A DNA stretch of 64,000 nt from Arenicellales bacterium (GTDB taxonomy: Bacteria > Pseudomonadota > Gammaproteobacteria > BMS3Bbin11), in contig JBLYYR010000200.1 of NCBI GenBank assembly GCA_048550195.1, forward strand, positions 3,721-67,720, in the 5' to 3' direction. The translations under genes were made by a program, and so were the position numbers. This document shows positions 1 to 64,000 of the stretch, piece after piece. Below the pieces are notes generated by a model. The model was not told the origin of the DNA. It made no database searches and saw only the letters and a list, made by a program, of their open reading frames with translations. How positions within the stretch are numbered: position 1 is the first letter of the stretch; every line of letters starts with the position of its first letter.

Positions 1-1104
1 CTGGAGGACAAAAAACTCGCCGCTGAAGAAACCTGGATACGCCAGGGTATCAAGGCCCGGCGTACTCGCAACGAAGGCCGCGTCAGAGCACTGGAAGAAC
101 TGCGCCGGCAACGTCAGGCACGGCGTGAACGGGTTGGTAATGTAAACATTGCTATCCAGCAAAGCGAGCGCTCAGGGAAAATTGTTATTGAAGCTGAGGA
201 CATCAGCTACGCCTATGATGAGCAGCCAATCGTCAAAGATTTTTCTATTACCATCATGCGTGGTGATAAGGTTGGTTTACTTGGCCCTAATGGTGTAGGC
301 AAGACCACCTTGCTGCGCCTGTTACTGGGTGAGCTGAAACCTCAGTCAGGCAAACTTAAGCACGGCACCCGACTCGATATAGCCTATTTTGATCAACAGC
401 GAGCACAACTGGATGATAATGCAACGGTGATCGACAACCTTGCCCTCGGTAAGGACTCGGTAACCGTCAATGGCAGGGAAAAACACGTCATCAGCTACCT
501 GCAGGATTTTCTTTTCGCGCCTGACCGGGCGCGCAGCCCGGTCAATGCCCTTTCCGGGGGTGAAAAAAATCGTCTGCTGCTGGCTAAAATGTTCTGCCGA
601 CCCTCTAATGTCCTGGTGCTCGATGAGCCAACAAATGACCTGGACTTTGAAACCCTGGACCTGCTCGAACAACTGCTGGTCGACTACAGCGGAACCCTGC
701 TGCTGATCAGCCACGACCGCAGCTTCATTAACGATGTCGTTACTTCAACCCTGTCGTTTGAAGGCAATGGTGTGATCGATGAGTATGTTGGTGGTTATGA
801 TGACTGGATACGCCAACGCTCAGCTGCCAACGCTGAAAAAAAATCTGTGTCGAAAATGGCCACCGCTAAATCCAGGGACGCTAAACAGACAAAACTCAGT
901 TATAAACTTCAGCGTGAACTGGAAGAACTGCCACAGAAGATTGAACAACTGGAGCAGGCGCAGCAGGTATTACATGGCAGTATGGCTGAGTCGGATTATT
1001 TTAAACATGCTAAACAGGATATAGCCAAAGATCAGAAAAAACTTGCTGAAATTGATAGTGCGCTGAAACAGGCCTATTCTCGATGGGAAGAACTTGATGC
1101 CTAA
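1..1104 (+). CDS. uup: ABC-F family ATPase (Uup-like), 5' end cut by the window edge; frame 1 is open from nt 1, so the ORF-track start at 256 is internal
   Basis: Second ABC cassette: Walker A GPNGVGKTT, signature LSGGEKNRL, Walker B VLVLDEPTNDLD, SHDR; C-terminal coiled coil; upstream in-frame translation LEDKKLAAEETWIRQGIKARRTRNEGR is the ABC-F linker. Confidence 0.85.
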   Translation: MEDKKLAAEETWIRQGIKARRTRNEGRVRALEELRRQRQARRERVGNVNIAIQQSERSGKIVIEAEDISYAYDEQPIVKDFSITIMRGDKVGLLGPNGVGKTTLLRLLLGELKPQSGKLKHGTRLDIAYFDQQRAQLDDNATVIDNLALGKDSVTVNGREKHVISYLQDFLFAPDRARSPVNALSGGEKNRLLLAKMFCRPSNVLVLDEPTNDLDFETLDLLEQLLVDYSGTLLLISHDRSFINDVVTSTLSFEGNGVIDEYVGGYDDWIRQRSAANAEKKSVSKMATAKSRDAKQTKLSYKLQRELEELPQKIEQLEQAQQVLHGSMAESDYFKHAKQDIAKDQKKLAEIDSALKQAYSRWEELDA

Positions 1105-1194
1105 TTGCGGACGATGCAAGGAAAATAACATTCCCTGTAGCCACATCAAAGTATAAATTACCCGCCCGCCTTACACCCAGGCGGTTAAGAACTT

Positions 1195-1587
1195 CTACGC
1201 CAGAGGCGGATGAAAAATCATCTGTACCACATTGCCATCCGGGTCGCGGCAATAGAAACTGCGCGCACCATCGCGATGTGTTTTCGGTGGTTTGAAGATT
1301 TCGATTTCATGCTGTAGCAGAAAATCATACCAGGCATCCACACTTTCAGGCTCGCCGATAAAAAAGCCGATATGATCAAGATGCTGTGGCCCGGAGGGAC
1401 GTTCTGTCACCCTGTGCAGGGCCAGGTTATCATTGCCTGAGGTCAGATAAACATTATCTGAATCCGGACGCCATTCCACCTGCATGCCTAATAATTCAAC
1501 ATAGAAATATTCTGTTTGATCAAGATTGAGAACATTAAGCGCAACATGCCGCATGCCAGTCGTTGATGGTGGTCGTTTACTGCTCAC
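1195..1587 (-). CDS. VOC/glyoxalase-family protein (start may be the internal Met at 1554)
   Basis: MRHVALNVLNLDQTEYFY... typical VOC N-terminus, ~120 aa; stop abuts the DUF885 gene. Confidence 0.7.
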   Translation of the reverse strand: MSSKRPPSTTGMRHVALNVLNLDQTEYFYVELLGMQVEWRPDSDNVYLTSGNDNLALHRVTERPSGPQHLDHIGFFIGEPESVDAWYDFLLQHEIEIFKPPKTHRDGARSFYCRDPDGNVVQMIFHPPLA

Positions 1588-1589
1588 TT

Positions 1590-3275
1590 TTATAACACGG
1601 CCTTGTCAACAGAAAAAACCTCGCTCTCCACATCTGCCCAGGCTTCATCACCGAATACCCGTCGAATGACCAGAGCCAGGGCCATGGAACCGCCGGAAAG
1701 CAATGCGTCGTGAAAGCGCTTCAGTGAAAATTCATCACCCTGCTGTGCTATCTGTCGTTCGCGCAGGCAATTGATAATCGCCCAGCCTGTTGCATAACCC
1801 ATCGGCACACCGGGTGCGCGTGTGTACCATGTCAAATCGGCCACCGCCTGTTCATGATGCATACCCAGGCCGTCAACCATGCGCTTAGCCGCATTCTCTA
1901 TCGACAGCCCGCGACAATGCAGTTCAACATCCAGCATGATACGCATGGCACGCCAGAGGCGATCCCTGAGCATAATAAATTCCTGTTCAGGTGTCTGGCT
2001 AAAGCCCTGCTCCAGCATCATTTGTTCGCAATACAATGCCCAGCCTTCATACAGTGTGGCAGATGGGTTTAACAATCTCGGCAAGCTACGTGCAGCAGGG
2101 TTCATATTTGCCGTAACAAACTGCAGGTGATGCCCCGGCCAGGCTTCATGGACGCATGTCTGTGCTATCGAGGCATAGTCATGTTGTGCCAGTTGTTCAG
2201 CATCGCTGCAGGGAGTGACGTAATACCAGGCCTGCTGCCGGGGGTCATTGGGCAGGGGCTCATGATAGGCGGCAAATGGGATTTCATGGCGTAGAAATCC
2301 CGGTGTATCAATGATGCTCAGGGTCTCTGTCTCCGGCAGGCTGACGATATCCTTCTCTTGCAGAAAGGCGCGTGCTTCCAGCATAGACTGGCGATAGCTA
2401 TCAAGCAGTTGATCAGCAGGCGGATGGTTCTCGGCAAGTTTTGCTGTCATACCGACAACATCATCGTTACCGTTTAGCACCATGCATGCCTCACGCAAAC
2501 GGGAAGCCGTTTCCTCATACAGTTCCTGGCCCAGCGCATGGACCTTATCCTGATTGACATCAAGAAAATGTTGAAAGCCGAGGATATGCCCGAAGTGCCG
2601 CTCGCCACAGGCAAAGTCGCCTGCCGCCTGTGGCAGAAGGTCGCTCTCGATACTGCTGGCAAAGTTCTCCAGTGCTATTGCTGCTTTACTGACCAGCGTT
2701 GCCAGGTCAGGTATCGCCTGCTCACATTCTGACAGCCGTGGATGTCGTGGGATCGAGCGTATAAAGCGGGCTCCTTCGCGTGCAGTCTGTAACGATGATT
2801 TGATCCATAATGGGGGTATTTTCTCAGCCTGGGTTCCGAGCTTCTGCCGCGCCCCGCGCAGGTATTGCGGAATACTTGCCAGACGCGAAGCCAGCGCCTG
2901 CTCGAAGTTGCCGACAGGACGAACCAGCAGCTGGTAAATCGCATCAACCGGTAGATATCGCTCAGGATCGAGGTAGCGCCAGTCTGCCTCAAGCAATTCC
3001 TCAGTCTCCAGAGCTGCGCTGCTCCAGGCCAGCTCATAATCAATTAGCCTGTCGGCATCCAGTGTTTCGGCATTCAGTTCTTCAAAACTGAACATCAGCT
3101 CACGATTTAGTGTGATTAATGCACCAATATCGTCATCACCGTAAGGCGTTAACCGGTCTGCGCAGGCGTCATGCCCTACCTCGACGGCCTGCTCCGGGTG
3201 ATAGCGAAACCAGGCTTTATAGTAGCTATCAAGGATAGCATCGAAGCGGTCGGCTGTTTCCTGTGGGTCATGCAT
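1590..3275 (-). CDS. DUF885-family putative metallopeptidase
   Basis: 561 aa, HEAWPGHH-type motif characteristic of DUF885. Confidence 0.65.
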   Translation of the reverse strand: MHDPQETADRFDAILDSYYKAWFRYHPEQAVEVGHDACADRLTPYGDDDIGALITLNRELMFSFEELNAETLDADRLIDYELAWSSAALETEELLEADWRYLDPERYLPVDAIYQLLVRPVGNFEQALASRLASIPQYLRGARQKLGTQAEKIPPLWIKSSLQTAREGARFIRSIPRHPRLSECEQAIPDLATLVSKAAIALENFASSIESDLLPQAAGDFACGERHFGHILGFQHFLDVNQDKVHALGQELYEETASRLREACMVLNGNDDVVGMTAKLAENHPPADQLLDSYRQSMLEARAFLQEKDIVSLPETETLSIIDTPGFLRHEIPFAAYHEPLPNDPRQQAWYYVTPCSDAEQLAQHDYASIAQTCVHEAWPGHHLQFVTANMNPAARSLPRLLNPSATLYEGWALYCEQMMLEQGFSQTPEQEFIMLRDRLWRAMRIMLDVELHCRGLSIENAAKRMVDGLGMHHEQAVADLTWYTRAPGVPMGYATGWAIINCLRERQIAQQGDEFSLKRFHDALLSGGSMALALVIRRVFGDEAWADVESEVFSVDKAVL

Positions 3276-3283
3276 ATAAGATC

Positions 3284-3345
3284 GTCGTTTTAGGTTTTAT
3301 GTTTTATGTGTTACGTAATACCTAACACATAAAACATAATACTTA
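3284..3345. repeat. REP-like intergenic palindromic repeat (TTACGTAA-core family), copy 1
   Basis: gttttaggttttatgttttatgtgttacgtaatacctaacacataaaacataa; inverted repeat ttatgtgtta/taacacataa; fills the gap between convergent DUF885 and osmC. Confidence 0.8.
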
Positions 3346-3759
3346 TCCTTCCTGTATTTCATAATCATGCGTAATTTCCACTGCTTTCGCCAGCATTATC
3401 GATGCCGAGCAGTATTTCTCTGCTGAAAGCCTGATCGCACGTTCGACATGTTTCGTACCCAAACCTTTGCCGGTGACAATAAAGTGTACGTGTATATGGG
3501 TAAAAACAGCGGGAACGGCATCCGCTCGCTCTGCCTCTATCACTGCCTTGCAAGCGGTGACGTCCTGACGTGATTTTTGTAACATCAGCATCACATCAAT
3601 GGATGAACAACCGCCCAGTCCCATCAACAATAACTCCATCGGCCGGGAGCCCTTATTTTCACCACCTGCTGCAGGGCTGGCATCCATCAATACCTTATGG
3701 CCACTGTCTGCGCTCGCCTCGAAGGCAATTCCGCCGGCCCAGTCAACTTCTACTTTCAT
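3343..3759 (-). CDS. OsmC/Ohr-family peroxiredoxin-like protein, overlapping trpC by 4 nt (ATGA)
   Basis: 138 aa, OsmC-family length and conserved Cys pair (GGCSSIDV...TACKAV); start overlaps trpC stop. Confidence 0.75.
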
Positions 3760-4562
3760 AATATTCCCTCAAATAATTGTGCCAGTCTATCGCCCGGCTC
3801 GTCGGCGCGCATAAAGGCTTCACCTATCAGGAACGCCCGCACATCATGCTCCAGCATGCTTTCCACATCGGACCGTTCATGTATGCCACTTTCGGTAACG
3901 ACTATCCGGTCATCGGGTATCTCTGCAAGCAGGGAGATTGTGGTCTGCAACGAGGTGTCGAAGGTGCGCAGGTTCCGGTTATTTATACCTATCAGTGTGG
4001 TGTTTAGATTCAAAGCACGTGCCAGTTCTTCAGCATCATGCACCTCTACCAGCACGGCCATATCCAGTGAATGGGCAAGTTGTGAAAATTCTCTCAGTTG
4101 ATCATCATCCAGTGCGGCCACGATAAGAAGTATGCAGTCACCACCGATTAAACGCGATTCATAAACCTGGTAGGGGTCAATGATGAATTCCTTGCGCAGC
4201 ACCGGTAACTGGCAAGCATCTCTTGCCTCCTTCAAATAGGCATCGCAGCCCTGAAAATACTCGATATCGGTGAGTACCGATAGACAGGCTGCACCACCGT
4301 TTTCATAACTGCGAGCGATCCGGGCAGGATCAAAGTTCTCCCGCATGATGCCCTTGCTTGGAGAAGCCTTTTTGATTTCAGCAATGGTTGCCGCCCTGCC
4401 AGCTTCGACACGCTCTCTAATGGCTGCAACAAAATCTCTGGTCGGTGCAATACTGACCAGTTCAGACTGTATCTGCTGCAGTGATATACGTTGCCTTCTC
4501 TCAGCCACCTCCCGTGCCTTGGTATCGAGGATGTTTACTAATATATCAGCGACCTTGCTCAT
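3756..4562 (-). CDS. trpC: indole-3-glycerol phosphate synthase
   Basis: 268 aa TIM-barrel IGPS sequence ([21 protein letters not shown]); TAATG overlap with trpD. Confidence 0.92.
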
Positions 4563-5578
4563 TAGAACTGATTTGTCATGCTGACTAATTGCTGTAATCG
4601 ATCAGCCGCTGCTCCAGATGTAATTACTTCCAGTGCCAGCTTCACCCCCTGTTCTAGCTCATCGACAAGCCCACTGGCATAGATGGCAGCGCCGGCATTC
4701 AGGGCAACGATATCTCGTGCAGCACCGTCCACATTTGCCAGTACATCATTCATCATCTGCAGACTGCTTACGATATTGTTCACTTTGATATTTTCTATAG
4801 ACTGCGTTGCCATGCCAAACTGTTCAGGCGTCAGCGTGTAGGTACTGGTTGCTGAGTTATTTAGTTCGGCAACATGTGTCGGTGCTGAAATACTGATCTC
4901 ATCCATGCCATCTTCGCCATGCACCACCAGCACATGACGGCTACCCAGCCGGGACAACACTTCAGCCAGTGGCTCCAGCAGCTCTTCAGCGAAAACACCG
5001 AGCACCTGGTTCGGGGCACCGGCAGGATTGGTTAGCGGCCCGAGAACATTAAAAATAGTTCTAACCCCCATCTCCTTACGCGGACCGATAGCATGCTTCA
5101 TCGCACTATGATGCAGCGGTGCGAACATGAAGCCGACACCGATTTCATTAACGCATTCCGCCACCTGCTCGGGTGTCAGATCCAGCCTGACGCCGGCCGC
5201 TTCCAGCACATCTGCACTACCGCTATTGCTCGATATGGAACGGTTGCCATGTTTGGCCACCCTGCCACCGGCCGCTGCGACGACAAATGCGGAGCTGGTT
5301 GAAACATTAAATGTTCCGCTGGAGTCGCCACCAGTGCCACAGGTATCGACCAGATGATCAGGTGTAACATTCACATGTGCAGCCAGTTCACGCATCACTC
5401 CTGCTGCTGCCGCAATCTCTTCGACCGTTTCTCCCTTGCAGCGCAGACCAATTAGAAAGCCCCCAACCTGTGCCGGCGTGGCCTCTCCGGTCATGATCAA
5501 CTGCATGACATGATGCATCTCACTCGCAGCCAGGTTCTTGCCCGAGATCACATATTGAATGGCGGTTTGCATGTCCAT
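4562..5578 (-). CDS. trpD: anthranilate phosphoribosyltransferase
   Basis: 338 aa, GTGGD motif, KHGNRS; follows trpG. Confidence 0.92.
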
Positions 5579-5589
5579 GGTTTAAGTCC

Positions 5590-5653
5590 TTAGTGTTTTA
5601 GGTTTTACGTATTAGGTTTTACGTAAATCGTAATACTTAATACATAAAACATC
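5590..5653. repeat. REP-like repeat copy 2, intercistronic between trpG and trpD
   Basis: tagtgttttaggttttacgtattaggttttacgtaaatcgtaatacttaatacataaaacat. Confidence 0.8.
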
Positions 5654-5656
5654 GCT

Positions 5657-6223
5657 TTACCTTCGCGCAAGAAAATTTGCCAGCAATTCATGTCCCTGAT
5701 GGGTCAAAATCGATTCCGGATGGAATTGTACACCCTCTACATCCAGTGTCCGGTGTCGCACGCCCATTATCTCATCATCATCGGTCCAGGCGGTCAGCTG
5801 CAGGCATTCAGGCAGGCTCTCACGCTCTATCACCAGTGAATGGTAGCGGGTTGCCTGTAAAGGGTTTTCCAGTCCTTTAAATACACCCGTGTCTATATGG
5901 TGGATCATTGATGTTTTACCGTGCATCAGGGTTTTTGCACGGACAATTTTACCACCGAAGGCCTGTCCGATACTCTGATGACCCAAACAGACGCCCAGTA
6001 TCGGCACGCGGCCACTGAACTGTTTGATTACTTCAACCGAAACACCGGCCTGGTTGGGTGTGCAGGGGCCGGGTGAAATCACAATACGCTCGGGCTGCAT
6101 GGCCTCGATGTCATGCAGACTGATCTTGTCATTTCGGTGAATGTTAACATCGACCCCTAACTCACCAAAATACTGCACCAGGTTATAGGTAAAGGAGTCA
6201 TAATTATCGATCATTAATAACAT
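5657..6223 (-). CDS. trpG: anthranilate synthase component II (glutamine amidotransferase, TrpG/PabA type)
   Basis: 188 aa class-I GATase, catalytic GVCLGHQ and HPES motifs. Confidence 0.9.
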
Positions 6224-6235
6224 ATCACTGCCTCC

Positions 6236-7723
6236 TTAACTCAGTTGTCTGAAGCCATTTGCAGCCATTGCCACGGCGCGGAAGGTTGCTCTGCCCTTGT
6301 TCAGGGTTTCTTCCCATTCCATTTCTGGCTGAGAGTCCGCGACGATGCCGGCACCCACCTGAATATTCAGCATGCCGTCCTTGATAACAGAGGTACGGAT
6401 AGCAATCGCGGTATCCATATTGCCATTCCAGCCAAGGTATCCTACTGCACCGGAATAGACGCCACGTTTGACGGGTTCCAGTTCATCAATGATTTCCATC
6501 GCCCTGATTTTTGGTGCACCGCTGACAGTACCTGCGGGAAAAGTGGCCTTCAGTACATCGATGGAATCAAACTCCTGGCGGATATCACAGAGCACATTGG
6601 AGACGATATGCATGACGTGTGAATAACGTTCGATAAGCATGCGTTCAGTGAGTTCCACAGTGCCGATTTCGGCGATACGGCCGAGATCGTTACGCCCGAG
6701 ATCGACCAGCATCAGATGTTCTGCCAGTTCTTTCGGATCGTCCAGCAAATCCTGTTCCAGCTGCAAATCCTCTGCCTCAGTTTCTCCGCGTGGTCGAGTT
6801 CCTGCAATAGGTCGTACGGTTGCTTTACCCTCATCGACCTGCACCAGGATCTCCGGCGACGAACCCACCACCTGAAAATCACCCAGGTTCATGAAATACA
6901 TATAGGGTGAAGGATTCAGTGTGCGCAGAGCACGATACAAATCCAGCGGTTCAGCATCATAGGGTATGGTCATACGTTGCGAGAGTACAACCTGCATGAT
7001 ATCCCCGGCACGTATGTATTCCCGTGCCCGCTCAACAGCGTTCATATAACCCTGTTTGCTAAAGCCGGAATGGAAGTCTTTTTCACTGACCTCGGAAGCG
7101 CATGTCTTGCTCTGATGGGGCAAAGGCTGGTCAAGCTGCCGGATAAGCTGTTCCATGCGCTGCTGACCTGACTCCCATGCACCGCCCTCGCCCGGATCGA
7201 CATTGATAACGATAAACAATCGCCCCTTGAGTTTATCGAAGATGAGTATTTCATCCGATACCATCAGCAAAATATCCGGCGATTGTAGTGGATCGGGGTG
7301 CTGATTCTCGCCCAGCTCAGGTTCAATGTAGCGAATGACGTCGTAGCCGAAATAACCGACCAGGCCACCGGTAAAACGTGGCATGCCTTCTATTTCAGGT
7401 GATTTAAAACGTTGCTGATATTCGCGTACGGCTTCTAACGGATCAGCCGCGGTCAGCGATTCAACAATCTCACCATCCTCAAGTATTTCTACCTGGTGGC
7501 CGGCAGCACGAAACATACGCCGTGCGGACAGACCGATAATCGAATAGCGACTGGCCTTCTCGCTTCCGGAGACGGATTCAAACAGATAGGAATACTCACC
7601 GCCGGCAAGTTTGATGTAAGTACTTAATGGAGTATCGAGGTCTGCTAAGACTTCACGCACCATCGGGATGCGCGTGTAGCCGCTAGCAGCATAGGCATCA
7701 AATTCAGATTTTTGTATAGACAT
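6236..7723 (-). CDS. trpE: anthranilate synthase component I
   Basis: 495 aa chorismate-binding enzyme; LLES...PY motifs; heads the trpEGDC cluster. Confidence 0.92.
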   Translation of the reverse strand: MSIQKSEFDAYAASGYTRIPMVREVLADLDTPLSTYIKLAGGEYSYLFESVSGSEKASRYSIIGLSARRMFRAAGHQVEILEDGEIVESLTAADPLEAVREYQQRFKSPEIEGMPRFTGGLVGYFGYDVIRYIEPELGENQHPDPLQSPDILLMVSDEILIFDKLKGRLFIVINVDPGEGGAWESGQQRMEQLIRQLDQPLPHQSKTCASEVSEKDFHSGFSKQGYMNAVERAREYIRAGDIMQVVLSQRMTIPYDAEPLDLYRALRTLNPSPYMYFMNLGDFQVVGSSPEILVQVDEGKATVRPIAGTRPRGETEAEDLQLEQDLLDDPKELAEHLMLVDLGRNDLGRIAEIGTVELTERMLIERYSHVMHIVSNVLCDIRQEFDSIDVLKATFPAGTVSGAPKIRAMEIIDELEPVKRGVYSGAVGYLGWNGNMDTAIAIRTSVIKDGMLNIQVGAGIVADSQPEMEWEETLNKGRATFRAVAMAANGFRQLS

Positions 7724-7782
7724 GGGAAAACATTACCTTAAACAGTTGAACAGAATATAACGAACAGCAAACGCTTAGCGCT

Positions 7783-7830
7783 TCACCATCGCCAAATCCA
7801 TGCCTCCTGTTTTTTGATCATGTTTTCCAT
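7783..7830 (-). promoter_or_regulatory. trpL: candidate trp leader peptide ORF (MENMIKKQEAWIWRW) in the trpE 5' leader
   Basis: 15-codon ORF with 3 Trp codons in its last 5 codons, 57 nt upstream of the trpE ATG; weak hairpin AGCGCUAAGCGUU then U-rich run follows the stop. Confidence 0.4.
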
Positions 7831-7845
7831 TTGCAACAAAACCCT

Positions 7846-8529
7846 TCAGTCCAGCAAATTAATATGCTGATCAAGAATGTCCAGTGAATCTATCACACCC
7901 TGCGTATCCAGGGTAGTCAGATCAACGCCCTGATTATAACCATAGTTGACACAGATGACTGGCATACCGGCTGCGATGGCTGCTTTTACATCATTGGCCG
8001 AGTCACCGATCAGTATTCCCTGCTGCGGGGTAATGCCAAAATACTCACAGGCATACGTCAGCGGCAATGGATCCGGTTTCTTGCGTGGCAGCGTATCGCC
8101 GGACACCACCAGCTCAAAATAGCCATCGAGTTTCAGGTCGGCCAGCAAAGGCAGGGTAAAGGACGCTGCCTTGTTGGTCACACAGGCCAACCGGAAACCA
8201 GTCGACTTCAGCTTATCAAGGCCGGTCATAACCCCGTCATAAGGACGGCTTTTGGCGGAGACATTTTCGCCATAGGCTTCAAGAAACAATGCATAGCCCT
8301 TTTCATAATCCTCGCTATCCGGTTCACCGTCCATGGAATCGGTCAACGCGCGTTTTACCAGGCGGCTAACACCATTACCGATCCAGCCCGATACCTTGTC
8401 CAATGGCCAGGGTTCTCTAGCCATGCGCTTGAGCATGATATTGACGCTATCGGCAAGATCCGGCGCAGTGTTGATCAGGGTGCCATCAAGGTCAATCATG
8501 ACCATGCGGACTTTGATTTTTTCTGTCAT
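7846..8529 (-). CDS. gph: phosphoglycolate phosphatase (HAD family)
   Basis: DLDGTL HAD motif I, 227 aa, conserved rpe-gph-trpE gene order. Confidence 0.88.
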   Translation of the reverse strand: MTEKIKVRMVMIDLDGTLINTAPDLADSVNIMLKRMAREPWPLDKVSGWIGNGVSRLVKRALTDSMDGEPDSEDYEKGYALFLEAYGENVSAKSRPYDGVMTGLDKLKSTGFRLACVTNKAASFTLPLLADLKLDGYFELVVSGDTLPRKKPDPLPLTYACEYFGITPQQGILIGDSANDVKAAIAAGMPVICVNYGYNQGVDLTTLDTQGVIDSLDILDQHINLLD

Positions 8530-8545
8530 AACAATTTAACCTGTG

Positions 8546-8629
8546 CTGTAGGTGCATCGCTCGACACGACTGCCTGAGTCGTTGACGAATTTAATGAAAC
8601 AGATTCGCGCCGAGCGACGCTCCTACAAT
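8546..8629. repeat. inverted-repeat element (TGTAGG..CGCTCG / CGAGCG..CCTACA arms) between rpe and gph
   Basis: ctgtaggtgcatcgctcg ... cgagcgacgctcctaca with nested inner hairpin; same TGTAGGAGCG arm as hairpin at 15507-15536. Confidence 0.6.
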
Positions 8630-8663
8630 ATTTTTTTTAGCTGTTGTGTGATCTTATAAAGAA

Positions 8664-9356
8664 TTAGTCGACTTTTGCCAGCTCGGCACGCATAGCCGCG
8701 ACGACCGTTTCATAATGATGAGGATCTGCTTCATTGGCTGCACCAAAAATGGCGGAACCGGCGACAAACATATCGGCTCCCGCCTCGGCGATCTCACGAA
8801 TATTGTCAATTTTGACTCCACCGTCAACTTCCAGACGAATGTCCCTGCCGGAGGCATCGATCAGTTTTCGAGCCTGTTGTAACTTTGTCAGTGTAGAGTC
8901 GATGAAGCTCTGACCGCCAAAGCCCGGGTTGACAGACATCAGCAGGATCATGTCAATCTTGTCCATGACATATTCAAGGGCATCCAGCGATGTAGCCGGG
9001 TTAAATACCAGCCCGGCTTTACAACCTTCACTTTGTATCAGCTGCAGGCTGCGATCAACATGCTCGGAGGCTTCCGGGTGGAAAGTGATATAGGTGGCAC
9101 CTGCTGCAGCAAAATCCGGGATAACACGGTCGACCGGTTTGACCATCAGATGCACATCGATATCTGCAGTCACGCCGTGTTTACGCAGTGCGTCACAGAC
9201 CAGCGGACCAATGGTCAGATTCGGCACATAGTGATTATCCATGACATCGAAATGCACCACATCGGCACCGGATGCCAGTACATTATCTACTTCTTCGCCG
9301 AGCCTGGCGAAATCTGCGGACAGGATTGAAGGTGAGATAAGGAAATCTTTAGCCAT
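8664..9356 (-). CDS. rpe: ribulose-phosphate 3-epimerase
   Basis: 230 aa, [21 protein letters not shown] motifs. Confidence 0.93.
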
Positions 9357-9529
9357 CGTGCTACTCCCTAGTGTTTTGGTCGATACTGGTTTCAGTAGGA
9401 AAAAAATAGAGGCGCGACTTTACCTTATTTAGGCGGATTTTTCAGTATTTCAGGACAATTCAGGGGAAAATAGTAATTGCGCGGAGAAATTGATAGATCT
9501 GTTTAACCGCCAAGGTGCGAATAAGTCCA

Positions 9530-10597
9530 TTAACCATCCATAAGAAGATTGCGCAAATCGATAATGGCGGCATTGGCGCGCGAAATATACGATGCCATCA
9601 CCAGTGAATGGTTGGCGACTAAACCGAAGCCGCTGCCATTCAGGATGATCGGGCTCCAGACAGGATCCTGGGTGGATTCCAGTTCACGGATAATCTGACG
9701 TAGGCTGACGATGGCATTTTTCTTACGCAATACCGCTTCAAAATCAATTTCCACTGCCTTCAGGAAGTGCAGCAGTGCCCAGGCCGCGCCACGCGCTTCA
9801 AAAAAGTTATCGTCGATTTTTGTCCACGGTGTTTTAACGATCATATCATCCGGTGTCGGTGTAGAATGGGTTGCATCGGCATCACCGGCAAGGTCGGTAT
9901 TGACGCGCAGCTGACCGACACTGGCAGATAAGCGCTGCGACAGGCCGCCCAGTCGTTTCTCGACTATCTGCAACCAGTTTCTCAGATTATCTGCACGGGT
10001 ATAAAGCTGAGCATTGGTAGAGTCCGCATCTACCAGTCGACCGAGATAGGACTCCAGAGCATCAATCCCCTTGAGATAGGAGCCTTCAGCGGATGGAAAC
10101 ATCCATGACTCGCTATTGATACTAAACTGCGGCTCCGCCACCATCAGATCCCGGTCTTCCAGCGACTGTGATTGCGAGCGGCTCAGTTCGTTGCGCATGG
10201 CACGTGCCAGGTCACGCACCTGCACCAGCACACCGAATTCCCAGTTAGGCATATTATCCAGCAATACTGAGGGAGGCATAACATCATTGCTGAGATAGCC
10301 TCCCGGTTTATCCAGTAAAGTACTGCTAACGGTAATCAATGCGGCCGTTGTGACACTGCCCGGAATTATCTTTGCTTCTTCTGTCTGCCCGGTAACTCTC
10401 TGCATATTTTCAATTACATCAAACATAGCAGGCGTTCTGCTCCAGTATATAGAGAGCAATATCATCAGCAGGGTTATCAGAAATGTAGCCATACCTAATG
10501 ACCAGCGCAGGCCTTTTTCCTTCCATGTAGCGGGTTTTAATACACTGCCTACGGCACTACCTGCTACCCTTGCCTGTTGCTGGAGTTTGTTATTCAT
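9530..10597 (-). CDS. membrane-anchored DUF2333-like protein (family assignment from memory)
   Basis: 355 aa, one N-terminal TM helix (LGMATFLITLLMILLSIYW), no catalytic motifs; divergent from the GTPase pair. Confidence 0.5.
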   Translation of the reverse strand: MNNKLQQQARVAGSAVGSVLKPATWKEKGLRWSLGMATFLITLLMILLSIYWSRTPAMFDVIENMQRVTGQTEEAKIIPGSVTTAALITVSSTLLDKPGGYLSNDVMPPSVLLDNMPNWEFGVLVQVRDLARAMRNELSRSQSQSLEDRDLMVAEPQFSINSESWMFPSAEGSYLKGIDALESYLGRLVDADSTNAQLYTRADNLRNWLQIVEKRLGGLSQRLSASVGQLRVNTDLAGDADATHSTPTPDDMIVKTPWTKIDDNFFEARGAAWALLHFLKAVEIDFEAVLRKKNAIVSLRQIIRELESTQDPVWSPIILNGSGFGLVANHSLVMASYISRANAAIIDLRNLLMDG

Positions 10598-10686
10598 GTA
10601 TGCTTGTCCGATGGTTGGAATTTACCACGATTAAACCCGTCTTACTCTATCATGTATATGCTGCCGTTCCTGAAAATCACAATAAA

Positions 10687-12156
10687 ATGAAAATACTTCG
10701 CTATTTACTGGCCGCCGGCGTTGTCCTGCTGTTCCTGCTGCTGGTCGTCATTACAGGCATGGCAGGCGACACCTTACTCTCACTATGGGACAGGCTGCAA
10801 ACCGCCCCCTGGTATATTGCCAGCCTGTTTGCCCTCATATTGCTGACCTTTAGCAGTGCCAGTGCCATCATGCTCTGGAAACTGCTACGCCCGGCAAAAA
10901 AAACCGGGGCACAGAAAGAGATAATAGATGAAGCCAGTCTGCAGCAGCGCATAGAGGATGCCAAAGAAAGTGGCATTGAGATTGAAGCTGCCAGAGAAGA
11001 ATTGCGCAAGCTCCAACAGCGGCGAAAAACAGGCAAACTCTACATCGCCCTGACCGGCACCATCAGCACCGGGAAGAGTAGCCTGATCAATAGCCTGCTA
11101 CCAGCGGCAGAAGCACGCTCCAACGTGACCGGCGGTACAACCAGAGAAATCACTGAGTATCACTGGCTCACACCCTCTGCTGATGAAGTTATTCTTATCG
11201 ATATGCCCGGCCTGCTGGATGCTGCAAATAATGAGTTGAGTGATATTGCACGCAGTGAAGCCATACGAGCACATCTGGTTATCTATCTCTGTGATAGTGA
11301 CCTGACTCGCCAGCAATTGCATGAACTGAAACTGCTGGCAAAACTTAACAAACCACTGATACTCGCTCTCAATAAAAGTGACTGGTATAGCGACGAGGAA
11401 CGACAGAAAATACTGCAGCGACTGCACGAACACACTGAAGAAATTTCTGACATCACTATTGTTGCTATAAGCGCCCGCAGCGAGAAGCAGGTCACGGTAA
11501 AACAGCCAGACGGGACTGAGACAAAAGAACTTCGTCGCACAGAACCTGATATCAGGGAGCTTGCCCGTGCCCTGCAACGACGTATCGACAACGATCCTGA
11601 AAGACTTGAAAAATTACGTGACAGTGCCATCTTCTCACTTGCAGCTCGCAGCCTTGATGAAGCAGAACTTCGGCAGCGGTTCGAAAAAGGGCAGGTACTG
11701 GTTCGCAACCATACACGCAGTGCTGTTGTTGGTGCGATGGCTGCAATCAGTCCCGGTACAGATATTTTGATTCAGGGTGCGCTTGGCATTAGCCTGGTCA
11801 AAAGCCTTTGTTCATTGTATGACATCCCAGTCAGCCAACTTGAAATAGACCGGTTGCTTAAACTCGGACAATCAAGGCTCAATCGCCACATTGCACTGGT
11901 TATGGCCGTCCTCGGCAATGCTATGAAGGCCTTCCCCGGCCTTGGTACGCTGGCCGGTGGTGCCCTGCATGCGGTAACCTATGGAATGATATTCGATGCG
12001 CTGGGACGCAGCCTGAACGAAACACTTGCCAGTCGTGGCGAGCTGGCAACCCTGCCGGTAATTAACCGATTCACGGAGAACCTTGGTGATCAACTGGAAA
12101 AACGTAGCAGCGACATTATCCGGCTGGTCCTGGAGTCCAGGGACAAACAGGGATAA
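10687..12156 (+). CDS. membrane GTPase with C-terminal DUF697-like domain (paralog A); start taken at MKILRYLL rather than ORF-track 10570
   Basis: N-terminal TM helices, coiled coil, G1 GTISTGKSS, G3 DMPG, G4 NKSD, then hydrophobic DUF697-like tail. Confidence 0.75.
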   Translation: MKILRYLLAAGVVLLFLLLVVITGMAGDTLLSLWDRLQTAPWYIASLFALILLTFSSASAIMLWKLLRPAKKTGAQKEIIDEASLQQRIEDAKESGIEIEAAREELRKLQQRRKTGKLYIALTGTISTGKSSLINSLLPAAEARSNVTGGTTREITEYHWLTPSADEVILIDMPGLLDAANNELSDIARSEAIRAHLVIYLCDSDLTRQQLHELKLLAKLNKPLILALNKSDWYSDEERQKILQRLHEHTEEISDITIVAISARSEKQVTVKQPDGTETKELRRTEPDIRELARALQRRIDNDPERLEKLRDSAIFSLAARSLDEAELRQRFEKGQVLVRNHTRSAVVGAMAAISPGTDILIQGALGISLVKSLCSLYDIPVSQLEIDRLLKLGQSRLNRHIALVMAVLGNAMKAFPGLGTLAGGALHAVTYGMIFDALGRSLNETLASRGELATLPVINRFTENLGDQLEKRSSDIIRLVLESRDKQG

Positions 12157-13483
12157 TACACCTGCCAAGGCTGTAAAAGCAGTAGCGAAATCAGCGACAG
12201 AAAAATCAACGAACCATCACCTTGCCCTCGCACGCGACAGCCTGTCACGTCTACTGGAGGATGAACACATCCCCCAGTCTGTGCGCGAAGGACTGGATAT
12301 TGAATACCAGGGCATACAGGAGCTTCTTGACAAGATAGAAAACAACGAAATCCACATCGCCGTTATGGGGCGGGTCAGCGTTGGTAAGTCCTCACTACTC
12401 AATGCCATGCTAGGCAGTAAAGTTTTCACAACCAGCCCGTTGCACGGCGAGACGCGCAAGCTTGATCGCAGTGCCTGGCAATCCTACGACAGTGGCGGAG
12501 TATTCCTGATCGATACACCCGGCCTGGATGAGGCCGATGGTGAACAGCGCGAAAAGCTGGCAATTGAGGCCGCTGCACAGGCCGATCTTATCCTCTTTGT
12601 GGTCGATGGAGACCTGACGCAAAGCGAACTGGACAGCATGAAGATTCTGCAGCAGCAAAATAGCATAGTACTGCTGATATTAAACAAGGTAGACCGCTAC
12701 AGTCCCGATGAGCAACAGCAGCTTTTGCAATCTTTGGCTGCACATACAGCCGGCATCATCGCGGACGAAAATATTCTAAGCAGCTCCGCAGCCCCGCCCG
12801 CACAATTCCTGATCACGGTTGATGAAACAGGCCATGAATCGGAAACCCTGCGTGAGCTCGAACCGGATGTTTCTGCACTGACAAGTCGCCTGTGGCAGAT
12901 CATAGAACAGGACGGTCGCAGCCTGGCGGCACTGAACGCAAGCCTGTTTGCCGCTCATGTCACCGATAAAGTCTCGGCAAAAATACTCGAAACACGCAGA
13001 GGCCTGGCGGAAAAAGTCATTCGCTACTACTGCATTGCAAAAGGAATCGGCGTCGCCGCCAATCCCATACCACTTGCTGATCTGGCTGCTGCCGCCGCCC
13101 TGGACAGTGCGCTGGTCTATCACCTGTCACGCGTCTATGACCTGCCGATGAGCCGGCGGGAATCAGGCAAACTGGTCGCCGCCATTTTTGCCCAGCTGGC
13201 CGCTCTGATGGGAGCCATATGGACCGTACACCTTGCCTCCAGCCTACTAAAACTCAGCAGTGGCGGACTTTCCACTGTGTTGACAGCCACCTCTCAGGGG
13301 GCCATTGCCTATTACGGCACCTACCTGGTAGGACAGGTTGCCCAACGCTATTTCGAAAAAGGGAAATCCTGGGGTGAAGGCGGCCCGAAGAGAGTCATTG
13401 AAGAGATCATGGCCAGCCTGGACAAGGATTCGATAATTGAAGGTGCGCGAGAAGATATATTGATGCGGATTAAGGGGACTTAG
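12083..13483 (+). CDS. membrane GTPase with C-terminal DUF697-like domain (paralog B); TTG/GTG start overlapping paralog A by ~70 nt
   Basis: G1 GRVSVGKSS, G3 DTPG, G4 NKVD; C-terminal PIPLADLAAAAALDSALVYHLSRVY DUF697-like segment. Confidence 0.7.
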   Translation: MVINWKNVAATLSGWSWSPGTNRDNTPAKAVKAVAKSATEKSTNHHLALARDSLSRLLEDEHIPQSVREGLDIEYQGIQELLDKIENNEIHIAVMGRVSVGKSSLLNAMLGSKVFTTSPLHGETRKLDRSAWQSYDSGGVFLIDTPGLDEADGEQREKLAIEAAAQADLILFVVDGDLTQSELDSMKILQQQNSIVLLILNKVDRYSPDEQQQLLQSLAAHTAGIIADENILSSSAAPPAQFLITVDETGHESETLRELEPDVSALTSRLWQIIEQDGRSLAALNASLFAAHVTDKVSAKILETRRGLAEKVIRYYCIAKGIGVAANPIPLADLAAAAALDSALVYHLSRVYDLPMSRRESGKLVAAIFAQLAALMGAIWTVHLASSLLKLSSGGLSTVLTATSQGAIAYYGTYLVGQVAQRYFEKGKSWGEGGPKRVIEEIMASLDKDSIIEGAREDILMRIKGT

Positions 13484-13882
13484 ATCGTATGTCGTATGTC
13501 GTATGTCGTATGTCAATATCATGAAGACCTAAGACCATTGCTGTCCCACAAAGAAATATCAATCGATGAGTAAGTGTTGATAGTGCTGCTTTTACGGAAG
13601 CTTAGGGCTTCGGAGACATGAAAAACAGCCTTCCCAAACCTGAAGAACAAAAAGAGTTCTCTCGCGGGGTTCACAGGGACGCAGGGAGGTCAAAGGCTTT
13701 TTTCCTGTAAATCAAAATATTCTTTCTTTTGCTTTCCCTGCGGGCCCTGCGAGAAAAGAGTATTTCTGCTGTTTGCCTGATGCGTGCTCAGAGTCAAATA
13801 TGACAATGGAAAGTTTATGGGACAGCAATGACCTAAGACATACGACATACGACATACGACACACGACGTACGACGTACAACA
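13484..13882. mobile_element. MITE-like nonautonomous element bounded by ~55-bp terminal inverted repeats built from (TCGTATG)n heptamers plus CTAAG(A/G)(C/T)CATTGCTGTCCCA
   Basis: left arm 13487-13550 cgtatgtcgtatgtcgtatgtcgtatgtc...gacctaagaccattgctgtccca; right arm 13813-13880 is its reverse complement; ~260 bp unique interior with no ORF; sits between convergent genes. Confidence 0.6.
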
Positions 13883-14677
13883 TCATCTTCTCAACACCTG
13901 CATCCAGCGCCAGAAATTCAACAGCCCTGCCAGTGAGGCCGCAACATAGGTGAAAGCTGCCGCACGCAGGATTTTTCTTGCCGGCCCATATTGCTGCGGT
14001 TGCAGATAACCCGACTTGAGCATCGGCAGGGCCTTCTGAAAGCTTGCATCCAGTTCGACAGGCAGTGTGATCAGCTGTACCAGCAGACCTATCCCCATAA
14101 CAAGAAATGCCGCCAGCAGGGAAATGAGGCCAACGGCTGGAACACGTGTTATCACGGAAAGCAGGGGCACCAGGAACAGCAGCAATGAACCGATTTTCTG
14201 TGCACCCACGGCCAGTGTTGCCAACCGGCTCCGCCACTGGAACAACCTCTCACTCCTGGCATCCTGCAGGGCATGACCCACCTCATGGGCGGCAATCGTA
14301 ATCGCTGTCAGCGTTTGCCCGTTGAAACGATCCTCCCCCAGGCGTACAGACTTTGCAATCGGGTCGTAGTGATCACCTTCGCCAGTGATTTCTACCCTCA
14401 CTGCCTGCAGTTCATGCCGATCAAGCAGGTGCCGTGCCAGCTCACCACCTGTACCGGTAAAATTCTGTTCCGGCTTGCGGTTGTAACGATTGAAAACGGC
14501 GCTTACCCAGTATTGGGGGCCAATAATCAATACCACCAAAAAGGCGAGGATTATTACTACATGCATGTGATTGTGTTGTATAGTGTCCGGGTTCGATGAT
14601 TCCTGCCTGCCTGAACAGTGGCGGATTGTAACTTTTTTCCGATACCTTAGCCCGGAGAAAAACTGAAGCAGTGACAT
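13883..14677 (-). CDS. putative neutral zinc metallopeptidase (Zn_peptidase_2 / YugP-like membrane protein)
   Basis: HEVGHALQ zinc motif, multiple TM segments, 264 aa. Confidence 0.75.
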   Translation of the reverse strand: MSLLQFFSGLRYRKKVTIRHCSGRQESSNPDTIQHNHMHVVIILAFLVVLIIGPQYWVSAVFNRYNRKPEQNFTGTGGELARHLLDRHELQAVRVEITGEGDHYDPIAKSVRLGEDRFNGQTLTAITIAAHEVGHALQDARSERLFQWRSRLATLAVGAQKIGSLLLFLVPLLSVITRVPAVGLISLLAAFLVMGIGLLVQLITLPVELDASFQKALPMLKSGYLQPQQYGPARKILRAAAFTYVAASLAGLLNFWRWMQVLRR

Positions 14678-14863
14678 GCCTTAGGCATGCGCAGCGGATT
14701 TTCTATCCCTGTCATTCAGATAAATGTCATTGACTATATTAGAGTTTTATAATATAGTTTTAAGCGCATGGCAAGAATGTAAATGTAACAGAGACACGCT
14801 GGGAAAATATCTGCTATGGGGATTCCGGCATATAACTTTAACTTTATTTTTTGGAGATTTCAT

Positions 14864-15427
14864 ATGAAACTCGTACAGATTGTATCAATTGCTGCTTTAA
14901 TGAGCATGTCAGCTGCTTCTTCAGCTTTCTGGGGCAGAGGCTATGATGATGGCTACGGTAATGGTTCTGGTTCTGGTTATGGCGATGGTTATGGCCGTGG
15001 CGATGGTTCCGGTTATGGCTCTGGCAATACCAGAGGTCGTGGTGATGGACGTGGCGACATGGACGGCGACATGGACGGCGACGTCGATGGCGAATTCAAC
15101 ATGAGCTTTAAAGGCAAAGGCAGTGGTCGTGGGCGTGGTGCTGGCCGTGGCTACGGTTCAGGTTATGGATCTGGTTATGGCGACGGTTATGGCCGTGGCA
15201 ACAACACCTACCGTGGCGATTACCGTGGCAACTACTACGGCGGCAATCGCTATGGTTCTGGCGGTTATGGCGCACCTTACGGTGGCGGTTACGGCGCACC
15301 TTACGGTGGCGGTTATGGCGCACCTTACGGTGGCGGTTACGGCGCACCTTACGGTGGCGGTTATGCACCTGCTCCAGGGATGCAGGCGCCTGCAGCTCCA
15401 GCACCTGCTGCTCCAGCTGCAAAGTAA
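14864..15427 (+). CDS. secreted Gly/Tyr-rich low-complexity repeat protein (start at MKLVQIV with GGAG RBS; ORF-track start 14816 is too early)
   Basis: signal peptide [21 protein letters not shown]; GYG/GSG repeats, acidic GDMDGD block, four perfect GYGAPYGG repeats, Ala/Pro tail. Confidence 0.8.
15262..15360 (+). repeat. 24-bp perfect tandem repeat x4 (ggcggttatggcgcaccttacggt) encoding GYGAPYGG units
   Basis: direct reading of 15262-15357; causes spurious antisense ORFs. Confidence 0.9.
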
Positions 15428-15457
15428 TAAAAACCCTTTAAAAAGTTTTATTACTGA

Positions 15458-15495
15458 AAAGGCCCGTGTGGAAATCCACACGGGCCTTTTTGTTT
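15458..15495 (+). terminator. rho-independent terminator of the Gly/Tyr-rich gene
   Basis: ggcccgtgtggaaatccacacgggcc then tttttgtttg. Confidence 0.85.
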
Positions 15496-15506
15496 GTGTT
15501 GCACAT

Positions 15507-15536
15507 TGTAGGAGCGCCGAAGACGGCGCTCCTACA
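15507..15536. repeat. perfect hairpin TGTAGGAGCGCCG-aagac-CGGCGCTCCTACA between convergent genes (REP-like / bidirectional terminator)
   Basis: 13-bp perfect stem; shares the TGTAGGAGCG arm with the 8546-8629 element. Confidence 0.7.
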
Positions 15537-15538
15537 GT

Positions 15539-16777
15539 TTAAAAATAATACCCCAGCTCGATCTGCAAAAAATCATCCTCCGCAAACGATCTTAAAGACT
15601 GATCCAGTCCATCCACGAGGAATTTACTGGCCTGGATTGACAGCTTCCAGCTATCACCAATTCGACGATGGGCTTCCAGGCTGATGAGATAGCTATCATC
15701 GTCTGTATCCTTGATCACACCAAGCAGTGCGTCGGTACTCTGTTCATCATTCAGGGTCAGCCTGAGTCCCGTCATGATGTCATCTTCAAATGGCGTAGTC
15801 GCCAGCTCACCACGGGAATCATAGAGATATTCCATCACCAGACCAAGGTCGGATGCACTGCCAGCAAGGCCATAAAACGTGTATTCAAAACCTCCCGTGG
15901 CACGCTGGTATTTCACATAGTTACCATCGAGATTGATGGCTTCAAGCTTCCATAGCCAGCTGCCGCGGGTCAGCTGCATATCAAGACCTGCCTGGTCTAT
16001 GATCTGGTAAAACGGTTGTAGTACAACTTCTCCATTGTATTGGGCAGGGGATAAAATAGGCTCCCTGCTGGTTCCGTGAAACCATGACAGACCAATATCC
16101 ATGTCGCCGATGGCATGCGACCACCTGGCAGCAAGGTCGATATGTTTTTCTTCCTGAGATGATTCATAACTGGTCAGGTCTTTCTCGACGCGAGGAATAA
16201 CACGGGGGCGACCTTGAACGCCTGCAAAGGTGCGCTCACGGAAACCGGGCAGGACAAACAGATCAACGGTCCCCCAGTCACGGATAAGCGCAAGCTTGAC
16301 CATCGGCTGGCCAAGTTTTTCTTCCCCGTCGAAATCTTCAACCAGATCGGTCTGGTTGATAATATCGACCAGGTGCTGAGCCTCAGTGACACCCCAGTAA
16401 ACCTTGCTGAGTCCAACTGTCCACTCATAGTCTCTGGCGATATATGACCAGGACAGCTCCCTGATGTCAGCATGCGTGCGTTCATCATCACCCTGATCCA
16501 GACGAACAAAGGGGATAAAGCTTATGTTCTGCTTGCCATCAGCCCACTCATGATACATTTCAGGTTGCGCTGCGACAGAAAAATTACTCCCGTGTTGCCT
16601 GGGGTCTGCCGGATCCCGTAGAAATAATCTTTCCTGAACCGTGACATTACCCCTCAGGCTGACAGACTGTGCGGAAGATGAGAAAATTACCAGCCATATT
16701 GCGGTCATCAACAGCTGGCTTTTAAGGGCAGCTCTATTAATTCTGGATATGCCAGATTGTGATTCTAAATCTGTCAC
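15539..16777 (-). CDS. outer-membrane beta-barrel protein of an MMPL-exporter cluster (DUF1302-like?); start uncertain (GTG 16777 or ATG 16708)
   Basis: signal-peptide-like MTAIWLVIFSSSAQSV, alternating beta-strand pattern, C-terminal ...LGYYF aromatic terminus typical of OMPs. Confidence 0.55.
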   Translation of the reverse strand: MTDLESQSGISRINRAALKSQLLMTAIWLVIFSSSAQSVSLRGNVTVQERLFLRDPADPRQHGSNFSVAAQPEMYHEWADGKQNISFIPFVRLDQGDDERTHADIRELSWSYIARDYEWTVGLSKVYWGVTEAQHLVDIINQTDLVEDFDGEEKLGQPMVKLALIRDWGTVDLFVLPGFRERTFAGVQGRPRVIPRVEKDLTSYESSQEEKHIDLAARWSHAIGDMDIGLSWFHGTSREPILSPAQYNGEVVLQPFYQIIDQAGLDMQLTRGSWLWKLEAINLDGNYVKYQRATGGFEYTFYGLAGSASDLGLVMEYLYDSRGELATTPFEDDIMTGLRLTLNDEQSTDALLGVIKDTDDDSYLISLEAHRRIGDSWKLSIQASKFLVDGLDQSLRSFAEDDFLQIELGYYF

Positions 16778-16846
16778 ATCAAAGCAAGTATCGTACAGTC
16801 GTTCAATGACATCCTGTCATCACGGCACTTGTGCATCCTTGCACGT

Positions 16847-16943
16847 CGTAATAGCCTGCTATTGCGAAGATTCTTAACGCAGAAGTGGCAGATTTTGGAC
16901 TCAAGATGCTTATTCATGGATTATATAGAGCTTCCCTTATGCA
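16847..16943 (+). repeat. ~95-bp repeat element, copy A (hairpin cgtaatagc/gctattgcg then AAGATTCTTAACGCAGAA and TATATA box)
   Basis: 27-bp identical core gctattgcgaagattcttaacgcagaa shared with 63637-63663; ~75% identity over ~90 bp. Confidence 0.75.
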
Positions 16944-17723
16944 TTAACGTGCCCGTTTTAGAGAGTTACGATCAAAGTCACGATCGGTAAAGCCATTATT
17001 GAAGCTATAGTTGGAAAACTTCAACAGCGTACTTTTTCCATTCTGGTGATTATCCATCAACATCTGCTCAGGACGCCAGTATTTATCCAGATATTGCTTG
17101 TAATCGATCAGCACCAGCGTCTTCAGTATGGCATTTTTGCGATCATAAAATTCTACCTTTAATGGTTGGTAGATTACCTTGTCACCCCAGACTATCTGTC
17201 TCGTGTAACCGGAGTTTTTATCTACCGGCACCCGTTCAAGAACATAGACATCCTTGCCGTCCAGCTTTTCATCCCGTAACCACTTGTAGGTGTATTTGTC
17301 GACTTCCTGTGATGACATATCTTCGAAAGCAAATTCACTTCCCATAAATGGCCCGGATTTATTTTTTGATGCAATACGCTTGACGCGTTTCAGGGCCGGC
17401 AGATACAGCCACTGGTCATCCGGTTTATTAACATGGGTAAAACTTAAAAAAGCCGTGCCCTTGACGTCGGCCGGCGAATCAAAAATAGACATCGATTTGT
17501 CGCCATCACCGGTGACTTCCAGTGCACGGCCGCGAATTTTCCGACTACTCTCCTTACCCTGTTTGTTACGCAGAATCATTTCAAGAGTCTGCTTCTGATC
17601 CCCCCAGCCTGTATCCAGCTCATCGGCTTTCTGTGCGATCTTCAGGCCTTTTTCTTCAGCGCTAAGCGCCCAGGCAGGTATAATAAATAAACTAAGCAGT
17701 GCTAGCAGCAGTATTTTTTTCAT
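16944..17723 (-). CDS. outer membrane lipoprotein-sorting (LolA-like) protein; start at ATG 17723 with GAAGGAAAA RBS
   Basis: signal peptide MKKILLLALLSLFIIPAWA; usually found beside MMPL/RND exporters. Confidence 0.65.
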   Translation of the reverse strand: MKKILLLALLSLFIIPAWALSAEEKGLKIAQKADELDTGWGDQKQTLEMILRNKQGKESSRKIRGRALEVTGDGDKSMSIFDSPADVKGTAFLSFTHVNKPDDQWLYLPALKRVKRIASKNKSGPFMGSEFAFEDMSSQEVDKYTYKWLRDEKLDGKDVYVLERVPVDKNSGYTRQIVWGDKVIYQPLKVEFYDRKNAILKTLVLIDYKQYLDKYWRPEQMLMDNHQNGKSTLLKFSNYSFNNGFTDRDFDRNSLKRAR

Positions 17724-20016
17724 TAGATTTTCCTTCAATTTTCATTAGTAATGGTGGCAATAGCAGGAAGTCAGCAAGCAAGGCCAGGGCAATGACTAAT
17801 GCCGTTAATAAACCCATGTCGGAATTCAGCCTGAATGCAGAGAATGACAGCACCAGGAAGCCAGCTATCAATACGACTGAGGTAACTAGCAGGGCACGGC
17901 CTACACTGGTAAAGGCATAACGCACCGCCTGCTCTGGATCGTAGCCCTTTTCAACACGGGCACGTCGGTATTTACTCATGTAATGCACCGTGTCATCGAC
18001 AACGATACCCAGTGTCATACTGGTGACTACTGACAACCCCAGACCGACTTCACCTACAAAAATCCCCCAGATACCAAAGCCCATAGCAGCTGGAACGAGG
18101 TTAGGAACCATGCTGGTCAAGCCCAGCTTGAAAGATCGCAATGCGATGACCATGATCAGCGATATCAATATCAGAGCTATCGTTGTCCCCGCCAGCATAC
18201 TGATGATATTACGCTTGCCAATATGCGCAAACATCATTGTCGGTCCGCTGGCCGCAGCGGCCTTTATGTAGCTGGCATTTTCGACTAACCATTGATCTGA
18301 ACGCTTTTCAAGCTCTATCAGCTGATTGGTTGACAGCGTCTGCAGTGTCACAATCATGCGTGTTGCTGATTTATCGACGTTGATCTGGTTATTCAGATCC
18401 AGCCCATAGGGTAATGACATCTCATACATCAGCAAATACTGGGCGGCCAGATTGCGCTCACCCGGTAAACGATACATTTTATTGTTATCGCCATGCATGT
18501 TTCGGTTCAACCGTTTCATGATATCTGTATAGACATTGACATGAATGGTCTCTGGTTGTGAGCGGAACCAGTTGGCAAAATCTTCAACTTCCTGCTGAAA
18601 CTCCGGATCACTTATGCCGCCCGGTTCTGCTGACTCGACAGAAAAATCGATGAGATACATACCTGTTAAATTTTCCACAGTAAAATCTGTCGCCTGACGG
18701 AACTGAATGCTTTCATCGAAGTATTCAACAAACACATCATTCAGTTCATTGCGAGGCAGGAATGACACGAGTACCACCACCAGCAAGGCCATTCCTGGCA
18801 GCAACAATCGTTTGTTGTTGACGACGAAATCACCGAGCCAGATCATCAGCCTGTCGCCTTTCTCGTGACGCACACGCACTTTAACAGGCAACAGGCTGAT
18901 CACCGCTGGAAGGAACGCCACAGCAAGCAGGAAAGACATCCCAACACCTATTGCGACAAAGTTACCGAGGTGATTAAAAGGCGGGACGTCGGAAAAGTTC
19001 ATGCTCAGGAAGCCAATTGATGTCGTCAGACTGGTCAGGAAAACGGGTTGCAGATTGACACGCAGACTTTCTACCATGGCCTCAATCTTTGCCATACCTT
19101 CTCGCATGTAATGATAAAACGATACCAGCACATGTACTGAATTAGCTATCGCCACGGTCAGGATCACAGTGGGTGCCGTGGCACTCGGCGGTGTGATCGG
19201 ATAACCTATATGGCCACCTGCACCCATCGCCGACATGACTGACAGGATGATGACTATCATTGTTAATACAGTTCCTGAAAAACCTCTAATCATCAAAAAC
19301 AGCATGATCATCATTACCAGAAAGCTTATTGGTATCAACGACGTCATATCATTCAATGAAGCCTCGGAAAAACCATTATTCATCATGACCATGCCGGTCA
19401 TATAGATTTTAAGGAATGGATATTTTGCCTCAATTTCAGCAGCCAGCTTGCGTGCATGTGCGACCACTTCTGGTGTTTCGGTGGTTTCATCTATTCCTGG
19501 TAATTGTACGGTGACATTTACCGCTGTCACATGGGCGCTATCGGAAATCAATCGGTGGAGCAGAAGAGGTTCATTTACGGCGATGTTCTTAATGTATGCC
19601 AGTCGCTCAGTTGTAAGTAAGGCGGGATCTTCAACCAGGTCTTCCACCAGTAAATCATCCCCCTCCGCCTCGGTATGCTGATAGTTGGTCAACGAATCCA
19701 CCCTCGAAGAATAGGGTGTCTGCCATGCCTTATGAGTCAGTTCATAGATCGCTTCCAAAACGGGTTTTGTAAACACCACGCCATCTTCAGGAGCAATAAC
19801 GAACATAACGTTATCATTTTTAGCATAGGTTGCTTCCAATGCTTCAAAAGCCATACGCTGGGGATTATCCGCACTGAAGAACACTCGATAGTTGGTTGTC
19901 ATTGACAGGTGCTTCCCACCACTTGCCATAAAAGCTACCAGTAGCAAACAGCCAATAATCACTAACCAGCGATACTGAATAACCAGCTCACCAAATTTTT
20001 TTTCAAAGTTATGCAT
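17692..20016 (-). CDS. MMPL/RND-superfamily exporter (COG1033-like, 12 TM)
   Basis: 774 aa, two large periplasmic loops and two 6-TM bundles. Confidence 0.8.
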   Translation of the reverse strand: MHNFEKKFGELVIQYRWLVIIGCLLLVAFMASGGKHLSMTTNYRVFFSADNPQRMAFEALEATYAKNDNVMFVIAPEDGVVFTKPVLEAIYELTHKAWQTPYSSRVDSLTNYQHTEAEGDDLLVEDLVEDPALLTTERLAYIKNIAVNEPLLLHRLISDSAHVTAVNVTVQLPGIDETTETPEVVAHARKLAAEIEAKYPFLKIYMTGMVMMNNGFSEASLNDMTSLIPISFLVMMIMLFLMIRGFSGTVLTMIVIILSVMSAMGAGGHIGYPITPPSATAPTVILTVAIANSVHVLVSFYHYMREGMAKIEAMVESLRVNLQPVFLTSLTTSIGFLSMNFSDVPPFNHLGNFVAIGVGMSFLLAVAFLPAVISLLPVKVRVRHEKGDRLMIWLGDFVVNNKRLLLPGMALLVVVLVSFLPRNELNDVFVEYFDESIQFRQATDFTVENLTGMYLIDFSVESAEPGGISDPEFQQEVEDFANWFRSQPETIHVNVYTDIMKRLNRNMHGDNNKMYRLPGERNLAAQYLLMYEMSLPYGLDLNNQINVDKSATRMIVTLQTLSTNQLIELEKRSDQWLVENASYIKAAAASGPTMMFAHIGKRNIISMLAGTTIALILISLIMVIALRSFKLGLTSMVPNLVPAAMGFGIWGIFVGEVGLGLSVVTSMTLGIVVDDTVHYMSKYRRARVEKGYDPEQAVRYAFTSVGRALLVTSVVLIAGFLVLSFSAFRLNSDMGLLTALVIALALLADFLLLPPLLMKIEGKSNEKNTAASTA

Positions 20017-20051
20017 TATGTTGTCCCAGGTAGAATCTACTACGTTATTGT

Positions 20052-20648
20052 TTATTTTCTTAGGCCATTAATCATAAGAGTGACGACATTGACTGCCATC
20101 TTTTCAAATTGCTCGAGGGAATAAAGTTGCATAAAAAACGGGGTTGAGAACAACGCTGTGGCCTTAACTACAGCAGCAGCTGTTTTGTTTACATCTTCAA
20201 TCAAAAATTCATCACCATCGACACCCTGCTGTAGAATTCTCGCCACCAGGCTTTCCATATTCTGGTTGCGTTCATGAATTAGCTGTGGATGGTTTGTGGT
20301 GATATTTTCAACCAGTTCATTGAGACGCGGGGCATCGTGCATCATTTCGAAGAAGAAGTGCAATGCCGTCTGCACAAACATATGAAGCCGTTGTATAGCG
20401 TCAAGGTTCGGAAGATCAACCACGTTCTTCAGCAATAAATGCAGTTCGGCCATGCACCGGTCTGCGCATTCGACGGCAATGCCCTGCTTGCTGTGAAAAT
20501 ACCGGTACAGATTGGCGGCAGACATATTTACATCTTCAGCAATCTCAGCCATGGTTGTTTTGCCATAACCATACCGCCTGAAGCGTTTCTGTGCAGCGTC
20601 AAGGATCCCGATCCTGATTTGATCTGTTTGCAGTTGGGATTCCGTCAT
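20052..20648 (-). CDS. TetR/AcrR-family transcriptional regulator (start at MTESQ with AGGAAA RBS)
   Basis: HTH GYGKTTMAEIAEDVNMSAANLYRYFHSK. Confidence 0.85.
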   Translation of the reverse strand: MTESQLQTDQIRIGILDAAQKRFRRYGYGKTTMAEIAEDVNMSAANLYRYFHSKQGIAVECADRCMAELHLLLKNVVDLPNLDAIQRLHMFVQTALHFFFEMMHDAPRLNELVENITTNHPQLIHERNQNMESLVARILQQGVDGDEFLIEDVNKTAAAVVKATALFSTPFFMQLYSLEQFEKMAVNVVTLMINGLRK

Positions 20649-20777
20649 TATTCTTTTCCTGATAAAGAAAGGGGAAATAATCATACGCCCTGAATAATGA
20701 ACATTCAATTTAATATTCACAAACTAGGCTAAAAATTCAAAGCTAATCGCTGAAAGGAGCGACAGGAATGTTAGCTT

Positions 20778-21707
20778 TTAACGCTGAACTCCCTGCTGTT
20801 CAATTCGCTGCCATTTTTCTTCGACAAGCTCAACCTCGTATTCTGCCCAGGCCGCAAACTCATTCCTTGTCACATGTCCGGTACTGCGAACCCCGGGTCC
20901 AACTATGGTTTTGTAGATGATATTTTTTCCATCATCATCTTCATCAACCAGTTGCCGGATTGTCCAGTCATCGCCTGCGGCCCCATTACTGTAGTAGTGC
21001 CAGAGCCTGATTTGAGATATGTGCAGGTGTTCTGATCCGATTGAACGTGTAGTCGCGATATTGTAGATGTGCAGCAGGTCCTGTTCGGAAATATCAACAA
21101 AGGAGTTGATTTCACTCAGTGCGTAAACCAGGTCTCCATGAGATATATGGTCGTAAGGCTGTTTTGCTGCTGCTTTACTTTTCCTGTAATAAGCCGGATA
21201 GCGACGCCATGGAAATGGCGCATTAAAGACTACTGCAATGACAAGTATCACAACTACATTCAGTAACACCGGCGTCAGTAAAAATTGATACCCCAGCGCA
21301 TGAATATCTGCTCCGCCTGCCACAGCAGTCAATGCCGTGGCACCTCCCGGAGGGTGGACAGCACGCAGATAATGCATGCCACCGATAGCAAGTCCTACTG
21401 CTACTGCAGAAGCTACAAACAGGTCAGGGATCCATTTAGCACAACTGACGCCGACAATAGCGGAAACCAGATGACCGGTGAATACTGGCCAGGGCTGTGA
21501 CAACGGACCATGTGGAACGGCAAACAGCAAAACAGCAGAAGCACCCATTGATGCTACGATCAGGGCAACCGATTGAGGTGACAGAAAATAGCTGCTGACC
21601 AGGAATATGGCAAAAATTCCTGCAAAGCCGCCTAGTGTGGAAAGCAGTCTCTCAAGATGGCTAACCGGGGCAATTTCTATACCAAGAATTCCCCGCAGGG
21701 CATTCAT
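20778..21707 (-). CDS. HPP-family membrane protein with C-terminal soluble domain
   Basis: HPPGG motif, 4-5 TM helices in the N-terminal half. Confidence 0.65.
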   Translation of the reverse strand: MNALRGILGIEIAPVSHLERLLSTLGGFAGIFAIFLVSSYFLSPQSVALIVASMGASAVLLFAVPHGPLSQPWPVFTGHLVSAIVGVSCAKWIPDLFVASAVAVGLAIGGMHYLRAVHPPGGATALTAVAGGADIHALGYQFLLTPVLLNVVVILVIAVVFNAPFPWRRYPAYYRKSKAAAKQPYDHISHGDLVYALSEINSFVDISEQDLLHIYNIATTRSIGSEHLHISQIRLWHYYSNGAAGDDWTIRQLVDEDDDGKNIIYKTIVGPGVRSTGHVTRNEFAAWAEYEVELVEEKWQRIEQQGVQR

Positions 21708-21714
21708 TATCTAT

Positions 21715-23016
21715 TCAATCTCTGTCTTCAAGGGGCACGTAATCTCTTTGTGCCTTACCGACATATAATTGACGAGGACGCCCGATGCGCTGCTCCGGGT
21801 CATCCATCATTTCCATCCATTGCGCAATCCATCCAACGGTGCGCGCCATAGCGAAGACGACAGTGAACATGTTTATCGGTATACCCATAGCACGCATGAT
21901 GATGCCCGAGTAAAAATCAACATTTGGGTAGAGTTTACGTTCCTTGAAATAATCATCTTCCAGCGCGATTCGCTCAAGCTCCAGTGCTATCTCAAACAAC
22001 GGGTCGTCGTAGTCGCCCATATCTTCGAGTAAATCGTGACAGGCATCCCGAATCAGCATGGCGCGTGGATCAAAGTTTTTATAAATGCGATGACCAAACC
22101 CCATCAGTCGATAGTCATCATTTTTATCCTTTGCGCGTGCCACAAATTTGGGGATGTTTTTTGCTTCGCCGATCTCTTCCAGGGTCTTGATGACGGCCTC
22201 ATTGGCACCGCCATGTGCTGGCCCCCACAATGAAGCGATGCCGGCACAGACACTGGCAAATGGGTTGGCACCGGATGAGCTGGCAAGTCTGACTGACGAG
22301 GTACTGGCATTCTGTTCGTGGTCAGCATGCAGTATCAAAATAAGATTCAATGCTCGTGCATGAATTGGATTAACTACATAATCTTCAGTTGGCAGAGCAA
22401 ACATCATGTACAGAAAATTTTCTGAATAATCCAGTCTGTTCTTCGGGAAGTTGAACGGTAATCCCATCGAGTACTTGTAGCTGTCTGCCGCCAGAGTCGG
22501 CATTTTGGCTATCAGTCTGTGGGCAGAAATTTCACGATGGCGGGGATTAGTGACGTCCGTCGAGTCATGATAGAAGGACGACATGGCACCGACAGACCCA
22601 AGCATAAAGGCCATTGGGTGGGCGTCATGACGAAAGCCGCTGTAGAAACGACGCATGCCTTCATGCACCATAGTATGACGGGTAATGTTGGCAGTGAAAG
22701 TTTCGAGCTGAATCTCTGAAGGAAGTTCACCATTTAACAGCAGATAGCAGACTTCAATATAAGTACTCTTTTCTGCCAGCTGTTCGATGGGATAACCACG
22801 GTAAAGCAATATACCTTCATCGCCATCAATGTAGGTAATGAAGCTGCTGCAGGTAGCAGTCGAAACGAACCCCGGATCATAGGTAAACATACCCAGGTTT
22901 GCATACATCTTGCGAATATCAAAAACATCCGGGCCATGTGTTCCTGTTTTTACAGGCAGGTCGACCTTGCTACCATTTCGATTATCCGTGATTGTTACCG
23001 TTTCTTTTTCAGCCAT
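21715..23016 (-). CDS. gltA: citrate synthase (type II, hexameric)
   Basis: 433 aa, GFGHRVYK, catalytic His/Asp context. Confidence 0.93.
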
Positions 23017-23151
23017 GCTGATACCCTCTTTCGTCTACTGACTAGCACTTCTTGTCGTTTAGAGCAGTAAATATGTTGAAATGTTTCAGACAGCTCTGGA
23101 TTATAACAGAACGTCGGTGGCCGGAGATTACCGTAAGCATTAACAGTCCTG

Positions 23152-24255
23152 TCAGGCGTCTCCCCGGACTTTCATGTCTACTTCACGCTGTTTAGCAAAA
23201 TCAAGCATACGCCGCATAGGAATAAGTGCCTTTTCTATGATTTTACTGTCAATTTCTATGGCCTTACCGCCATTTAAAAGGATTTCACGTAATTTATGCA
23301 GGGTATTAATAGCCATCCAGGGACAATGTCCGCATGAAACGCAGCTTGCGCCTTTTCCTGCTGTGGGGGCCTCAAACAGCTCTTTATCACCGGCAACAGA
23401 ACGCATTTTGTAAAAGATGCCACGATCCGTAGCGACGATAAAGCGTTTTGCATCACTTTGCTGCACTGCATTAATCAAACCGGTAGTTGAACCCACCACA
23501 TCAGCAAGCTGTATGATTGAACGCGGCGATTCCGGGTGTACCAGCACCCTGGCATCTGGCATCTGCTCCTTCATTAACATTAATTCTTTGCTGCGATATT
23601 CATCGTGCACCACGCAAACGCCACCCCAGAGCAGCATATCAGCACCGGTCTGATGCTGAATATAATCACCCAGGTGCCGATCCGGTGCCCACAAAATCTT
23701 TTCGCCCTGTTCATGTAAATGGCGCACAATATCGAGCGCAATACCGGAGGTAACAACCCAATCAGAGCGGGCCTTAATTTCAGCGCTGGTATTGGCATAC
23801 ACTACGACCTGGCGGTCAGGATGGCTATCGCAAAAAGCACTGAAACGGTCAATAGGACAGGACAGATCAAGCGAGCAGGTGGCTTCGTCTTCGACCATCA
23901 ATACGCGCTTTTCCGGATTCAGGATTTTGGCTGTCTCTCCCATGAAACGCACACCTGCCACAATCAATGTCTGTGCCGGATGATCATGGCCAAAACGTGC
24001 CATTTCCAGAGAGTCTGCTACATGGCCCCCAGTCTTTAGTGCCAGCTCCTGCAAGTCATCATCGACATAGTAATGGGCTATCAGCACCGCATTCTGTTGC
24101 TCAAGCAGAATGCTTATCTCCGCCATCAGCCCGGCTTTCTCATCCTGAGTAATGGGTAGCGGACAGGTGATATTTGCCGCCACGCCTTCTATGCGACTTA
24201 GTTCTTCCTCACTAATTGTAGTGCTGGTGACTTCAGGTATGGCTTGATCTGACAT
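23152..24255 (-). CDS. nadA: quinolinate synthase A
   Basis: 367 aa, three-domain NadA with conserved Cys for the 4Fe-4S cluster. Confidence 0.9.
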
Positions 24256-24396
24256 AGGAAAACACTTTATATTTTCTGGACTGTTGATTATTCAGGTATG
24301 CGGATATGCCCTGATATGAAAGCAGGAAAGATAGCAAAACCATTGTCGTTTATAAACCAGCAAAATACATGGATTTTATCAAGAAAAGGTACAACA

Positions 24397-25185
24397 ATGA
24401 TTTACCCAAAGCGCATTGCATTCACCCTGATACTACTTTTCACAGCCAGCATTGCCCAGGCCTCTGATATAGCCAAGGAGAAACGCTGGGCTGAACAGAT
24501 TGTTGACGCTATCTTTGAGGGTGAACCAGTGGCATTGAAAGATGGAGAACTGGAATTTCTTGCTATCTATACCCCATCATCAACCAGCAACACTGCCGAT
24601 GCAGCCATCCTGCTTCATGGTCTGGGTGTCCATCCTGACTGGGACCAGGTCATTCGCCCGTTGCGCACCGGCTTGCCTGAACTGGGCTGGTCTACGCTAT
24701 CACTGCAAATGCCTGTGCTTGCTAACGATGCAGGCTATCAGGAATACGCGCCACTTTTTAAAGAGGTTCCGGGAAGAATCGAAGCGGGAATAAAGTATCT
24801 TAAAGAAAATGGTAAAAAACGCATTGTAATTATCAGCCACTCTCTGGGGGCTGCCATGGGTAGCTACTATCTCGCCAACAATCAGCCAGGTCATGTTTCA
24901 GGTTTCGTTGGTATCGGTATGAGCGGGGGTGGAAAAATCGCAGAGATGGATAATGTAGTCTTACTAAAGTATGTTAATGTCCCAGTACTGGATCTCTATG
25001 GCGAAAATGACCTGGAAAGTGTTTTAGCGTCTGCGAATATCAGAAGGCAATCAATCACTGGAAGAACAATATCTTCTCCAAATTCGATCTCCATACAAAA
25101 AATGGTGCCCGGCGCGGATCACTTCTTTGATGGCAAAAACGACGAACTGCTTGAAGAAGTCTTTAAGTGGTTAAAAGGGCTATAG
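24397..25185 (+). CDS. secreted alpha/beta-hydrolase-fold protein (DUF3530-like); start at MIYPKRIA
   Basis: signal peptide, GHSLGA nucleophile elbow. Confidence 0.6.
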   Translation: MIYPKRIAFTLILLFTASIAQASDIAKEKRWAEQIVDAIFEGEPVALKDGELEFLAIYTPSSTSNTADAAILLHGLGVHPDWDQVIRPLRTGLPELGWSTLSLQMPVLANDAGYQEYAPLFKEVPGRIEAGIKYLKENGKKRIVIISHSLGAAMGSYYLANNQPGHVSGFVGIGMSGGGKIAEMDNVVLLKYVNVPVLDLYGENDLESVLASANIRRQSITGRTISSPNSISIQKMVPGADHFFDGKNDELLEEVFKWLKGL

Positions 25186-25245
25186 CAACTTGCGTGCTTG
25201 ATATTTCCTAAACCGTAATACACAATTCTTATAAGCAGTGGTTTT

Positions 25246-25452
25246 CTATTCAATATCCAGCACAAACTCGACCAATATTTTCTTCGCAACAAAACCGACA
25301 AAACCAAGTCCGAGTGCAAGAGATAAGGCAATATATGCCCATTTCCCTCCACCGGATTCCTTTCCCAGCTTCCAGATTATCAATGCCATCCAGAACATAA
25401 AAATCGTCACTGTTAAATTCAGCGCGTAGTTTTCAAATTCGACGATAGTCAT
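25246..25452 (-). CDS. small two-TM membrane protein, hypothetical
   Basis: 68 aa, two hydrophobic helices; sits in a convergent gap. Confidence 0.35.
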   Translation of the reverse strand: MTIVEFENYALNLTVTIFMFWMALIIWKLGKESGGGKWAYIALSLALGLGFVGFVAKKILVEFVLDIE

Positions 25453-25517
25453 GGGGGCTTTTCTGTAGAACCTGTCAACAGGATTGAGCTTAAGGGAAAA
25501 GGAATGTTAAACAGTTC

Positions 25518-26291
25518 TTATCGAGCTTCTTTAATCACTTCGTAGGCAGCCTGAATCTCCTGCGTTTTTTCAGTCGCAATCTTCATCATTTCTTCCGGCA
25601 GCCCCTTGGCTACCAGCTTATCCGGGTGATGACGCGACATCATTCTGCGATAGGCCTTTTTTACTTCACGGTCATTACTGCTGCGACTGATTTCGAGAAC
25701 GGCATAGGCATCATCGAGGCTCATGCTTTTCCGGCCAGCTACACCGCCATAGTTTCTTTCGGCACCAGCGGCCCCGGCCAGTACATCAAATTCATCGGGA
25801 GAAATACCCAGCTGACGACAGATATGGAGCAGTAAAGCACGCTCTTTCGTGTGCATCACGCCATCGGCATAGGCCGCCTGCAACTGAATCTCTATGAAGA
25901 GACGAATCAGGTGTTGACGGCGATGGCATTCCCGCCGGAACTGCTCAAGAACAGTATCAAGAGAAAAATCTCTGGCCTTACCCTGTTGGAACAGGTTAAT
26001 GGCTACCCTCTGCATTTCTGCGTCCAGCTCCATTGAAGCCATCACCTGTTTCGCATTATTTATTTCATCTTTCGAAACATGGCCATCTGCCTTGGCGACA
26101 TGACCCATAACAGAAAATGTTGCAGTAAAGAAAGCCGTCTGCACACGTTCCTGATCACCTGGCGATCCGCTGGCCTGCAGTTTCATACCAGAATCAAAGT
26201 TATGCCCTATTGCGGCACCCATTAATGCACCAAGCGGTCCACCCACCATAAAACCAAAGGTACCGCCGATCAGCTTTCCCCACCAACTCAT
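25518..26291 (-). CDS. djlA: co-chaperone DjlA (membrane-anchored DnaJ-like)
   Basis: N-terminal TM, TerB-like middle, C-terminal J domain with HPD. Confidence 0.88.
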   Translation of the reverse strand: MSWWGKLIGGTFGFMVGGPLGALMGAAIGHNFDSGMKLQASGSPGDQERVQTAFFTATFSVMGHVAKADGHVSKDEINNAKQVMASMELDAEMQRVAINLFQQGKARDFSLDTVLEQFRRECHRRQHLIRLFIEIQLQAAYADGVMHTKERALLLHICRQLGISPDEFDVLAGAAGAERNYGGVAGRKSMSLDDAYAVLEISRSSNDREVKKAYRRMMSRHHPDKLVAKGLPEEMMKIATEKTQEIQAAYEVIKEAR

Positions 26292-26391
26292 TTCATTCCC
26301 TCAAAATAACTACACCATCAGGACTTACTTAACCAGAACCACCAGACAACCAGCGCTATCAATGAAAATCCTAGAATATTTACCAGAAGCA

Positions 26392-28620
26392 TCATGATTT
26401 ATTACCCGGCTTCCAGAAACGAAGTCGATTTGCGTTGGTCACGACAGTCACTGAAGACATGGCCATAGCTGCGCCTGCCACCATGGGATTGAGTAACAAA
26501 CCACTAACAGGATAAAGGACCCCTGCCGCAACGGGTATACCGACACTATTATAAACAAATGCGCCAAACAGATTCTGCCAGATATTTTTTACCGTCGCAC
26601 GGGAAAGTTCTATGGCAACAGGAACACCGCGTATCGACCTTCCCATCAGGGTTATGTCGGCACTTTCTATAGCTACGTCTGTTCCGTTACCAATGGCAAA
26701 ACCCACATCAGCTCGTGCCAGTGACGGAGCATCATTCAAACCGTCCCCCACCATCGCAACCCTTTCTCCGTCATCCTGTAACTGACGAATGATCTTTTCC
26801 TTTTGGTCGGGTAATACTTCTGCAAACACCTCATCTATTCCGACGATGTCGGCCACTGCTTCTACCGAGGCCTGGCGGTCACCACTGAGCATGACAGTCC
26901 TGATATTTAGCTTGTGCAGGGCCTCAATGGTCGCAGCAGAATCCTGCTTAACCTGATCTTCAATCAGTATCGCCCCTGATAACACGCCTGCTGTTGCCAA
27001 TAAAACCGGTGTGGCAACGGAGCTGGCTGAATTTGCCAGCAGCCCCTTAAGTTCATCGAGATTGACTTCATGCTCTTTCATCAACCGCTCATTCCCGAGC
27101 AGCACAGTCTCACCCCGGCATACTGCCTTTACACCCTGACCGGCAATTGCTTCAAACTGCTCAACATTCAGGCCCACAATATTTCTCTTTTTAGCCGCCT
27201 CTATAACGGCTTCAGCCAGAGGGTGCTCAGAGCTTTTTTCCATACCGGCGGCCAGCGCCAGCATCTCTTCTTCGGAATCACTTAGTGTCAGTATTCGACT
27301 GACTTCTGGTTTTCCTTCTGTAATCGTTCCTGTTTTGTCTAGCACAACGACCGATATTTTGCCAGCCAGTTGCAGGGCCTCGCCGTTACGTATAAGTACC
27401 CCGTGTTCGGCAGCTTTGCCTATACCTGCCATGATCGAGATAGGCGTGGCCAGCCCCAGTGCACAGGGGCAGGCAATGATGAGTACTGTCATCATGGTTA
27501 CCAGCGCGTAAGCTGCTTTTGGCACGGGTCCGAAATTGAACCAGACCAAAAATGTCAGGATGGCAATAATCAAAACTGCCGGTACAAATACTGAGGCAAT
27601 ACGGTCTACCAAACGACCGATGGCAGGTTTGCTGTTCTGCGCATCCCTGACCAGCTCTATAATTCTTGCGAGGACGCTTTCACTGCCGATGTGGCTGGCC
27701 TTGAACAGAAAACTCCCGCTTTTGTTTAGTGTACCACCAATAACAGTGTCACCCGCTTTACGTAGTACGGGCAGTGGCTCTCCTGTCAGCATCGATTCAT
27801 CAATATTGGAGCTTCCCTCGATAACATCACCATCAACCGGTATTTTTTCTCCGGGGCGAACACGCACAGTCTCATCCAGTCCGACATCTGCAATCGGGAC
27901 ATCCAGCTCCCTGCCGTCACGCATAACACGCGCCGTCCGAGGTTGCATACCGATCAGGCGCTTTATCGCTTCTGACGTTTTTCCTCTGGCACGCATCTCC
28001 AGGGCATTGCCGAGATTAACCAGTGTAATGATCACTAATGCAGCTTCAAAATAAGCATGCTGTGCAAGGCTTGGCACCAAATTGGGGAGGAGAACTACGG
28101 CGATGGAAAATAGCCATGCCGATCCGGTTCCGAGGGCAATCAAAGTGTCCATATTGGCATTATGGTGGCGCAGGGCATTCAGTGCACCGCTGAAAAAATG
28201 ACCACCAGAATAGATCATGACCGCCAGAGTGACTGCACCGGTTAGTAGCCAGAATATCTGGCCAGCAGGGGTAGTGACAGGCGGTAGCCAACCGAACATG
28301 CCGGCCAGAAATAATGGCAAGGCCACAATTCCAGCCACCGCTGTTTTGCGCATCAGGCGCTGATAATAAACAAACTCAGCAAGCTCTTTATCCTCTTCAT
28401 CAGCAACACCGCGCATAACAGCGGCACCATATCCCGCTGCCATAATTGCTTCGACAACATCTTCTACCGCCGCCTCACCGGAATAACTAGCGGTATGATC
28501 TGCAAAATTCACCACCGCCTTTTCGATGCCGGGAACAGCAGACATGGCGTCTTCGACTGACCCTACGCAACCTGCACACGACATGCCGGTAACAGACAGG
28601 CGATAGTGTTGTTCAGTCAT
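26392..28620 (-). CDS. copA: copper-translocating P1B-type ATPase
   Basis: N-terminal GMSCAGC metal-binding domain, CPC, DKTGT, HP, GDGLND motifs. Confidence 0.92.
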
Positions 28621-28820
28621 TAATCCTTTTTTTCCGCCGGGTAACCGGCATCTGTCAGGCGCTTAATGGCCTCAGGCAGATCAAAGTCACCTGTCAAAAC
28701 TGCATTGGCCTGCTGCAGATTTATTTCTACGCTTTCAAGGCCCGGTAAACCCTCCAGAGCTTTCTGCGCATTAGCCACACAGCCGTTGCACTTCATATTG
28801 CTAATATTGATTTCAGTCAT
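28620..28820 (-). CDS. copZ: heavy-metal-associated copper chaperone
   Basis: 66 aa, MKCNGC motif; 1-nt overlap with copA. Confidence 0.85.
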
Positions 28821-28900
28821 GACAAACTCCTGTTATCGCCCTAGAACAAAAAAGGCGCCGACCAGCGGCGCCTCTCCAGTACAACACATACTGCCATGCT

Positions 28901-29101
28901 TTAGAAAGCCTGTCCGGGTTTTGCTCCCAATGCTTTCAGTATTGTAGCCAATGGGCAGAATCGGGTAAACGCTGACTGAAGAAGGTTTGCGCCGACAAAT
29001 ACCGTCAACCACATCCAGTTCGGATTGTGGTACTGGGTTAATACAACGCTAATAAGTATTACTGCGCCAGCGAAGGCAAAAACCATTCTATCGATACTCA
29101 T
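28901..29101 (-). CDS. DUF2892 (YgaP-like) small membrane protein; start at MSIDRM with GAGGAG RBS
   Basis: two TM helices plus SAFTRFCP motif. Confidence 0.65.
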
Positions 29102-29179
29102 TTCATTACTCCTCATAGCAATCAAAACCAGTCTTTAACACTGGTTCGGGATAAATGATCACATTCACTGTCGAACGCG

Positions 29180-29293
29180 AACAATTCATTATAAGTGCAC
29201 CTCCATTTATTCATGAATATTCATTTCACATCCAGAATCATCCATCTTTGCGTTAAGAATCTTCGTAATAGCTAGCTATTACGTACGATTCTT
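29180..29293 (-). repeat. ~95-bp repeat element, copy C (inverted), immediately upstream of the DUF2892-copZ-copA operon; contains a 39-bp near-perfect palindrome at 29255-29293 and an outward TTATAAT box
   Basis: rc reads agctattacgaagattcttaacgcaaagatggatgattctggatgtgaaatgaatattcatgaataaatggaggtgcacttataatg; aligns to copies A and B. Confidence 0.7.
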
Positions 29294-29428
29294 GCCTTTA
29301 TATGAAAAATTCTGAATGCAATCTGCTTTATCCATAATAAGTAGAGGTGCCCTTAAAATATCAGAAACCGGATTATTGCAGATTAGTAATTGTTGGTATG
29401 TGACAAGGTCACACAAAGGTATACAACG

Positions 29429-30175
29429 CTAGACAGGCGTAGACAAATGATCCTTCAGGGCAGGCAAATCAGAGATGCTTATTACTCCCCGCCCCAGCTT
29501 TAACCACCCGCGGCGCTCAAATTCTTTCAGCTGGCGGCTTACTACTTCCCGCGCCGTACCGAGTTCAGCCGCCATTGCCTGATGGGTGCCCGCCACATTG
29601 CCTTCATCATCTGCCATATCCAGCAGATACTGCCCCAGCCGGATATCCATGCGGCCAAAAGCAACATCTTCAACCAGCAGGATCAATTCTGCGATACGTC
29701 GTCCATAGCTGGAGAAAACGAAGCTGCGGAAACCGGCAGATCCGGCGACCCCTTCATCAAAACTGGCGACCGGAATACTGATAGCCCGTATATCCGTTTC
29801 TGTTATACCTTCAGCAGGATAGCGCTGGTGGCTAAGCAGGCAGGAGGTTGTCAGTATGCAGGCTTCACCGGCATTGACTCTGTAAAGTACAATTTCCCGG
29901 CCATTTTCTGCCATTTTCTGAACCCTGATAGTGCCTTCCATGACGAACATATAATTCTGGCACCCATCACCATCGCGAAAAACGGTCGTACCCGCCGGGA
30001 TTTCCACCGGGCGCGCTGAATCCAGCACTTTATGCCAAACCGGATCATCAAGACCGCATAATTCCGGAAAATGTGCCAACCACTCGTCAATAACGGCACG
30101 ATCCAGCCGGGGAGGCTCAGGAACTACAAAATCATCGTTTTTGTTCTGCATGCACGGTGTCTCTTCGGTGGGCAA
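29429..30175 (-). CDS. Crp/Fnr-family regulator without an Fe-S Cys cluster (Dnr/NnrR-like)
   Basis: cNMP-binding beta-roll plus C-terminal HTH with E--SR recognition residues; no N-terminal Cys cluster. Confidence 0.75.
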   Translation of the reverse strand: MPTEETPCMQNKNDDFVVPEPPRLDRAVIDEWLAHFPELCGLDDPVWHKVLDSARPVEIPAGTTVFRDGDGCQNYMFVMEGTIRVQKMAENGREIVLYRVNAGEACILTTSCLLSHQRYPAEGITETDIRAISIPVASFDEGVAGSAGFRSFVFSSYGRRIAELILLVEDVAFGRMDIRLGQYLLDMADDEGNVAGTHQAMAAELGTAREVVSRQLKEFERRGWLKLGRGVISISDLPALKDHLSTPV

Positions 30176-30202
30176 TGGTGGATGCTCTGCTTTGACTGCC
30201 CT

Positions 30203-30937
30203 TCAGCTGCAAAGTGCCTGTAATCTGTCTATATCTTTGAGTTTAATCAATCGATTTTCTACATTTATAATACCGTCTTCGTGCAGGCTACTCATACGAC
30301 GGCTGACGGTCTCCAGTGACAGCCCAAGATAGTTTCCGATTTCTTCGCGTGTCATCGGTAATCTGAACATACTTTTCTCGCTATCTCTCGACGACAGGCG
30401 CCGGTACAGACTAAACAAAAAACAGGCCACGCGCTGTTCAGCACGCATGCTGCCAATGGCCATTAGCATTTCCTCATCATTACGTATTTCCAGGCTCATC
30501 AGGCGAGTGATTTCCTGTTGAATGCCGGGAATCTGCAGGCTGATATTTTCAATACTGCTGTAAGGTAATTCGCAAACCACCGTTTTTTCCAGTGCTACCG
30601 CATTACAATTGTGCATATTGTTGCCAATAGCATCGAGGCCGATCAGTTCCCCGGGAAAATGAAAACCGGTAATCTGTTCCCGTCCGTCGCGCGTACTGCC
30701 ATAGGTTTTGATGGCACCAGATTTAAGAGCAAAAAGTGACTGAAATTTATCACCAGAATGGAAAAGATAATCACTCTTCTTCAACTGTGGTCGATCAATG
30801 ACCAGCTCATCGATTATGTCGATTTCCTCCTGATCGACCGAGACGGGCAAGCATAAGCGTCTTACGGAACAGTAAGCACAGGATGAAAAATCTTTAATTG
30901 GAATTACGCGGTGTTCTGTTTTTTTTGTTAAAGCCAT
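30203..30937 (-). CDS. fnr: oxygen-sensing FNR/ANR regulator
   Basis: N-terminal C-x2-C-x5-C cluster (SSCAYCSVRRLC) plus central Cys, HTH ETVSR. Confidence 0.85.
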   Translation of the reverse strand: MALTKKTEHRVIPIKDFSSCAYCSVRRLCLPVSVDQEEIDIIDELVIDRPQLKKSDYLFHSGDKFQSLFALKSGAIKTYGSTRDGREQITGFHFPGELIGLDAIGNNMHNCNAVALEKTVVCELPYSSIENISLQIPGIQQEITRLMSLEIRNDEEMLMAIGSMRAEQRVACFLFSLYRRLSSRDSEKSMFRLPMTREEIGNYLGLSLETVSRRMSSLHEDGIINVENRLIKLKDIDRLQALCS

Positions 30938-30976
30938 AGTTCTTCTTCGTTAGGGTTGCCTGAGATACGTTATGAT

Positions 30977-32356
30977 CTACCAGGAAACAGTTTTATATCG
31001 CTCTATTTTCATAGTGCCTGACCAGTAATCAGCAGGCAAGCCGGCTTTCACTTTCAGTTGGGATAAAAAAGATGCCGGTTCAGGGAGATTTTCCCATACT
31101 GAGGGCAAAAATGTTCCCCGATTCCCGCCTTCTGTCAATAAGATACCGTCCACGCCCGGCTGCAGTTGAGAAAGTAAATCCTGTTCAGAGGTGAATACCA
31201 TCGGCTCCGGTGTAGTCAGTACCGAGATAGATATCTCGATTTCGTCCATCTCATCCTCTGTTAGTATAGTAAATCGAGGGTCACGGAATGCGGCGGCGAA
31301 GGCATTTTCGGCGATATCTTCAGGCAGGGGCCGATAGGCAGAGAGGCTACCAATACACCCTCTCAGCTGGCCATTCTTCTTCAGCGTAACAAACGCAGCC
31401 CCCTGACAATCAGGCAGCATTTCCCCACCACCGTTTTTGTTGATGTAGTCAGCTACAGAAAGTGGCTCCCCTGTTTTCAGTCCATGCCGGATTGAGGCCA
31501 GGGAAAGTTTTTTCAGTCCTTCTTTTTGCTCATCTGACAACAGCTCCTGCTGAACAGCCTTATCCTGAAACAACCACGCACCGTAACCCACTACACTGCT
31601 TTTGTCACCGGCCGTATCGCCGGAATTACATAATCCTACCCGCTCAGGCCACAGCTGCTTCCTTCGTGCAGCCAGCAGCAGTCCGGAAACGGGCATAAAC
31701 CCGCATGCCAGCTGTCCATTTAACTCCTGTGGCTGCAGACCTTCTATAGCCGATGCTGTCTGGCTGTCCAGAGCCTGTGCCGTCGCATAATCATGGAAAT
31801 GACTCAGGTCAGAACTTATAACTATCAGGGTGCTTTCATCGCCCCATAGATAATCTATTACTTTTTCGACCTGATCTGGTTCTGTATCACCAATCACCAA
31901 TGGGATCAGGCGAAATTCCTCCAGTACTTCCTGTAGAAACGGTAACTGCACTTCCAGGCTATGTTCGTCACGGTGTGACTCCGGTGAACGCTGGACAAAT
32001 GGAAAAACTTCCAGCATTCCGTCAATAGAATTCTGATCGATCGGGATAGTACCAAGTGGTGTCCTGAATTTATCGGCTGCAGGTGCCGCAATCCCATGAA
32101 AATAGACCCTGTGTGCTGGCCCTAACAATACGACAGTTTTGATTTTCTTGCGCTCTGGCAGTAGTGATGCATAGGCCTGCGCGGCCAGCTCGCCGGAATA
32201 GATATAACCCGCGTGCGGGACAATCAACGCTTTAATTGGAGCCGATGACGTAGCCTTAGCTTCCGCCTTCTCTAGTAACTCGCTTACCGTTTGCTGCAGG
32301 ATCTCCGGGTCAGCAGGATAAAATGTGCCGGCAACGGCAGGTTCTCTTGTCAGCAT
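30977..32356 (-). CDS. fusion protein: MEMO1-family (AmmeMemoRadiSam system protein B) N-terminal domain + AMMECR1 (system protein A) C-terminal domain
   Basis: N-term AGTFYP...IVPHAGYIYSG (Memo-like); C-term LRGCIGS AMMECR1 signature. Confidence 0.75.
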   Translation of the reverse strand: MLTREPAVAGTFYPADPEILQQTVSELLEKAEAKATSSAPIKALIVPHAGYIYSGELAAQAYASLLPERKKIKTVVLLGPAHRVYFHGIAAPAADKFRTPLGTIPIDQNSIDGMLEVFPFVQRSPESHRDEHSLEVQLPFLQEVLEEFRLIPLVIGDTEPDQVEKVIDYLWGDESTLIVISSDLSHFHDYATAQALDSQTASAIEGLQPQELNGQLACGFMPVSGLLLAARRKQLWPERVGLCNSGDTAGDKSSVVGYGAWLFQDKAVQQELLSDEQKEGLKKLSLASIRHGLKTGEPLSVADYINKNGGGEMLPDCQGAAFVTLKKNGQLRGCIGSLSAYRPLPEDIAENAFAAAFRDPRFTILTEDEMDEIEISISVLTTPEPMVFTSEQDLLSQLQPGVDGILLTEGGNRGTFLPSVWENLPEPASFLSQLKVKAGLPADYWSGTMKIERYKTVSW

Positions 32357-32469
32357 GTCACTCTCCGCAATGTGTTGATAGTGAGCGTGTTAGTAGATTG
32401 TATTCCTCCAGATGCGGGGTGACAATGTTGATTTTGTTTACTTTTTTCTGCTGATGGCTTTTCTTTATC

Positions 32470-33528
32470 TCATTCAGGAAGCGGTTTCCCCGACCCCAGC
32501 AACACAGCTATCCACTGCGTCTCCGGACGCGCTTCCAGACCAAGCTTGATCACCATCGTCAATGGCACCGACAAAAACATGCCTGTTGTACCTAGAATCC
32601 AGCCCCAGAAAACAAGTGAAAGGAACACCACCAAAGTAGAAAGCCCTAGTTTGTCACCAAGAAACTTCGGTTCTATTATATTTCCAACCAGGACATTAAC
32701 CAGCAGGTAACCGGCGATCACCCAGACTGCAGTCAATGGACCGGCAGTAACCAGAGCCAGTAATACTGCCGGAACCGCAGCAATGATGGATCCGATGTTA
32801 GGAATATAATTAAGTATAAATGCCGTCAGCCCCCATAATAATGCATATTCAATATCGAGCAGCCACAACCAGAAAAAGATAAGCAAGCCGGTAGCCAGGC
32901 TGGTCAGACTTTTGATGGCCATGTATTTATTAACGCTTGCCAGGAAGCCGGTGATTTGTTGAGTCTGTGCATCATCGACGTTGCCTGAGATTATCTGCAT
33001 CTTATATTTTAGGGCCACCCCCTCAAAGAGTAAAAACATTACTGTCAGAAATATCAGAAAGCCGTTAGTCAGTAAATTACCCAGCCCATTAAAAACTTTA
33101 CCGACATAGCTAAGTGCAATACTGGGGTTAATGAGTTCTCTCAAATCCTCAGCAATCCAGGAGATGCCCCGTGCATTTAACCAGACCGACAATCGACTAA
33201 TCTCGTCCTGAAGCCTGCTCTGGTATTCAGGTAACTGGGTGGTGAATTTATGAATAGAACCCCCGAGAATGGATATAAAAACAGTGCCCGCAAGCCCAAT
33301 AAGGATGACCACAATAGCCAGGGCCAGCCACATCGGCATGCCCCGGGCTTTCAGTGTGTTGATTGCCGGCGCACAGATAATCGCTATAAAAGCAGATAAT
33401 AGAAATGGCACAATGAGAGATGCCGCCGCCTTCATGCCGGCAACAATGATGATAAAGCTTGCCAATCCTAACGCTATTCGCAGGGCGCTGCCGTTTTCTT
33501 GAAGGGTGTTCATGGCACAAAGTTTCAA
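32470..33528 (-). CDS. AI-2E family transporter (PerM/YhhT, UPF0118)
   Basis: 352 aa, 7-8 TM helices. Confidence 0.8.
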   Translation of the reverse strand: MKLCAMNTLQENGSALRIALGLASFIIIVAGMKAAASLIVPFLLSAFIAIICAPAINTLKARGMPMWLALAIVVILIGLAGTVFISILGGSIHKFTTQLPEYQSRLQDEISRLSVWLNARGISWIAEDLRELINPSIALSYVGKVFNGLGNLLTNGFLIFLTVMFLLFEGVALKYKMQIISGNVDDAQTQQITGFLASVNKYMAIKSLTSLATGLLIFFWLWLLDIEYALLWGLTAFILNYIPNIGSIIAAVPAVLLALVTAGPLTAVWVIAGYLLVNVLVGNIIEPKFLGDKLGLSTLVVFLSLVFWGWILGTTGMFLSVPLTMVIKLGLEARPETQWIAVLLGSGKPLPE

Positions 33529-33552
33529 GTGTTAAGTTTCAAGTGTCAAGCT
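33519..33552. repeat. short direct repeat agtttcaagtgtt / agtttcaagtgtc flanking REP copy 3
   Basis: direct reading. Confidence 0.6.
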
Positions 33553-33557
33553 TGAAA

Positions 33558-33612
33558 AAAATGATTTACGGTTTACGGTTTACGTAAATCATAAAACGTA
33601 ACACCTAAAACT
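33558..33612. repeat. REP-like repeat copy 3
   Basis: aaaaaaatgatttacggtttacggtttacgtaaatcataaaacgtaacacctaaaac. Confidence 0.8.
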
Positions 33613-33631
33613 TTCCTGCCACGGCCCTTAA

Positions 33632-33949
33632 CTAAATTTCCTCGCACAATGATTTCGTCTCAATCTTGTACAGAGCATCAATCTTTTCAATCGTTACAAT
33701 ACCGTCACCCGCCACACCAGTATGGGCAGCATCCATTATTTCCTCCGCTGTTTTTTTTGCCCTGTCATCACTAATGAATAGTTCAACACATGTGTGTTGA
33801 GTCATGCCATCAGGCGTATATAAATTTGCATAGTGGCCCCGACCCTTTACTTCAAAAAAACTATATCCCGGTACTTCCAGTTCAAGAAGACGTTGTTCGA
33901 TTGCCTGCAATCTGTCAGGTTGAACGATAGCGCTTATCTTTGTTGTCAT
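33632..33949 (-). CDS. small P-II-fold protein associated with heavy-metal RND pumps (DUF3240-like)
   Basis: 105 aa, GlnB-like pattern; directly downstream of cusA. Confidence 0.6.
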   Translation of the reverse strand: MTTKISAIVQPDRLQAIEQRLLELEVPGYSFFEVKGRGHYANLYTPDGMTQHTCVELFISDDRAKKTAEEIMDAAHTGVAGDGIVTIEKIDALYKIETKSLCEEI

Positions 33950-33980
33950 ATCCTGCCCTCATAAATAATATTGTTTACAC

Positions 33981-36900
33981 TCAATTCTCATTTTCTCTCG
34001 CCTCACGCATTTTCCACATCAAGAATACCGCTGGAATTATGATGAGCGTCAACAAGGTTGCACTGACCATGCCACCAACCATGGGTGCTGCAATTCGCCG
34101 CATTACTTCAGAACCAGTACCTGACCCCAGCATGATAGGTAGCAGGCCGGCGATAATAGCCGCTACGGTCATCATCACCGGGCGCACCCTTAAAAGTGCG
34201 CCGTTGACTACCGCATCCTTTAAATCTTCAATACCCGGTTTACCCTGACGATCAACATTCATCTTTTTCCATGCCTGGTTAAGGTAAACCAGCATCACTA
34301 CCCCGATCTCTACCGCAACGCCAGCCAGTGCAATGAACCCGACACCAACAGCTACCGATATGTTGTACTCAAGAAAATACAACAACCAGAACCCACCTGT
34401 CAGAGCCAGCGGCAATGTCCCCATGATGATTAGTACTTCGGTCATGTTTCTGAAGTTGAGGTATAGCAATAGCAGTATTATTGCCAATGTAACAGGTACT
34501 ACTCTGGCCAGGCGCTGTTTGGCCCTTACCATGTATTCATACTGTCCCGACCAGGAGATTGAATAGCCGGCAGGCAGCTTCACCTTTTCAGAAATAGTTC
34601 GTTGTGCTTCGGTGACGTAGGATCCCAGGTCACGGCCCTCGATATCTACGAAAGTCCAGCCATTAAGCCTGGCATCCTCGGATTTGATCATTGCCGGCCC
34701 TGACTCAATCCGTATGTCCGCTACTTCGCCGAGCGAAATGCTGGCACCCATCGGGGTAACAATTGGCAAGTTACGTAATTTCTCTACCGAGTTTCTAACA
34801 TCACGAGGGTAACGAATATTTATTGGGTAACGCTCAAGACCTTCAACGCTTTGAGATACATTCATGCCACCGACAGCGGCCATAATCACGGATTGTATAT
34901 CCGCAATATTTAGCCCCAGTCTGCCGGCATCACGTCGCCGTACATCAACGGTAACATAGCGCCCGCCAGCAACACGTTCAGAGTACGCTGAGACCGTACC
35001 CGGCACGGTCAAGATGATTTTTTCAACATCCTTACCGATCTCCTCAATGACCTTAAGATCCGGCCCGGCAACCTTGATACCTACCGGTGTCTTAATCCCG
35101 GTCGCCAACATGTCGATACGTGTTTTGATTGGCATTACAAAGGCATTTGTAAGCCCCGGGAACTTGATCAGCTGATTAAGCTCACGGCGTAATTTTTCGG
35201 TCGTCATACCCTCACGCCATTCATCTTTCGGTTTAAGCTGGATGGTTGTTTCGATCATCGTCAAGGGTGCGGGATCAGTAGCAGAATCTGCCCGCCCGAT
35301 CTTTCCGAATACCGACTTGACCTCAGGTACAGTCTTTATCAATTTATCCGTCTGCTGCAATAACTGCTGCGCCTTGCCGATAGAGATACCCGGAAAGGTT
35401 GTTGGCATATACATGATATCGCCTTCATCCAGATCCGGCATAAATTCAGAACCAATTCGGGTCAGCGGATAGAGGCCACTTGCTGCTACTGTAAGGGCGA
35501 CAATTAGAACGATGACAGGCGCTTTAAGTACCAGCTTTATTACTGGCCCATAGATTGCCATTAATAAGCGGTTTACCGGATTTTTATGCTCAGGCGTGAT
35601 TTTCCCCCTGACAAAATACCCCATCAGCACCGGCACCAGTGTTATGGACAGCAATGCCGCTGAGGCCATGGCAAAGGTCTTGGTAAACGCCAGGGGTGCA
35701 AACAGTTTGCCCTCCTGGGCTTCCAGAGTAAATACAGGAAGAAATGACAAAGTAATTATTATCAGGGAGAAAAATAATGGTGGGCCAACTTCAATAGAAG
35801 CCTGCCTGATCAGTTCCCAGTGGTCATACTTTGCATCTCCTTCACGTTCAATATGTTTGTGCACGTTCTCTATCATCACAATCGCCGCATCGACCATCGC
35901 ACCAATGGCAATCGCGATGCCTCCCAGTGACATGATGTTGGCATTCATCCCCTGTGACTGCATGATGATAAATGCGGCCAGTATGCCAACCGGCAGTGAC
36001 AATACGATGACCAGTGCTGAACGTAAATGAAAAAGGAAAACCAGGCACACCAGGGCAACGACTATAAACTCTTCTATCAGTTTTCCGTTCAAATTCTTTA
36101 CTGCACGGTTAATCAGGCTGGAACGGTTATAGGTTTCAATTATTTCTACACCTTCAGGTAAGCCATTTTGCAGCTCTTTGAGCTTGGACTTAACACCTTC
36201 GATAGTCGTCAGTGCATTTTCACCATAGCGCATGACAACCACACCGCCGACGACTTCCCCTTCACCATCAAGCTCTGCTATGCCACGACGCATCTGCGGA
36301 CCGGTACGGATATCAGCAATATTTTTTAATTGTATTGGTGTGCCGTTATCGCCTATGGCGACAACAATACTTTCCAGATCCTGATTCTTTGATATATAAC
36401 CCGTCGATCGGACCATATATTCTGCTTCGGCCATCTCAATAACAGAACCGCCTACTTCCTGATTTGCACGCTGTATCGATTTTTTAATCTTACTTAAGGG
36501 GATGTTATAGGCACGAAGTTTGTTCGGGTCGATGACCACCTGATACTGCTTCACCATACCGCCAATGGTGGCGACTTCAGATACACCATCAACAGTCTGT
36601 AATTCAAACTTAAGAAACCAGTCTTGCAAACTGCGCAACTCGGCAAGGTCGGTTTTACCCGTACGGTCAACCAGCGCATATTGATATACCCAGCCGACAC
36701 CAGTGGCGTCAGGGCCCAGCGAGGGCACCGCCTGTGGCGGCAATTTTGCAGTTACCTGGTTGAGATATTCCAGTACTCGTGATCGGGCCCAGTAAGGGTC
36801 TGTGCCATCTTCAAAGATGATATAGACATAAGAATCACCAAAGAATGAGTAGCCACGTACAGTAGTCGCTTTTGGTACCGACAACATGGCGGTAGTCATC

Positions 36901-37103
36901 GGGTAGGTAACCTGATCCTCTACCACCTGCGGTGCCTGTCCCGGATAACTCGTTTTTACGATGACCTGTACGTCGGATAAGTCCGGGATAGCATCAAGCG
37001 GTATGGTGCGAATGGCATTGATTCCCCAGGCAACAACAACGGCCGTTAGCACAAGAATCATAAAACGGTTCTTTAATGACCAGTTTATAATGAATTCAAT
37101 CAT
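33981..37103 (-). CDS. cusA: heavy-metal (Cu/Ag) efflux RND permease CusA; start at MIEFIINW (ATG 37103, GGGGAA RBS), 4 nt after the cusB stop
   Basis: near-colinear with E. coli CusA from MIEWII.. to ..PAAYKLMW; Met cluster and AIGAMVDAAIVMIEN motif. Confidence 0.92.
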   Translation of the reverse strand: MIEFIINWSLKNRFMILVLTAVVVAWGINAIRTIPLDAIPDLSDVQVIVKTSYPGQAPQVVEDQVTYPMTTAMLSVPKATTVRGYSFFGDSYVYIIFEDGTDPYWARSRVLEYLNQVTAKLPPQAVPSLGPDATGVGWVYQYALVDRTGKTDLAELRSLQDWFLKFELQTVDGVSEVATIGGMVKQYQVVIDPNKLRAYNIPLSKIKKSIQRANQEVGGSVIEMAEAEYMVRSTGYISKNQDLESIVVAIGDNGTPIQLKNIADIRTGPQMRRGIAELDGEGEVVGGVVVMRYGENALTTIEGVKSKLKELQNGLPEGVEIIETYNRSSLINRAVKNLNGKLIEEFIVVALVCLVFLFHLRSALVIVLSLPVGILAAFIIMQSQGMNANIMSLGGIAIAIGAMVDAAIVMIENVHKHIEREGDAKYDHWELIRQASIEVGPPLFFSLIIITLSFLPVFTLEAQEGKLFAPLAFTKTFAMASAALLSITLVPVLMGYFVRGKITPEHKNPVNRLLMAIYGPVIKLVLKAPVIVLIVALTVAASGLYPLTRIGSEFMPDLDEGDIMYMPTTFPGISIGKAQQLLQQTDKLIKTVPEVKSVFGKIGRADSATDPAPLTMIETTIQLKPKDEWREGMTTEKLRRELNQLIKFPGLTNAFVMPIKTRIDMLATGIKTPVGIKVAGPDLKVIEEIGKDVEKIILTVPGTVSAYSERVAGGRYVTVDVRRRDAGRLGLNIADIQSVIMAAVGGMNVSQSVEGLERYPINIRYPRDVRNSVEKLRNLPIVTPMGASISLGEVADIRIESGPAMIKSEDARLNGWTFVDIEGRDLGSYVTEAQRTISEKVKLPAGYSISWSGQYEYMVRAKQRLARVVPVTLAIILLLLYLNFRNMTEVLIIMGTLPLALTGGFWLLYFLEYNISVAVGVGFIALAGVAVEIGVVMLVYLNQAWKKMNVDRQGKPGIEDLKDAVVNGALLRVRPVMMTVAAIIAGLLPIMLGSGTGSEVMRRIAAPMVGGMVSATLLTLIIIPAVFLMWKMREARENEN

Positions 37104-37107
37104 GACA

Positions 37108-38418
37108 TTATTCCCCGTCACCCATGCGCGTCAGACTTCCCTTAAGGCTGGCTTCTGAATCAATCAGGAATTGACCGGAGATAACTACTTTTTCGCCTCC
37201 CTGCAGGCCATCAAGGATTTCGGTGTATTCACCAGATTCAATCCCTGTTTTTACTTCGCGCGCATAAAACTTACCGCCCTCTTTTGCTACCAGCACGCGC
37301 GTCATTCTGCCACTGTTTATTATTGCTTCACGTGGTACAAACAGAGCATCCTGTTTGATGCCTGAATATAATTTCACATTGGCATACATATTTGGTTTCA
37401 GACTTTCATCCGGGTTGTCAAACTGCAGCCTGACCCGCAGGGTACGGGTCTTTTTATCCAGCTCAGGATAAACATAGACAACATCGCCCTGCCGTGTCTG
37501 CCCGGGTAAAAATGATAGTGATATCTCAGCTGGCTGTCCTTGTTTTACCCAGCTCGCCTGCTGCTCAAACACTTCAACCTGCACCCAGACTTTAGAAAGA
37601 TCAACCAGCGACATGATTCGTGTTGCCGGTTTCACAAACATGCCCTGTGGTGTGTTCAGTGATGTAACAATGCCATCCTGAGGTGCGCGAAATGTGACAT
37701 GCTGTTTTACTTTTCGCGTCTTTCTGAGTTCATCTATCTGGTCAGAAGAGATATCCAGTGAGGATAAGCGGTCTCGCGAAGATCGAATCAGGCGCTGGTT
37801 TTTTGATTTCAGTGCCTCCAGGTATTCCTCCTGGGCATTGACCAGCGTCGGGGAATACAACTCGAACAGGGGGTCCCCCATTTTCACCCGTTCACCTTCG
37901 TTAGTAACGTAAAGTTTCTCAATCCAGCCTTCGATTCGAAGATGTATATGGCCGATAAGCGATTCATCAAAGGACACATATCCGACAGTATCAATCATGC
38001 GGCCCAGGCGCCCTCTCTCAGCCATTGCCGTGCGAACTCCAAGGTTTTGTACCATTGCGGGAGAGATAGTGACGGCACCTGCATCGTCACCTGTTTCCTC
38101 ATAAACCGGGACCAGGTCCATTCCCATGGGTGACTTACCGGGTTCATCCCGACGGTAATTAGCATCCATCGGGGCGACCCAGTAAGCAATTTTTTTCTCT
38201 TTTTTTGCAGTCATCGTGTCTTTGTATACGGGTATTAAATCCATTCCCATGGGTGACTTGCCTGGCTTATCTTTTTTATAGTTCGGATCCATCGGGGCAA
38301 CCCAGTAGTCAACCTTTTTCTCCATATCCTCACCTGACATTTCACCCTCTGTTGACTCACCACACGCACTCAGCAGCCCTGCTGATAACAGGATCAATAT
38401 TAATTTCAATTTTTTCAT
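37108..38418 (-). CDS. cusB: efflux RND periplasmic adaptor CusB with tandemly duplicated Met-rich N-terminal metal-binding motif
   Basis: lipoprotein signal LLSAC; two copies of YWVAPMD(P/A)NY..PGKSPMGMDL(I/V)PVY; membrane-fusion beta-barrel/hairpin domains. Confidence 0.88.
   Translation of the reverse strand: MKKLKLILILLSAGLLSACGESTEGEMSGEDMEKKVDYWVAPMDPNYKKDKPGKSPMGMDLIPVYKDTMTAKKEKKIAYWVAPMDANYRRDEPGKSPMGMDLVPVYEETGDDAGAVTISPAMVQNLGVRTAMAERGRLGRMIDTVGYVSFDESLIGHIHLRIEGWIEKLYVTNEGERVKMGDPLFELYSPTLVNAQEEYLEALKSKNQRLIRSSRDRLSSLDISSDQIDELRKTRKVKQHVTFRAPQDGIVTSLNTPQGMFVKPATRIMSLVDLSKVWVQVEVFEQQASWVKQGQPAEISLSFLPGQTRQGDVVYVYPELDKKTRTLRVRLQFDNPDESLKPNMYANVKLYSGIKQDALFVPREAIINSGRMTRVLVAKEGGKFYAREVKTGIESGEYTEILDGLQGGEKVVISGQFLIDSEASLKGSLTRMGDGE
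38088..38319 (-). repeat. ~115-bp tandem duplication inside cusB encoding the duplicated Met-rich motif
   Basis: ccattcccatgggtgactt(a/g)cc(g/t)gg...atccatcggggc(g/a)acccagta repeated twice. Confidence 0.8.
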
Positions 38419-39683
38419 TTTTCTTCCCCAGCAAGGTAATTGAGCATGGTAATAGTTTGTGCCCGGTCGACTTCGAGACGGATAGCCTTGAGCCGGGTAT
38501 CAAGCTCGGCGACTCGTGCTCGTATGACTGAATCAAATTCTACCCGGCTGTTCTCGTAGGCCTTCAGTGCCAGCTCTGCATGGCTGCCTGATTGCGGGAC
38601 CAGCTTGTCACGGTACAAATGTATCTGACGATCAAGAATACGCAATGAAGACTGTGAGCGTTGCAGCTGGCTTGTTAGCTTTCGCACTGCCGTCTCGCGG
38701 TCTTGCTTAACTGCCTGCAGGTTCTGCTGTGATGAAGCCAGTTTCCTGTCCTGCCTTTTATCTGTAAACAGAGGAATATCCAGCAGCACCATAGCAGAGA
38801 GAAAATTTGCCCTGTCGCTGCCATCCGGATTCTCGCCGCTGCGATCACCGTAGGTAACATCCACAGCCACTCCGGGCTTATACGCCTGACGCGATAAATC
38901 AACACTGTTATTATTTGCTCGAATTTCTGCATCACTGGCCTGAATAACGGGGTGCCTGGTGAACTCTTCCGAGATGACAGGCGACTGCAGCTCGGGCAAG
39001 GTGCCCGGCAAATCGCTCATACTTGCTGAAGGGCCTATCCAGCGCGATAGATCAGACCTCGCCATATACTGTTTAATGCGTATTCCTTCAAGGCGATCGG
39101 TCAACCTGTCCAGCTCAAGTTCGGACTGAACCACGTCCTGCTGTGTTGCACTGCCAACTCGATAACGGGACTCGGTAACACCAACCAGGTTGCTAAACCA
39201 GCTGCGACTTTGTTCAACAATCTCTTCAGCCCTTAACCAGTAGTAGAGCTCCAGCCAGTTTTTACTAACGTCGCGAGTTGCCTTGAGGCGAGCATTACTG
39301 GCCATGTAACGGGACTTTTCTGCTTTATCATCATTAATCTGTGATTTGATGGATCGGCTTGATCCACGCGGGAAAAATTGCACAACACCGACCTGCAATT
39401 GCGTCATTGCCTCCTGGTCACGGTCAAAGGTATCGGTAGGGAAATTCATTGCCCCAAGCTTAAGCTTCGGATCAGGCAGGCCACCTTCGGCAATAGACTC
39501 TTCTTCAAATCCAAGCGCCCGGTATTCGAATGATTGAGAGACTGTCTCAGAATCCAGCGTTAATTGAAGAGCCTGCTCCAGTGTCAGGATATTTATGTCT
39601 TGCGACACTTCCGCTGCAAAGCATTGAAAGGATAAACTTAATAGCAATGGTACACGCAGGTACCTGAAAAAATATGGTTTCAT
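38415..39683 (-). CDS. cusC: outer membrane efflux protein (TolC/CusC family)
   Basis: 422 aa, signal peptide, two OEP repeats; 4-nt overlap with cusB. Confidence 0.85.
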   Translation of the reverse strand: MKPYFFRYLRVPLLLSLSFQCFAAEVSQDINILTLEQALQLTLDSETVSQSFEYRALGFEEESIAEGGLPDPKLKLGAMNFPTDTFDRDQEAMTQLQVGVVQFFPRGSSRSIKSQINDDKAEKSRYMASNARLKATRDVSKNWLELYYWLRAEEIVEQSRSWFSNLVGVTESRYRVGSATQQDVVQSELELDRLTDRLEGIRIKQYMARSDLSRWIGPSASMSDLPGTLPELQSPVISEEFTRHPVIQASDAEIRANNNSVDLSRQAYKPGVAVDVTYGDRSGENPDGSDRANFLSAMVLLDIPLFTDKRQDRKLASSQQNLQAVKQDRETAVRKLTSQLQRSQSSLRILDRQIHLYRDKLVPQSGSHAELALKAYENSRVEFDSVIRARVAELDTRLKAIRLEVDRAQTITMLNYLAGEEK

Positions 39684-39759
39684 TTATTACACCTCTGAAA
39701 ACTAGCATGTGGTATCACATGCATAACACAGCCCTCCGGTCAGAAAGGGCGGAAGATAG

Positions 39760-40104
39760 TCAGAGTATGCTTATCGGGGGTCGAAGCGGGGTATTGCCCA
39801 AACCACTATCGGGTCCATACAATAGAATGGACGGTGAAAATGACAGGGCAAGCTGATGGGATTTAATGCCAGTCTCTATAGATAATGCGGAAAGTTTACT
39901 TAAGTGGTTGCATTGCATTGACAGGCAATGGTTATTGCATTGATCATCCTGACAACAGGATTTGCTATCCTGCTCATGAGTTGACGGCTCACAATGTGAA
40001 GTCTGTTTCGCTTCACTATCACTCATCAACGCTAAATAGGCGTTAGAAACCGGAGAGATAACCAGTAAAAGAGACAGCAAAATAATAATTTTTTTTACAT
40101 TCAC
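39760..40104 (-). CDS. secreted Cys/His-rich small protein, candidate periplasmic metal-binding protein heading the cus operon
   Basis: signal peptide MNVKKIIILLSLLLVISPVSNA; SHCEPSTHEQDSKSCCQDDQCNNHCLSMQCNH has 7 Cys and 4 His in 32 aa. Confidence 0.55.
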   Translation of the reverse strand: MNVKKIIILLSLLLVISPVSNAYLALMSDSEAKQTSHCEPSTHEQDSKSCCQDDQCNNHCLSMQCNHLSKLSALSIETGIKSHQLALSFSPSILLYGPDSGLGNTPLRPPISIL

Positions 40105-40154
40105 AGCATTGAGTATCAGAGCTTTCCCTGTATTCTTCAGTTATTGGTGTGACC

Positions 40155-40175
40155 TGTCAAGTTTCTGTAAGTTCC
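40155..40175 (-). promoter_or_regulatory. candidate promoter for the Cys/His-rich gene: perfect TTGACA plus overlapping sigma-E-like GGAACTT-N16-TCACA
   Basis: minus strand reads gGGAACTTacagaaaCTTGACAggTCACAcc, about 50 nt upstream of the ATG. Confidence 0.25.
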
Positions 40176-40205
40176 CTGAATGCTGCACAGCTTATAATTT
40201 TCTGA

Positions 40206-41273
40206 TTACTTCAACAGGTCGACTTCAATGCCCTGTTCTCTTAATCTACTTGCGCGAGCTTCAACAAAACGCTGAAATTCTTTCTCTTCAAGATAAGCTT
40301 TACCGCTCACATATTCCAGTGAAGACTGCACATGAAACGTCCGTAACCATCCTTCGGCACGAAAGACTTCCTTATTTTTTGTATCAAAAAATACCATGCT
40401 CGGTATATAAGTCAGATTCAACTCCTTCCCCCAGTTTTCTGCCGTTGTATTTTTCCCCTGAGGCGTGATTACAGGCGTTTTTGACCAGGTGTCGAGCAGC
40501 ACAATATCAAACTTCTTCAATAATTCAGCAGAACCCTGCTGCTTTAAAACATCTTCATGCAGCTCATCACAGGGCGGGCAGTTCTTCTGTTCAAAAAATA
40601 CCAGCAATGGCTTACCGGATTCTCTCGCTGACAGATCATAAGGTGCCTGGATAAAAGAAGAATTCATATGTAGCTTTCCACTTCCAGCTGACGGATTTAC
40701 TTTTGCCATATAATCGCGAAAGCTACTCTCTTTTTCTTTTTTCAGGCTAACGTAGTCAAGGGCAGCTATAAATTTGTGCGGTGGAACATAGCCATTGAGA
40801 CGCAGCGCATGTTTGCCCTGTTCGTCGAGGAACTGCAGCGTAGGCGTAAACATGATTTTATTGGCAACAGCAAACTTCTTTTCTGTCGTTTCCTTGCCAT
40901 CAAGGCCTACGACTTCCCGGTCACCCCACATATTGATCGCAATAACATCAAATTTATTTTGCAGACTGTCAACGATACTTTGCTGTGACATGTTCTCTTT
41001 TACCAGACGCTCACAGTATGGGCAGCCATCCTGGTAAAAATACAACAACACTCTTTTGCCTGACTCTGTGGCTTCAGAAATATCGTCTCGAATATCGAGA
41101 AAGGAATCCTTGAACCAGGCAGGTTTTTCAACATAACCCGGGTTCACCATGCCGGCTGACAGCTGATGCTTAGCTTCCTGCGCGTAAAGACTTACACTGC
41201 TACACATCGCGAACATGGATAGTAGAGAAACAATATTTTTTAATATGCGACTGGTCATAATTATCCGCTCCAC
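40206..41273 (-). CDS. periplasmic protein with two tandem thioredoxin-fold domains, each with a CxxC motif (Thioredoxin_7-like); internal duplication
   Basis: signal peptide; DGCPYCERL and KNCPPCDEL; the two halves align (LLYFYQDGCPYC..FDVIAINMW / LLVFFEQKNCPPC..FDIVLLDTW). Confidence 0.7.
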   Translation of the reverse strand: MERIIMTSRILKNIVSLLSMFAMCSSVSLYAQEAKHQLSAGMVNPGYVEKPAWFKDSFLDIRDDISEATESGKRVLLYFYQDGCPYCERLVKENMSQQSIVDSLQNKFDVIAINMWGDREVVGLDGKETTEKKFAVANKIMFTPTLQFLDEQGKHALRLNGYVPPHKFIAALDYVSLKKEKESSFRDYMAKVNPSAGSGKLHMNSSFIQAPYDLSARESGKPLLVFFEQKNCPPCDELHEDVLKQQGSAELLKKFDIVLLDTWSKTPVITPQGKNTTAENWGKELNLTYIPSMVFFDTKNKEVFRAEGWLRTFHVQSSLEYVSGKAYLEEKEFQRFVEARASRLREQGIEVDLLK

Positions 41274-41375
41274 ACTGTTTATGTAAGGATACTACAGGAT
41301 AAAAATTACACAACAACACTGAAAACTGCGATCAGGGATTAAGCCAGGGCCTGGGCCCTGGCAAAAAATGGACAA

Positions 41376-41663
41376 TCAGCCCTGTTTGTCAGATTTACCA
41401 GCCGAACTGCTGTCCGGGACAGACTTTTTAGCGCCAGGATTTGACTTGTTCCGACAATAGGCATTGATTTTTTTGCCTGTTTTTGTAGTATAGCTATTGA
41501 CCCAGCTACAGCTATTCTCGCTGCTGCAGGCATCCTGCTGCATGCCTTTACATGTCGCCGCTGCGAAAGAAAACTGGCTAATCGATAGCAGCCCCGTTGC
41601 AGCCAGAAGCAGCACAGACTTGCGAAGTACAGATGTGTTTAAAAACTGGGAAGGGTTATTCAT
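41376..41663 (-). CDS. small secreted Cys-rich protein, hypothetical
   Basis: signal peptide LLLAATGLLSISQFSFAAA; 5 Cys; Lys/Ser-rich tail. Confidence 0.45.
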   Translation of the reverse strand: MNNPSQFLNTSVLRKSVLLLAATGLLSISQFSFAAATCKGMQQDACSSENSCSWVNSYTTKTGKKINAYCRNKSNPGAKKSVPDSSSAGKSDKQG

Positions 41664-41802
41664 GATTCATCTCCATATGATTAATTGAATAACGTCCAGC
41701 GATCCTGCTGAACGAGATCGCAGACTATCAACACAGGCACTGAGGGTCAAGAATATTTAGTTTTACGTAACAGCTAAACCCTGAAACAGCTATACTAAAC
41801 TC

Positions 41803-42141
41803 ATGAAACACCTGGAACATACGTTGAACCATATAGAAGAGGAACTGCGGTCCCTTGACTTATGGGAAGAAGTGCAGCCTCCTCTTCATGATTTACAAAG
41901 CCAGATGCCCTTTTGCTATGACACGCTGCGCCTGCCACAGTGGCTGCAATGGGTTTTCCTGCCACGCTGCCAACAAATGATACAGACTCGTGAGGGTATC
42001 CCCGAAAAGAGCGATATTCATTCTATTGCGGAATATTATTTCAGTGAAGCCGGGATTAACGCCAAGCATCTGTTGATCAGCATTCGACGGTTTGACGATT
42101 TAATTACGGAGTGGAATAGCCCGGAAGGGAAAAAGCATTAA
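41803..42141 (+). CDS. yqcC: YqcC-family (DUF446) protein
   Basis: 112 aa, conserved LP(Q/E)WLQW(V/I)F segment typical of DUF446. Confidence 0.7.
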   Translation: MKHLEHTLNHIEEELRSLDLWEEVQPPLHDLQSQMPFCYDTLRLPQWLQWVFLPRCQQMIQTREGIPEKSDIHSIAEYYFSEAGINAKHLLISIRRFDDLITEWNSPEGKKH

Positions 42142-42148
42142 AAAGAAT

Positions 42149-42176
42149 GTATTACGGTTTACGTAAATCGTAAAAC
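42149..42176. repeat. REP-like repeat copy 4, overlapping the 3' end and stop codon of rluE
   Basis: gtattacggtttacgtaaatcgtaaaac; rc encodes ...FYDLRKP*. Confidence 0.8.
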
Positions 42177-42790
42177 TCTTTTTTTCTCCGCCTCCGCCGG
42201 GGGCCAGTATTCTTTGGCACTCCTGAAATAAACCTCTCAACCAGATCATCTGGCACCTGCTTCAATTCCCCTGGCAGTAAACCATCAAGCCTGAAGTCAC
42301 CAATAGCATTACGAATCAGACGCAGAGTCGGGTGTCCAACAGCTGCCGTCATGCGTCTTACCTGACGGTTACGGCCTTCCCTGATGGTGATATATAGCCA
42401 GCAATCCGGAATTCTGGCACGGTAGCGAACCGGCGGATCACGCTGCCACAGATTCGGTGGCTCCCCTTCTATCCTGGATACCTGTGCAGATTTTGTCATT
42501 CCATCCTTTAGGTCAACTCCGGCACGCAGTTTGTCCAGGGCTTCATCATCGGGAATGCCTTCCACCTGTACCAGATAGATTTTAGGTAATTTAAATGCCG
42601 GGTCTGACACAGCCTGCTGTAGCTTACCATCATCGGTCAGCAGCAAAAGCCCTTCGCTATCCTTATCAAGGCGCCCGGCAGGATAGATTGCTGGTATATC
42701 TATATAATCAGCAAGTACCGGGCGACCATCTCTATCGGTAAACTGTGTGAGTACTCCGTAGGGTTTATTGAAAAGATAGATATGAGACAT
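42152..42790 (-). CDS. rluE: 23S rRNA pseudouridine synthase RluE (start at MSHIYLFNKPY)
   Basis: matches E. coli RluE core: LFNKPY, AAGRLD(K/R)DSEGLL, EGRNRQVRRMTA; no S4 domain. Confidence 0.85.
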   Translation of the reverse strand: MSHIYLFNKPYGVLTQFTDRDGRPVLADYIDIPAIYPAGRLDKDSEGLLLLTDDGKLQQAVSDPAFKLPKIYLVQVEGIPDDEALDKLRAGVDLKDGMTKSAQVSRIEGEPPNLWQRDPPVRYRARIPDCWLYITIREGRNRQVRRMTAAVGHPTLRLIRNAIGDFRLDGLLPGELKQVPDDLVERFISGVPKNTGPRRRRRKKEFYDLRKP

Positions 42791-42793
42791 GCC

Positions 42794-42802
42794 TGTTATA
42801 AT
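42794..42802 (+). promoter_or_regulatory. extended -10 box TGTTATAAT upstream of hrpA
   Basis: 33 nt upstream of the only available start (TTG 42835, right after an in-frame TAA); no obvious SD. Confidence 0.4.
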
Positions 42803-42834
42803 CGCCAAGTATCGTATTCAGAGCCACTGATTAA

Positions 42835-45800
42835 TTGAAAAATCCCAAACAACAAAAACAGCTGGCCAACAACTCTAATGATAGCCTGAAACGGTTCGAA
42901 CTGCGCAGATCTAGATGTCCTGTTCCGGCATTTGATGACGCTTTACCTATCAACCAGCATCGGGAAGAAATAGCTCGATTAATAGAGAACAACCAGGTTG
43001 TTATCGTCTGTGGTGAAACTGGTTCTGGAAAAACCACACAAATTCCCAAGATCTGTCTACAAATGGGCAGAGGAATCATTGGCAGGATAGCGCATACCCA
43101 GCCGCGCAGACTGGCAGCACGCAGTGTTGCCGCTCGCATTGCAGAAGAACTGAAAAGTGAGCTCGGCCAGGCCGTGGGCTACAAGATTCGTTTTAATGAC
43201 CGCAGTAACCCGGACACCTACATCAAGCTAATGACTGATGGCATCCTGCTGGCAGAGAGCCAGCGTGACTACCTGTTGCGTGAATATGACACACTGATTA
43301 TTGATGAGGCCCATGAGCGCAGCCTGAATATCGATTTCCTGCTTGGCTACCTGAAAAAACTGTTACCAAAACGTCCTGATTTAAAGCTTATCATTACCTC
43401 TGCCACCATCGACCCTCAGGGGTTCTCAAAATTTTTTAACGAGGCTCCCGTGATTGAAGTCTCCGGACGCAGTTACCCGGTCGAAACGCGCTACCGCTCC
43501 CTTGTTTCTGATGATCCTGATCAGCAGGACCGTGACATGATACAGGGTATACTTCATTCGGTTGATGAACTTACTGCGGAGGACAGGGGAGATATTCTTG
43601 TTTTCGTCAGTGGTGAACGTGAAATACGCGAAGCAACAGAAGCCTTGCGCAAATATCTTTTGCCAGACATCGAGATCCTGCCACTGTATTCCAGACTATC
43701 CGCTAAAGAACAGGACCGGATTTTCCATACTGGTGGCAAGCTGCGCATCATCATATCGACGAATGTCGCAGAGACCTCATTGACTGTTCCCGGTATCAGG
43801 CATGTCATTGATACCGGGCTTGCACGGATCTCTCGATACAGTTACCGCAGCAAGGTGCAGCGTTTACCCATTGAACCCATCTCGCAGGCCAGTGCCAACC
43901 AGCGTCAGGGCAGATGCGGACGCAATGCTCCGGGTATCTGCATTCGACTCTATAGCGAAGATGACTATATCTCCCGGCCCCATTTTACCGACCCTGAAGT
44001 TCTTCGTACTAATTTAGCCAGCGTCATCCTTTCTCTGAGTAATTTAAGGCTTGGAAAACTGGAAGACTTTCCTTTTATCAACGCACCTGACCCCCGTGTG
44101 ATACGTGATGGCTATCGGTTGTTACAGGAGCTCGATGCCCTTGATGAAGAACAGAGAATAACCCGGCTTGGAAAGGAACTGGCACGCCTGCCTGTCGATC
44201 CAAGACTCGGCCGCATGCTAATTGCTGGCCGTGAGTTCAACTGCGTCAATGAGTGCCTGATAATCTGTTCCGCACTCAGCGTACGCGACCCACGTGAACG
44301 TCCGCATGACAAGCGCGAACAGGCCGCACAAAAGCATCGTGAATTTAATGCAGAAGATTCTGATTTTATTACACTGCTGAATATCTGGAATACTTACCAT
44401 CATCAGTCAGAACGCTTAAGCCAGAACAAACTGCGACGCTGGTGTCGTGAGTATTTTCTGTCCTGGATGCGCATGCGTGAGTGGATTGATATTCACAAAC
44501 AGCTGGCTCGCCTGTTAACGTACAACAAACTGCAGCAATCCGATACCAGTCATGAAGCAATACACCGTGCGCTATTGACCGGTCTGCTCAGCCATATCGG
44601 CCAACACGATGAAGCTCGAGACTACAGGGGGCCCAGGCAACGTCAATTTCGCCTTGCTTCAGATTCAGTGCTGGCGAAAAAATCTCCACGCTGGATCATG
44701 TCAGCCAGCCTGATTGAAACCCGTCACCTGTTTGCCAGTACCAATGCACAGATTGCACCCGAGTGGATAGAGCAGGCTGCTGGGGACCGATGCCAGAAGC
44801 ACTACTCCGACCCTCACTGGGTACAATCTCAGGGACGTGTGATGGCGAATGAACAGATCACTGTTTTCGGTCTTGTGGTCGTTGCAAAAAGAGCCGTCCA
44901 TTTTGGTCCCATCGACCCGCCAGTGTCGCGAGAAATCTTTATCCGTGAGGCACTGGTTGAAGGCCATTATCACAAACAAATAAAAACACTAGTAAATAAT
45001 CGTAGCTTGATCGAAGAACTTGAGCATATGGAGCACAAACGGCGACGTCGAGATGTTCTGGTTGATGATCAAAAAATTTATCAATTCTACGACAGCCAGA
45101 TTCCTGCAGATATCTATCAGTCTCGCAGTTTTGAACGCTGGCTGAAGAATGAGCAAAAAAATAACCCGGACATCCTACGAATGCAGAAAGAGGATCTGCT
45201 GCAGCGAGAAGCAACACACTCTGAAAAACTTTTTCCAGACCACCTGGACATCGGTGGAATTACATACAAACTCACTTATCGCTTTGAACCGGGTCATGCA
45301 CTGGATGGTGTCACTGCACACATCCCGGTGTATCACCTGAATAGCCTGAAGCCAGAAGATTTCGACTGGCTGGTACCGGGCCTGGTCCGTGAAAAAATCA
45401 CAACTCTGATCAAGTCCTTACCCAAAACACAACGCCGCCAGCTAGTACCCGTGCCGGATACCGTGAGTAATTTTCTTGAATGGCAATCGGCCGAAGCACA
45501 TTATTCCGGCAAAGCCCTGACATCCGCACTTAGCCGTTTTAGCAAGCAACAAAAAGGGATATCCGTTGCGGGTAAAGACTGGCGCGATGAATCACTGCCC
45601 GAGCATCTGAAAATGGGCTTTCGTTTGCTGGATGATGAAGGGAAGTCACTGGCAGTCAGTCATGACCTAAAAAGCCTGAAGCAGAAATTTGGTAATGCCG
45701 CCAGTAAAGCCTTCGAACAGGCCCCGACATGGGAAATACAACGAAACAATATCAATAGCTGGGACTTTGGTGATCTACCTTTGCAAGTTAAACAGACTGT

Positions 45801-46614
45801 TGGAAATATAGATATAACTGGTTACCCGGCTTTATGTATCGACGACCAGGACAAGCTCTCAATCGAGATTCTTGATGATGCATCTACTGCAGATCAAATG
45901 CACCATGCCGGCCTGCAGGCACTTATCCTGAAAACTCTGCCAGATCAGGCACGGTATTTACGCAGGCAGCTGCCGGATATGCAGCAGCAATGTCTGTACT
46001 TTTCTGGTACCGGTACCTGTCAGGAACTGCGGGATGACCTGATTGCTGCCAGCCTTGACCAGTGTTTCCTGAACAACGCCTCAATGCCGCGAACTAAAAA
46101 TGATTTTGAACAGATGCTTACACAGGGCCGCAAGACCTTGACCGAAACAGCCAGCCGCTTTTGCCAGATAAACCTTAAGACACTGAAGCTCTATCACCAG
46201 TGCGTGCTGGAGCTGGAAAAACAAACCGCTTACCTGCCCGCCGAAGCCATAGAGGATATCCTGCATCAGCTACAGAGTATGATCTACCCGGAATATCTGC
46301 AGTACACGGGCTTAAGCCGACTCAAGCACCTTCCACGCTACCTGAAAGGAATACTTGTGCGCCTGCACAAATATGATTACAACCCGGGAAAAGATGCCCA
46401 GGCAAGTAAAATACTTTCTCCAATCATGAAGAAGTACCTTGGGGCCGCCGAACAATGGCAGGAATTGACACCCGACCAACAGAACAAACTGGAAGCCTGT
46501 CACTGGATGCTGGAAGAGTTTCGTATCTCTTTGTTTGCACAGGAACTGGGAACCGCCAGTCCGGCGTCAGAAAAACGGCTACGGAAGTTATTTGCAGAAT
46601 ATGAACGGCTTTAG
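42835..46614 (+). CDS. hrpA: ATP-dependent RNA helicase HrpA (DEAH box)
   Basis: GETGSGKTTQ, DEAH, HA2/OB and long C-terminal domain; 1259 aa. Confidence 0.92.
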   Translation: MKNPKQQKQLANNSNDSLKRFELRRSRCPVPAFDDALPINQHREEIARLIENNQVVIVCGETGSGKTTQIPKICLQMGRGIIGRIAHTQPRRLAARSVAARIAEELKSELGQAVGYKIRFNDRSNPDTYIKLMTDGILLAESQRDYLLREYDTLIIDEAHERSLNIDFLLGYLKKLLPKRPDLKLIITSATIDPQGFSKFFNEAPVIEVSGRSYPVETRYRSLVSDDPDQQDRDMIQGILHSVDELTAEDRGDILVFVSGEREIREATEALRKYLLPDIEILPLYSRLSAKEQDRIFHTGGKLRIIISTNVAETSLTVPGIRHVIDTGLARISRYSYRSKVQRLPIEPISQASANQRQGRCGRNAPGICIRLYSEDDYISRPHFTDPEVLRTNLASVILSLSNLRLGKLEDFPFINAPDPRVIRDGYRLLQELDALDEEQRITRLGKELARLPVDPRLGRMLIAGREFNCVNECLIICSALSVRDPRERPHDKREQAAQKHREFNAEDSDFITLLNIWNTYHHQSERLSQNKLRRWCREYFLSWMRMREWIDIHKQLARLLTYNKLQQSDTSHEAIHRALLTGLLSHIGQHDEARDYRGPRQRQFRLASDSVLAKKSPRWIMSASLIETRHLFASTNAQIAPEWIEQAAGDRCQKHYSDPHWVQSQGRVMANEQITVFGLVVVAKRAVHFGPIDPPVSREIFIREALVEGHYHKQIKTLVNNRSLIEELEHMEHKRRRRDVLVDDQKIYQFYDSQIPADIYQSRSFERWLKNEQKNNPDILRMQKEDLLQREATHSEKLFPDHLDIGGITYKLTYRFEPGHALDGVTAHIPVYHLNSLKPEDFDWLVPGLVREKITTLIKSLPKTQRRQLVPVPDTVSNFLEWQSAEAHYSGKALTSALSRFSKQQKGISVAGKDWRDESLPEHLKMGFRLLDDEGKSLAVSHDLKSLKQKFGNAASKAFEQAPTWEIQRNNINSWDFGDLPLQVKQTVGNIDITGYPALCIDDQDKLSIEILDDASTADQMHHAGLQALILKTLPDQARYLRRQLPDMQQQCLYFSGTGTCQELRDDLIAASLDQCFLNNASMPRTKNDFEQMLTQGRKTLTETASRFCQINLKTLKLYHQCVLELEKQTAYLPAEAIEDILHQLQSMIYPEYLQYTGLSRLKHLPRYLKGILVRLHKYDYNPGKDAQASKILSPIMKKYLGAAEQWQELTPDQQNKLEACHWMLEEFRISLFAQELGTASPASEKRLRKLFAEYERL

Positions 46615-46623
46615 AGAAATGAA

Positions 46624-46686
46624 AGTTTTACGTTTTATGTATTACGATTTACGTAAACCGTAACCCATAAAACGTAAATCGTTTCT
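46624..46686. repeat. REP-like repeat copy 5
   Basis: agttttacgttttatgtattacgatttacgtaaaccgtaacccataaaacgtaaatcg. Confidence 0.8.
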
Positions 46687-47134
46687 ATTTCGCAGTTGCT
46701 ACACCCGAAAACTTACCCAACGCTCCGGTGACCTTTTTAATTGCCTCATCACAGCCCTTAACGTCATGGCGCTTTGCCATGTAAACCGGGTCGTTGTAAG
46801 CCAGCCAGGTTTGTCCTGACTCATCGCTCCAGATCAACATCTTCTGTGGCAGATCGATGGCCGCAGTACGTGAGCATTTCATTAATGGGGTGCCAACTTT
46901 TGGATTTCCGAAGATCACCAGTGTTGTTGGCGGCAGATCGATGCCAACGCCTGCAGCACCTTTCGAATGATCAATAACATCAAACACTGTCATACCCTTG
47001 CCTTTCAGCGCCTTGACCAACTTATCAGCTGTCGCAGTCACATCATTGGCACTCTTGATTTTTACCAGACCGTTATCGGCAGATGCGGGCACAGCTAAAA
47101 CCAGAAAAAAAACACCTAATATGAACTTATTCAT
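46685..47134 (-). CDS. secreted DUF302-domain protein
   Basis: signal peptide then DUF302-like fold, 149 aa. Confidence 0.7.
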   Translation of the reverse strand: MNKFILGVFFLVLAVPASADNGLVKIKSANDVTATADKLVKALKGKGMTVFDVIDHSKGAAGVGIDLPPTTLVIFGNPKVGTPLMKCSRTAAIDLPQKMLIWSDESGQTWLAYNDPVYMAKRHDVKGCDEAIKKVTGALGKFSGVATAK

Positions 47135-47180
47135 GCTCTAACTCCTTTGTTTTTTGAATATCCATAATTTTTATCCAGAT

Positions 47181-47210
47181 AAAAAAAGCCCTTCATCGAG
47201 AAGAGCTTTT
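47181..47210 (-). terminator. rho-independent terminator for the Pro/Gly/Tyr-rich gene
   Basis: minus strand GCTCTTCtcgatGAAGGGC then UUUUUUU. Confidence 0.7.
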
Positions 47211-47238
47211 CTCATTTGTAAGTAGTTATTGAAACATA

Positions 47239-47934
47239 CTACCGCACATTTATCATATCAGGAAGTTCACGCGCCAGGTTGGGCGCTTCTCTTCTGAATT
47301 CACTGCCAACATCAACCGGGTTTGGCATGCTGATGGATGGCGCATTCCAGCCACCGGGCATCTCGCCCATTTCACTCGGAGCATTGATCATGTCATCCCA
47401 CATGTAGGAGAAACCATCTTCCGGGTTGCTTGTCATCCATTCATCAGGATGCATGCCCCAGATACCATTACGGCCGCCACCAAACATATCGCCGAAAGGG
47501 CTGTTATTTCCGTAAGGTCCTCTATTACCACCAAACCAGTTGCCAAAGCCATTGTTGCCACCGCCCCAGGGGCCACGATTCCAGCCGCCGGGCCTTGCGC
47601 CATAAGGTGGTGGATAGGGAGCGCCCCGGCCATAAGGGGCACCTCCCGCATATGGCATTGGCCTGCCATAAGGCATTGGCCTACCATACGGCGCTGGTCT
47701 GCCATACGGTGCCGGGCCTCTATAAGCACCCGCCTGGGGAGGATATTGCCGTGGGTACTGTTGTGAGTTAGTGCCACTATAAGCCGGTGCAGGAGGAGCT
47801 GGCGGTATAACATTCGATGCACCATCTCGCATAGGGGGATAGGGGGGTTGTTCAGCTCTGGCCTGTCCAATGCTGCCAGCGACAGTCACTGCACCTGTTA
47901 GCAGGCATGTCATAAAAGTTTTCTGAAAAGTCAT
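47239..47934 (-). CDS. secreted Pro/Gly/Tyr-rich low-complexity repeat protein
   Basis: signal peptide ...GSIGQARA; repeats PAPYGRP x2, PMPYGRP x2, GAPYG; Gly/Asn/Trp-rich middle; acidic Met-rich tail. Confidence 0.75.
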   Translation of the reverse strand: MTFQKTFMTCLLTGAVTVAGSIGQARAEQPPYPPMRDGASNVIPPAPPAPAYSGTNSQQYPRQYPPQAGAYRGPAPYGRPAPYGRPMPYGRPMPYAGGAPYGRGAPYPPPYGARPGGWNRGPWGGGNNGFGNWFGGNRGPYGNNSPFGDMFGGGRNGIWGMHPDEWMTSNPEDGFSYMWDDMINAPSEMGEMPGGWNAPSISMPNPVDVGSEFRREAPNLARELPDMINVR

Positions 47935-48098
47935 TCAAAAGCTCCTTGGAAGAGAATCCGGGAGATAATCCGGCGTGCAGTCAATCGCATATTGAAGCAT
48001 TTTCAGCGCAAAATTACCAGAATACAATGTTGCAACACACCTGCGATCATCGTCTATACTGTCCATGTGAGCATGAAACAAACTTAAGGGCCTTTGCT

Positions 48099-48530
48099 AT
48101 GAAAACAAAGTGGATTCTACTCAGCAGCATACTTTTTCTGTTTAACTCTTCTGCTCCAGCAAGAGAATGCAAATCCTGCCAGGAACACCGCAATGGCGGC
48201 AGCATCTCCTACGGCAATAGCTATGCACCCGGCGGCATTTACCAGTCTGGGGGTACCTATTATCCCGGTGGTGTCTACCCCGGTTATAATGGTTACTATG
48301 GCGGAAACCGCTACAACAGACCCTATGGCTCGGGTACAATCACACAGACCTGTGGAGCCGGCAGCATCAGCGGTGATAACAGTCGCTCTGGGGGTGGCTG
48401 CGTCACACGTTACCGCGGTCCGGCCGATGATATTCAATATCTACCCAGGATCAACCGTCAGATCCGCCAGTCATATCCACGCAGCTTCAATAACCCGTGG
48501 AACCGACCCGCAGCGGTGCCGTTGAAATAG
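48099..48530 (+). CDS. secreted Gly/Tyr-rich low-complexity protein (start at MKTKWILL, AAGGG RBS), divergent from the previous gene
   Basis: signal peptide; GGIYQSGGTYYPGGVYPGYNGYYGGNRYNRPYGSG; 4 Cys. Confidence 0.7.
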   Translation: MKTKWILLSSILFLFNSSAPARECKSCQEHRNGGSISYGNSYAPGGIYQSGGTYYPGGVYPGYNGYYGGNRYNRPYGSGTITQTCGAGSISGDNSRSGGGCVTRYRGPADDIQYLPRINRQIRQSYPRSFNNPWNRPAAVPLK

Positions 48531-48552
48531 AAGAAGCCCTGGGTCTTCGGTC

Positions 48553-48608
48553 TTCATAATTTTGACACCCGACACACGACATACGACCCATGACCTACGA
48601 CTTACGAC
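48553..48608. repeat. solo degenerate heptamer tract (cgacacacgacatacgacccatgacctacgacttacgacc) related to the MITE termini
   Basis: same ACGACATACGAC heptamer register as 13836-13880. Confidence 0.6.
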
Positions 48609-50385
48609 CTGTCTCCCCTTCTTTCTGCAACGCCCACATATGGCTATAGACGCCTCCCCGAGCAAGTAATTCATCGTGCCTGCCACGTTCAACAATCTGT
48701 CCATCCTCCATCACCAGAATCTGGTCTGCATGCTGTACGGTGGATAATCTATGGGCAATGATCAGGGTCGTGGTATTGGCTGAGATTGCTTCCAGTTCAG
48801 CCTGAATATTTTTTTCGGTGGCACTGTCCAGCGCTGAAGTCGCTTCATCAAAAACGAGTATCTCAGGTGCCTTGAGTATGGTTCTTGCAATGGCTACGCG
48901 CTGCTTCTCACCACCGGATAGTTTCAATCCACGTTCGCCGACCATCGTCTCATAGCCATCTGGCAGGGATTCGATAAACTCATGGATATGGGCATGTTTC
49001 GCTGCCTGGATAACTTCTTCCCGTGACGCATCAGGGCGCCCATAAGCGATATTATAGAATATGCTGTCGTTGAACAGCACGGTATCCTGTGGGACGACAC
49101 CAATAGCACTACGCACGCTCTGCTGTGTGACATCGCGTATATTTTGATTGTCGATTAAAATCGTACCATCCGTGACATCATAGAATCGATACAGCAGCCG
49201 CGACAGTGTCGACTTGCCGGCACCGCTATGGCCAACGACGGCGACGGTCTTGCCTGCCGGTATTTCAAATGTAACCCCTTTCAGCACCTGCCGACGCTCA
49301 TCATAGGAAAAACCGACATTTTCGAAAGAAACGCTGGCCTGGCCAGACACAAGATCATTGGCATCATCTCTGTCTTCCACTTCAGCAGGTGTTTTCAGCA
49401 GATTGAACATCCGCTCCATATCAGCCAACGAGTGACGAATTTCTCGATAAACAAAACCGAGAAAATTCAACGGAATGAAAAGTTGCAATAAAAAAGCATT
49501 TACCATTACCAGGTCACCCACAGACATCTTCCCGCTGACCACCTCATCAGAGGCCATCAACATCATCACCGTCACACCAGTCGCTATTACCAGCCCTTGC
49601 ATAGAATTCAGCAGGCTCAGGGAGGTTGTACTGCGAACCGCCGCTTTTTCCCATTGCCGCATCGAAACGTCATAGCGGTGCAGCTCATAGTCTTCATTGT
49701 TAAAGTATTTGACCGTTTCAAAGTTGATCAGGCTGTCAATCGCAGAGGTATTGGCCTTTGAATCCATCTGGTTCATCTTACGCCGGAACCCCATGCGCCA
49801 TTCTGTAATGATTAACGTTAAGCCTATATAGGTAGAGAGCGTGACGATGACAACCAGGCCGAATCGCGCGTCGAAGCGCTGCAGAAGAATGGTTATCACC
49901 AGGCCAATTTCAAACAACGTCGGCAGGATATTGAACAGCATGAAGTTCATCAGGAAACGAATACCCGATACACCGCGCTCTATATCACGAGATAATCCGC
50001 CCGTTTGGCGATCAAGATGAAATCGCAGCGACAGTCGGTGCAGGTGGCTGAACACCTCAAGTGCAATACTACGCATGGTGCTCTGAATAACGCGAGCAAA
50101 CACAACATCTCGCAGCTCACCAAACAATACAGTCAAAAACCTGAGAAGTCCGTAAGCTAGCAGCAGAAAGGCCGGCACAATCAATACCGCCTGCGTAGGG
50201 TCGAGACTATCCACTATCTCTTTCAGGATTAGCGGCACACCCACATTGGCGATTTTCGCGCTGACCAGCAGTAGCAGCGCAAGCAGTGCACGCCACTTAT
50301 AGCGCCAGACATACGGAATGAGTAAGGTAAAAGTTTGCCCGTACTGGGTATTTTCGGGCAGGGCTTCGGTACGACGACGGTGCAA
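48595..50385 (-). CDS. ABC transporter, fused permease/ATPase (Atm1/ABCB7-like exporter)
   Basis: 6-TM N-terminal domain plus NBD with GHSGAGKST, LSGGEKQRVAIAR, ILVFDEATSALD. Confidence 0.85.
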   Translation of the reverse strand: MHRRRTEALPENTQYGQTFTLLIPYVWRYKWRALLALLLLVSAKIANVGVPLILKEIVDSLDPTQAVLIVPAFLLLAYGLLRFLTVLFGELRDVVFARVIQSTMRSIALEVFSHLHRLSLRFHLDRQTGGLSRDIERGVSGIRFLMNFMLFNILPTLFEIGLVITILLQRFDARFGLVVIVTLSTYIGLTLIITEWRMGFRRKMNQMDSKANTSAIDSLINFETVKYFNNEDYELHRYDVSMRQWEKAAVRSTTSLSLLNSMQGLVIATGVTVMMLMASDEVVSGKMSVGDLVMVNAFLLQLFIPLNFLGFVYREIRHSLADMERMFNLLKTPAEVEDRDDANDLVSGQASVSFENVGFSYDERRQVLKGVTFEIPAGKTVAVVGHSGAGKSTLSRLLYRFYDVTDGTILIDNQNIRDVTQQSVRSAIGVVPQDTVLFNDSIFYNIAYGRPDASREEVIQAAKHAHIHEFIESLPDGYETMVGERGLKLSGGEKQRVAIARTILKAPEILVFDEATSALDSATEKNIQAELEAISANTTTLIIAHRLSTVQHADQILVMEDGQIVERGRHDELLARGGVYSHMWALQKEGETGRKS

Positions 50386-50476
50386 AGCAATAAGTATCCG
50401 TTAGATTAAGGTTCTGGCAGGTATTCTACATCATGGGGATGGCCTGTACTCTGGAGCCACTACAAATACTGCGGGC

Positions 50477-50502
50477 AAAAAAAAGGCGCACCGAAGTGCG
50501 CC
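50477..50502 (-). terminator. rho-independent terminator (GGCGCAC cgaa GTGCGCC + U-run) downstream of the binding-protein gene
   Basis: minus strand GGCGCACuucgGUGCGCC then UUUUUUUU. Confidence 0.8.
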
Positions 50503-50552
50503 ACAAACTCCCAAGAAAAATTTTCAAAAAAAATAATCAATAAACAGTCAGG

Positions 50553-51527
50553 TCAATTATTTGATGCCAATATTGCCTTAACGGTTAATTCTTCTTTTGA
50601 TGCCCGGCTAAATCCATAGCTGACATAAATATTCTGTGCGTCTTCACTGGCCAGGTAGTCCAGATAGCATTTTGCATTTTCCTGGTTCCTTCCCTCTTTA
50701 AGTATGCCGATAGCATAACCAACTTTATGCGCCATATTGTACGGTGCAGGGATCGCTACGCCTTCAATGTTGCGGCCTTTTTTCACGCCTTCAACAACCT
50801 CAGTCGTCCAGACAATACCCACATCAGCTTCACCATTTTCGATACGATACGGCGTTTCACGATGATGACGTGAAGTGAACCATGTCTTATCCGGTATGGC
50901 CCAGCAACTTTTGCATTTAGCATCGGCTGTTACTTTTTTATAAAGCCCCAGATCTTTCAGCATTTGTGAACCATAAAACTTGAAAATGCCCTCCGTTAAC
51001 GGATTAGGATGCGACTGCACCAGGTCATCTCTCGCCAGGTCCTTTGGCCCTGAAACCTTTTTCGGGTTTCCTTTTGCAACCATTAATTCAAGCTTGTTAT
51101 GGGTATAGATGATATGGTCATTCATCTTGCCCTTGTCTTTCAGTTTTTTCAGATGGCTCAGATTAACGCTGGCAAACAAATCCGGTGTCATGGATGTCTT
51201 GCGGCCCTCTATCACCCCCTGTTTTAATATTTGTCCTTTAAGAATCTGCCCCGGTGGTATGGTTTCTACATAGATGCTCTTTATATCCGGGTTTTTCAGC
51301 TGAAAATCCTGTATCAACTCTTCCATTACCATGAACTGATTTCCTGCCAGGTACATCACCAGGTCTGCCGAATAGGAATCCTCTATCTGACCATACTTGA
51401 CCTCACCACCTGTCATGAATGTTCGATAGTCATGATCCTTGCCATCCTTGCCAGCAATTGCTGATAAACTCATTACTGTCACAGTAATAGTTAAGGCATA
51501 GACAAATAGTTTTTTAATTTTTGTCAT
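50553..51527 (-). CDS. periplasmic solute-binding protein, ModA/TupA-like type-2 PBP fold (oxyanion binding?)
   Basis: signal peptide, PBP2 pattern resembling molybdate/tungstate binders; CKSC pair. Confidence 0.5.
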   Translation of the reverse strand: MTKIKKLFVYALTITVTVMSLSAIAGKDGKDHDYRTFMTGGEVKYGQIEDSYSADLVMYLAGNQFMVMEELIQDFQLKNPDIKSIYVETIPPGQILKGQILKQGVIEGRKTSMTPDLFASVNLSHLKKLKDKGKMNDHIIYTHNKLELMVAKGNPKKVSGPKDLARDDLVQSHPNPLTEGIFKFYGSQMLKDLGLYKKVTADAKCKSCWAIPDKTWFTSRHHRETPYRIENGEADVGIVWTTEVVEGVKKGRNIEGVAIPAPYNMAHKVGYAIGILKEGRNQENAKCYLDYLASEDAQNIYVSYGFSRASKEELTVKAILASNN

Positions 51528-51627
51528 TAATCATTCCGTATGATGTGGAGTATTAAAGACGACTAGCGACGGGAAAACTATTGGGTTGATTCGGGAGAGG
51601 GGTCAGGGTATACCCTGAAAAAGAGAC

Positions 51628-51693
51628 GTTTTAGGTTTTACGTATTATGTTTTACGAAAAACCTGAATTTTTAATACGTAATACGTAATACGA
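51628..51693. repeat. REP-like repeat copy 6
   Basis: gttttaggttttacgtattatgttttacgaaaaacctgaatttttaatacgtaatacgtaatacg. Confidence 0.8.
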
Positions 51694-51697
51694 AAAG

Positions 51698-52327
51698 CTA
51701 TTCCGACTCTCTTTCAGCCAGCAATGCAATCCGTACAAGTTCAGAAACAGAACCGGCATCCATTTTTGACATGAGATTAGCGCGGTGGGTTTCGATGGTT
51801 TTTACGCTGATGTCGAGCTGACGAGCCATGGTTTTGTTAGAGCACCCGGCGACAATGCAGTCCAGCACCTGCTTTTCTCTGCTACTCAGCTTCTGTAGAC
51901 GATCGCGGGCATCCTGGCGGCGCTGTATGCTGACTTTCTGGCTACGGCTTTTTTCTATTGCCTGTTGAATCCTGTCAATCAGGTGCTGGTCATTAAATGG
52001 CTTCTCGATAAAATCGAAGACGCCTGACTTGAAGGCCCGCACAGCCATTGGTACATCCGCATGTCCTGTAATAATAATCACTGGCAGAATAAAATTCTGC
52101 TGCTGCAACTCTTCCTGCAGATCAAGGCCGCTGAGGCCAGGCATGCGCACATCCAGTACAACACAGCCGGTCTGCTGGTTTTTATAGCCGTCAAGAAACT
52201 CCTGTGCGGTGGCAAAACACTGTACCGGCAGCTGTACGGATTCAATCAACCAGCGCAGGGAATCTCTTACACTGGCATCGTCATCAACAATAAAAACAAT
52301 AGCTCCACTTTCTTCATTCACTGACAT
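51698..52327 (-). CDS. response regulator, REC + LuxR/FixJ-type HTH (TtrR-like); start at MSVNEES
   Basis: receiver Asp in VVLDVRMPG; C-terminal LSSREKQVLDCIVAGCSNKTMARQLDISVKTIETHR. Confidence 0.85.
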   Translation of the reverse strand: MSVNEESGAIVFIVDDDASVRDSLRWLIESVQLPVQCFATAQEFLDGYKNQQTGCVVLDVRMPGLSGLDLQEELQQQNFILPVIIITGHADVPMAVRAFKSGVFDFIEKPFNDQHLIDRIQQAIEKSRSQKVSIQRRQDARDRLQKLSSREKQVLDCIVAGCSNKTMARQLDISVKTIETHRANLMSKMDAGSVSELVRIALLAERESE

Positions 52328-52331
52328 GAAT

Positions 52332-54779
52332 TTACGTATCTCCGGATTGTGGCAAAGCAACACCAACAATAGTATGTTGCCCTGAAGTATCAGTATACAT
52401 AGTCCCGCCATGGGCTTCTATAATAGTGCGGCTTATCGACAGCCCCATGCCCATACCTTCATCTTTGGTAGTGTAGAATGGCTCAAATATCTGCTGCTGC
52501 TCACCGTCAGGCAGACCGATACCGGTATCCTTTACTTCAATATTGAGCATGCCAGTCTCAGTCATGGAGGAGGCCACCTCGATCTTTTTTTCGCCCCGCC
52601 AGGGAACATGTACTGCATCGATGGCATTACGCAGCAAATTCAGCAGCACCTGTTCAATCTGGATAGCATCAACGATTAAAATGGGTAGATTTTCAGCAAG
52701 TGGTAGTGTCAGAGTGATCGATTTTCTTTCCATTTCGCTTCTTAGAAAACCGCTGACCCGTGTAATCAATTCATTGATCTCAATTCGCTCATGATGCGGA
52801 TCCTCCTTGTTGACGAATGCGCGCATACGGCGGATGATTTTTGCTGCCCTTTCTGCCTCCTGTATTGACTGCTGCATTATTGCAGTAAGCTCTGTGACTT
52901 CAAGATTGCCCCTGTCAATTCGGCGCTGGCAGCCACGTAGATAATTAGCGATCGCGGTCAGTGGCTGATTCAACTCATGCGCCAGACCAGATGCCATCTC
53001 ACCCATCGTACTCAACCGTGTAACATGGGCCAGGTCAGACAGGTGCTGCTGCTCCCTGTCACCTACCTGTTTGCGGGCGATTTCCATGCCCAGCCAGTCC
53101 GCAATTAACTGTAATATATCGCGGTCCACTTCACCAAGGTTGCGACTTACATCCTGATCATCAGCCAGGCATAAGAATCCGTATGGCTTACCTTCCACTA
53201 GCACCTTTACCGCTACACAGGATAATAAATCTACTTCACCCTCTGCTTTGCCATCAACCTGGAATGATTTTTCCGCCAGCAGAACTTCATCATCCTGCAG
53301 CAATTCGTCAAACTCATCGACACCAATGCCTCCCATAAACCCTGTAGTATCATCTGCTATATTTGAAGCTGCTACTGCACCTGAATCAGAGCCCACCATC
53401 AACACTACTGAAATGCCAGCCTCATTGCGCCGATACAAACTGGCAGCTGCAAAACCGAAGTGTTTCCTGCCCAGTTCGATCAATGCCCTGATTTTTTCTT
53501 CCAGTGGAACCGGGAACAGGGAAACTATCCTGTTCAACTCCCGCAGAGTTATTTCACTATGCTGCAATGCTGCGTTCAATTCAGCCAGACTCGCGGTACG
53601 CTCTACTACACGCTGTTCAAGAAAACGCTTGTTCTCATTCAGCTTTTTCTGTGCAACGACACGCTCTGCAATCTCATCCTGCAGGATATGCTGGGTATCA
53701 ACCAGCCTGCGGTTAACCCTCAGGACATAAATACTGAGTAATGCCAGACCGAAAAGCACAGCCAGGATCATGATCAACCAGTAGGCATATTCTTTTATTG
53801 TTTTGATTAGAGATAATTGTGCATCGGGAAGGTAGGGCCCAATTCTCAGTTCACGCATCAACTCATTTACATTGCTGTAGTCAAGCGGAATCGTCCAGCT
53901 CACCCAGTCAGTGCCGGACAGCGAAAAAACCCCCTTCGGTGCAGACAGCAATGCAACGACCAGCTTACTGGCCAACTCATCCGGCGTGTGCGTGAGTTTT
54001 GCCAATGGCCATTCAGGGTACAGGCGGGTGCTGTGAAGAAACTGAAAACCCTCAATATTGCGATTTTCCAGAACACGGATCTTGTCCAGTTCCACTTTGC
54101 CATTCAGAGCCATATTTTCGAGTATGCCGCTACGTATGGTGCCGGCATCCACCTGTCCACCCATCACAGCATGTACGATATTGTCCTGCGGAAATCCATT
54201 GAACTTGAGTTCAGCTATATCCTTGAAGGGGTCGACACCGGCTTCCTTCAGTTCTCGCCAGGCCATCTGAAAACCGCCAAAAGCATGATTGTTCACAATC
54301 ATTAGAGATCGCCCTTTGAGATCTTTCAGAGATTTGATATCGGGGTTATCACGGCGGGTGAATACAACCGCGCCAAAACGCGAATAATCATGCCCCTGCC
54401 AGTGTCGCTTTAAAGTAGCTATACGCGAGGCGCCATATCTCGATTCAAGAAGAACATAATTACCGGGGTTGGTCAGAACAAAATCAATCTCTTCAGCTGC
54501 TGTCGCTTTGCGTACCTGCTGTAAATTCAACGGCACAATCTTAAAACGAATCCCGGGCAAATTTTCATTCAGGTAGTCAGCCATCGGCTGCCAACGAGAC
54601 ATGGCCTGCTGATGCCCACGGAAGGCCAACACGCCAATACGCACGGCAGCACCTTCCTGTTGTGCCGATACGGGCTGCGCCTGAAAAAAAAGCACTGCAG
54701 GCAGAAGCAGCAGGGCCATACTTAGTCCATTAAGTAATCGTAAAGGGCGGCAGGTCATCATAATGTTCATTTCAGGCAA
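52332..54779 (-). CDS. sensor histidine kinase with periplasmic PhnD/SsuA-like substrate-binding domain, TM, coiled coil, GAF, HisKA, HATPase (TtrS-like architecture)
   Basis: signal/TM, PBP-like 260-aa periplasmic domain, second TM ILAVLFGLALLSIYVL, H-box ASGLAHELNQPL, G-boxes. Confidence 0.8.
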   Translation of the reverse strand: MPEMNIMMTCRPLRLLNGLSMALLLLPAVLFFQAQPVSAQQEGAAVRIGVLAFRGHQQAMSRWQPMADYLNENLPGIRFKIVPLNLQQVRKATAAEEIDFVLTNPGNYVLLESRYGASRIATLKRHWQGHDYSRFGAVVFTRRDNPDIKSLKDLKGRSLMIVNNHAFGGFQMAWRELKEAGVDPFKDIAELKFNGFPQDNIVHAVMGGQVDAGTIRSGILENMALNGKVELDKIRVLENRNIEGFQFLHSTRLYPEWPLAKLTHTPDELASKLVVALLSAPKGVFSLSGTDWVSWTIPLDYSNVNELMRELRIGPYLPDAQLSLIKTIKEYAYWLIMILAVLFGLALLSIYVLRVNRRLVDTQHILQDEIAERVVAQKKLNENKRFLEQRVVERTASLAELNAALQHSEITLRELNRIVSLFPVPLEEKIRALIELGRKHFGFAAASLYRRNEAGISVVLMVGSDSGAVAASNIADDTTGFMGGIGVDEFDELLQDDEVLLAEKSFQVDGKAEGEVDLLSCVAVKVLVEGKPYGFLCLADDQDVSRNLGEVDRDILQLIADWLGMEIARKQVGDREQQHLSDLAHVTRLSTMGEMASGLAHELNQPLTAIANYLRGCQRRIDRGNLEVTELTAIMQQSIQEAERAAKIIRRMRAFVNKEDPHHERIEINELITRVSGFLRSEMERKSITLTLPLAENLPILIVDAIQIEQVLLNLLRNAIDAVHVPWRGEKKIEVASSMTETGMLNIEVKDTGIGLPDGEQQQIFEPFYTTKDEGMGMGLSISRTIIEAHGGTMYTDTSGQHTIVGVALPQSGDT

Positions 54780-54821
54780 TTTTACATACTTTATACTGCC
54801 AGTTATGCTAAAAACAGCACC

Positions 54822-55151
54822 ATGATGAAAAGAATATTCGTTATCCCTTCAATCACTCTACTGCTTATACTTTTTCTGTCAGGCTGCAATGAACAGCAAA
54901 ACCCATTGCTTGGTCATTGGCAGGAAACCTCAGCAACAGCAGAAAAGATCGGCAATATTATTGAATTCACACCGTCGACTATGCGCATTAACAATCAGGT
55001 GGTAACCGTTGTCTATCAGATACGCGGCGACAAGGTACGTGTTTCAGCAAGAAAAAATGCGATTATATATGAATTTGAAAATCCCGATGTGATTCACTAT
55101 GAAGATGAAACGCGCGGAACAGTGCGACTGGTCAGGGTTATTAAAAAGTAG
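54822..55151 (+). CDS. small lipoprotein, hypothetical
   Basis: lipobox LSGC at residues 18-21. Confidence 0.5.
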   Translation: MMKRIFVIPSITLLLILFLSGCNEQQNPLLGHWQETSATAEKIGNIIEFTPSTMRINNQVVTVVYQIRGDKVRVSARKNAIIYEFENPDVIHYEDETRGTVRLVRVIKK

Positions 55152-55328
55152 AAATTGAAAGCAGAACATTAAATGAACGCAGGCACAAAAGCTTTTTCAG
55201 CTTTAAACTTTATGCTTTTACATGATTTATCTACGATCTCTACAAAAAATATATGTACCAATGGTCTACAATCATAATAATATTTCAGATGCCTGCATCC
55301 AGGCACATCTACCAGGGAGAGTTTATCT

Positions 55329-56243
55329 ATGACTGAATTTGTCATTGTTTTTGTTGTACTCAGCATCGTCATCATCGCCGCCGGTGTTAAAACCATTTCC
55401 CAGGGCATGGAATATACGATTGAACGATTCGGCAAGTACCGCAGGACACTGCAGCCGGGCCTGAACCTGATCATTCCCTTTGTCGACAAAGTCGGCAGTA
55501 AAATGAATATGATGGAACAGGTCATGAATGTACCGTCACAGGAGGTCATCACCCGGGACAATGCGATGGTGACCGTTGACGGCGTTGTCTTTTATCAGGT
55601 TGTCGATGCCGCACAGGCCTCCTATGAGGTCAATAATCTTGAACTGGCCATCATGAACCTGACCATGACCAATATCCGTACCGTAATGGGCTCAATGGAT
55701 CTTGATGAGCTGCTGTCCAAACGTGATGTCATTAACCATGCCCTGCTAAAAGTAGTAGATGATGCCACCACCCCGTGGGGCGTCAAGGTAACGCGTATAG
55801 AGATCAAGGACATCACACCACCGTCTGACCTGGTCGAATCGATGGCACGACAGATGAAGGCAGAACGCGACAAACGCGCCCAGATCCTTGATGCTGAAGG
55901 CGACCGGGCAGCTGAAATCCTGCGTGCTGAAGGAGAAAAACTGGCCGTCGTGCTCGATGCAGAAGGCAAAAAAGAAGCCGCTTTCCGTGAAGCTGAAGGC
56001 CGCGAACGCCTGGCTGAAGCCGAGGCCCGTGCAACACATGTTGTTTCCAAAGCGATTTCCCAGGGTGATGTACAGGCCCTGAACTATTTTGTTGCACAAA
56101 AATACGTCGATGCCCTGAAGGACATCGCTTCAGCCGATAACGAGAAGCTGGTGCTGATGCCACTGGAGGCGGCAGGTGTTATCGGTGCCATTGGCGGCAT
56201 CTCCGAGATTGCCAAAAAGACATTTGGCAAAGAGAACGAATAA
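55329..56243 (+). CDS. qmcA: SPFH/band-7 stomatin-like protein (QmcA/YbbK type)
   Basis: N-terminal TM, SPFH domain, Ala/Glu-rich coiled coil. Confidence 0.85.
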
Positions 56244-56692
56244 TGGACTTCTCTATGCTTGAAGATATCGTTTACTGGAACTGGCTGGTACTTGCTGTCG
56301 TTCTGGTCACCGTGGAAATACTGGTGGCCGGCACTTTTTTCCTGTGGATGGGCATCTCTGCCGGCGTAGTCGGGCTGGTTTTGCTGCTGCTTCCGGGTAT
56401 CAGCTGGCAGACACAGTTGATGCTGTTCGCGATATTCTCAATAATCAGCATCATACTTTCCCGTATCTGGCTCGCACAGCATCACCGTAATGAGTCGCCA
56501 TCCACCCTCAATCGTCGCGGCAGCCAGTATATAGGGCGGCAGTTCACGCTTACTGATCCCATCGTTGATGGCATCGGCCGACTAAATATTGATGATACTG
56601 TGTGGCGTATAAGCGGACCGGACCTTGATTCCGGAACTCAGGTCATTGTTGAAGACATGGAAGGTACGATTCTTCGTGTAAAACAGGCATAA
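56243..56692 (+). CDS. NfeD-family membrane protein (YbbJ), partner of the SPFH protein
   Basis: three TM helices plus C-terminal OB-fold; 1-nt overlap with the upstream gene. Confidence 0.8.
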   Translation: MDFSMLEDIVYWNWLVLAVVLVTVEILVAGTFFLWMGISAGVVGLVLLLLPGISWQTQLMLFAIFSIISIILSRIWLAQHHRNESPSTLNRRGSQYIGRQFTLTDPIVDGIGRLNIDDTVWRISGPDLDSGTQVIVEDMEGTILRVKQA

Positions 56693-56755
56693 TCCCGCCA
56701 CTGACTGTTTCCCCGCTGGCCTGGTGCCTGCAACCCTACACCGGAGAGCTTAACT

Positions 56756-57373
56756 ATGAAACTGGCCTGCCTGGATCTGGAAGGTGTGCTTGTCCCTGAA
56801 ATATGGATCAACGTCGCAGAATTGACAGGTATTGATGACCTGCGCCTGACCACACGTGACATTCCTGATTATGACGAACTGATGACGCACCGCCTGCAGG
56901 TGCTGGATAAGCATGATCTGAAACTGTCTATTATCCAGTCTGTCATTGACGACATGGGCCCACTACCCGGTGCTAGAAGGTTCCTTGACTGGCTGCGTGA
57001 ACACTATCAGCTGATTATCCTGTCCGATACCTTTTACGAATTCGGCATGCCGTTGATGCGGCAATTAGGCTCACCTACTCTTTTCTGCCACAACCTGGAA
57101 ATCAAGGATGATTACATCGCCAACTATCGCCTGCGCCAGCAGGACCAGAAACGCAAAGCAGTACAGGCCTTCCACAGTCTGAACTACAAAGTTATCGCCG
57201 CAGGAGATTCCTACAACGATACCAGCATGCTTAGCGAAGCCGATGCAGGGATACTCTTCTCGCCCCCGCAAAATGTCATAGACGAATTCCCACAGTTTCC
57301 GGTTACAAATAATTACGAAGAACTAAAACAGGCATTCCTGGATGCGGACAAAAGGATAGATAGAGGAGCTTAA
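56756..57373 (+). CDS. thrH: phosphoserine phosphatase / homoserine phosphotransferase ThrH (HAD family)
   Basis: 205 aa, near-colinear with P. aeruginosa ThrH: ACLDLEGVLVPEIWI, TTRDIPDYD, ILSDTFYEF, IAAGDSYNDTSMLSEA, EFPQFP. Confidence 0.85.
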   Translation: MKLACLDLEGVLVPEIWINVAELTGIDDLRLTTRDIPDYDELMTHRLQVLDKHDLKLSIIQSVIDDMGPLPGARRFLDWLREHYQLIILSDTFYEFGMPLMRQLGSPTLFCHNLEIKDDYIANYRLRQQDQKRKAVQAFHSLNYKVIAAGDSYNDTSMLSEADAGILFSPPQNVIDEFPQFPVTNNYEELKQAFLDADKRIDRGA

Positions 57374-57457
57374 AAAGTTTTCTTCTGTGACTTTATCACC
57401 TCCTTTTTTGCATAATCACTGTTAGAATCACTACATTAACTCTAAAAGGAATGCATC

Positions 57458-57832
57458 ATGGCAACAGTTAACCTTACAAACGAATCATTCAGCGATACCG
57501 TTAACGAAAACGACATTGTGATTATAGACTTCTGGGCTGAGTGGTGTGGCCCATGCAAGAGTTTCGCACCCATCTACGAAGAAGCTTCAGAAAAACATGA
57601 GGATATCGTGTTCGCCAAGGTCAACACCGAGGAAGAACAGGAACTTGGAGCATCATTTCAGATACGTTCTATCCCAACACTTATGATCTTTCGTGAAAAA
57701 ATCATTCTTTATTCACAGCCTGGCATGATGGCTGGACCTCAGCTTGATGAACTGATCGATAAGGTTAAACAACTGGATATGGAAAAAGTCAGGGCTGAAA
57801 TCGCCGAACAGGAAAAACAGAAGCAAGCTTAA
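57458..57832 (+). CDS. thioredoxin
   Basis: WAEWCGPCK active site, 124 aa. Confidence 0.9.
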   Translation: MATVNLTNESFSDTVNENDIVIIDFWAEWCGPCKSFAPIYEEASEKHEDIVFAKVNTEEEQELGASFQIRSIPTLMIFREKIILYSQPGMMAGPQLDELIDKVKQLDMEKVRAEIAEQEKQKQA

Positions 57833-57840
57833 ATCAGGTA

Positions 57841-57865
57841 TTGCGATTTATGTTTTACGCAAAAC
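57841..57865. repeat. degenerate REP-like repeat copy 7
   Basis: ttgcgatttatgttttacgcaaaac. Confidence 0.5.
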
Positions 57866-57876
57866 TGGCAACGTAG

Positions 57877-57910
57877 AAAAAAGGCGCACCGGGCGGTGCG
57901 CCAAAAAAAA
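57877..57910. terminator. palindromic terminator hairpin GGCGCACCgggcGGTGCGCC flanked by A/T runs; effective on minus strand for sqr
   Basis: same GGCGCAC...GTGCGCC stem as the 50485-50502 terminator. Confidence 0.75.
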
Positions 57911-57930
57911 TCTTCAGGAGGACCTGAGGA

Positions 57931-59217
<1,287 letters not shown>

Positions 59218-59251
59218 TTAAAAATAAATATTTAGTTCACAGAAAACTGAT

Positions 59252-59285
59252 GACACATGACATTAACATGCCATGTCATGACACG
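59252..59285. promoter_or_regulatory. inverted repeat CATGACAT-N10-ATGTCATG flanked by direct TGACAC, ~50-80 nt upstream of the sqr start codon: candidate operator
   Basis: tgacacatgacattaacatgccatgtcatgacac. Confidence 0.35.
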
Positions 59286-59390
59286 GTTGCCACGTTACAG
59301 CCTGCTCTTTGTCTTGGTTTCAGGCTTTCTGTCCGTTTTTGTATAACTAAATTTTATTGAAGGAAGAATCGTGCCAACTTGTACACGCGA

Positions 59391-59494
59391 TAAAAAAAAC
59401 CTCAATCCGGGGGTAATGGATTGAGGTTAACAGGGTTCTGTTTTGCCAGAACCTTCCGCTCAGGGAGGAAAAGCGGAAACACATCTAGCGATGT
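59391..59494 (-). ncRNA. candidate sRNA downstream of polA on the same strand (Spot42/ErsA positional analogue): 4 stem-loops, CU-rich loop, intrinsic terminator; sigma-E-type promoter GGAACTA-N17-TCTGA at 59501-59529
   Basis: minus strand: ACAUCgcuaGAUGU, UUCCGCUuuuccucccugAGCGGAA, GGUUCUGgcaaaaCAGAACC, AACCUCAAUCCauuacccccGGAUUGAGGUU then UUUUUUUU. Confidence 0.5.
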
Positions 59495-59925
59495 AAAAAC
59501 TCAGACAAGTACCTTTATCGAATAGTTCCCGCACAAAGCTTGTTATAATTATTCTGAATTACGTTTTAGATACTAGCTGTTACGTCACTGCTGTCCAGAT
59601 AAATGGCTGTGATACGCATACAATGCATTGATTAAACAAGGAATAGTCGTTTTCAGGGTGATTGAAGGCATGAAGCACCTGCATTTATCCGAAGCAGATT
59701 TGCAAATCATGCCTTGCAAAAACATAACGCTTTTGACCTTCCTGCATTCCCTGCGACCCTCGCGAGAGAACTCTTTTTTGTGCAGGTTTGGGGCGGCTGT
59801 TTTTCATGTCTCCGAAGCCTTAAGCTCCCGTAATAGCAGCACTCTCAATACTTACTCATCGGTTGATATTTCTTTGTGGGACAGTAATGGTGTTACGTGA
59901 AACCGAATACGTATAACTAAAGCCG

Positions 59926-62604
59926 TTAATGCGCCTCATCCCAATTAGCCCCTACCCCGACATCAACCAGCAAGGGAACCCGCAAGTCAGCAATTCCTGT
60001 CATCAGAGCCTGAATTTTGTCACTGGCATCTGAAACCTGACCGGCCGGTACTTCAAATATCAGCTCATCATGCACCTGCATAATCATCCTGATATCCTGC
60101 GCTTCATGCTGGATCCAGTTATCCACTGCCATCATTGCCATCTTGATCAGGTCGGCAGCAGTACCCTGCATCGGCGCATTGATGGCGGTGCGTTCGGCAT
60201 ATTGCCGGCGCATGCCGTTGCCGGAGTTTATTTCAGGCAGATAAAGCCGACGACCATAGACAGTTTCCACGTAGCCCTGTTCATGCGCCAGCTTACGGGT
60301 TTCATCCATGTATTTTTTTACGCCGGGGTATCGCTCGAAATACAGATCGATGTACTCCTGTGCTTCGCCGCGCTCAAGGTTAAGCTGCTGAGCCAGGCCG
60401 AAGGCCGACATGCCATAAATCAGGCCAAAGTTGATCGCCTTGGCAGAACGTCGCTGATCGACTGTCACCTCATCCAGCGGAATGGCAAAGACCTCGCTGG
60501 CGGTTGCCTTATGAACATCTGCACCGTCAGAAAATGCCTTCAACAGGCCATCATCTCCGGATAGATGCGCCATGATGCGCAGCTCTACCTGCGAATAATC
60601 TGCAGACACCATGAGAAACCCGTCATCGGGAACAAAGGCCTGCCGTATTCGCCTGCCCTCTTTCGACCTGACAGGAATATTCTGTAGATTCGGGTCAGAT
60701 GATGATAAGCGTCCGGTCGCAGCAACGGCCTGGTGATACGAGGTATGTACACGCCCGGTTCTGGGGTTAATCATCAGCGGCAGTTTATCGGTGTAGGTAG
60801 AGCGCAGCTTACTCATAGAGCGGTATTCGAGAATAAGGCGCGGCAGGTCATAGTCTGGTGCCAACTCCTGCAGCACAGCCTCCGCAGTTGATGGCTGGCC
60901 TTTCGGCGTCTTTTTTATGACCGGCAGCCCCAGCTTGTTAAACAAAATATCCTGTAGCTGTGCCGGCGAGCCCAGATTGAACTCCTGACCAGCTGCTTCG
61001 TGGGCCTGCCGTTCAAGATCCACTATGGCCTGCGCAAGCTCAGAGCTTTGGCGCTTTAGCATCCCCGCATCAATACGCACACCGTTGCGCTCCACCTTCG
61101 CCAGTATCGGCAACAGAGGCATTTCAATTTCACGATAAACAAATGTCAGTTTTTCATGTTTTTCCAGTGCCGGCCACAGGCGCTCATGCAGGCGCAGGGT
61201 GATATCGGCATCTTCCGCCGCATAGGGTGAGGCCTGTTCCAGTGCTATGTCATTAAATTTGAGCTGCTTCTTGCCCTTGCCGGCAATGTCTTCGAAATGA
61301 ATGGTTTTATGCCCCAGATGCTTCATTGCCAGGGTATCCATATCATGCCGGGATGCCGTGCTGTCCAGTACATAGGATTCCAGCATGGTGTCGTGCTCGA
61401 CACCCTTAAGCGTAATCGCATAGTTGGCCAGCACCTTCATATCATATTTGAGGTTCTGGCCGATCTTTTTGAGCCCTTCATTTTCCAGCAACGGCTTCAT
61501 CTGCAGCAGCACCTGCTCACGATCAAGTTGCTCCGGCGCACCGGGATAATCATGGGCCAGTGGAACGTAGGCCGCCCTGCCAGCCTCAATGGCAAAGGAC
61601 AGACCAACGATTTCGGCCTGCATGGCATCCAGGTCCGTGGTCTCGGTGTCGAACGCAAAAATACCTTCCTGCTGTATCTTATTTAACCAGACATCCAGTG
61701 AAGACTGATCCAGCAGCGTATCGTATTCGGCATCAGCACTCAGCTCATCATTCGCACCACCCAGTTCCGTCAGCCAGGTCTTGAACTGCAGCTGCGCATA
61801 GAGATCTTTAAGGCGTGATTCATCGGCCGCATTAATCTTTAATTCATCCAGCTTGAGCGGAAGATCAAGCTGACAACGTATGGTGACCAGGTCACGGGAA
61901 AGCGGAAGAAACTCCAGCGAATCACGCAAATTCTCACCCAGTTTACCTTTGACCTCATCGGCACGTTGCATCAATGTATCGAGATCACCAAATTCTTCAA
62001 GCAGCTTCACTGCCGTTTTTGGCCCAACCTTGGGGACACCGGGTATATTGTCAGCAGTATCACCCACCAGTGTCAGGTAATCGATAAACTTATCGGCAGG
62101 CACGCCAAAGCGTGTCTTAACACCGTCAATATCCGTCACCCTGTTATCCATCGTATTGACCAGGGTGACATGCTGATTGACCAGCTGTGCCATATCCTTA
62201 TCGCCAGTCGATATCAGGACATCAGCCGAGTTCGCCACCGCCTGTGACGCCAGGGTACCGATCACGTCATCGGCCTCAACACCTTCAATCACCAGCAAGG
62301 GCAGCCCCATTGCCTCAATAATTTCATAGAGAAAAGGCACCTGGCTGCGCATCTCATCCGGCATTGGCGGCCGATTAGCCTTGTACTCTTGGTACAGATC
62401 ATTGCGAAATGTTTTGCCTTTGGCATCAAATACCATGGCAATATATTCCGGCTGATACTGCTTCAGGAGACTACGCGTCATGTTAATAACACCGTAGATG
62501 GCGCCGGTGGGCTGGCCTTCAGAATTATTCAGGCCCGGCATGGCGTGGAAGGCACGGTAGAGGTACGACGATCCGTCGACCAGAATTATAGGAGCTTTAG
62601 GCAT
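59926..62604 (-). CDS. polA: DNA polymerase I
   Basis: 892 aa; 5'-3' exonuclease, 3'-5' exo and pol domains (motif A DYSQIELR, motif B RRSAKAINFGLIYG, motif C HDE). Confidence 0.95.
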   Translation of the reverse strand: MPKAPIILVDGSSYLYRAFHAMPGLNNSEGQPTGAIYGVINMTRSLLKQYQPEYIAMVFDAKGKTFRNDLYQEYKANRPPMPDEMRSQVPFLYEIIEAMGLPLLVIEGVEADDVIGTLASQAVANSADVLISTGDKDMAQLVNQHVTLVNTMDNRVTDIDGVKTRFGVPADKFIDYLTLVGDTADNIPGVPKVGPKTAVKLLEEFGDLDTLMQRADEVKGKLGENLRDSLEFLPLSRDLVTIRCQLDLPLKLDELKINAADESRLKDLYAQLQFKTWLTELGGANDELSADAEYDTLLDQSSLDVWLNKIQQEGIFAFDTETTDLDAMQAEIVGLSFAIEAGRAAYVPLAHDYPGAPEQLDREQVLLQMKPLLENEGLKKIGQNLKYDMKVLANYAITLKGVEHDTMLESYVLDSTASRHDMDTLAMKHLGHKTIHFEDIAGKGKKQLKFNDIALEQASPYAAEDADITLRLHERLWPALEKHEKLTFVYREIEMPLLPILAKVERNGVRIDAGMLKRQSSELAQAIVDLERQAHEAAGQEFNLGSPAQLQDILFNKLGLPVIKKTPKGQPSTAEAVLQELAPDYDLPRLILEYRSMSKLRSTYTDKLPLMINPRTGRVHTSYHQAVAATGRLSSSDPNLQNIPVRSKEGRRIRQAFVPDDGFLMVSADYSQVELRIMAHLSGDDGLLKAFSDGADVHKATASEVFAIPLDEVTVDQRRSAKAINFGLIYGMSAFGLAQQLNLERGEAQEYIDLYFERYPGVKKYMDETRKLAHEQGYVETVYGRRLYLPEINSGNGMRRQYAERTAINAPMQGTAADLIKMAMMAVDNWIQHEAQDIRMIMQVHDELIFEVPAGQVSDASDKIQALMTGIADLRVPLLVDVGVGANWDEAH

Positions 62605-62605
62605 T

Positions 62606-62640
62606 TATTCACGATTTACAATTTACAATTTACGGAAGTA
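62606..62640. repeat. degenerate REP-like repeat copy 8 (gatttaca atttaca atttacg)
   Basis: direct reading. Confidence 0.45.
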
Positions 62641-62827
62641 TATGTGATTCCTGGCCTCATTGTTAAATTGTCACCCTGTTTCAATATTATTTGCAGGAGA
62701 ACACCCCTCGTGTGTTTCTCCTGGTAAAGAATTCAATCACAATGCTTTTTTCGTCGCGAGGGGGAGGCACCTTCTGCTAATTGTGAAAATATTTTCTTTA
62801 CGCCCTGCATCATGCTAAATATGAGGC

Positions 62828-63556
62828 ATGACTAAAATTAAGATAAACCCATCGAAAGCACCGCTACCCTACATCTCAACCCGAAAACTTTCACGCCAGT
62901 CATGGAAGATCTTTCAGATCATGGCCGAGTTTGTCGAAGGCTATGAAAGGCTGGCAGAAATACACCCTTCGGTCAGTATCTTTGGCTCTGCCCGTTTCGC
63001 TCCGGATCATCCGTCCAGCCAGTTAACTGAAGAGATAGCACTAAAGTTATCCAATGCAGGCTTCTCGGTTGTCAGCGGTGGCGGGCCGGGCATTATGGAA
63101 GCGGCAAACAAAGGTGCATTTGAAGGAAAATCACCGAGCATCGGCCTGAATATCGAATTGCCCCACGAGCAAAATCCCAATCCATACCAGGATGTAGCAC
63201 TAACATTTCATCACTTTTTCTCGCGCAAGGTCATGTTCGTAAAATTTGCCACTGCCTATGTAGTGATGCCCGGTGGATTCGGCACGCTGGATGAGCTTGC
63301 TGAGATGCTAACCCTGGTGCAAACCGGCAAGTCACGCCGCATACCCATTATTCTTGTCGATTCCGGTTTCTGGTCTGGTCTCGTAAGCTGGTTTAGCAGC
63401 ACGCTGGTTAAGGCAGGCACCATCTCCGAATCTGATCTGGATCTTATTCAAATTATTGATGACCCGGATCAGGTGGTAGAAGCGATATTCCGCTATTACG
63501 AGCACCGTCGCTTTGAGCCCACGGAAGAAGAAGCAGAGCTACAGTTAAACCTTTAG
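62828..63556 (+). CDS. LOG-family (TIGR00730) Rossmann-fold protein; true start may be the internal MAEFVEG
   Basis: GGGPGIMEA and PGGFGTLDE motifs. Confidence 0.75.
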   Translation: MTKIKINPSKAPLPYISTRKLSRQSWKIFQIMAEFVEGYERLAEIHPSVSIFGSARFAPDHPSSQLTEEIALKLSNAGFSVVSGGGPGIMEAANKGAFEGKSPSIGLNIELPHEQNPNPYQDVALTFHHFFSRKVMFVKFATAYVVMPGGFGTLDELAEMLTLVQTGKSRRIPIILVDSGFWSGLVSWFSSTLVKAGTISESDLDLIQIIDDPDQVVEAIFRYYEHRRFEPTEEEAELQLNL

Positions 63557-63625
63557 GGCACCTTCTATTAATTCTGGATAGATCAGATTGTATTCCAAGT
63601 CTTTCATATCAAGGCAAGGATCGCA

Positions 63626-63722
63626 CGCAATCGCTGGCTATTGCGAAGATTCTTAACGCAGAAAGGGACGATTTGGGATGGAAGATGAATATCCATAGAT
63701 TATAATAGATGCGCCCTTTAGA
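63626..63722 (+). repeat. ~95-bp repeat element, copy B (hairpin cgcaatcgc/gctattgcg, AAGATTCTTAACGCAGAA core, TATAAT box at 63701-63706)
   Basis: 27-bp identity with copy A plus alignable downstream 60 bp. Confidence 0.75.
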
Positions 63723-64000
63723 TCAAAAAAACAATAAATGCGATCAAGTTTCTGTAGCAGAATCAACCATCCCTCTTTTGCCTTTTACCTTTCATCTGGC
63801 TTTCCACCTTGCGTTGCAGGGATGATGGTAGTGTAATAGCAACAAACCTTCCTGCAAGGACATATCAATGACTTAACTCCTGATTTTCACATTCCTTCTT
63901 TTCCCGTTGATTGCAGCGGCGCAGGGTTATGAGCAGCCTGAAGATACTCCACCGCCCACTCCGTCGCAGTCAAATAATGCAGATGAGCCAGGGGGTTTCG

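Follow-up and report, generated by a model that had tools for sequence, protein, structure and literature searches.

The gene under study lies in a 64-kb window, the whole stretch of Arenicellales DNA that was analysed, and encodes a Gly/Tyr-rich protein resembling the sulfur globule proteins (Sgps) (Table 1). It is flanked by one divergent and one convergent gene, and with its own promoter and rho-independent terminator it is monocistronic, which is also the arrangement of the sgp genes of A. vinosum, each with its own promoter and terminator (PMC10386293). The hairpin with its T-run downstream of the stop codon bears out the original prediction that the gene has a strong terminator of its own. 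The promoter block TTGACTATATTAG..TTAT.ATATAGT was unchanged in all eight aligned orthologous upstream regions, despite a synonymous divergence of 0.35-1.5. The conserved leader between promoter and start codon showed no significant fold (z = 0.19), and in a comparison with Rfam no family scored above threshold, the only matches being terminator look-alikes.

Altogether, 15 orthologs of the gene were found. Values of dN/dS against five orthologs ranged from 0.085 to 0.153, and the length differences among these and the window gene were all multiples of three, keeping the frame. Because of the low dN/dS and the frame-preserving indels, the gene is real and under purifying selection. The opposite reading, in which there is no gene and a chance ORF merely runs over a GC-rich simple repeat, could appeal to the low complexity of the sequence and to exact look-ups of the product under both possible starts, which, like those of two neighbours and of P0189, returned no called gene on record; with 15 orthologs, selection on the frame and a promoter, ribosome-binding site and terminator that are all conserved, this reading is already refuted by the conservation pattern, and we give it practically no weight. 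In the closest short metagenome gene predictions, the frame is lost within the repetitive part of the gene.

Table 1 Features of the Sgp-like gene and its protein, and other genes of the window considered in the text
Feature	Position	Strand	Details
Sigma-70-like promoter	14730..14758	+	-35 TTGACT (14730-14735), 17-nt spacer, -10 TATAGT (14753-14758); consensus scan
Conserved 5' leader, ~100 nt	14765..14863	+	kept across orthologs; contains the ribosome-binding site
Ribosome-binding site GGAG	14853-14856	+	7 nt before ATG
Sgp-like CDS	14864..15427	+	187 aa plus TAA stop
Predicted Sec-type signal peptide (aa 1-21)	14864..14926	+	read from sequence; cleavage between SSA and FWG
N-terminal Gly/Tyr/Ser/Asp repeat region (aa 22-64)	14927..15055	+	opens with family-typical FWG; Tandem Repeats Finder 6- and 18-bp arrays (18-bp GSGYGD-type array, 14968-15019)
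Acidic block (aa 65-77)	15056..15094	+	Tandem Repeats Finder 12-bp GDMD array, 3.4 copies (15053-15093)
Non-repetitive core FNMSF (aa 78-82)	15095..15109	+	family signature [DE]-F-x-M-x-[FM]
Basic block (aa 83-95)	15110..15148	+	charge scan
Second Gly/Tyr region, Tyr/Arg-rich (aa 96-133)	15149..15262	+	family alignment; conserved among orthologs
GYGAPYGG x4 array (aa 134-165)	15263..15358	+	exact peptide units; Tandem Repeats Finder 24-bp array, 15259-15365
Pro/Ala-rich C-terminal tail (aa 166-187)	15359..15424	+	sequence; ends AAK
Intrinsic terminator	15455..15492	+	17-bp stem, 9 G-C pairs, 4-nt loop, then T-run
Heavy-metal P-type ATPase gene	26392-28620	-	
cusCBA-like genes	33981-39683	-	
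TtrS-like histidine kinase	52332-54779		335 bits to NF040750, cut-off 750
Type I sulfide:quinone reductase (SQR)	57931-59205		617 bits to A. ferrooxidans SQR (PDB 3sz0)

Parts of the protein and its repeat array

The product is predicted, from its sequence and a structure model, to be exported, fold-less and Gly/Tyr-rich: its mature part consists of Gly (36.7%), Tyr (13.9%), Ala (9.0%), Asp (7.8%), Arg (7.2%) and Pro (6.0%) as major components, and the whole protein contains neither His nor Cys. A secreted protein with a signal peptide had been proposed for this locus, and the N-terminus agrees with it, with an n-region MK, a hydrophobic core and the cleavage motif S-S-A in front of FWG, and with an AlphaFold2 helix at residues 2-20. 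In an alignment of 38 family members W23-G24 is invariant directly after the predicted cleavage site and A19/A21 are nearly so, and A[FW]WG is present in 91 of 121 scanned proteins. Run with the 38-sequence alignment, AlphaFold2 returned no fold (mean pLDDT 51.9) and no helix beyond the signal peptide, while the P/A tail was modelled in an extended conformation at a pLDDT of 76-80. As the absence of a fold is what is expected for Sgp-type proteins, it was counted in favour of membership in that family.

The GYGAPYGG array had been described as four exact peptide repeats encoded by four exact 24-bp DNA repeats. The peptide units are indeed identical, but the DNA units are not: Tandem Repeats Finder reported 4.5 copies with 95% matches (score 200), and the first Tyr codon is TAT in units 1 and 3 and TAC in units 2 and 4, so that exact repetition at the DNA level is limited to two copies of a 48-bp block. 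The array of the window points to a recent duplication from two to four units. Across the 15 orthologs and the window protein the copy number ranges from about 1 to 4, the window protein having 4, and orthologs at about 96% nucleotide identity differ by carrying 2 versus 3 copies, in line with the length polymorphism that had been anticipated. The C-terminal repeat varies in length within species; we suppose that the array grows and shrinks by slippage or unequal recombination, which would alter the length of the protein and leave the core unaffected. The same module, as GYGAPYGGG, was also seen in a second, distinct protein family.

Relationship to the sulfur globule protein family

Among Pfam families, SGP (PF17228; profile length 93, gathering score 26.7 bits) was the only specific match of the window protein, which scored 21.5 bits (E = 4.4e-4) and thus below the gathering score, its residues 22-64 aligning to profile positions 1-48. 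All five syntenic orthologs (82-94% identical) exceeded the cut-off, with 29.1, 30.6, 33.9, 46.6 and 29.7 bits, and three of them aligned over profile positions 4/8-91/92. When the profile was calibrated on other Sgps, that of B. leptomitoformis scored 27.7 bits, that of B. alba 22.7 bits and an NCBI-named Sgp of Thioalkalivibrio 23.8 bits; genuine Sgps fall both above and below the Pfam cut-off. NCBIfam gave no meaningful match for the window protein, and cluster names yielded nothing of use. Some other proteins combine PF17228-like segments with OmpA or Yx(FWY)xxD lipoprotein domains, given which the Sgp motif is perhaps not exclusive to globule envelopes.

A phmmer search run exhaustively against 1.84 billion representatives gave just 57 hits, many of them with the same signal peptide and core architecture. 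Of 31 sequences scanned, namely the window protein and 30 phmmer hits, 13 matched PF17228, and six hits passed its gathering score. Relatives with informative names included 'sulfur globule protein CV1 [Sedimenticola sp.]' and 'sulfur globule family protein', and all named relatives retrieved belong to sulfur oxidisers (Sedimenticola, Thioalkalivibrio, Beggiatoa, Thioflexithrix). BLASTP detected no similarity between the window protein and the B. leptomitoformis Sgp, and its alignment with the Sedimenticola CV1 protein covered only the 12-residue core (E = 0.006). By hhalign, the ortholog profile matched the PF17228 members with a probability of 99.5% (E = 1e-22), scoring 98 versus 12 +/- 2.4 for 100 column shuffles, but unrelated GSGYG-rich N-termini reached 70-92 in the same whole-length comparison. 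Because such unrelated Gly/Tyr-rich segments score this high, the whole-length result is not trustworthy and only the core-restricted test was kept. Judged by these alignments, composition alone is insufficient for an Sgp assignment.

The profile of the 31-aa core scored 28.6-40.7 (probability 79-95%) with three of the six hits passing PF17228 and 19.6-22.2 (probability 8-30%) with the other three (P0064, P0052, P0045), 35.1-63.8 (probability up to 97.8%) with Sgp-like hits below the threshold and at most 20 (probability at most 11%) with unrelated Gly/Tyr-rich controls. At the sequence level the core, unlike whole-length profile scores, separates the Sgp family from such controls. Scanned as the pattern [DE]-F-x-[MFIL]-x-[MFL] with acidic residues before and basic residues after it, a core with the same charge dipole was present in 105 of 121 proteins, most of them annotated with PF17228. 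The window protein fits this pattern with EFNMSF: the 12 residues before the motif together with its first residue include 7 acidic and 0 basic ones (family mean 3.6 and 0.1), and the 16 residues after it (aa 83-98) include 5 basic and 0 acidic ones (family mean 2.8 and 0.4). The family alignment further shows a shared order of W23-G24, acidic block, core, basic block, APYG and P/A tail; compared with short Sgps, aa 96-133 of the window protein are for the most part inserted. The original prediction of a sulfur-globule-type structural protein, for which a comparison with Sgps by HMM had been suggested, is strengthened by orthologs that pass PF17228, by a core profile that matches Sgp-family proteins and by an architecture collinear with the B. 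leptomitoformis Sgp and Sedimenticola CV1. In annotating Sgps, scores from BLAST or whole-length profiles cannot be relied on; what discriminates is the 31-residue core with its charge dipole.

We take CV1/CV2, partly from the names of relatives, to be PF17228 members and SgpA/SgpB to be the founding proteins of this family. Likened to SgpA/SgpB (CV1/CV2) of A. vinosum through the family alignment, their published description (PMC10386293) and the 'CV1' names, the window protein appears to share with them a Sec signal peptide, the [FW]WG mature end and the periplasmic target, as well as an acidic stretch, a D-F-x-M-x-M/F core, G-R-G, Gly/Tyr/Pro repeats, a P/A tail and a monocistronic gene. 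It differs from them in that a GYG/GSG region is added at the N-terminus, the acidic block is tripled, an Arg/Tyr-rich insert is present and GYGAPYGG occurs in four exact units. Compared with the family as a whole, the mature protein is long (~166 aa versus a median of ~99), poor in Trp (0.5% versus a mean of 3.0%) and higher in Gly, Tyr and Arg.

The Sgp of Beggiatoa leptomitoformis D-402 (ALG67575.1, 15 kDa) is of a similar size class and is collinear with the window protein, showing the same order of parts with DFNMSM, then GGGGRGYGR, repeats of Y/G/A/P and PAAPEAK at the end of the tail, whereas its repeats are of the GYAPAPYAGYG type, not GYGAPYGG, and the long acidic and basic blocks are missing. 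The tail of the B. alba Sgp, APAPDAK, is related to the AAK tail of the window protein. The B. leptomitoformis Sgp has been identified by mass spectrometry and is the sole Sgp candidate discussed for this organism, and in strain D-401 a transposon disruption of sgp goes with the loss of globules and of lithotrophic growth (PMC7356093). For organisms that have just one Sgp, sizes of 15-18.5 kDa are reported (PMC7356093), a range that includes the mature size of the window protein (16.3 kDa). In the 'sulfur globule protein CV1' of Sedimenticola sp. (P0143; 63.1 bits on PF17228) the core is DFNMSF, nearly identical to EFNMSF, and repeats are shared with the window protein, but this short form of 113 aa has a C-terminal extension, helical and rich in Q/E/A/M, that the window protein does not have. 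At the Sedimenticola loci examined, P0143 does not adjoin the Zn-peptidase gene. Among the relatives to which the neighbouring peptidase gene led, Sedimenticola MAGs were some of the more distant.

Like the window protein, SgpD and SgpC of A. vinosum are exported and repetitive with regularly spaced prolines, and they belong to the globule envelope (PMC10386293). An SgpD-type identity was rejected: SgpD, compared here by description only, is predicted to form long alpha-helices (PMC10386293), whereas the only helix modelled in the window protein is the signal peptide. Sgps have long been compared with keratin-associated and plant glycine-rich proteins (PMC10386293), and the window protein resembles Gly/Tyr-rich keratin-associated and plant glycine-rich cell-wall proteins in composition and in a presumed structural matrix role. 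We found no homology of the window protein to keratin-associated proteins (KRTAP, E = 0.78), and plant GRP, again without homology, appeared only for the other Gly/Tyr-rich ORF (E = 0.082).

Genomic context and alternative functions

An sqr gene and a TtrS-like sensor had been named as signs of a sulfur-storing lifestyle. The sqr gene, of type I, is clearly supported by its score, while the histidine kinase stays far below the NF040750 cut-off (Table 1). No dsr or sox genes were found within the 64-kb window. The related MAG BMS9Abin25 (locus L002) is placed in f__BMS3Bbin11 of the Arenicellales; the corresponding paper describes soxABXYZ and an oxidative Dsr-Apr-Sat pathway in most of the MAGs studied and their close relatives, and a truncated Sox with oxidative Dsr in a related Arenicellales MAG (PMC11427306), which together with the type I sqr agrees with a sulfur-oxidising context. 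Beside the Sgp-like gene, a convergent TetR-MMPL-LolA-like-outer-membrane module is conserved in the clade of the window. An MMPL neighbour is also found at P0007, an unrelated GYGAPYGGG-repeat protein, and a similar adjacency has been reported for sgpD of A. vinosum (PMC10386293). A general link between sgp genes and MMPL/RND exporters was considered but is not supported, since five other contexts lack the adjacency and the two MMPL proteins share only 21% identity.

On the basis of these comparisons, the window gene probably encodes a long-form SgpA/SgpB (CV1/CV2, PF17228) sulfur globule protein. That Sgps named as such or backed by experiment have a matching non-repetitive core, mature N-terminus and order of parts, that the orthologs pass the SGP model, and that the named relatives are all sulfur oxidisers and SQR is encoded in the window, all speak against a generic Gly/Tyr-rich matrix protein of the periplasm or cell envelope, which would be adhesive, biofilm-forming or envelope-stiffening and would carry an Sgp-like low-complexity module without coating sulfur. 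Such a protein, for which the largely compositional nature of the whole-length similarity to Sgps, the fusions to OmpA and lipoprotein domains and the recurrence of the GYGAPYGGG module in a distinct family could be cited, is unlikely in our view, though it keeps some weight. It is very improbable that the protein binds copper in the periplasm through prion-like octarepeats and belongs with the cusCBA-like and heavy-metal P-type ATPase genes of the window. The Pfam family Prion_octapep (PF03991) does reach 31.3 bits on aa 131-169, just under its cut-off of 32, but this match reflects only an octamer periodicity of Gly, Pro and aromatic residues: GYGAPYGG lacks the His and Trp through which PHGGGWGQ binds copper, neither His nor Cys occurs anywhere in the protein, and the metal genes are encoded on the opposite strand at a distance of 11-24 kb. 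For its lack of His, with a score under the cut-off, a copper-binding octarepeat was rejected.

Proposed role in sulfur storage

As a sulfur globule protein, the precursor would be exported by Sec and cleaved after SSA, and the ~16.3-kDa mature protein would self-assemble in the periplasm into a thin protein envelope around zero-valent sulfur produced by SQR and Sox. This envelope would keep the hydrophobic sulfur dispersed and accessible to later oxidation by rDsr. The charge dipole, made up of the acidic block, the alternating-hydrophobic FNMSF strand and the basic G-R-G, probably mediates side-by-side or head-to-tail contacts between subunits, and the Tyr/Gly/Pro repeats together with the P/A tail probably form an extended layer facing the sulfur.

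A quite unlikely variant is that the long, Arg/Tyr-enriched form is a sticker-and-spacer polymer producing a condensate-like coat, or that the gene acts together with the TetR-MMPL module. In the first case, Tyr-Arg contacts and the acidic/basic dipole would drive a coat that wets sulfur droplets and is not a simple monolayer 'skin', and the fast-evolving GYGAPYGG copy number would then tune coat thickness or globule size. In the second, the Sgp-like protein and the convergent TetR-MMPL-LolA-like-outer-membrane module would jointly handle hydrophobic sulfur or its organic end groups.

For the preferred reading, a long-form SgpA/SgpB protein, both the family and the kind of organism in which it occurs are as expected from what is already known; new are the unusually long form and its recently expanded repeat. 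The gene is a simple marker suggesting that in an uncultured marine-sediment and hydrothermal lineage of the Arenicellales, close to f__BMS3Bbin11, zero-valent sulfur is probably kept in periplasmic globules with a protein coat, and this probable sulfur storage affects how the role of the lineage in sedimentary sulfur cycling is modelled.

The sgp gene and its orthologs

The sgp gene encodes an exported, fold-less Gly/Tyr-rich protein whose four exact GYGAPYGG repeats, acidic block and Pro/Ala tail, as described in the original prediction, are borne out by the sequence; the strong terminator attributed to the gene was located as well (see table). The mature protein (~16.3 kDa, pI ~8) consists of 36.7% Gly and 13.9% Tyr, and the one element that AlphaFold2, supplied with 38 family sequences, predicted was the signal-peptide helix (mean pLDDT 51.9), a result that fits a non-globular structural protein dependent on assembly.

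Features of the sgp locus, of its product and of related loci
Feature	Position	Strand	Details
Sigma-70-like promoter	14730-14758		TTGACT, 17 nt, TATAGT
5′ leader	14765-14863		~100 nt
Ribosome-binding site			GGAG, 7 nt upstream of sgp ORF
sgp ORF	14864-15427	+	187 codons
Intrinsic terminator, strong	15455-15492		17-bp stem and T-run
Product, part 1			signal peptide (21 aa), then mature end FWG
Product, part 2			GYG/GSG repeats
Product, part 3			acidic block, 13 aa
Product, part 4			FNMSF, non-repetitive
Product, part 5			basic block, 13 aa
Product, part 6			further GYG repeats and Tyr/Arg-rich stretch
Product, part 7			GYGAPYGG x4, exact
Product, part 8			Pro/Ala tail
Two tandem GTPases	10570-13483	+	just upstream of Zn-peptidase/sgp pair; second with Dynamin_N and DUF697
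(TACGACA)n arrays	13484-13881 and 48560-48610 regions		two in inverted orientation, each with adjacent ~25-nt inverted repeat
Conserved module convergent with sgp	15539-20720	-	TetR, MMPL (RND), LolA-like, 412-aa protein
Second small secreted protein	48099-48530	+	Gly/Tyr/Pro-rich, 143 aa
Sensor gene set	50553-54779	-	TtrS-like sensor kinase, LuxR-type regulator, periplasmic binding protein
Type I SQR	57931-59205	-	617 bits, full length, to A. ferrooxidans SQR 3sz0
WMEEM family member and neighbors	L032 10426-16963		adjoins MMPL/BNR/DUF1329/DUF1302
Dynamin_N protein	L033 10075-11586		few genes from PF17228 gene P0028
Ortholog-like metagenome copy	L040 8132-8869	+	239 aa

Using the adjacent Zn-peptidase as query against GTDB species genomes, we obtained 28 loci, the five closest of which (Zn-peptidase identity 74-90%) carry a syntenic, divergently transcribed sgp ortholog in the common gene order MMPL - LolA-like - 412-aa protein - sgp - Zn-peptidase - GTPase; a degenerate DNA pattern search added ten orthologs from JGI metagenomes. 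Against the five genome orthologs dN/dS was 0.085-0.153 and all length differences were multiples of three; the ORF is a real gene, a spurious reading frame being excluded by this conservation pattern. The promoter block (TTGACTATATTAG..TTAT.ATATAGT) showed no variation in eight of eight orthologous upstream regions, and the 5′ leader is more conserved across species than synonymous sites. A folding test of the leader gave no significant or stable structure and a comparison with Rfam nothing above threshold; the leader may be an mRNA-stability or translation determinant for a very highly expressed gene.

Tandem Repeats Finder reported arrays of 18, 12 and 24 bp in the gene. The 24-bp units alternate between TAT and TAC; what is repeated exactly in the DNA is therefore a 48-bp block in two copies. 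The predicted exactness thus stands for the peptide and not for the 24-bp DNA units, and a recent duplication from two to four units is suggested. The expected length polymorphism was found at about the species level: with identity taken from flanking DNA, loci L003 and L039 (98.5% mutual identity) carry two units and L046 and L047, ~96% identical to these, carry three; one APMMQ unit in the tail distinguishes L005 from L048 (97.5%), and one GG distinguishes L004 from L043 (95.4%). The 15 orthologs have ~1-3 GYGAPYGG-type units, and the four in the window are the highest count seen. P0001-P0003, the nearest of the short gene predictions from metagenomes, lose the frame within the repetitive N-terminal part, perhaps because repeats of this kind are hard to assemble.

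Matches to heptamer arrays of (TACGACA)n number 12, against 0.54 expected. Two inverted arrays, with neighboring inverted repeats ..CCTAAGACCATTGCTGTCCCAC / GGGACAGCAATGACCTAAGAC.., flank ~325 bp between the GTPase and Zn-peptidase genes and resemble a MITE-like insertion. The proximity of Dynamin_N proteins to PF17228 genes, seen here and at locus L033, may be a coincidence. The 412-aa protein of the convergent module has no Pfam match. An MMPL gene likewise adjoins a WMEEM family member at locus L032, and an HAE exporter adjoins sgpD (PMC10386293); such adjacency is absent in five other contexts, and the two MMPL proteins share only 21% identity.

Probable membership in the sulfur globule protein family

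In Pfam, the window protein scored 21.5 bits with SGP (PF17228; cut-off 26.7) and 31.3 bits with Prion_octapep (cut-off 32), and NCBIfam yielded nothing useful. The protein contains no His, and a copper-octarepeat reading was ruled out on that ground. When 1.84 billion representative proteins were searched exhaustively with phmmer (E <= 1e-3), only 57 matched. Many of these are built alike: the signal peptide and A[FW]WG are followed by a G/N/Y-rich stretch, acidic GDxDG[DE], the DF[SN][MI][ST]F core, basic KGKGR/GRG, a stretch of G/Y and finally a P/A tail. Among 31 scanned sequences (the window protein and 30 matches) 13 matched PF17228, with six matches passing the cut-off. The decisive evidence for the predicted family assignment comes from the syntenic orthologs, all five of which exceed it (29.1, 30.6, 33.9, 46.6 and 29.7 bits), three aligning over profile positions 4/8-91/92 of 93. 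Calibration with the Beggiatoa leptomitoformis Sgp (27.7 bits), a B. alba homolog (22.7) and a Thioalkalivibrio protein (23.8) therefore places the 21.5 bits within the range of accepted Sgp proteins. A profile seeded with proteins above the cut-off recovered, under their NCBI or JGI names, 'sulfur globule protein CV1 [Sedimenticola sp.]', 'sulfur globule family protein', 'sulfur globule protein [Thioalkalivibrio sp.]' and 'Sulphur globule protein'.

Profile-profile comparison (hhalign type) of the ortholog and PF17228-member alignments gave a probability of 99.5% (E = 1e-22), and the mature parts scored 98.3 versus 12.4 +/- 2.4 for column-shuffled controls. However, unrelated GSGYG-rich N-termini (P0013, P0016, P0018) reached 70-92 with the ortholog profile, so the whole-length score reflects mostly composition and periodicity and was set aside as family evidence. 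When the query was cut to the 31-residue core of the ortholog profile, all unrelated Gly/Tyr-rich controls and a second repeat family scored <=20, with one- to eight-column alignments and probabilities <=11%. The core scored 31.6 (87.9%) with the PF17228-member profile, 28.6-40.7 (79-95%) with three of the six proteins above the cut-off (P0014, P0058, P0028), only 19.6-22.2 (8-30%) with the other three (P0064, P0052, P0045), and 35.1-63.8 (up to 97.8%) with Sgp-like matches below the cut-off. BLASTP aligned the window protein to the Sedimenticola protein over a 12-residue stretch only (against FNMSFSGRSNLR, E = 0.006) and found no similarity to the Beggiatoa protein. Of 121 scanned proteins, for the most part annotated with PF17228, 105 contain the core. 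The stretch directly preceding it averages 3.6 acidic and 0.1 basic residues, the one following it 2.8 basic and 0.4 acidic; this dipole is exaggerated in the window protein (seven acidic before, five basic after). The dipolar core is conserved, and the repeat length varies.

The part order is also the same as that of the B. leptomitoformis Sgp (...AHA|WWG..., GSGWGDFNMSMGGGGRGYGR, Y/G/A/P repeats, ...PAPAAPEAK), a protein identified by mass spectrometry (ALG67575.1; sequence in the supplement of PMC7356093); strain D-401, with a transposon in this gene, neither stores sulfur nor grows lithotrophically (PMC7356093). A generic envelope or matrix protein, as PF17228-like segments fused elsewhere to OmpA or lipoprotein domains might suggest, appears rather unlikely beside the ortholog scores, the core match and this part order, and the sulfur-globule-type interpretation was essentially right. 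Judged from its sequence, the window protein probably belongs to the known SgpA/SgpB family as a long form, from an uncultured, presumably sulfur-oxidizing lineage. Its mature part has ~166 aa compared with a family median of ~99. In the family alignment it has four insertions: a longer N-terminal GYG/GSG region, a tripled DMDG block, a 15-residue stretch in the Tyr/Arg-rich region and extra GYGAPYGG units. Gly, Tyr and Arg are higher and Trp is nearly absent. In P0024, P0139, P0143 and the L040 copy, the P/A tail is followed by a Q/E/K/A/M-rich, probably helical extension reminiscent of the helical SgpD.

We also noticed further small secreted proteins. A distinct metagenomic family with GYGAPYGGG repeats and a P/A tail (P0004-P0010, P0012, P0015, P0017; loci L030, L032) differs in its N-domain (..CNPYDEWDPRYWMEEM..DDDDYY) and has no PF17228 match or annotation; the module in common suggests that candidate globule or envelope proteins include a second class not yet described. 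In the second secreted protein of the window, a CxxC (ECKSCQEHRNGGS) and another Cys pair are invariant, and the heptapeptide YYGGNRY is shared with the Sgp-like protein. It matched nothing significant in Pfam (GRP, E = 0.082) or NCBIfam; among 5.8 billion proteins it has only 21 homologs, including one with 100% identity ('hypothetical protein ACN4GR_11635 [Arenicellales bacterium]'), and it may be a further component of the envelope or of redox chemistry.

Sulfur metabolism and proposed role

The sqr gene and TtrS-like sensor noted earlier are both present in the window, ~3 kb apart. The binding protein encoded beside the sensor matches ModA, CysP and sulfate-binding proteins only partially and below threshold, and together with SQR this set may form a sulfur-compound sensing module. 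No dsr or sox genes lie within the 64-kb window. A soxABXYZ and oxidative Dsr-Apr-Sat gene set is typical of bacteria passing through stored sulfur. Locus L004 is labeled Arenicellales, and L002 is MAG BMS9Abin25 of Arenicellales f__BMS3Bbin11, in a study in which most MAGs and close relatives have this gene set (PMC11427306). More distant relatives recovered through the Zn-peptidase are Sedimenticola, Thiolapillus and tubeworm endosymbionts; the Riftia symbiont is reported to transcribe sgp genes including sgpA (PMC11636981).

Following what is known of Sgp proteins (PMC10386293), the window protein would be exported via Sec, cleaved and assembled into a thin envelope around periplasmic zero-valent sulfur from SQR and Sox. 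The acidic block, FNMSF and the basic block would provide specific subunit contacts, and the Tyr/Gly/Pro repeats and P/A tail an extended layer touching the sulfur. The long-form member itself is new, the kind of system is already known, and the sgp gene can serve as a marker and offers a lesson for annotation.

Follow-up and report, generated by a model that had tools for sequence, protein, structure and literature searches.

Which RNA, if any, is encoded downstream of polA in a genome of the Arenicellales, an order within the Gammaproteobacteria, and how is it related to the sRNAs known from this position in other bacteria? Spot 42, the CRP-repressed and sigma-70-transcribed sRNA of Enterobacterales and Vibrionales, acts through U-rich single-stranded seeds, and its recognised context is the gene order polA-spf-yihA/engB. 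ErsA, before it received this name, had appeared as a 'putative Spot42' next to engB, PA5492 (PMC3349714). ErsA is controlled by AlgU, depends on Hfq and represses the porin OprD (PMC7264166), and its seed is a U-rich single strand at nt 26-56 (PMC5819304). The sequence analysed here is a 64-kb stretch of DNA from an Arenicellales MAG, hereafter called the window. A first-pass annotation of the window had pointed to a structured unit on the minus strand behind polA and had read it as a member or an analogue of the Spot 42/ErsA group.

A predicted four-hairpin sRNA gene behind polA

The polA gene is the ORF at 59926..62604 (-), which encodes 892 aa with every DNA polymerase I domain present; over its full length the protein shows 100% identity to the DNA polymerase I of an Arenicellales MAG. 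The distance from its stop codon to the predicted start of the sRNA is about 430 nt, as first reported, and the ORFs of 40-90 aa that lie in this spacer gave no family match in Pfam. The claim of four consecutive stem-loops was borne out by folding: the minus strand from 59385 to 59500 forms four successive hairpins with an MFE of -43.3 kcal/mol (z = -6.47), and 0 of 200 dinucleotide shuffles folded equally well. The CU-rich loop was also found where it had been described, in the second hairpin (Table 1). The last hairpin is an intrinsic terminator, but its description as an 11-bp stem followed by U8 had to be amended, as two of these U's are already part of the 11-bp stem; the terminator has either an 11-bp stem with a free U6 tail or a 9-bp stem with a U8 tail. 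Between the window and its closest relative, locus L121, the promoter and the RNA together stand out as a conserved island, and the terminator stems differ by A-U to G-U and C-G to U-G replacements. Altogether, the sequence, the covariation and the promoter conservation described below indicate that a separate gene for a structured sRNA lies here, probably served by a promoter and a terminator of its own.

Table 1. Predicted features of the sRNA locus (window coordinates)
Feature	Position	Strand	Basis or remark
sigma-E (RpoE/AlgU)-type -35 element, GGAACTA	59523..59529	(-)	sequence; identical in L121
sigma-E-type -10 element, TCTGA, 17 nt past the -35 element	59501..59505	(-)	sequence
sRNA, about 103 nt	59392..59495	(-)	R1 match, RF02837 match, fold
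Predicted 5' end of the sRNA	~59494	(-)	inferred from promoter spacing
3' end of the sRNA	within U-run 59399-59392	(-)	intrinsic terminator
Hairpin 1 (5' hairpin), UACAUC GCUA GAUGUG	59480..59495	(-)	fold
Hairpin 2, with the CU-rich anti-Shine-Dalgarno-like loop UUCCUCCCU at 59470-59462	59454..59478	(-)	fold, RF02837
Hairpin 3, GGUUCUG GCAAAA CAGAACC	59434..59453	(-)	fold
Intrinsic terminator, stem AACCUCAAUCC/GGAUUGAGGUU, C-rich loop AUUACCCCC, then U-run	59392..59428	(-)	sequence, fold

The RNA is a member of the anti-hemB/ncS04 family

A scan of the whole window against Rfam returned a single match, RF02837 anti-hemB ('Burkholderia RNA 7'), at 59392-59479 (-). The match covers positions 1-81 of the 81 of the model and reaches 61.7 bits, above the gathering score of 49.5, with E = 5e-12. 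Hairpin 2 (UUUCCGCUUUUCCUCCCUGAGCGGAA, 59478-59454) has the CCGC/GCGG closure and the CCUCCCUG loop of the family, and the RNA ends with a rho-independent terminator as other members do (hairpin at 59428-59398, with the T-run extending to 59392). Hairpin 1 lies outside the Rfam model. A covariance model with the structure of all four hairpins imposed, R1, was made from 18 sequences; this model, which includes the 5' hairpin, matches the window at 59393-59495 with 77 bits. The RNA downstream of polA is a genuine RF02837 anti-hemB/ncS04 member, an identity that the first-pass annotation had missed, and it can therefore be annotated with existing models.

The anti-hemB motif was described as a betaproteobacterial element ending in a terminator and was proposed to be a non-coding RNA, with 31 of 37 copies not in cis (Weinberg 2007, PMC1950547). 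Its representative in Burkholderia cenocepacia J2315 is ncS04, a 105-nt transcript documented by Northern blot and 3' RACE, which co-purifies with Hfq, sits in a '<- -> <-' gene arrangement and showed no change in level in the seven conditions tested (PMC5688073, PMC4603805). Since the host of the present copy is gammaproteobacterial, this copy lies outside the described range of the family. A betaproteobacterial host and an adjacent hemB gene are typical, although not absolute, for RF02837; here, the neighbours are polA and a gene for an FAD oxidoreductase.

engB, and not hemB, is the constant neighbour of the family

Relatives were collected in two ways. To exploit synteny, metagenomes were scanned with the C-terminal 200 residues of PolA, which yielded 80 loci (64-83% identity), and a genome scan with a pattern for the core of hairpin 2 gave at least 120 loci. 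At E <= 1, R1 found 35 matches, namely the window itself and 34 matches in 33 of the 80 gammaproteobacterial polA loci. All 35 are on the polA strand, and the 34 matches in polA loci lie 37-900 nt past the end of the polA match. The RF02837 threshold was reached in just 2 of 20 loci with an R1 match, so that most gammaproteobacterial members are invisible to the Rfam model. The usual order in these loci is polA, the sRNA and then a convergent gene for a 200-aa GTPase, beyond which come the diheme cytochrome c and DsbA genes. The match of this GTPase to TIGR03598 (222 bits for a cut-off of 124) identifies it as YihA/EngB. Among the 43 polA loci with a convergent engB, 30 carry the sRNA; in 9 of the 13 others the gap between polA and engB is just 15-78 nt, and the sRNA gene therefore appears to be absent from these nine loci.

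The genome scan extended this picture to another class. Among the matches listed, the loci belong mostly to Betaproteobacteria (Burkholderiales, Rhodocyclales, Methylophilales, Nitrosomonadales, Gallionellaceae and Hydrogenophilales), and about 15 are chance matches in coding DNA. The flanks of these loci show the 5' hairpin, absent from the Rfam model, directly ahead of the CCGC stem. In at least 56 loci, mostly betaproteobacterial, engB is beside the sRNA motif, and at least 45 have the cytochrome gene as well as engB. A convergent engB within 500 nt was found for 33 of the 70 genome-scan members aligned to the model (among the matches listed). On the left side, a divergent upstream hemB was present in all five non-Methylophilales engB-adjacent loci tested, a gene for a UvrD-like helicase takes this place in Methylophilales, and the Comamonadaceae copies are located elsewhere in the genome. 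Because engB is constant and the left neighbour varies, we consider that the anchor of the family across Beta- and Gammaproteobacteria is engB and not hemB.

The location that the first-pass annotation had assigned to the RNA, that of Spot 42 and ErsA, is thus correct for the relatives, 30 of which combine a homologue of the RNA with the full gene order, and genuine Spot 42 genes (L143, L199) and an ErsA orthologue (L192) occupy the same slot downstream of polA. It is only half correct for the window. No engB was found in the whole 64 kb, and L121 likewise has none; the window therefore keeps just the polA side of the slot.

These neighbourhoods bear on two readings in which the RNA would act on an adjacent gene. 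In the first, it would be a cis-acting element, either a structured 3' UTR or terminator of polA or a leader or attenuator of the oxidoreductase gene (57931-59205). The layout of the window would suit such a role: the RNA lies between polA and this next gene, all three are on the same strand, the terminator precedes the start codon of the oxidoreductase by 186 nt, and the arrangement is retained in L121. However, the RNA is 430 nt away from the polA stop and has a conserved promoter of its own. In most relatives the downstream gene is the convergent engB, which makes a leader role impossible there, and the betaproteobacterial copies follow hemB or uvrD-like genes instead of polA. Since the RNA has its own promoter and different neighbours in other lineages, we regard a cis-acting role as quite improbable. 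The second reading is the original 'anti-hemB' idea, that of a cis-antisense regulator of a neighbouring gene, which a 2026 preprint develops into antisense regulation of heme synthesis (bioRxiv 10.64898/2026.09.01.748597). The name of the family and the frequent hemB neighbour in Betaproteobacteria speak for it (PMC1950547; bioRxiv 10.64898/2026.09.01.748597). Yet in those betaproteobacterial loci that were examined, hemB points away from the RNA on its upstream side and the two do not overlap. The neighbour that both classes have in common is engB, and neither hemB nor engB adjoins the sRNA in the window. We give this reading very little credence.

All four helices covary

Covariation had been proposed as a check on the regions downstream of polA in related genomes, and it came out in favour of the RNA. 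In a model-based alignment of 85 members, standard pairs occupy 94.2% of cells, as compared with 36-54% when the partners are slid by 1-3 columns, the pairing being inflated because the alignment was fitted to the model. Two-sided, compensatory changes occur at 28 of 30 pairs, the covariation score is 0.603 versus 0.04-0.10 for the slid versions, and covariation is present in each of the four helices. Hairpin 1, which was seen in 18/18 seed sequences when each was folded singly, has compensatory changes at 7/7 pairs with 92.7% of cells paired. Helix 2 is 99.8% paired; for the genome-scan members, part of the top of this hairpin had been set by the pattern used to find them. Compensatory changes affect 8/8 pairs of helix 3 across the family, and 9/9 pairs of helix 4 covary, with 95.1% of cells paired. 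A plain MAFFT alignment of 69 members, submitted to RNAalifold, recovered hairpin 2 alone, because loop lengths vary between members; it was replaced by a structure specified by hand on 18 homogeneous sequences, followed by model-based realignment.

The CCTCCCTGA segment of hairpin 2 is invariant in 69 aligned members (among the matches listed), of which 64 had been gathered by a search pattern that itself fixed CCTCCCTGA. Independent evidence on the loop comes from the set selected through polA, most members of which keep CCUCCCU. In some diverged members it is replaced by variants such as CCCUCC or UCUCCCC.

The pattern of variation also bears on the possibility that the locus encodes a small protein. 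An ORF of 45 aa at 59347-59484 (-) overlaps the RNA structure and appears in the mechanical ORF list. But it has no Pfam match, its ATG belongs to hairpin 1 and is missing from most family members, and variation in the family follows base-pairing, with indels in loops, and not a reading frame. A protein product is scarcely credible.

A sigma-E-type promoter motif is conserved at a fixed distance from the 5' hairpin

The motif GGAACTA-N17-TCTGA had been noted upstream of the RNA. It is indeed there (59529-59501), and it is the single match to GGAACTW-N15-18-TCTRA in both strands of the 64 kb, where 0.09 would be expected. As far as a sequence match goes, it resembles the promoter of ErsA (GAACTT-N16-17-TCTGA-like). 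We then looked at the family with a strict motif (GAAC, 18-20 nt, TC..A, ending at most 16 nt before the model start). This motif precedes 42 of 104 members (21 of the 34 linked to polA and 21 of the 70 from the genome scan, the latter among the matches listed), as compared with a background of 0.36% when positions in these loci are drawn at random. The end of the -10 element is 4-5 nt ahead of the model start, i.e. of the 5' hairpin, in 39 of these 42 members, and many of the members that fail the strict motif are one-base variants. Many genome-scan members (among the matches listed) have GGAACTT-N16/17-TCTnA about 25 nt before the CCGC stem. Relatives thus keep the sigma-E-type motif claimed for this locus, with a constant spacing to the 5' hairpin, and we consider it a candidate RpoE-type promoter, RpoE dependence being inferred from the promoter consensus and its conservation. 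Because the distance between the -10 element and the first hairpin is fixed in the family, the 5' end of the RNA is expected near 59494, so that its length would be about 103 nt, nearly that measured for ncS04 (105 nt).

The promoter type depends on the lineage. With a slightly looser motif, 20 of the 33 engB-adjacent genome-scan copies have a sigma-E-type promoter and one has a sigma-70-type promoter, as against 21 sigma-70-type promoters among the 37 copies away from engB, which are mostly from Comamonadaceae (in both cases among the matches listed). The Comamonadaceae copies show a sigma-70-like TTGAAA-N17-TAAATT, and those of Burkholderia and Paraburkholderia a sigma-70-like TTGAGA-N17-TATCAT. 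Since some lineages have exchanged the promoter and ncS04 was unresponsive in its seven conditions, the main alternative to our reading is an RF02837 sRNA that is independent of sigma-E, in which GGAAC...TCTGA would be read by the housekeeping or another ECF sigma factor and expression would be constitutive or metabolically regulated. The window itself offers a sigma-70-like TGGACA-N16-TAGTAT at 59597-59570, about 70 nt further upstream. This site, however, is one of 2 found where 2.8 are expected by chance, whereas distant lineages retain both the sequence of the sigma-E-type motif and its spacing to the 5' hairpin, at a frequency well beyond background. Moreover, the ErsA orthologue that occupies this slot in L192 is preceded by such a motif, and ErsA is AlgU-dependent (PMC7264166). 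We therefore judge a sigma-E-independent sRNA to be unlikely.

On the opposite strand, an extended -10 element had been thought to indicate divergent or antisense transcription. The sequence TGTTATAAT is present (+), at 59541-59549 and not 59541-59551, but we rejected it as a promoter: neither the TG extension nor its context is kept in L121, and nothing else supports it.

Relationship to ErsA and Spot 42

The first-pass annotation proposed a comparison with the Rfam model of Spot 42. This model (RF00021) gave no match at E <= 10 in window positions 59000-60000, where RF02837 matched instead, while as a positive control it found the genuine Spot 42 of L143 and L199 at 123-124 bits. By sequence and structure, the RNA is not Spot 42. 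An ErsA orthologue was found through the published PAO1 reverse primer (PMC5819304, Table S2), which matches L192 exactly at 3829-3849. This orthologue is 132 nt long (about 3727-3858) and is preceded by TGAACTT-N17-TCAGA. In its fold, a 5' hairpin is followed by a U-rich stretch with little structure, then by a middle hairpin and by a terminator whose loop is UCCCUCCCCAUAC.

The covariance models gave graded results. R1 scored the L192 ErsA at 15.9 bits (E = 0.5) and had no match to Spot 42. R2, built from 35 members with L192 excluded, scored this ErsA at 25.8 bits, E being about 0.0014 with a rough calibration; the alignment covers the middle hairpin, the linker and the CU-rich loop of the terminator. 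On Spot 42, R2 gave 20.7 bits (E about 0.02), mostly through the terminator. In L150/L162, L185 and L198, a sigma-E-type promoter goes along with a UCUCCCC or UCUUCCCCUA motif, apparently unpaired in L150/L162, and these loci may possibly represent intermediate forms. Apart from anti-hemB, Spot_42 and tRNA, no Rfam family reached threshold in 40 polA loci (L192 not being one of them), and no Rfam family links ErsA with the RNA of the window.

The slot and the promoter type are common to the family of the window RNA and to ErsA. Common descent with ErsA is suggested by the sequence comparisons and not shown, because the seed differs, the R1 score is low and no Rfam family joins the two; common descent with Spot 42 is only possible. 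Of the initial assignment to the Spot 42/ErsA group there remains a positional analogue, which has marginal similarity to ErsA and is not Spot 42 by sequence. A broader scenario can be sketched tentatively, and we see it as possible with the balance somewhat against it: anti-hemB/ncS04, the gammaproteobacterial sRNAs downstream of polA, ErsA and perhaps Spot 42 would descend from one ancestral sigma-E-driven anti-Shine-Dalgarno sRNA located at the 3' end of engB before the Beta/Gamma split. Lineages would later have swapped the promoter (sigma-70 in Comamonadaceae and Burkholderia, CRP control in Spot 42), swapped the seed from a hairpin loop to a single strand, or lost the gene. If this were true, 'anti-hemB' would be a misnomer, the family being one of envelope-stress regulators and not of heme regulators.

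Discussion

We propose that the locus encodes an independently transcribed, trans-acting sRNA of the RF02837 family, about 103 nt in length, driven by sigma-E, of the Hfq type and masking Shine-Dalgarno sequences with its CCUCCCU loop; we consider this reading probable. An RpoE-type extracytoplasmic-stress sigma factor would transcribe the RNA from GGAACTA-N17-TCTGA, as the sequence and its conservation suggest. The transcript would start at the first hairpin, around 59494, and end at the intrinsic terminator, around 59392-59395. By analogy within the family, in which binding has been shown for the Burkholderia member only, Hfq would bind the 3' hairpin and the U-tail. The loop of hairpin 2, CCUCCCU(G), may mimic the anti-Shine-Dalgarno sequence of 16S rRNA, and by pairing with AGGGAGG-type ribosome-binding sites it would keep target mRNAs from being translated. 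The analogy with MicA, RybB, MicL and ErsA-oprD makes abundant envelope proteins the probable targets. An anti-Shine-Dalgarno loop is generic and does not identify its targets. Within the 64-kb window, a search based on duplex energies found no credible target site, the energies being dominated by spurious ORFs and by stem sequence; the best loop-complementary sites, 33746- and 35762+, were rejected, as they lie inside longer ORFs, on the opposite or the same strand, with no credible start.

As for its history, the RNA may mark an ancient sRNA slot located 3' of engB, whose other neighbour is polA in Gammaproteobacteria and hemB in Betaproteobacteria; other lineages would have ErsA or Spot 42 in this slot. 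In the Arenicellales lineage, engB would have moved off while the sRNA stayed beside polA.

Taken alone, the RNA of the window is an ordinary addition to anti-hemB, in a new host class and a new context. Three observations were not found in the literature searched: that the range of the family reaches well into the Gammaproteobacteria, most copies there being below the Rfam threshold; that its constant neighbour is engB and not hemB, so that its slot is that of ErsA and Spot 42; and that most engB-linked copies keep a sigma-E-type promoter. Range, neighbour and promoter, taken together, provide an orphan sRNA family with a role in the envelope-stress regulon that can be put to the test, and they argue against the heme-antisense reading. 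The shared origin of the positionally conserved sRNAs Spot 42 and ErsA, a long-standing question, also becomes directly testable. It is this comparative picture, an engB-anchored and mostly sigma-E-type sRNA slot common to ErsA and Spot 42, that deserves most follow-up.

Comparison with known systems

The closest known system is anti-hemB/ncS04 itself. Both RNAs have the CCGC...GCGG hairpin with the CCUCCCUG loop, the middle hairpin, the intrinsic terminator and the 5' hairpin beyond the Rfam model, and their lengths are nearly the same (about 103 and 105 nt). They differ in host class, Gammaproteobacteria here and Betaproteobacteria in the described cases, in the upstream neighbour, polA instead of hemB, and in the gene on the other side, as engB is not adjacent in the window. 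The promoter of the window copy is sigma-E-type, whereas those of the Burkholderia copies look sigma-70-type, and hairpin 2 is closed by U-A pairs (GCGGAA) in the window RNA where anti-hemB/ncS04 has GCGGG.

With ErsA, the window RNA has in common the slot downstream of polA, the promoter type and a layout in which a 5' hairpin and a middle hairpin precede a terminator that carries a C/U-rich loop. However, where the 132-nt ErsA has its U-rich single-stranded seed, the equivalent segment of the window RNA is a stable hairpin with the CU-rich CCUCCCU loop. With Spot 42, the likeness concerns the gene order with a convergent engB/yihA (in relatives), the intrinsic terminator and the predicted type of RNA, an Hfq-type trans-acting sRNA.

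Another group with C-rich unpaired loops as presumed seeds is that of the CU-rich anti-Shine-Dalgarno sRNAs of Betaproteobacteria and Firmicutes, such as Burkholderia ncS27 (RF02278, 'double-hairpin'), Neisseria NmsR/RcoF and RsaE/RoxS (PMC5688073). These belong to other families, with another architecture and another context, and their models had no match in the Rfam scan of the window.

The predicted regulatory logic is also that of MicA, RybB and MicL of E. coli and VrrA of Vibrio, in which an envelope-stress sigma factor directs the synthesis of an Hfq-type sRNA that represses translation. The seeds of these sigma-E-dependent sRNAs are at the 5' end and are directed against specific OMP or lpp mRNAs. 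The window RNA has no sequence relationship with them, and its putative seed would instead be the anti-Shine-Dalgarno loop of a hairpin.

Flanks of the sRNA gene

About 400 nt separate the polA stop from the sRNA promoter in the window (spacer 59530-59925), whereas in L121, the locus of its closest relative, the sRNA starts just 141 nt past polA. The extra DNA of this spacer holds only ORFs of 40-90 aa, none of which has a Pfam match. In L170, another of the comparison loci, polA and the sRNA are separated by an inserted gene for an OmpA-like protein (see the table). Such a neighbour is suggestive in the case of a putative envelope-stress sRNA.

On the other side of the sRNA, towards the FAD oxidoreductase gene, the repeated TGTCATG / TGTCATGACA motifs are kept as repeats in L121 despite the divergence of the flanking sequence between the two loci. 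They look like a putative operator for a regulator of the oxidoreductase gene. Closer to the sRNA, the conserved block GTTGGCACGATTCTT overlaps a weak terminator-like hairpin, CGTGTACAAGTTGGCACG.

Features of the window and of the comparison loci
Feature	Locus	Position	Strand	Remark
Repeated TGTCATG / TGTCATGACA motifs (GTGTCATGACATGGCATGTTAATGTCATGTGTCATCAG)	Window	59225-59300	-	Upstream of oxidoreductase gene (57931-59205)
Block GTTGGCACGATTCTT	Window	59366-59387	-	Directly 3' of sRNA terminator; common to window and L121
Two tandem sRNA copies	L119 (Nitrosospira briensis Nsp8)	702-915	-	About 120 nt apart
OmpA-like outer-membrane beta-barrel gene	L170	3675-4208	+	177 aa
Spot 42	L143	3860-3976		Rfam, 123-124 bits (with L199)
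Spot 42	L199	3849-3966		Rfam, 123-124 bits (with L143)
ErsA orthologue	L192	3690-3858		Exact match to published PAO1 reverse primer

Variation within the family

A second C-rich motif recurs family-wide in the loops of the terminator and of hairpin 3 (for example in L007, L013, L145 and L168). It reads CCCCUUU in the terminator loops of betaproteobacterial members, ACCCCAAG in the hairpin-3 loops of gammaproteobacterial members and AUUACCCCC in the terminator loop of the window sRNA; these motifs may be additional candidate seeds. The tandem pair of L119 carries a sigma-E-type promoter on the upstream copy only and therefore represents a sibling-sRNA arrangement. Comamonadaceae copies (such as L006, L024, L025, L029 and L106) do not adjoin engB; their sigma-70-type promoters, TTGAAA-N17-TAAATT, are nearly identical, and their middle hairpin, GAUGUGUGACAGCAAAAAGG, is long. 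They look like a sub-family that has been relocated and is differently controlled.

Occupancy of the site downstream of polA

Convergent engB lies merely 15-78 nt from polA in nine polA loci, including L155, L160, L163, L173, L175, L182, L190 and L195, and an sRNA cannot fit in such a gap; the slot appears to have been emptied in these lineages. Elsewhere it is held by known sRNAs. The ErsA orthologue of L192 has an AlgU-type promoter, TGAACTT-N17-TCAGA, and no engB match was found within 3 kb downstream. In two metagenomic loci retrieved with the same polA query, L143 and L199, a genuine Spot 42 is flanked by polA and convergent engB.
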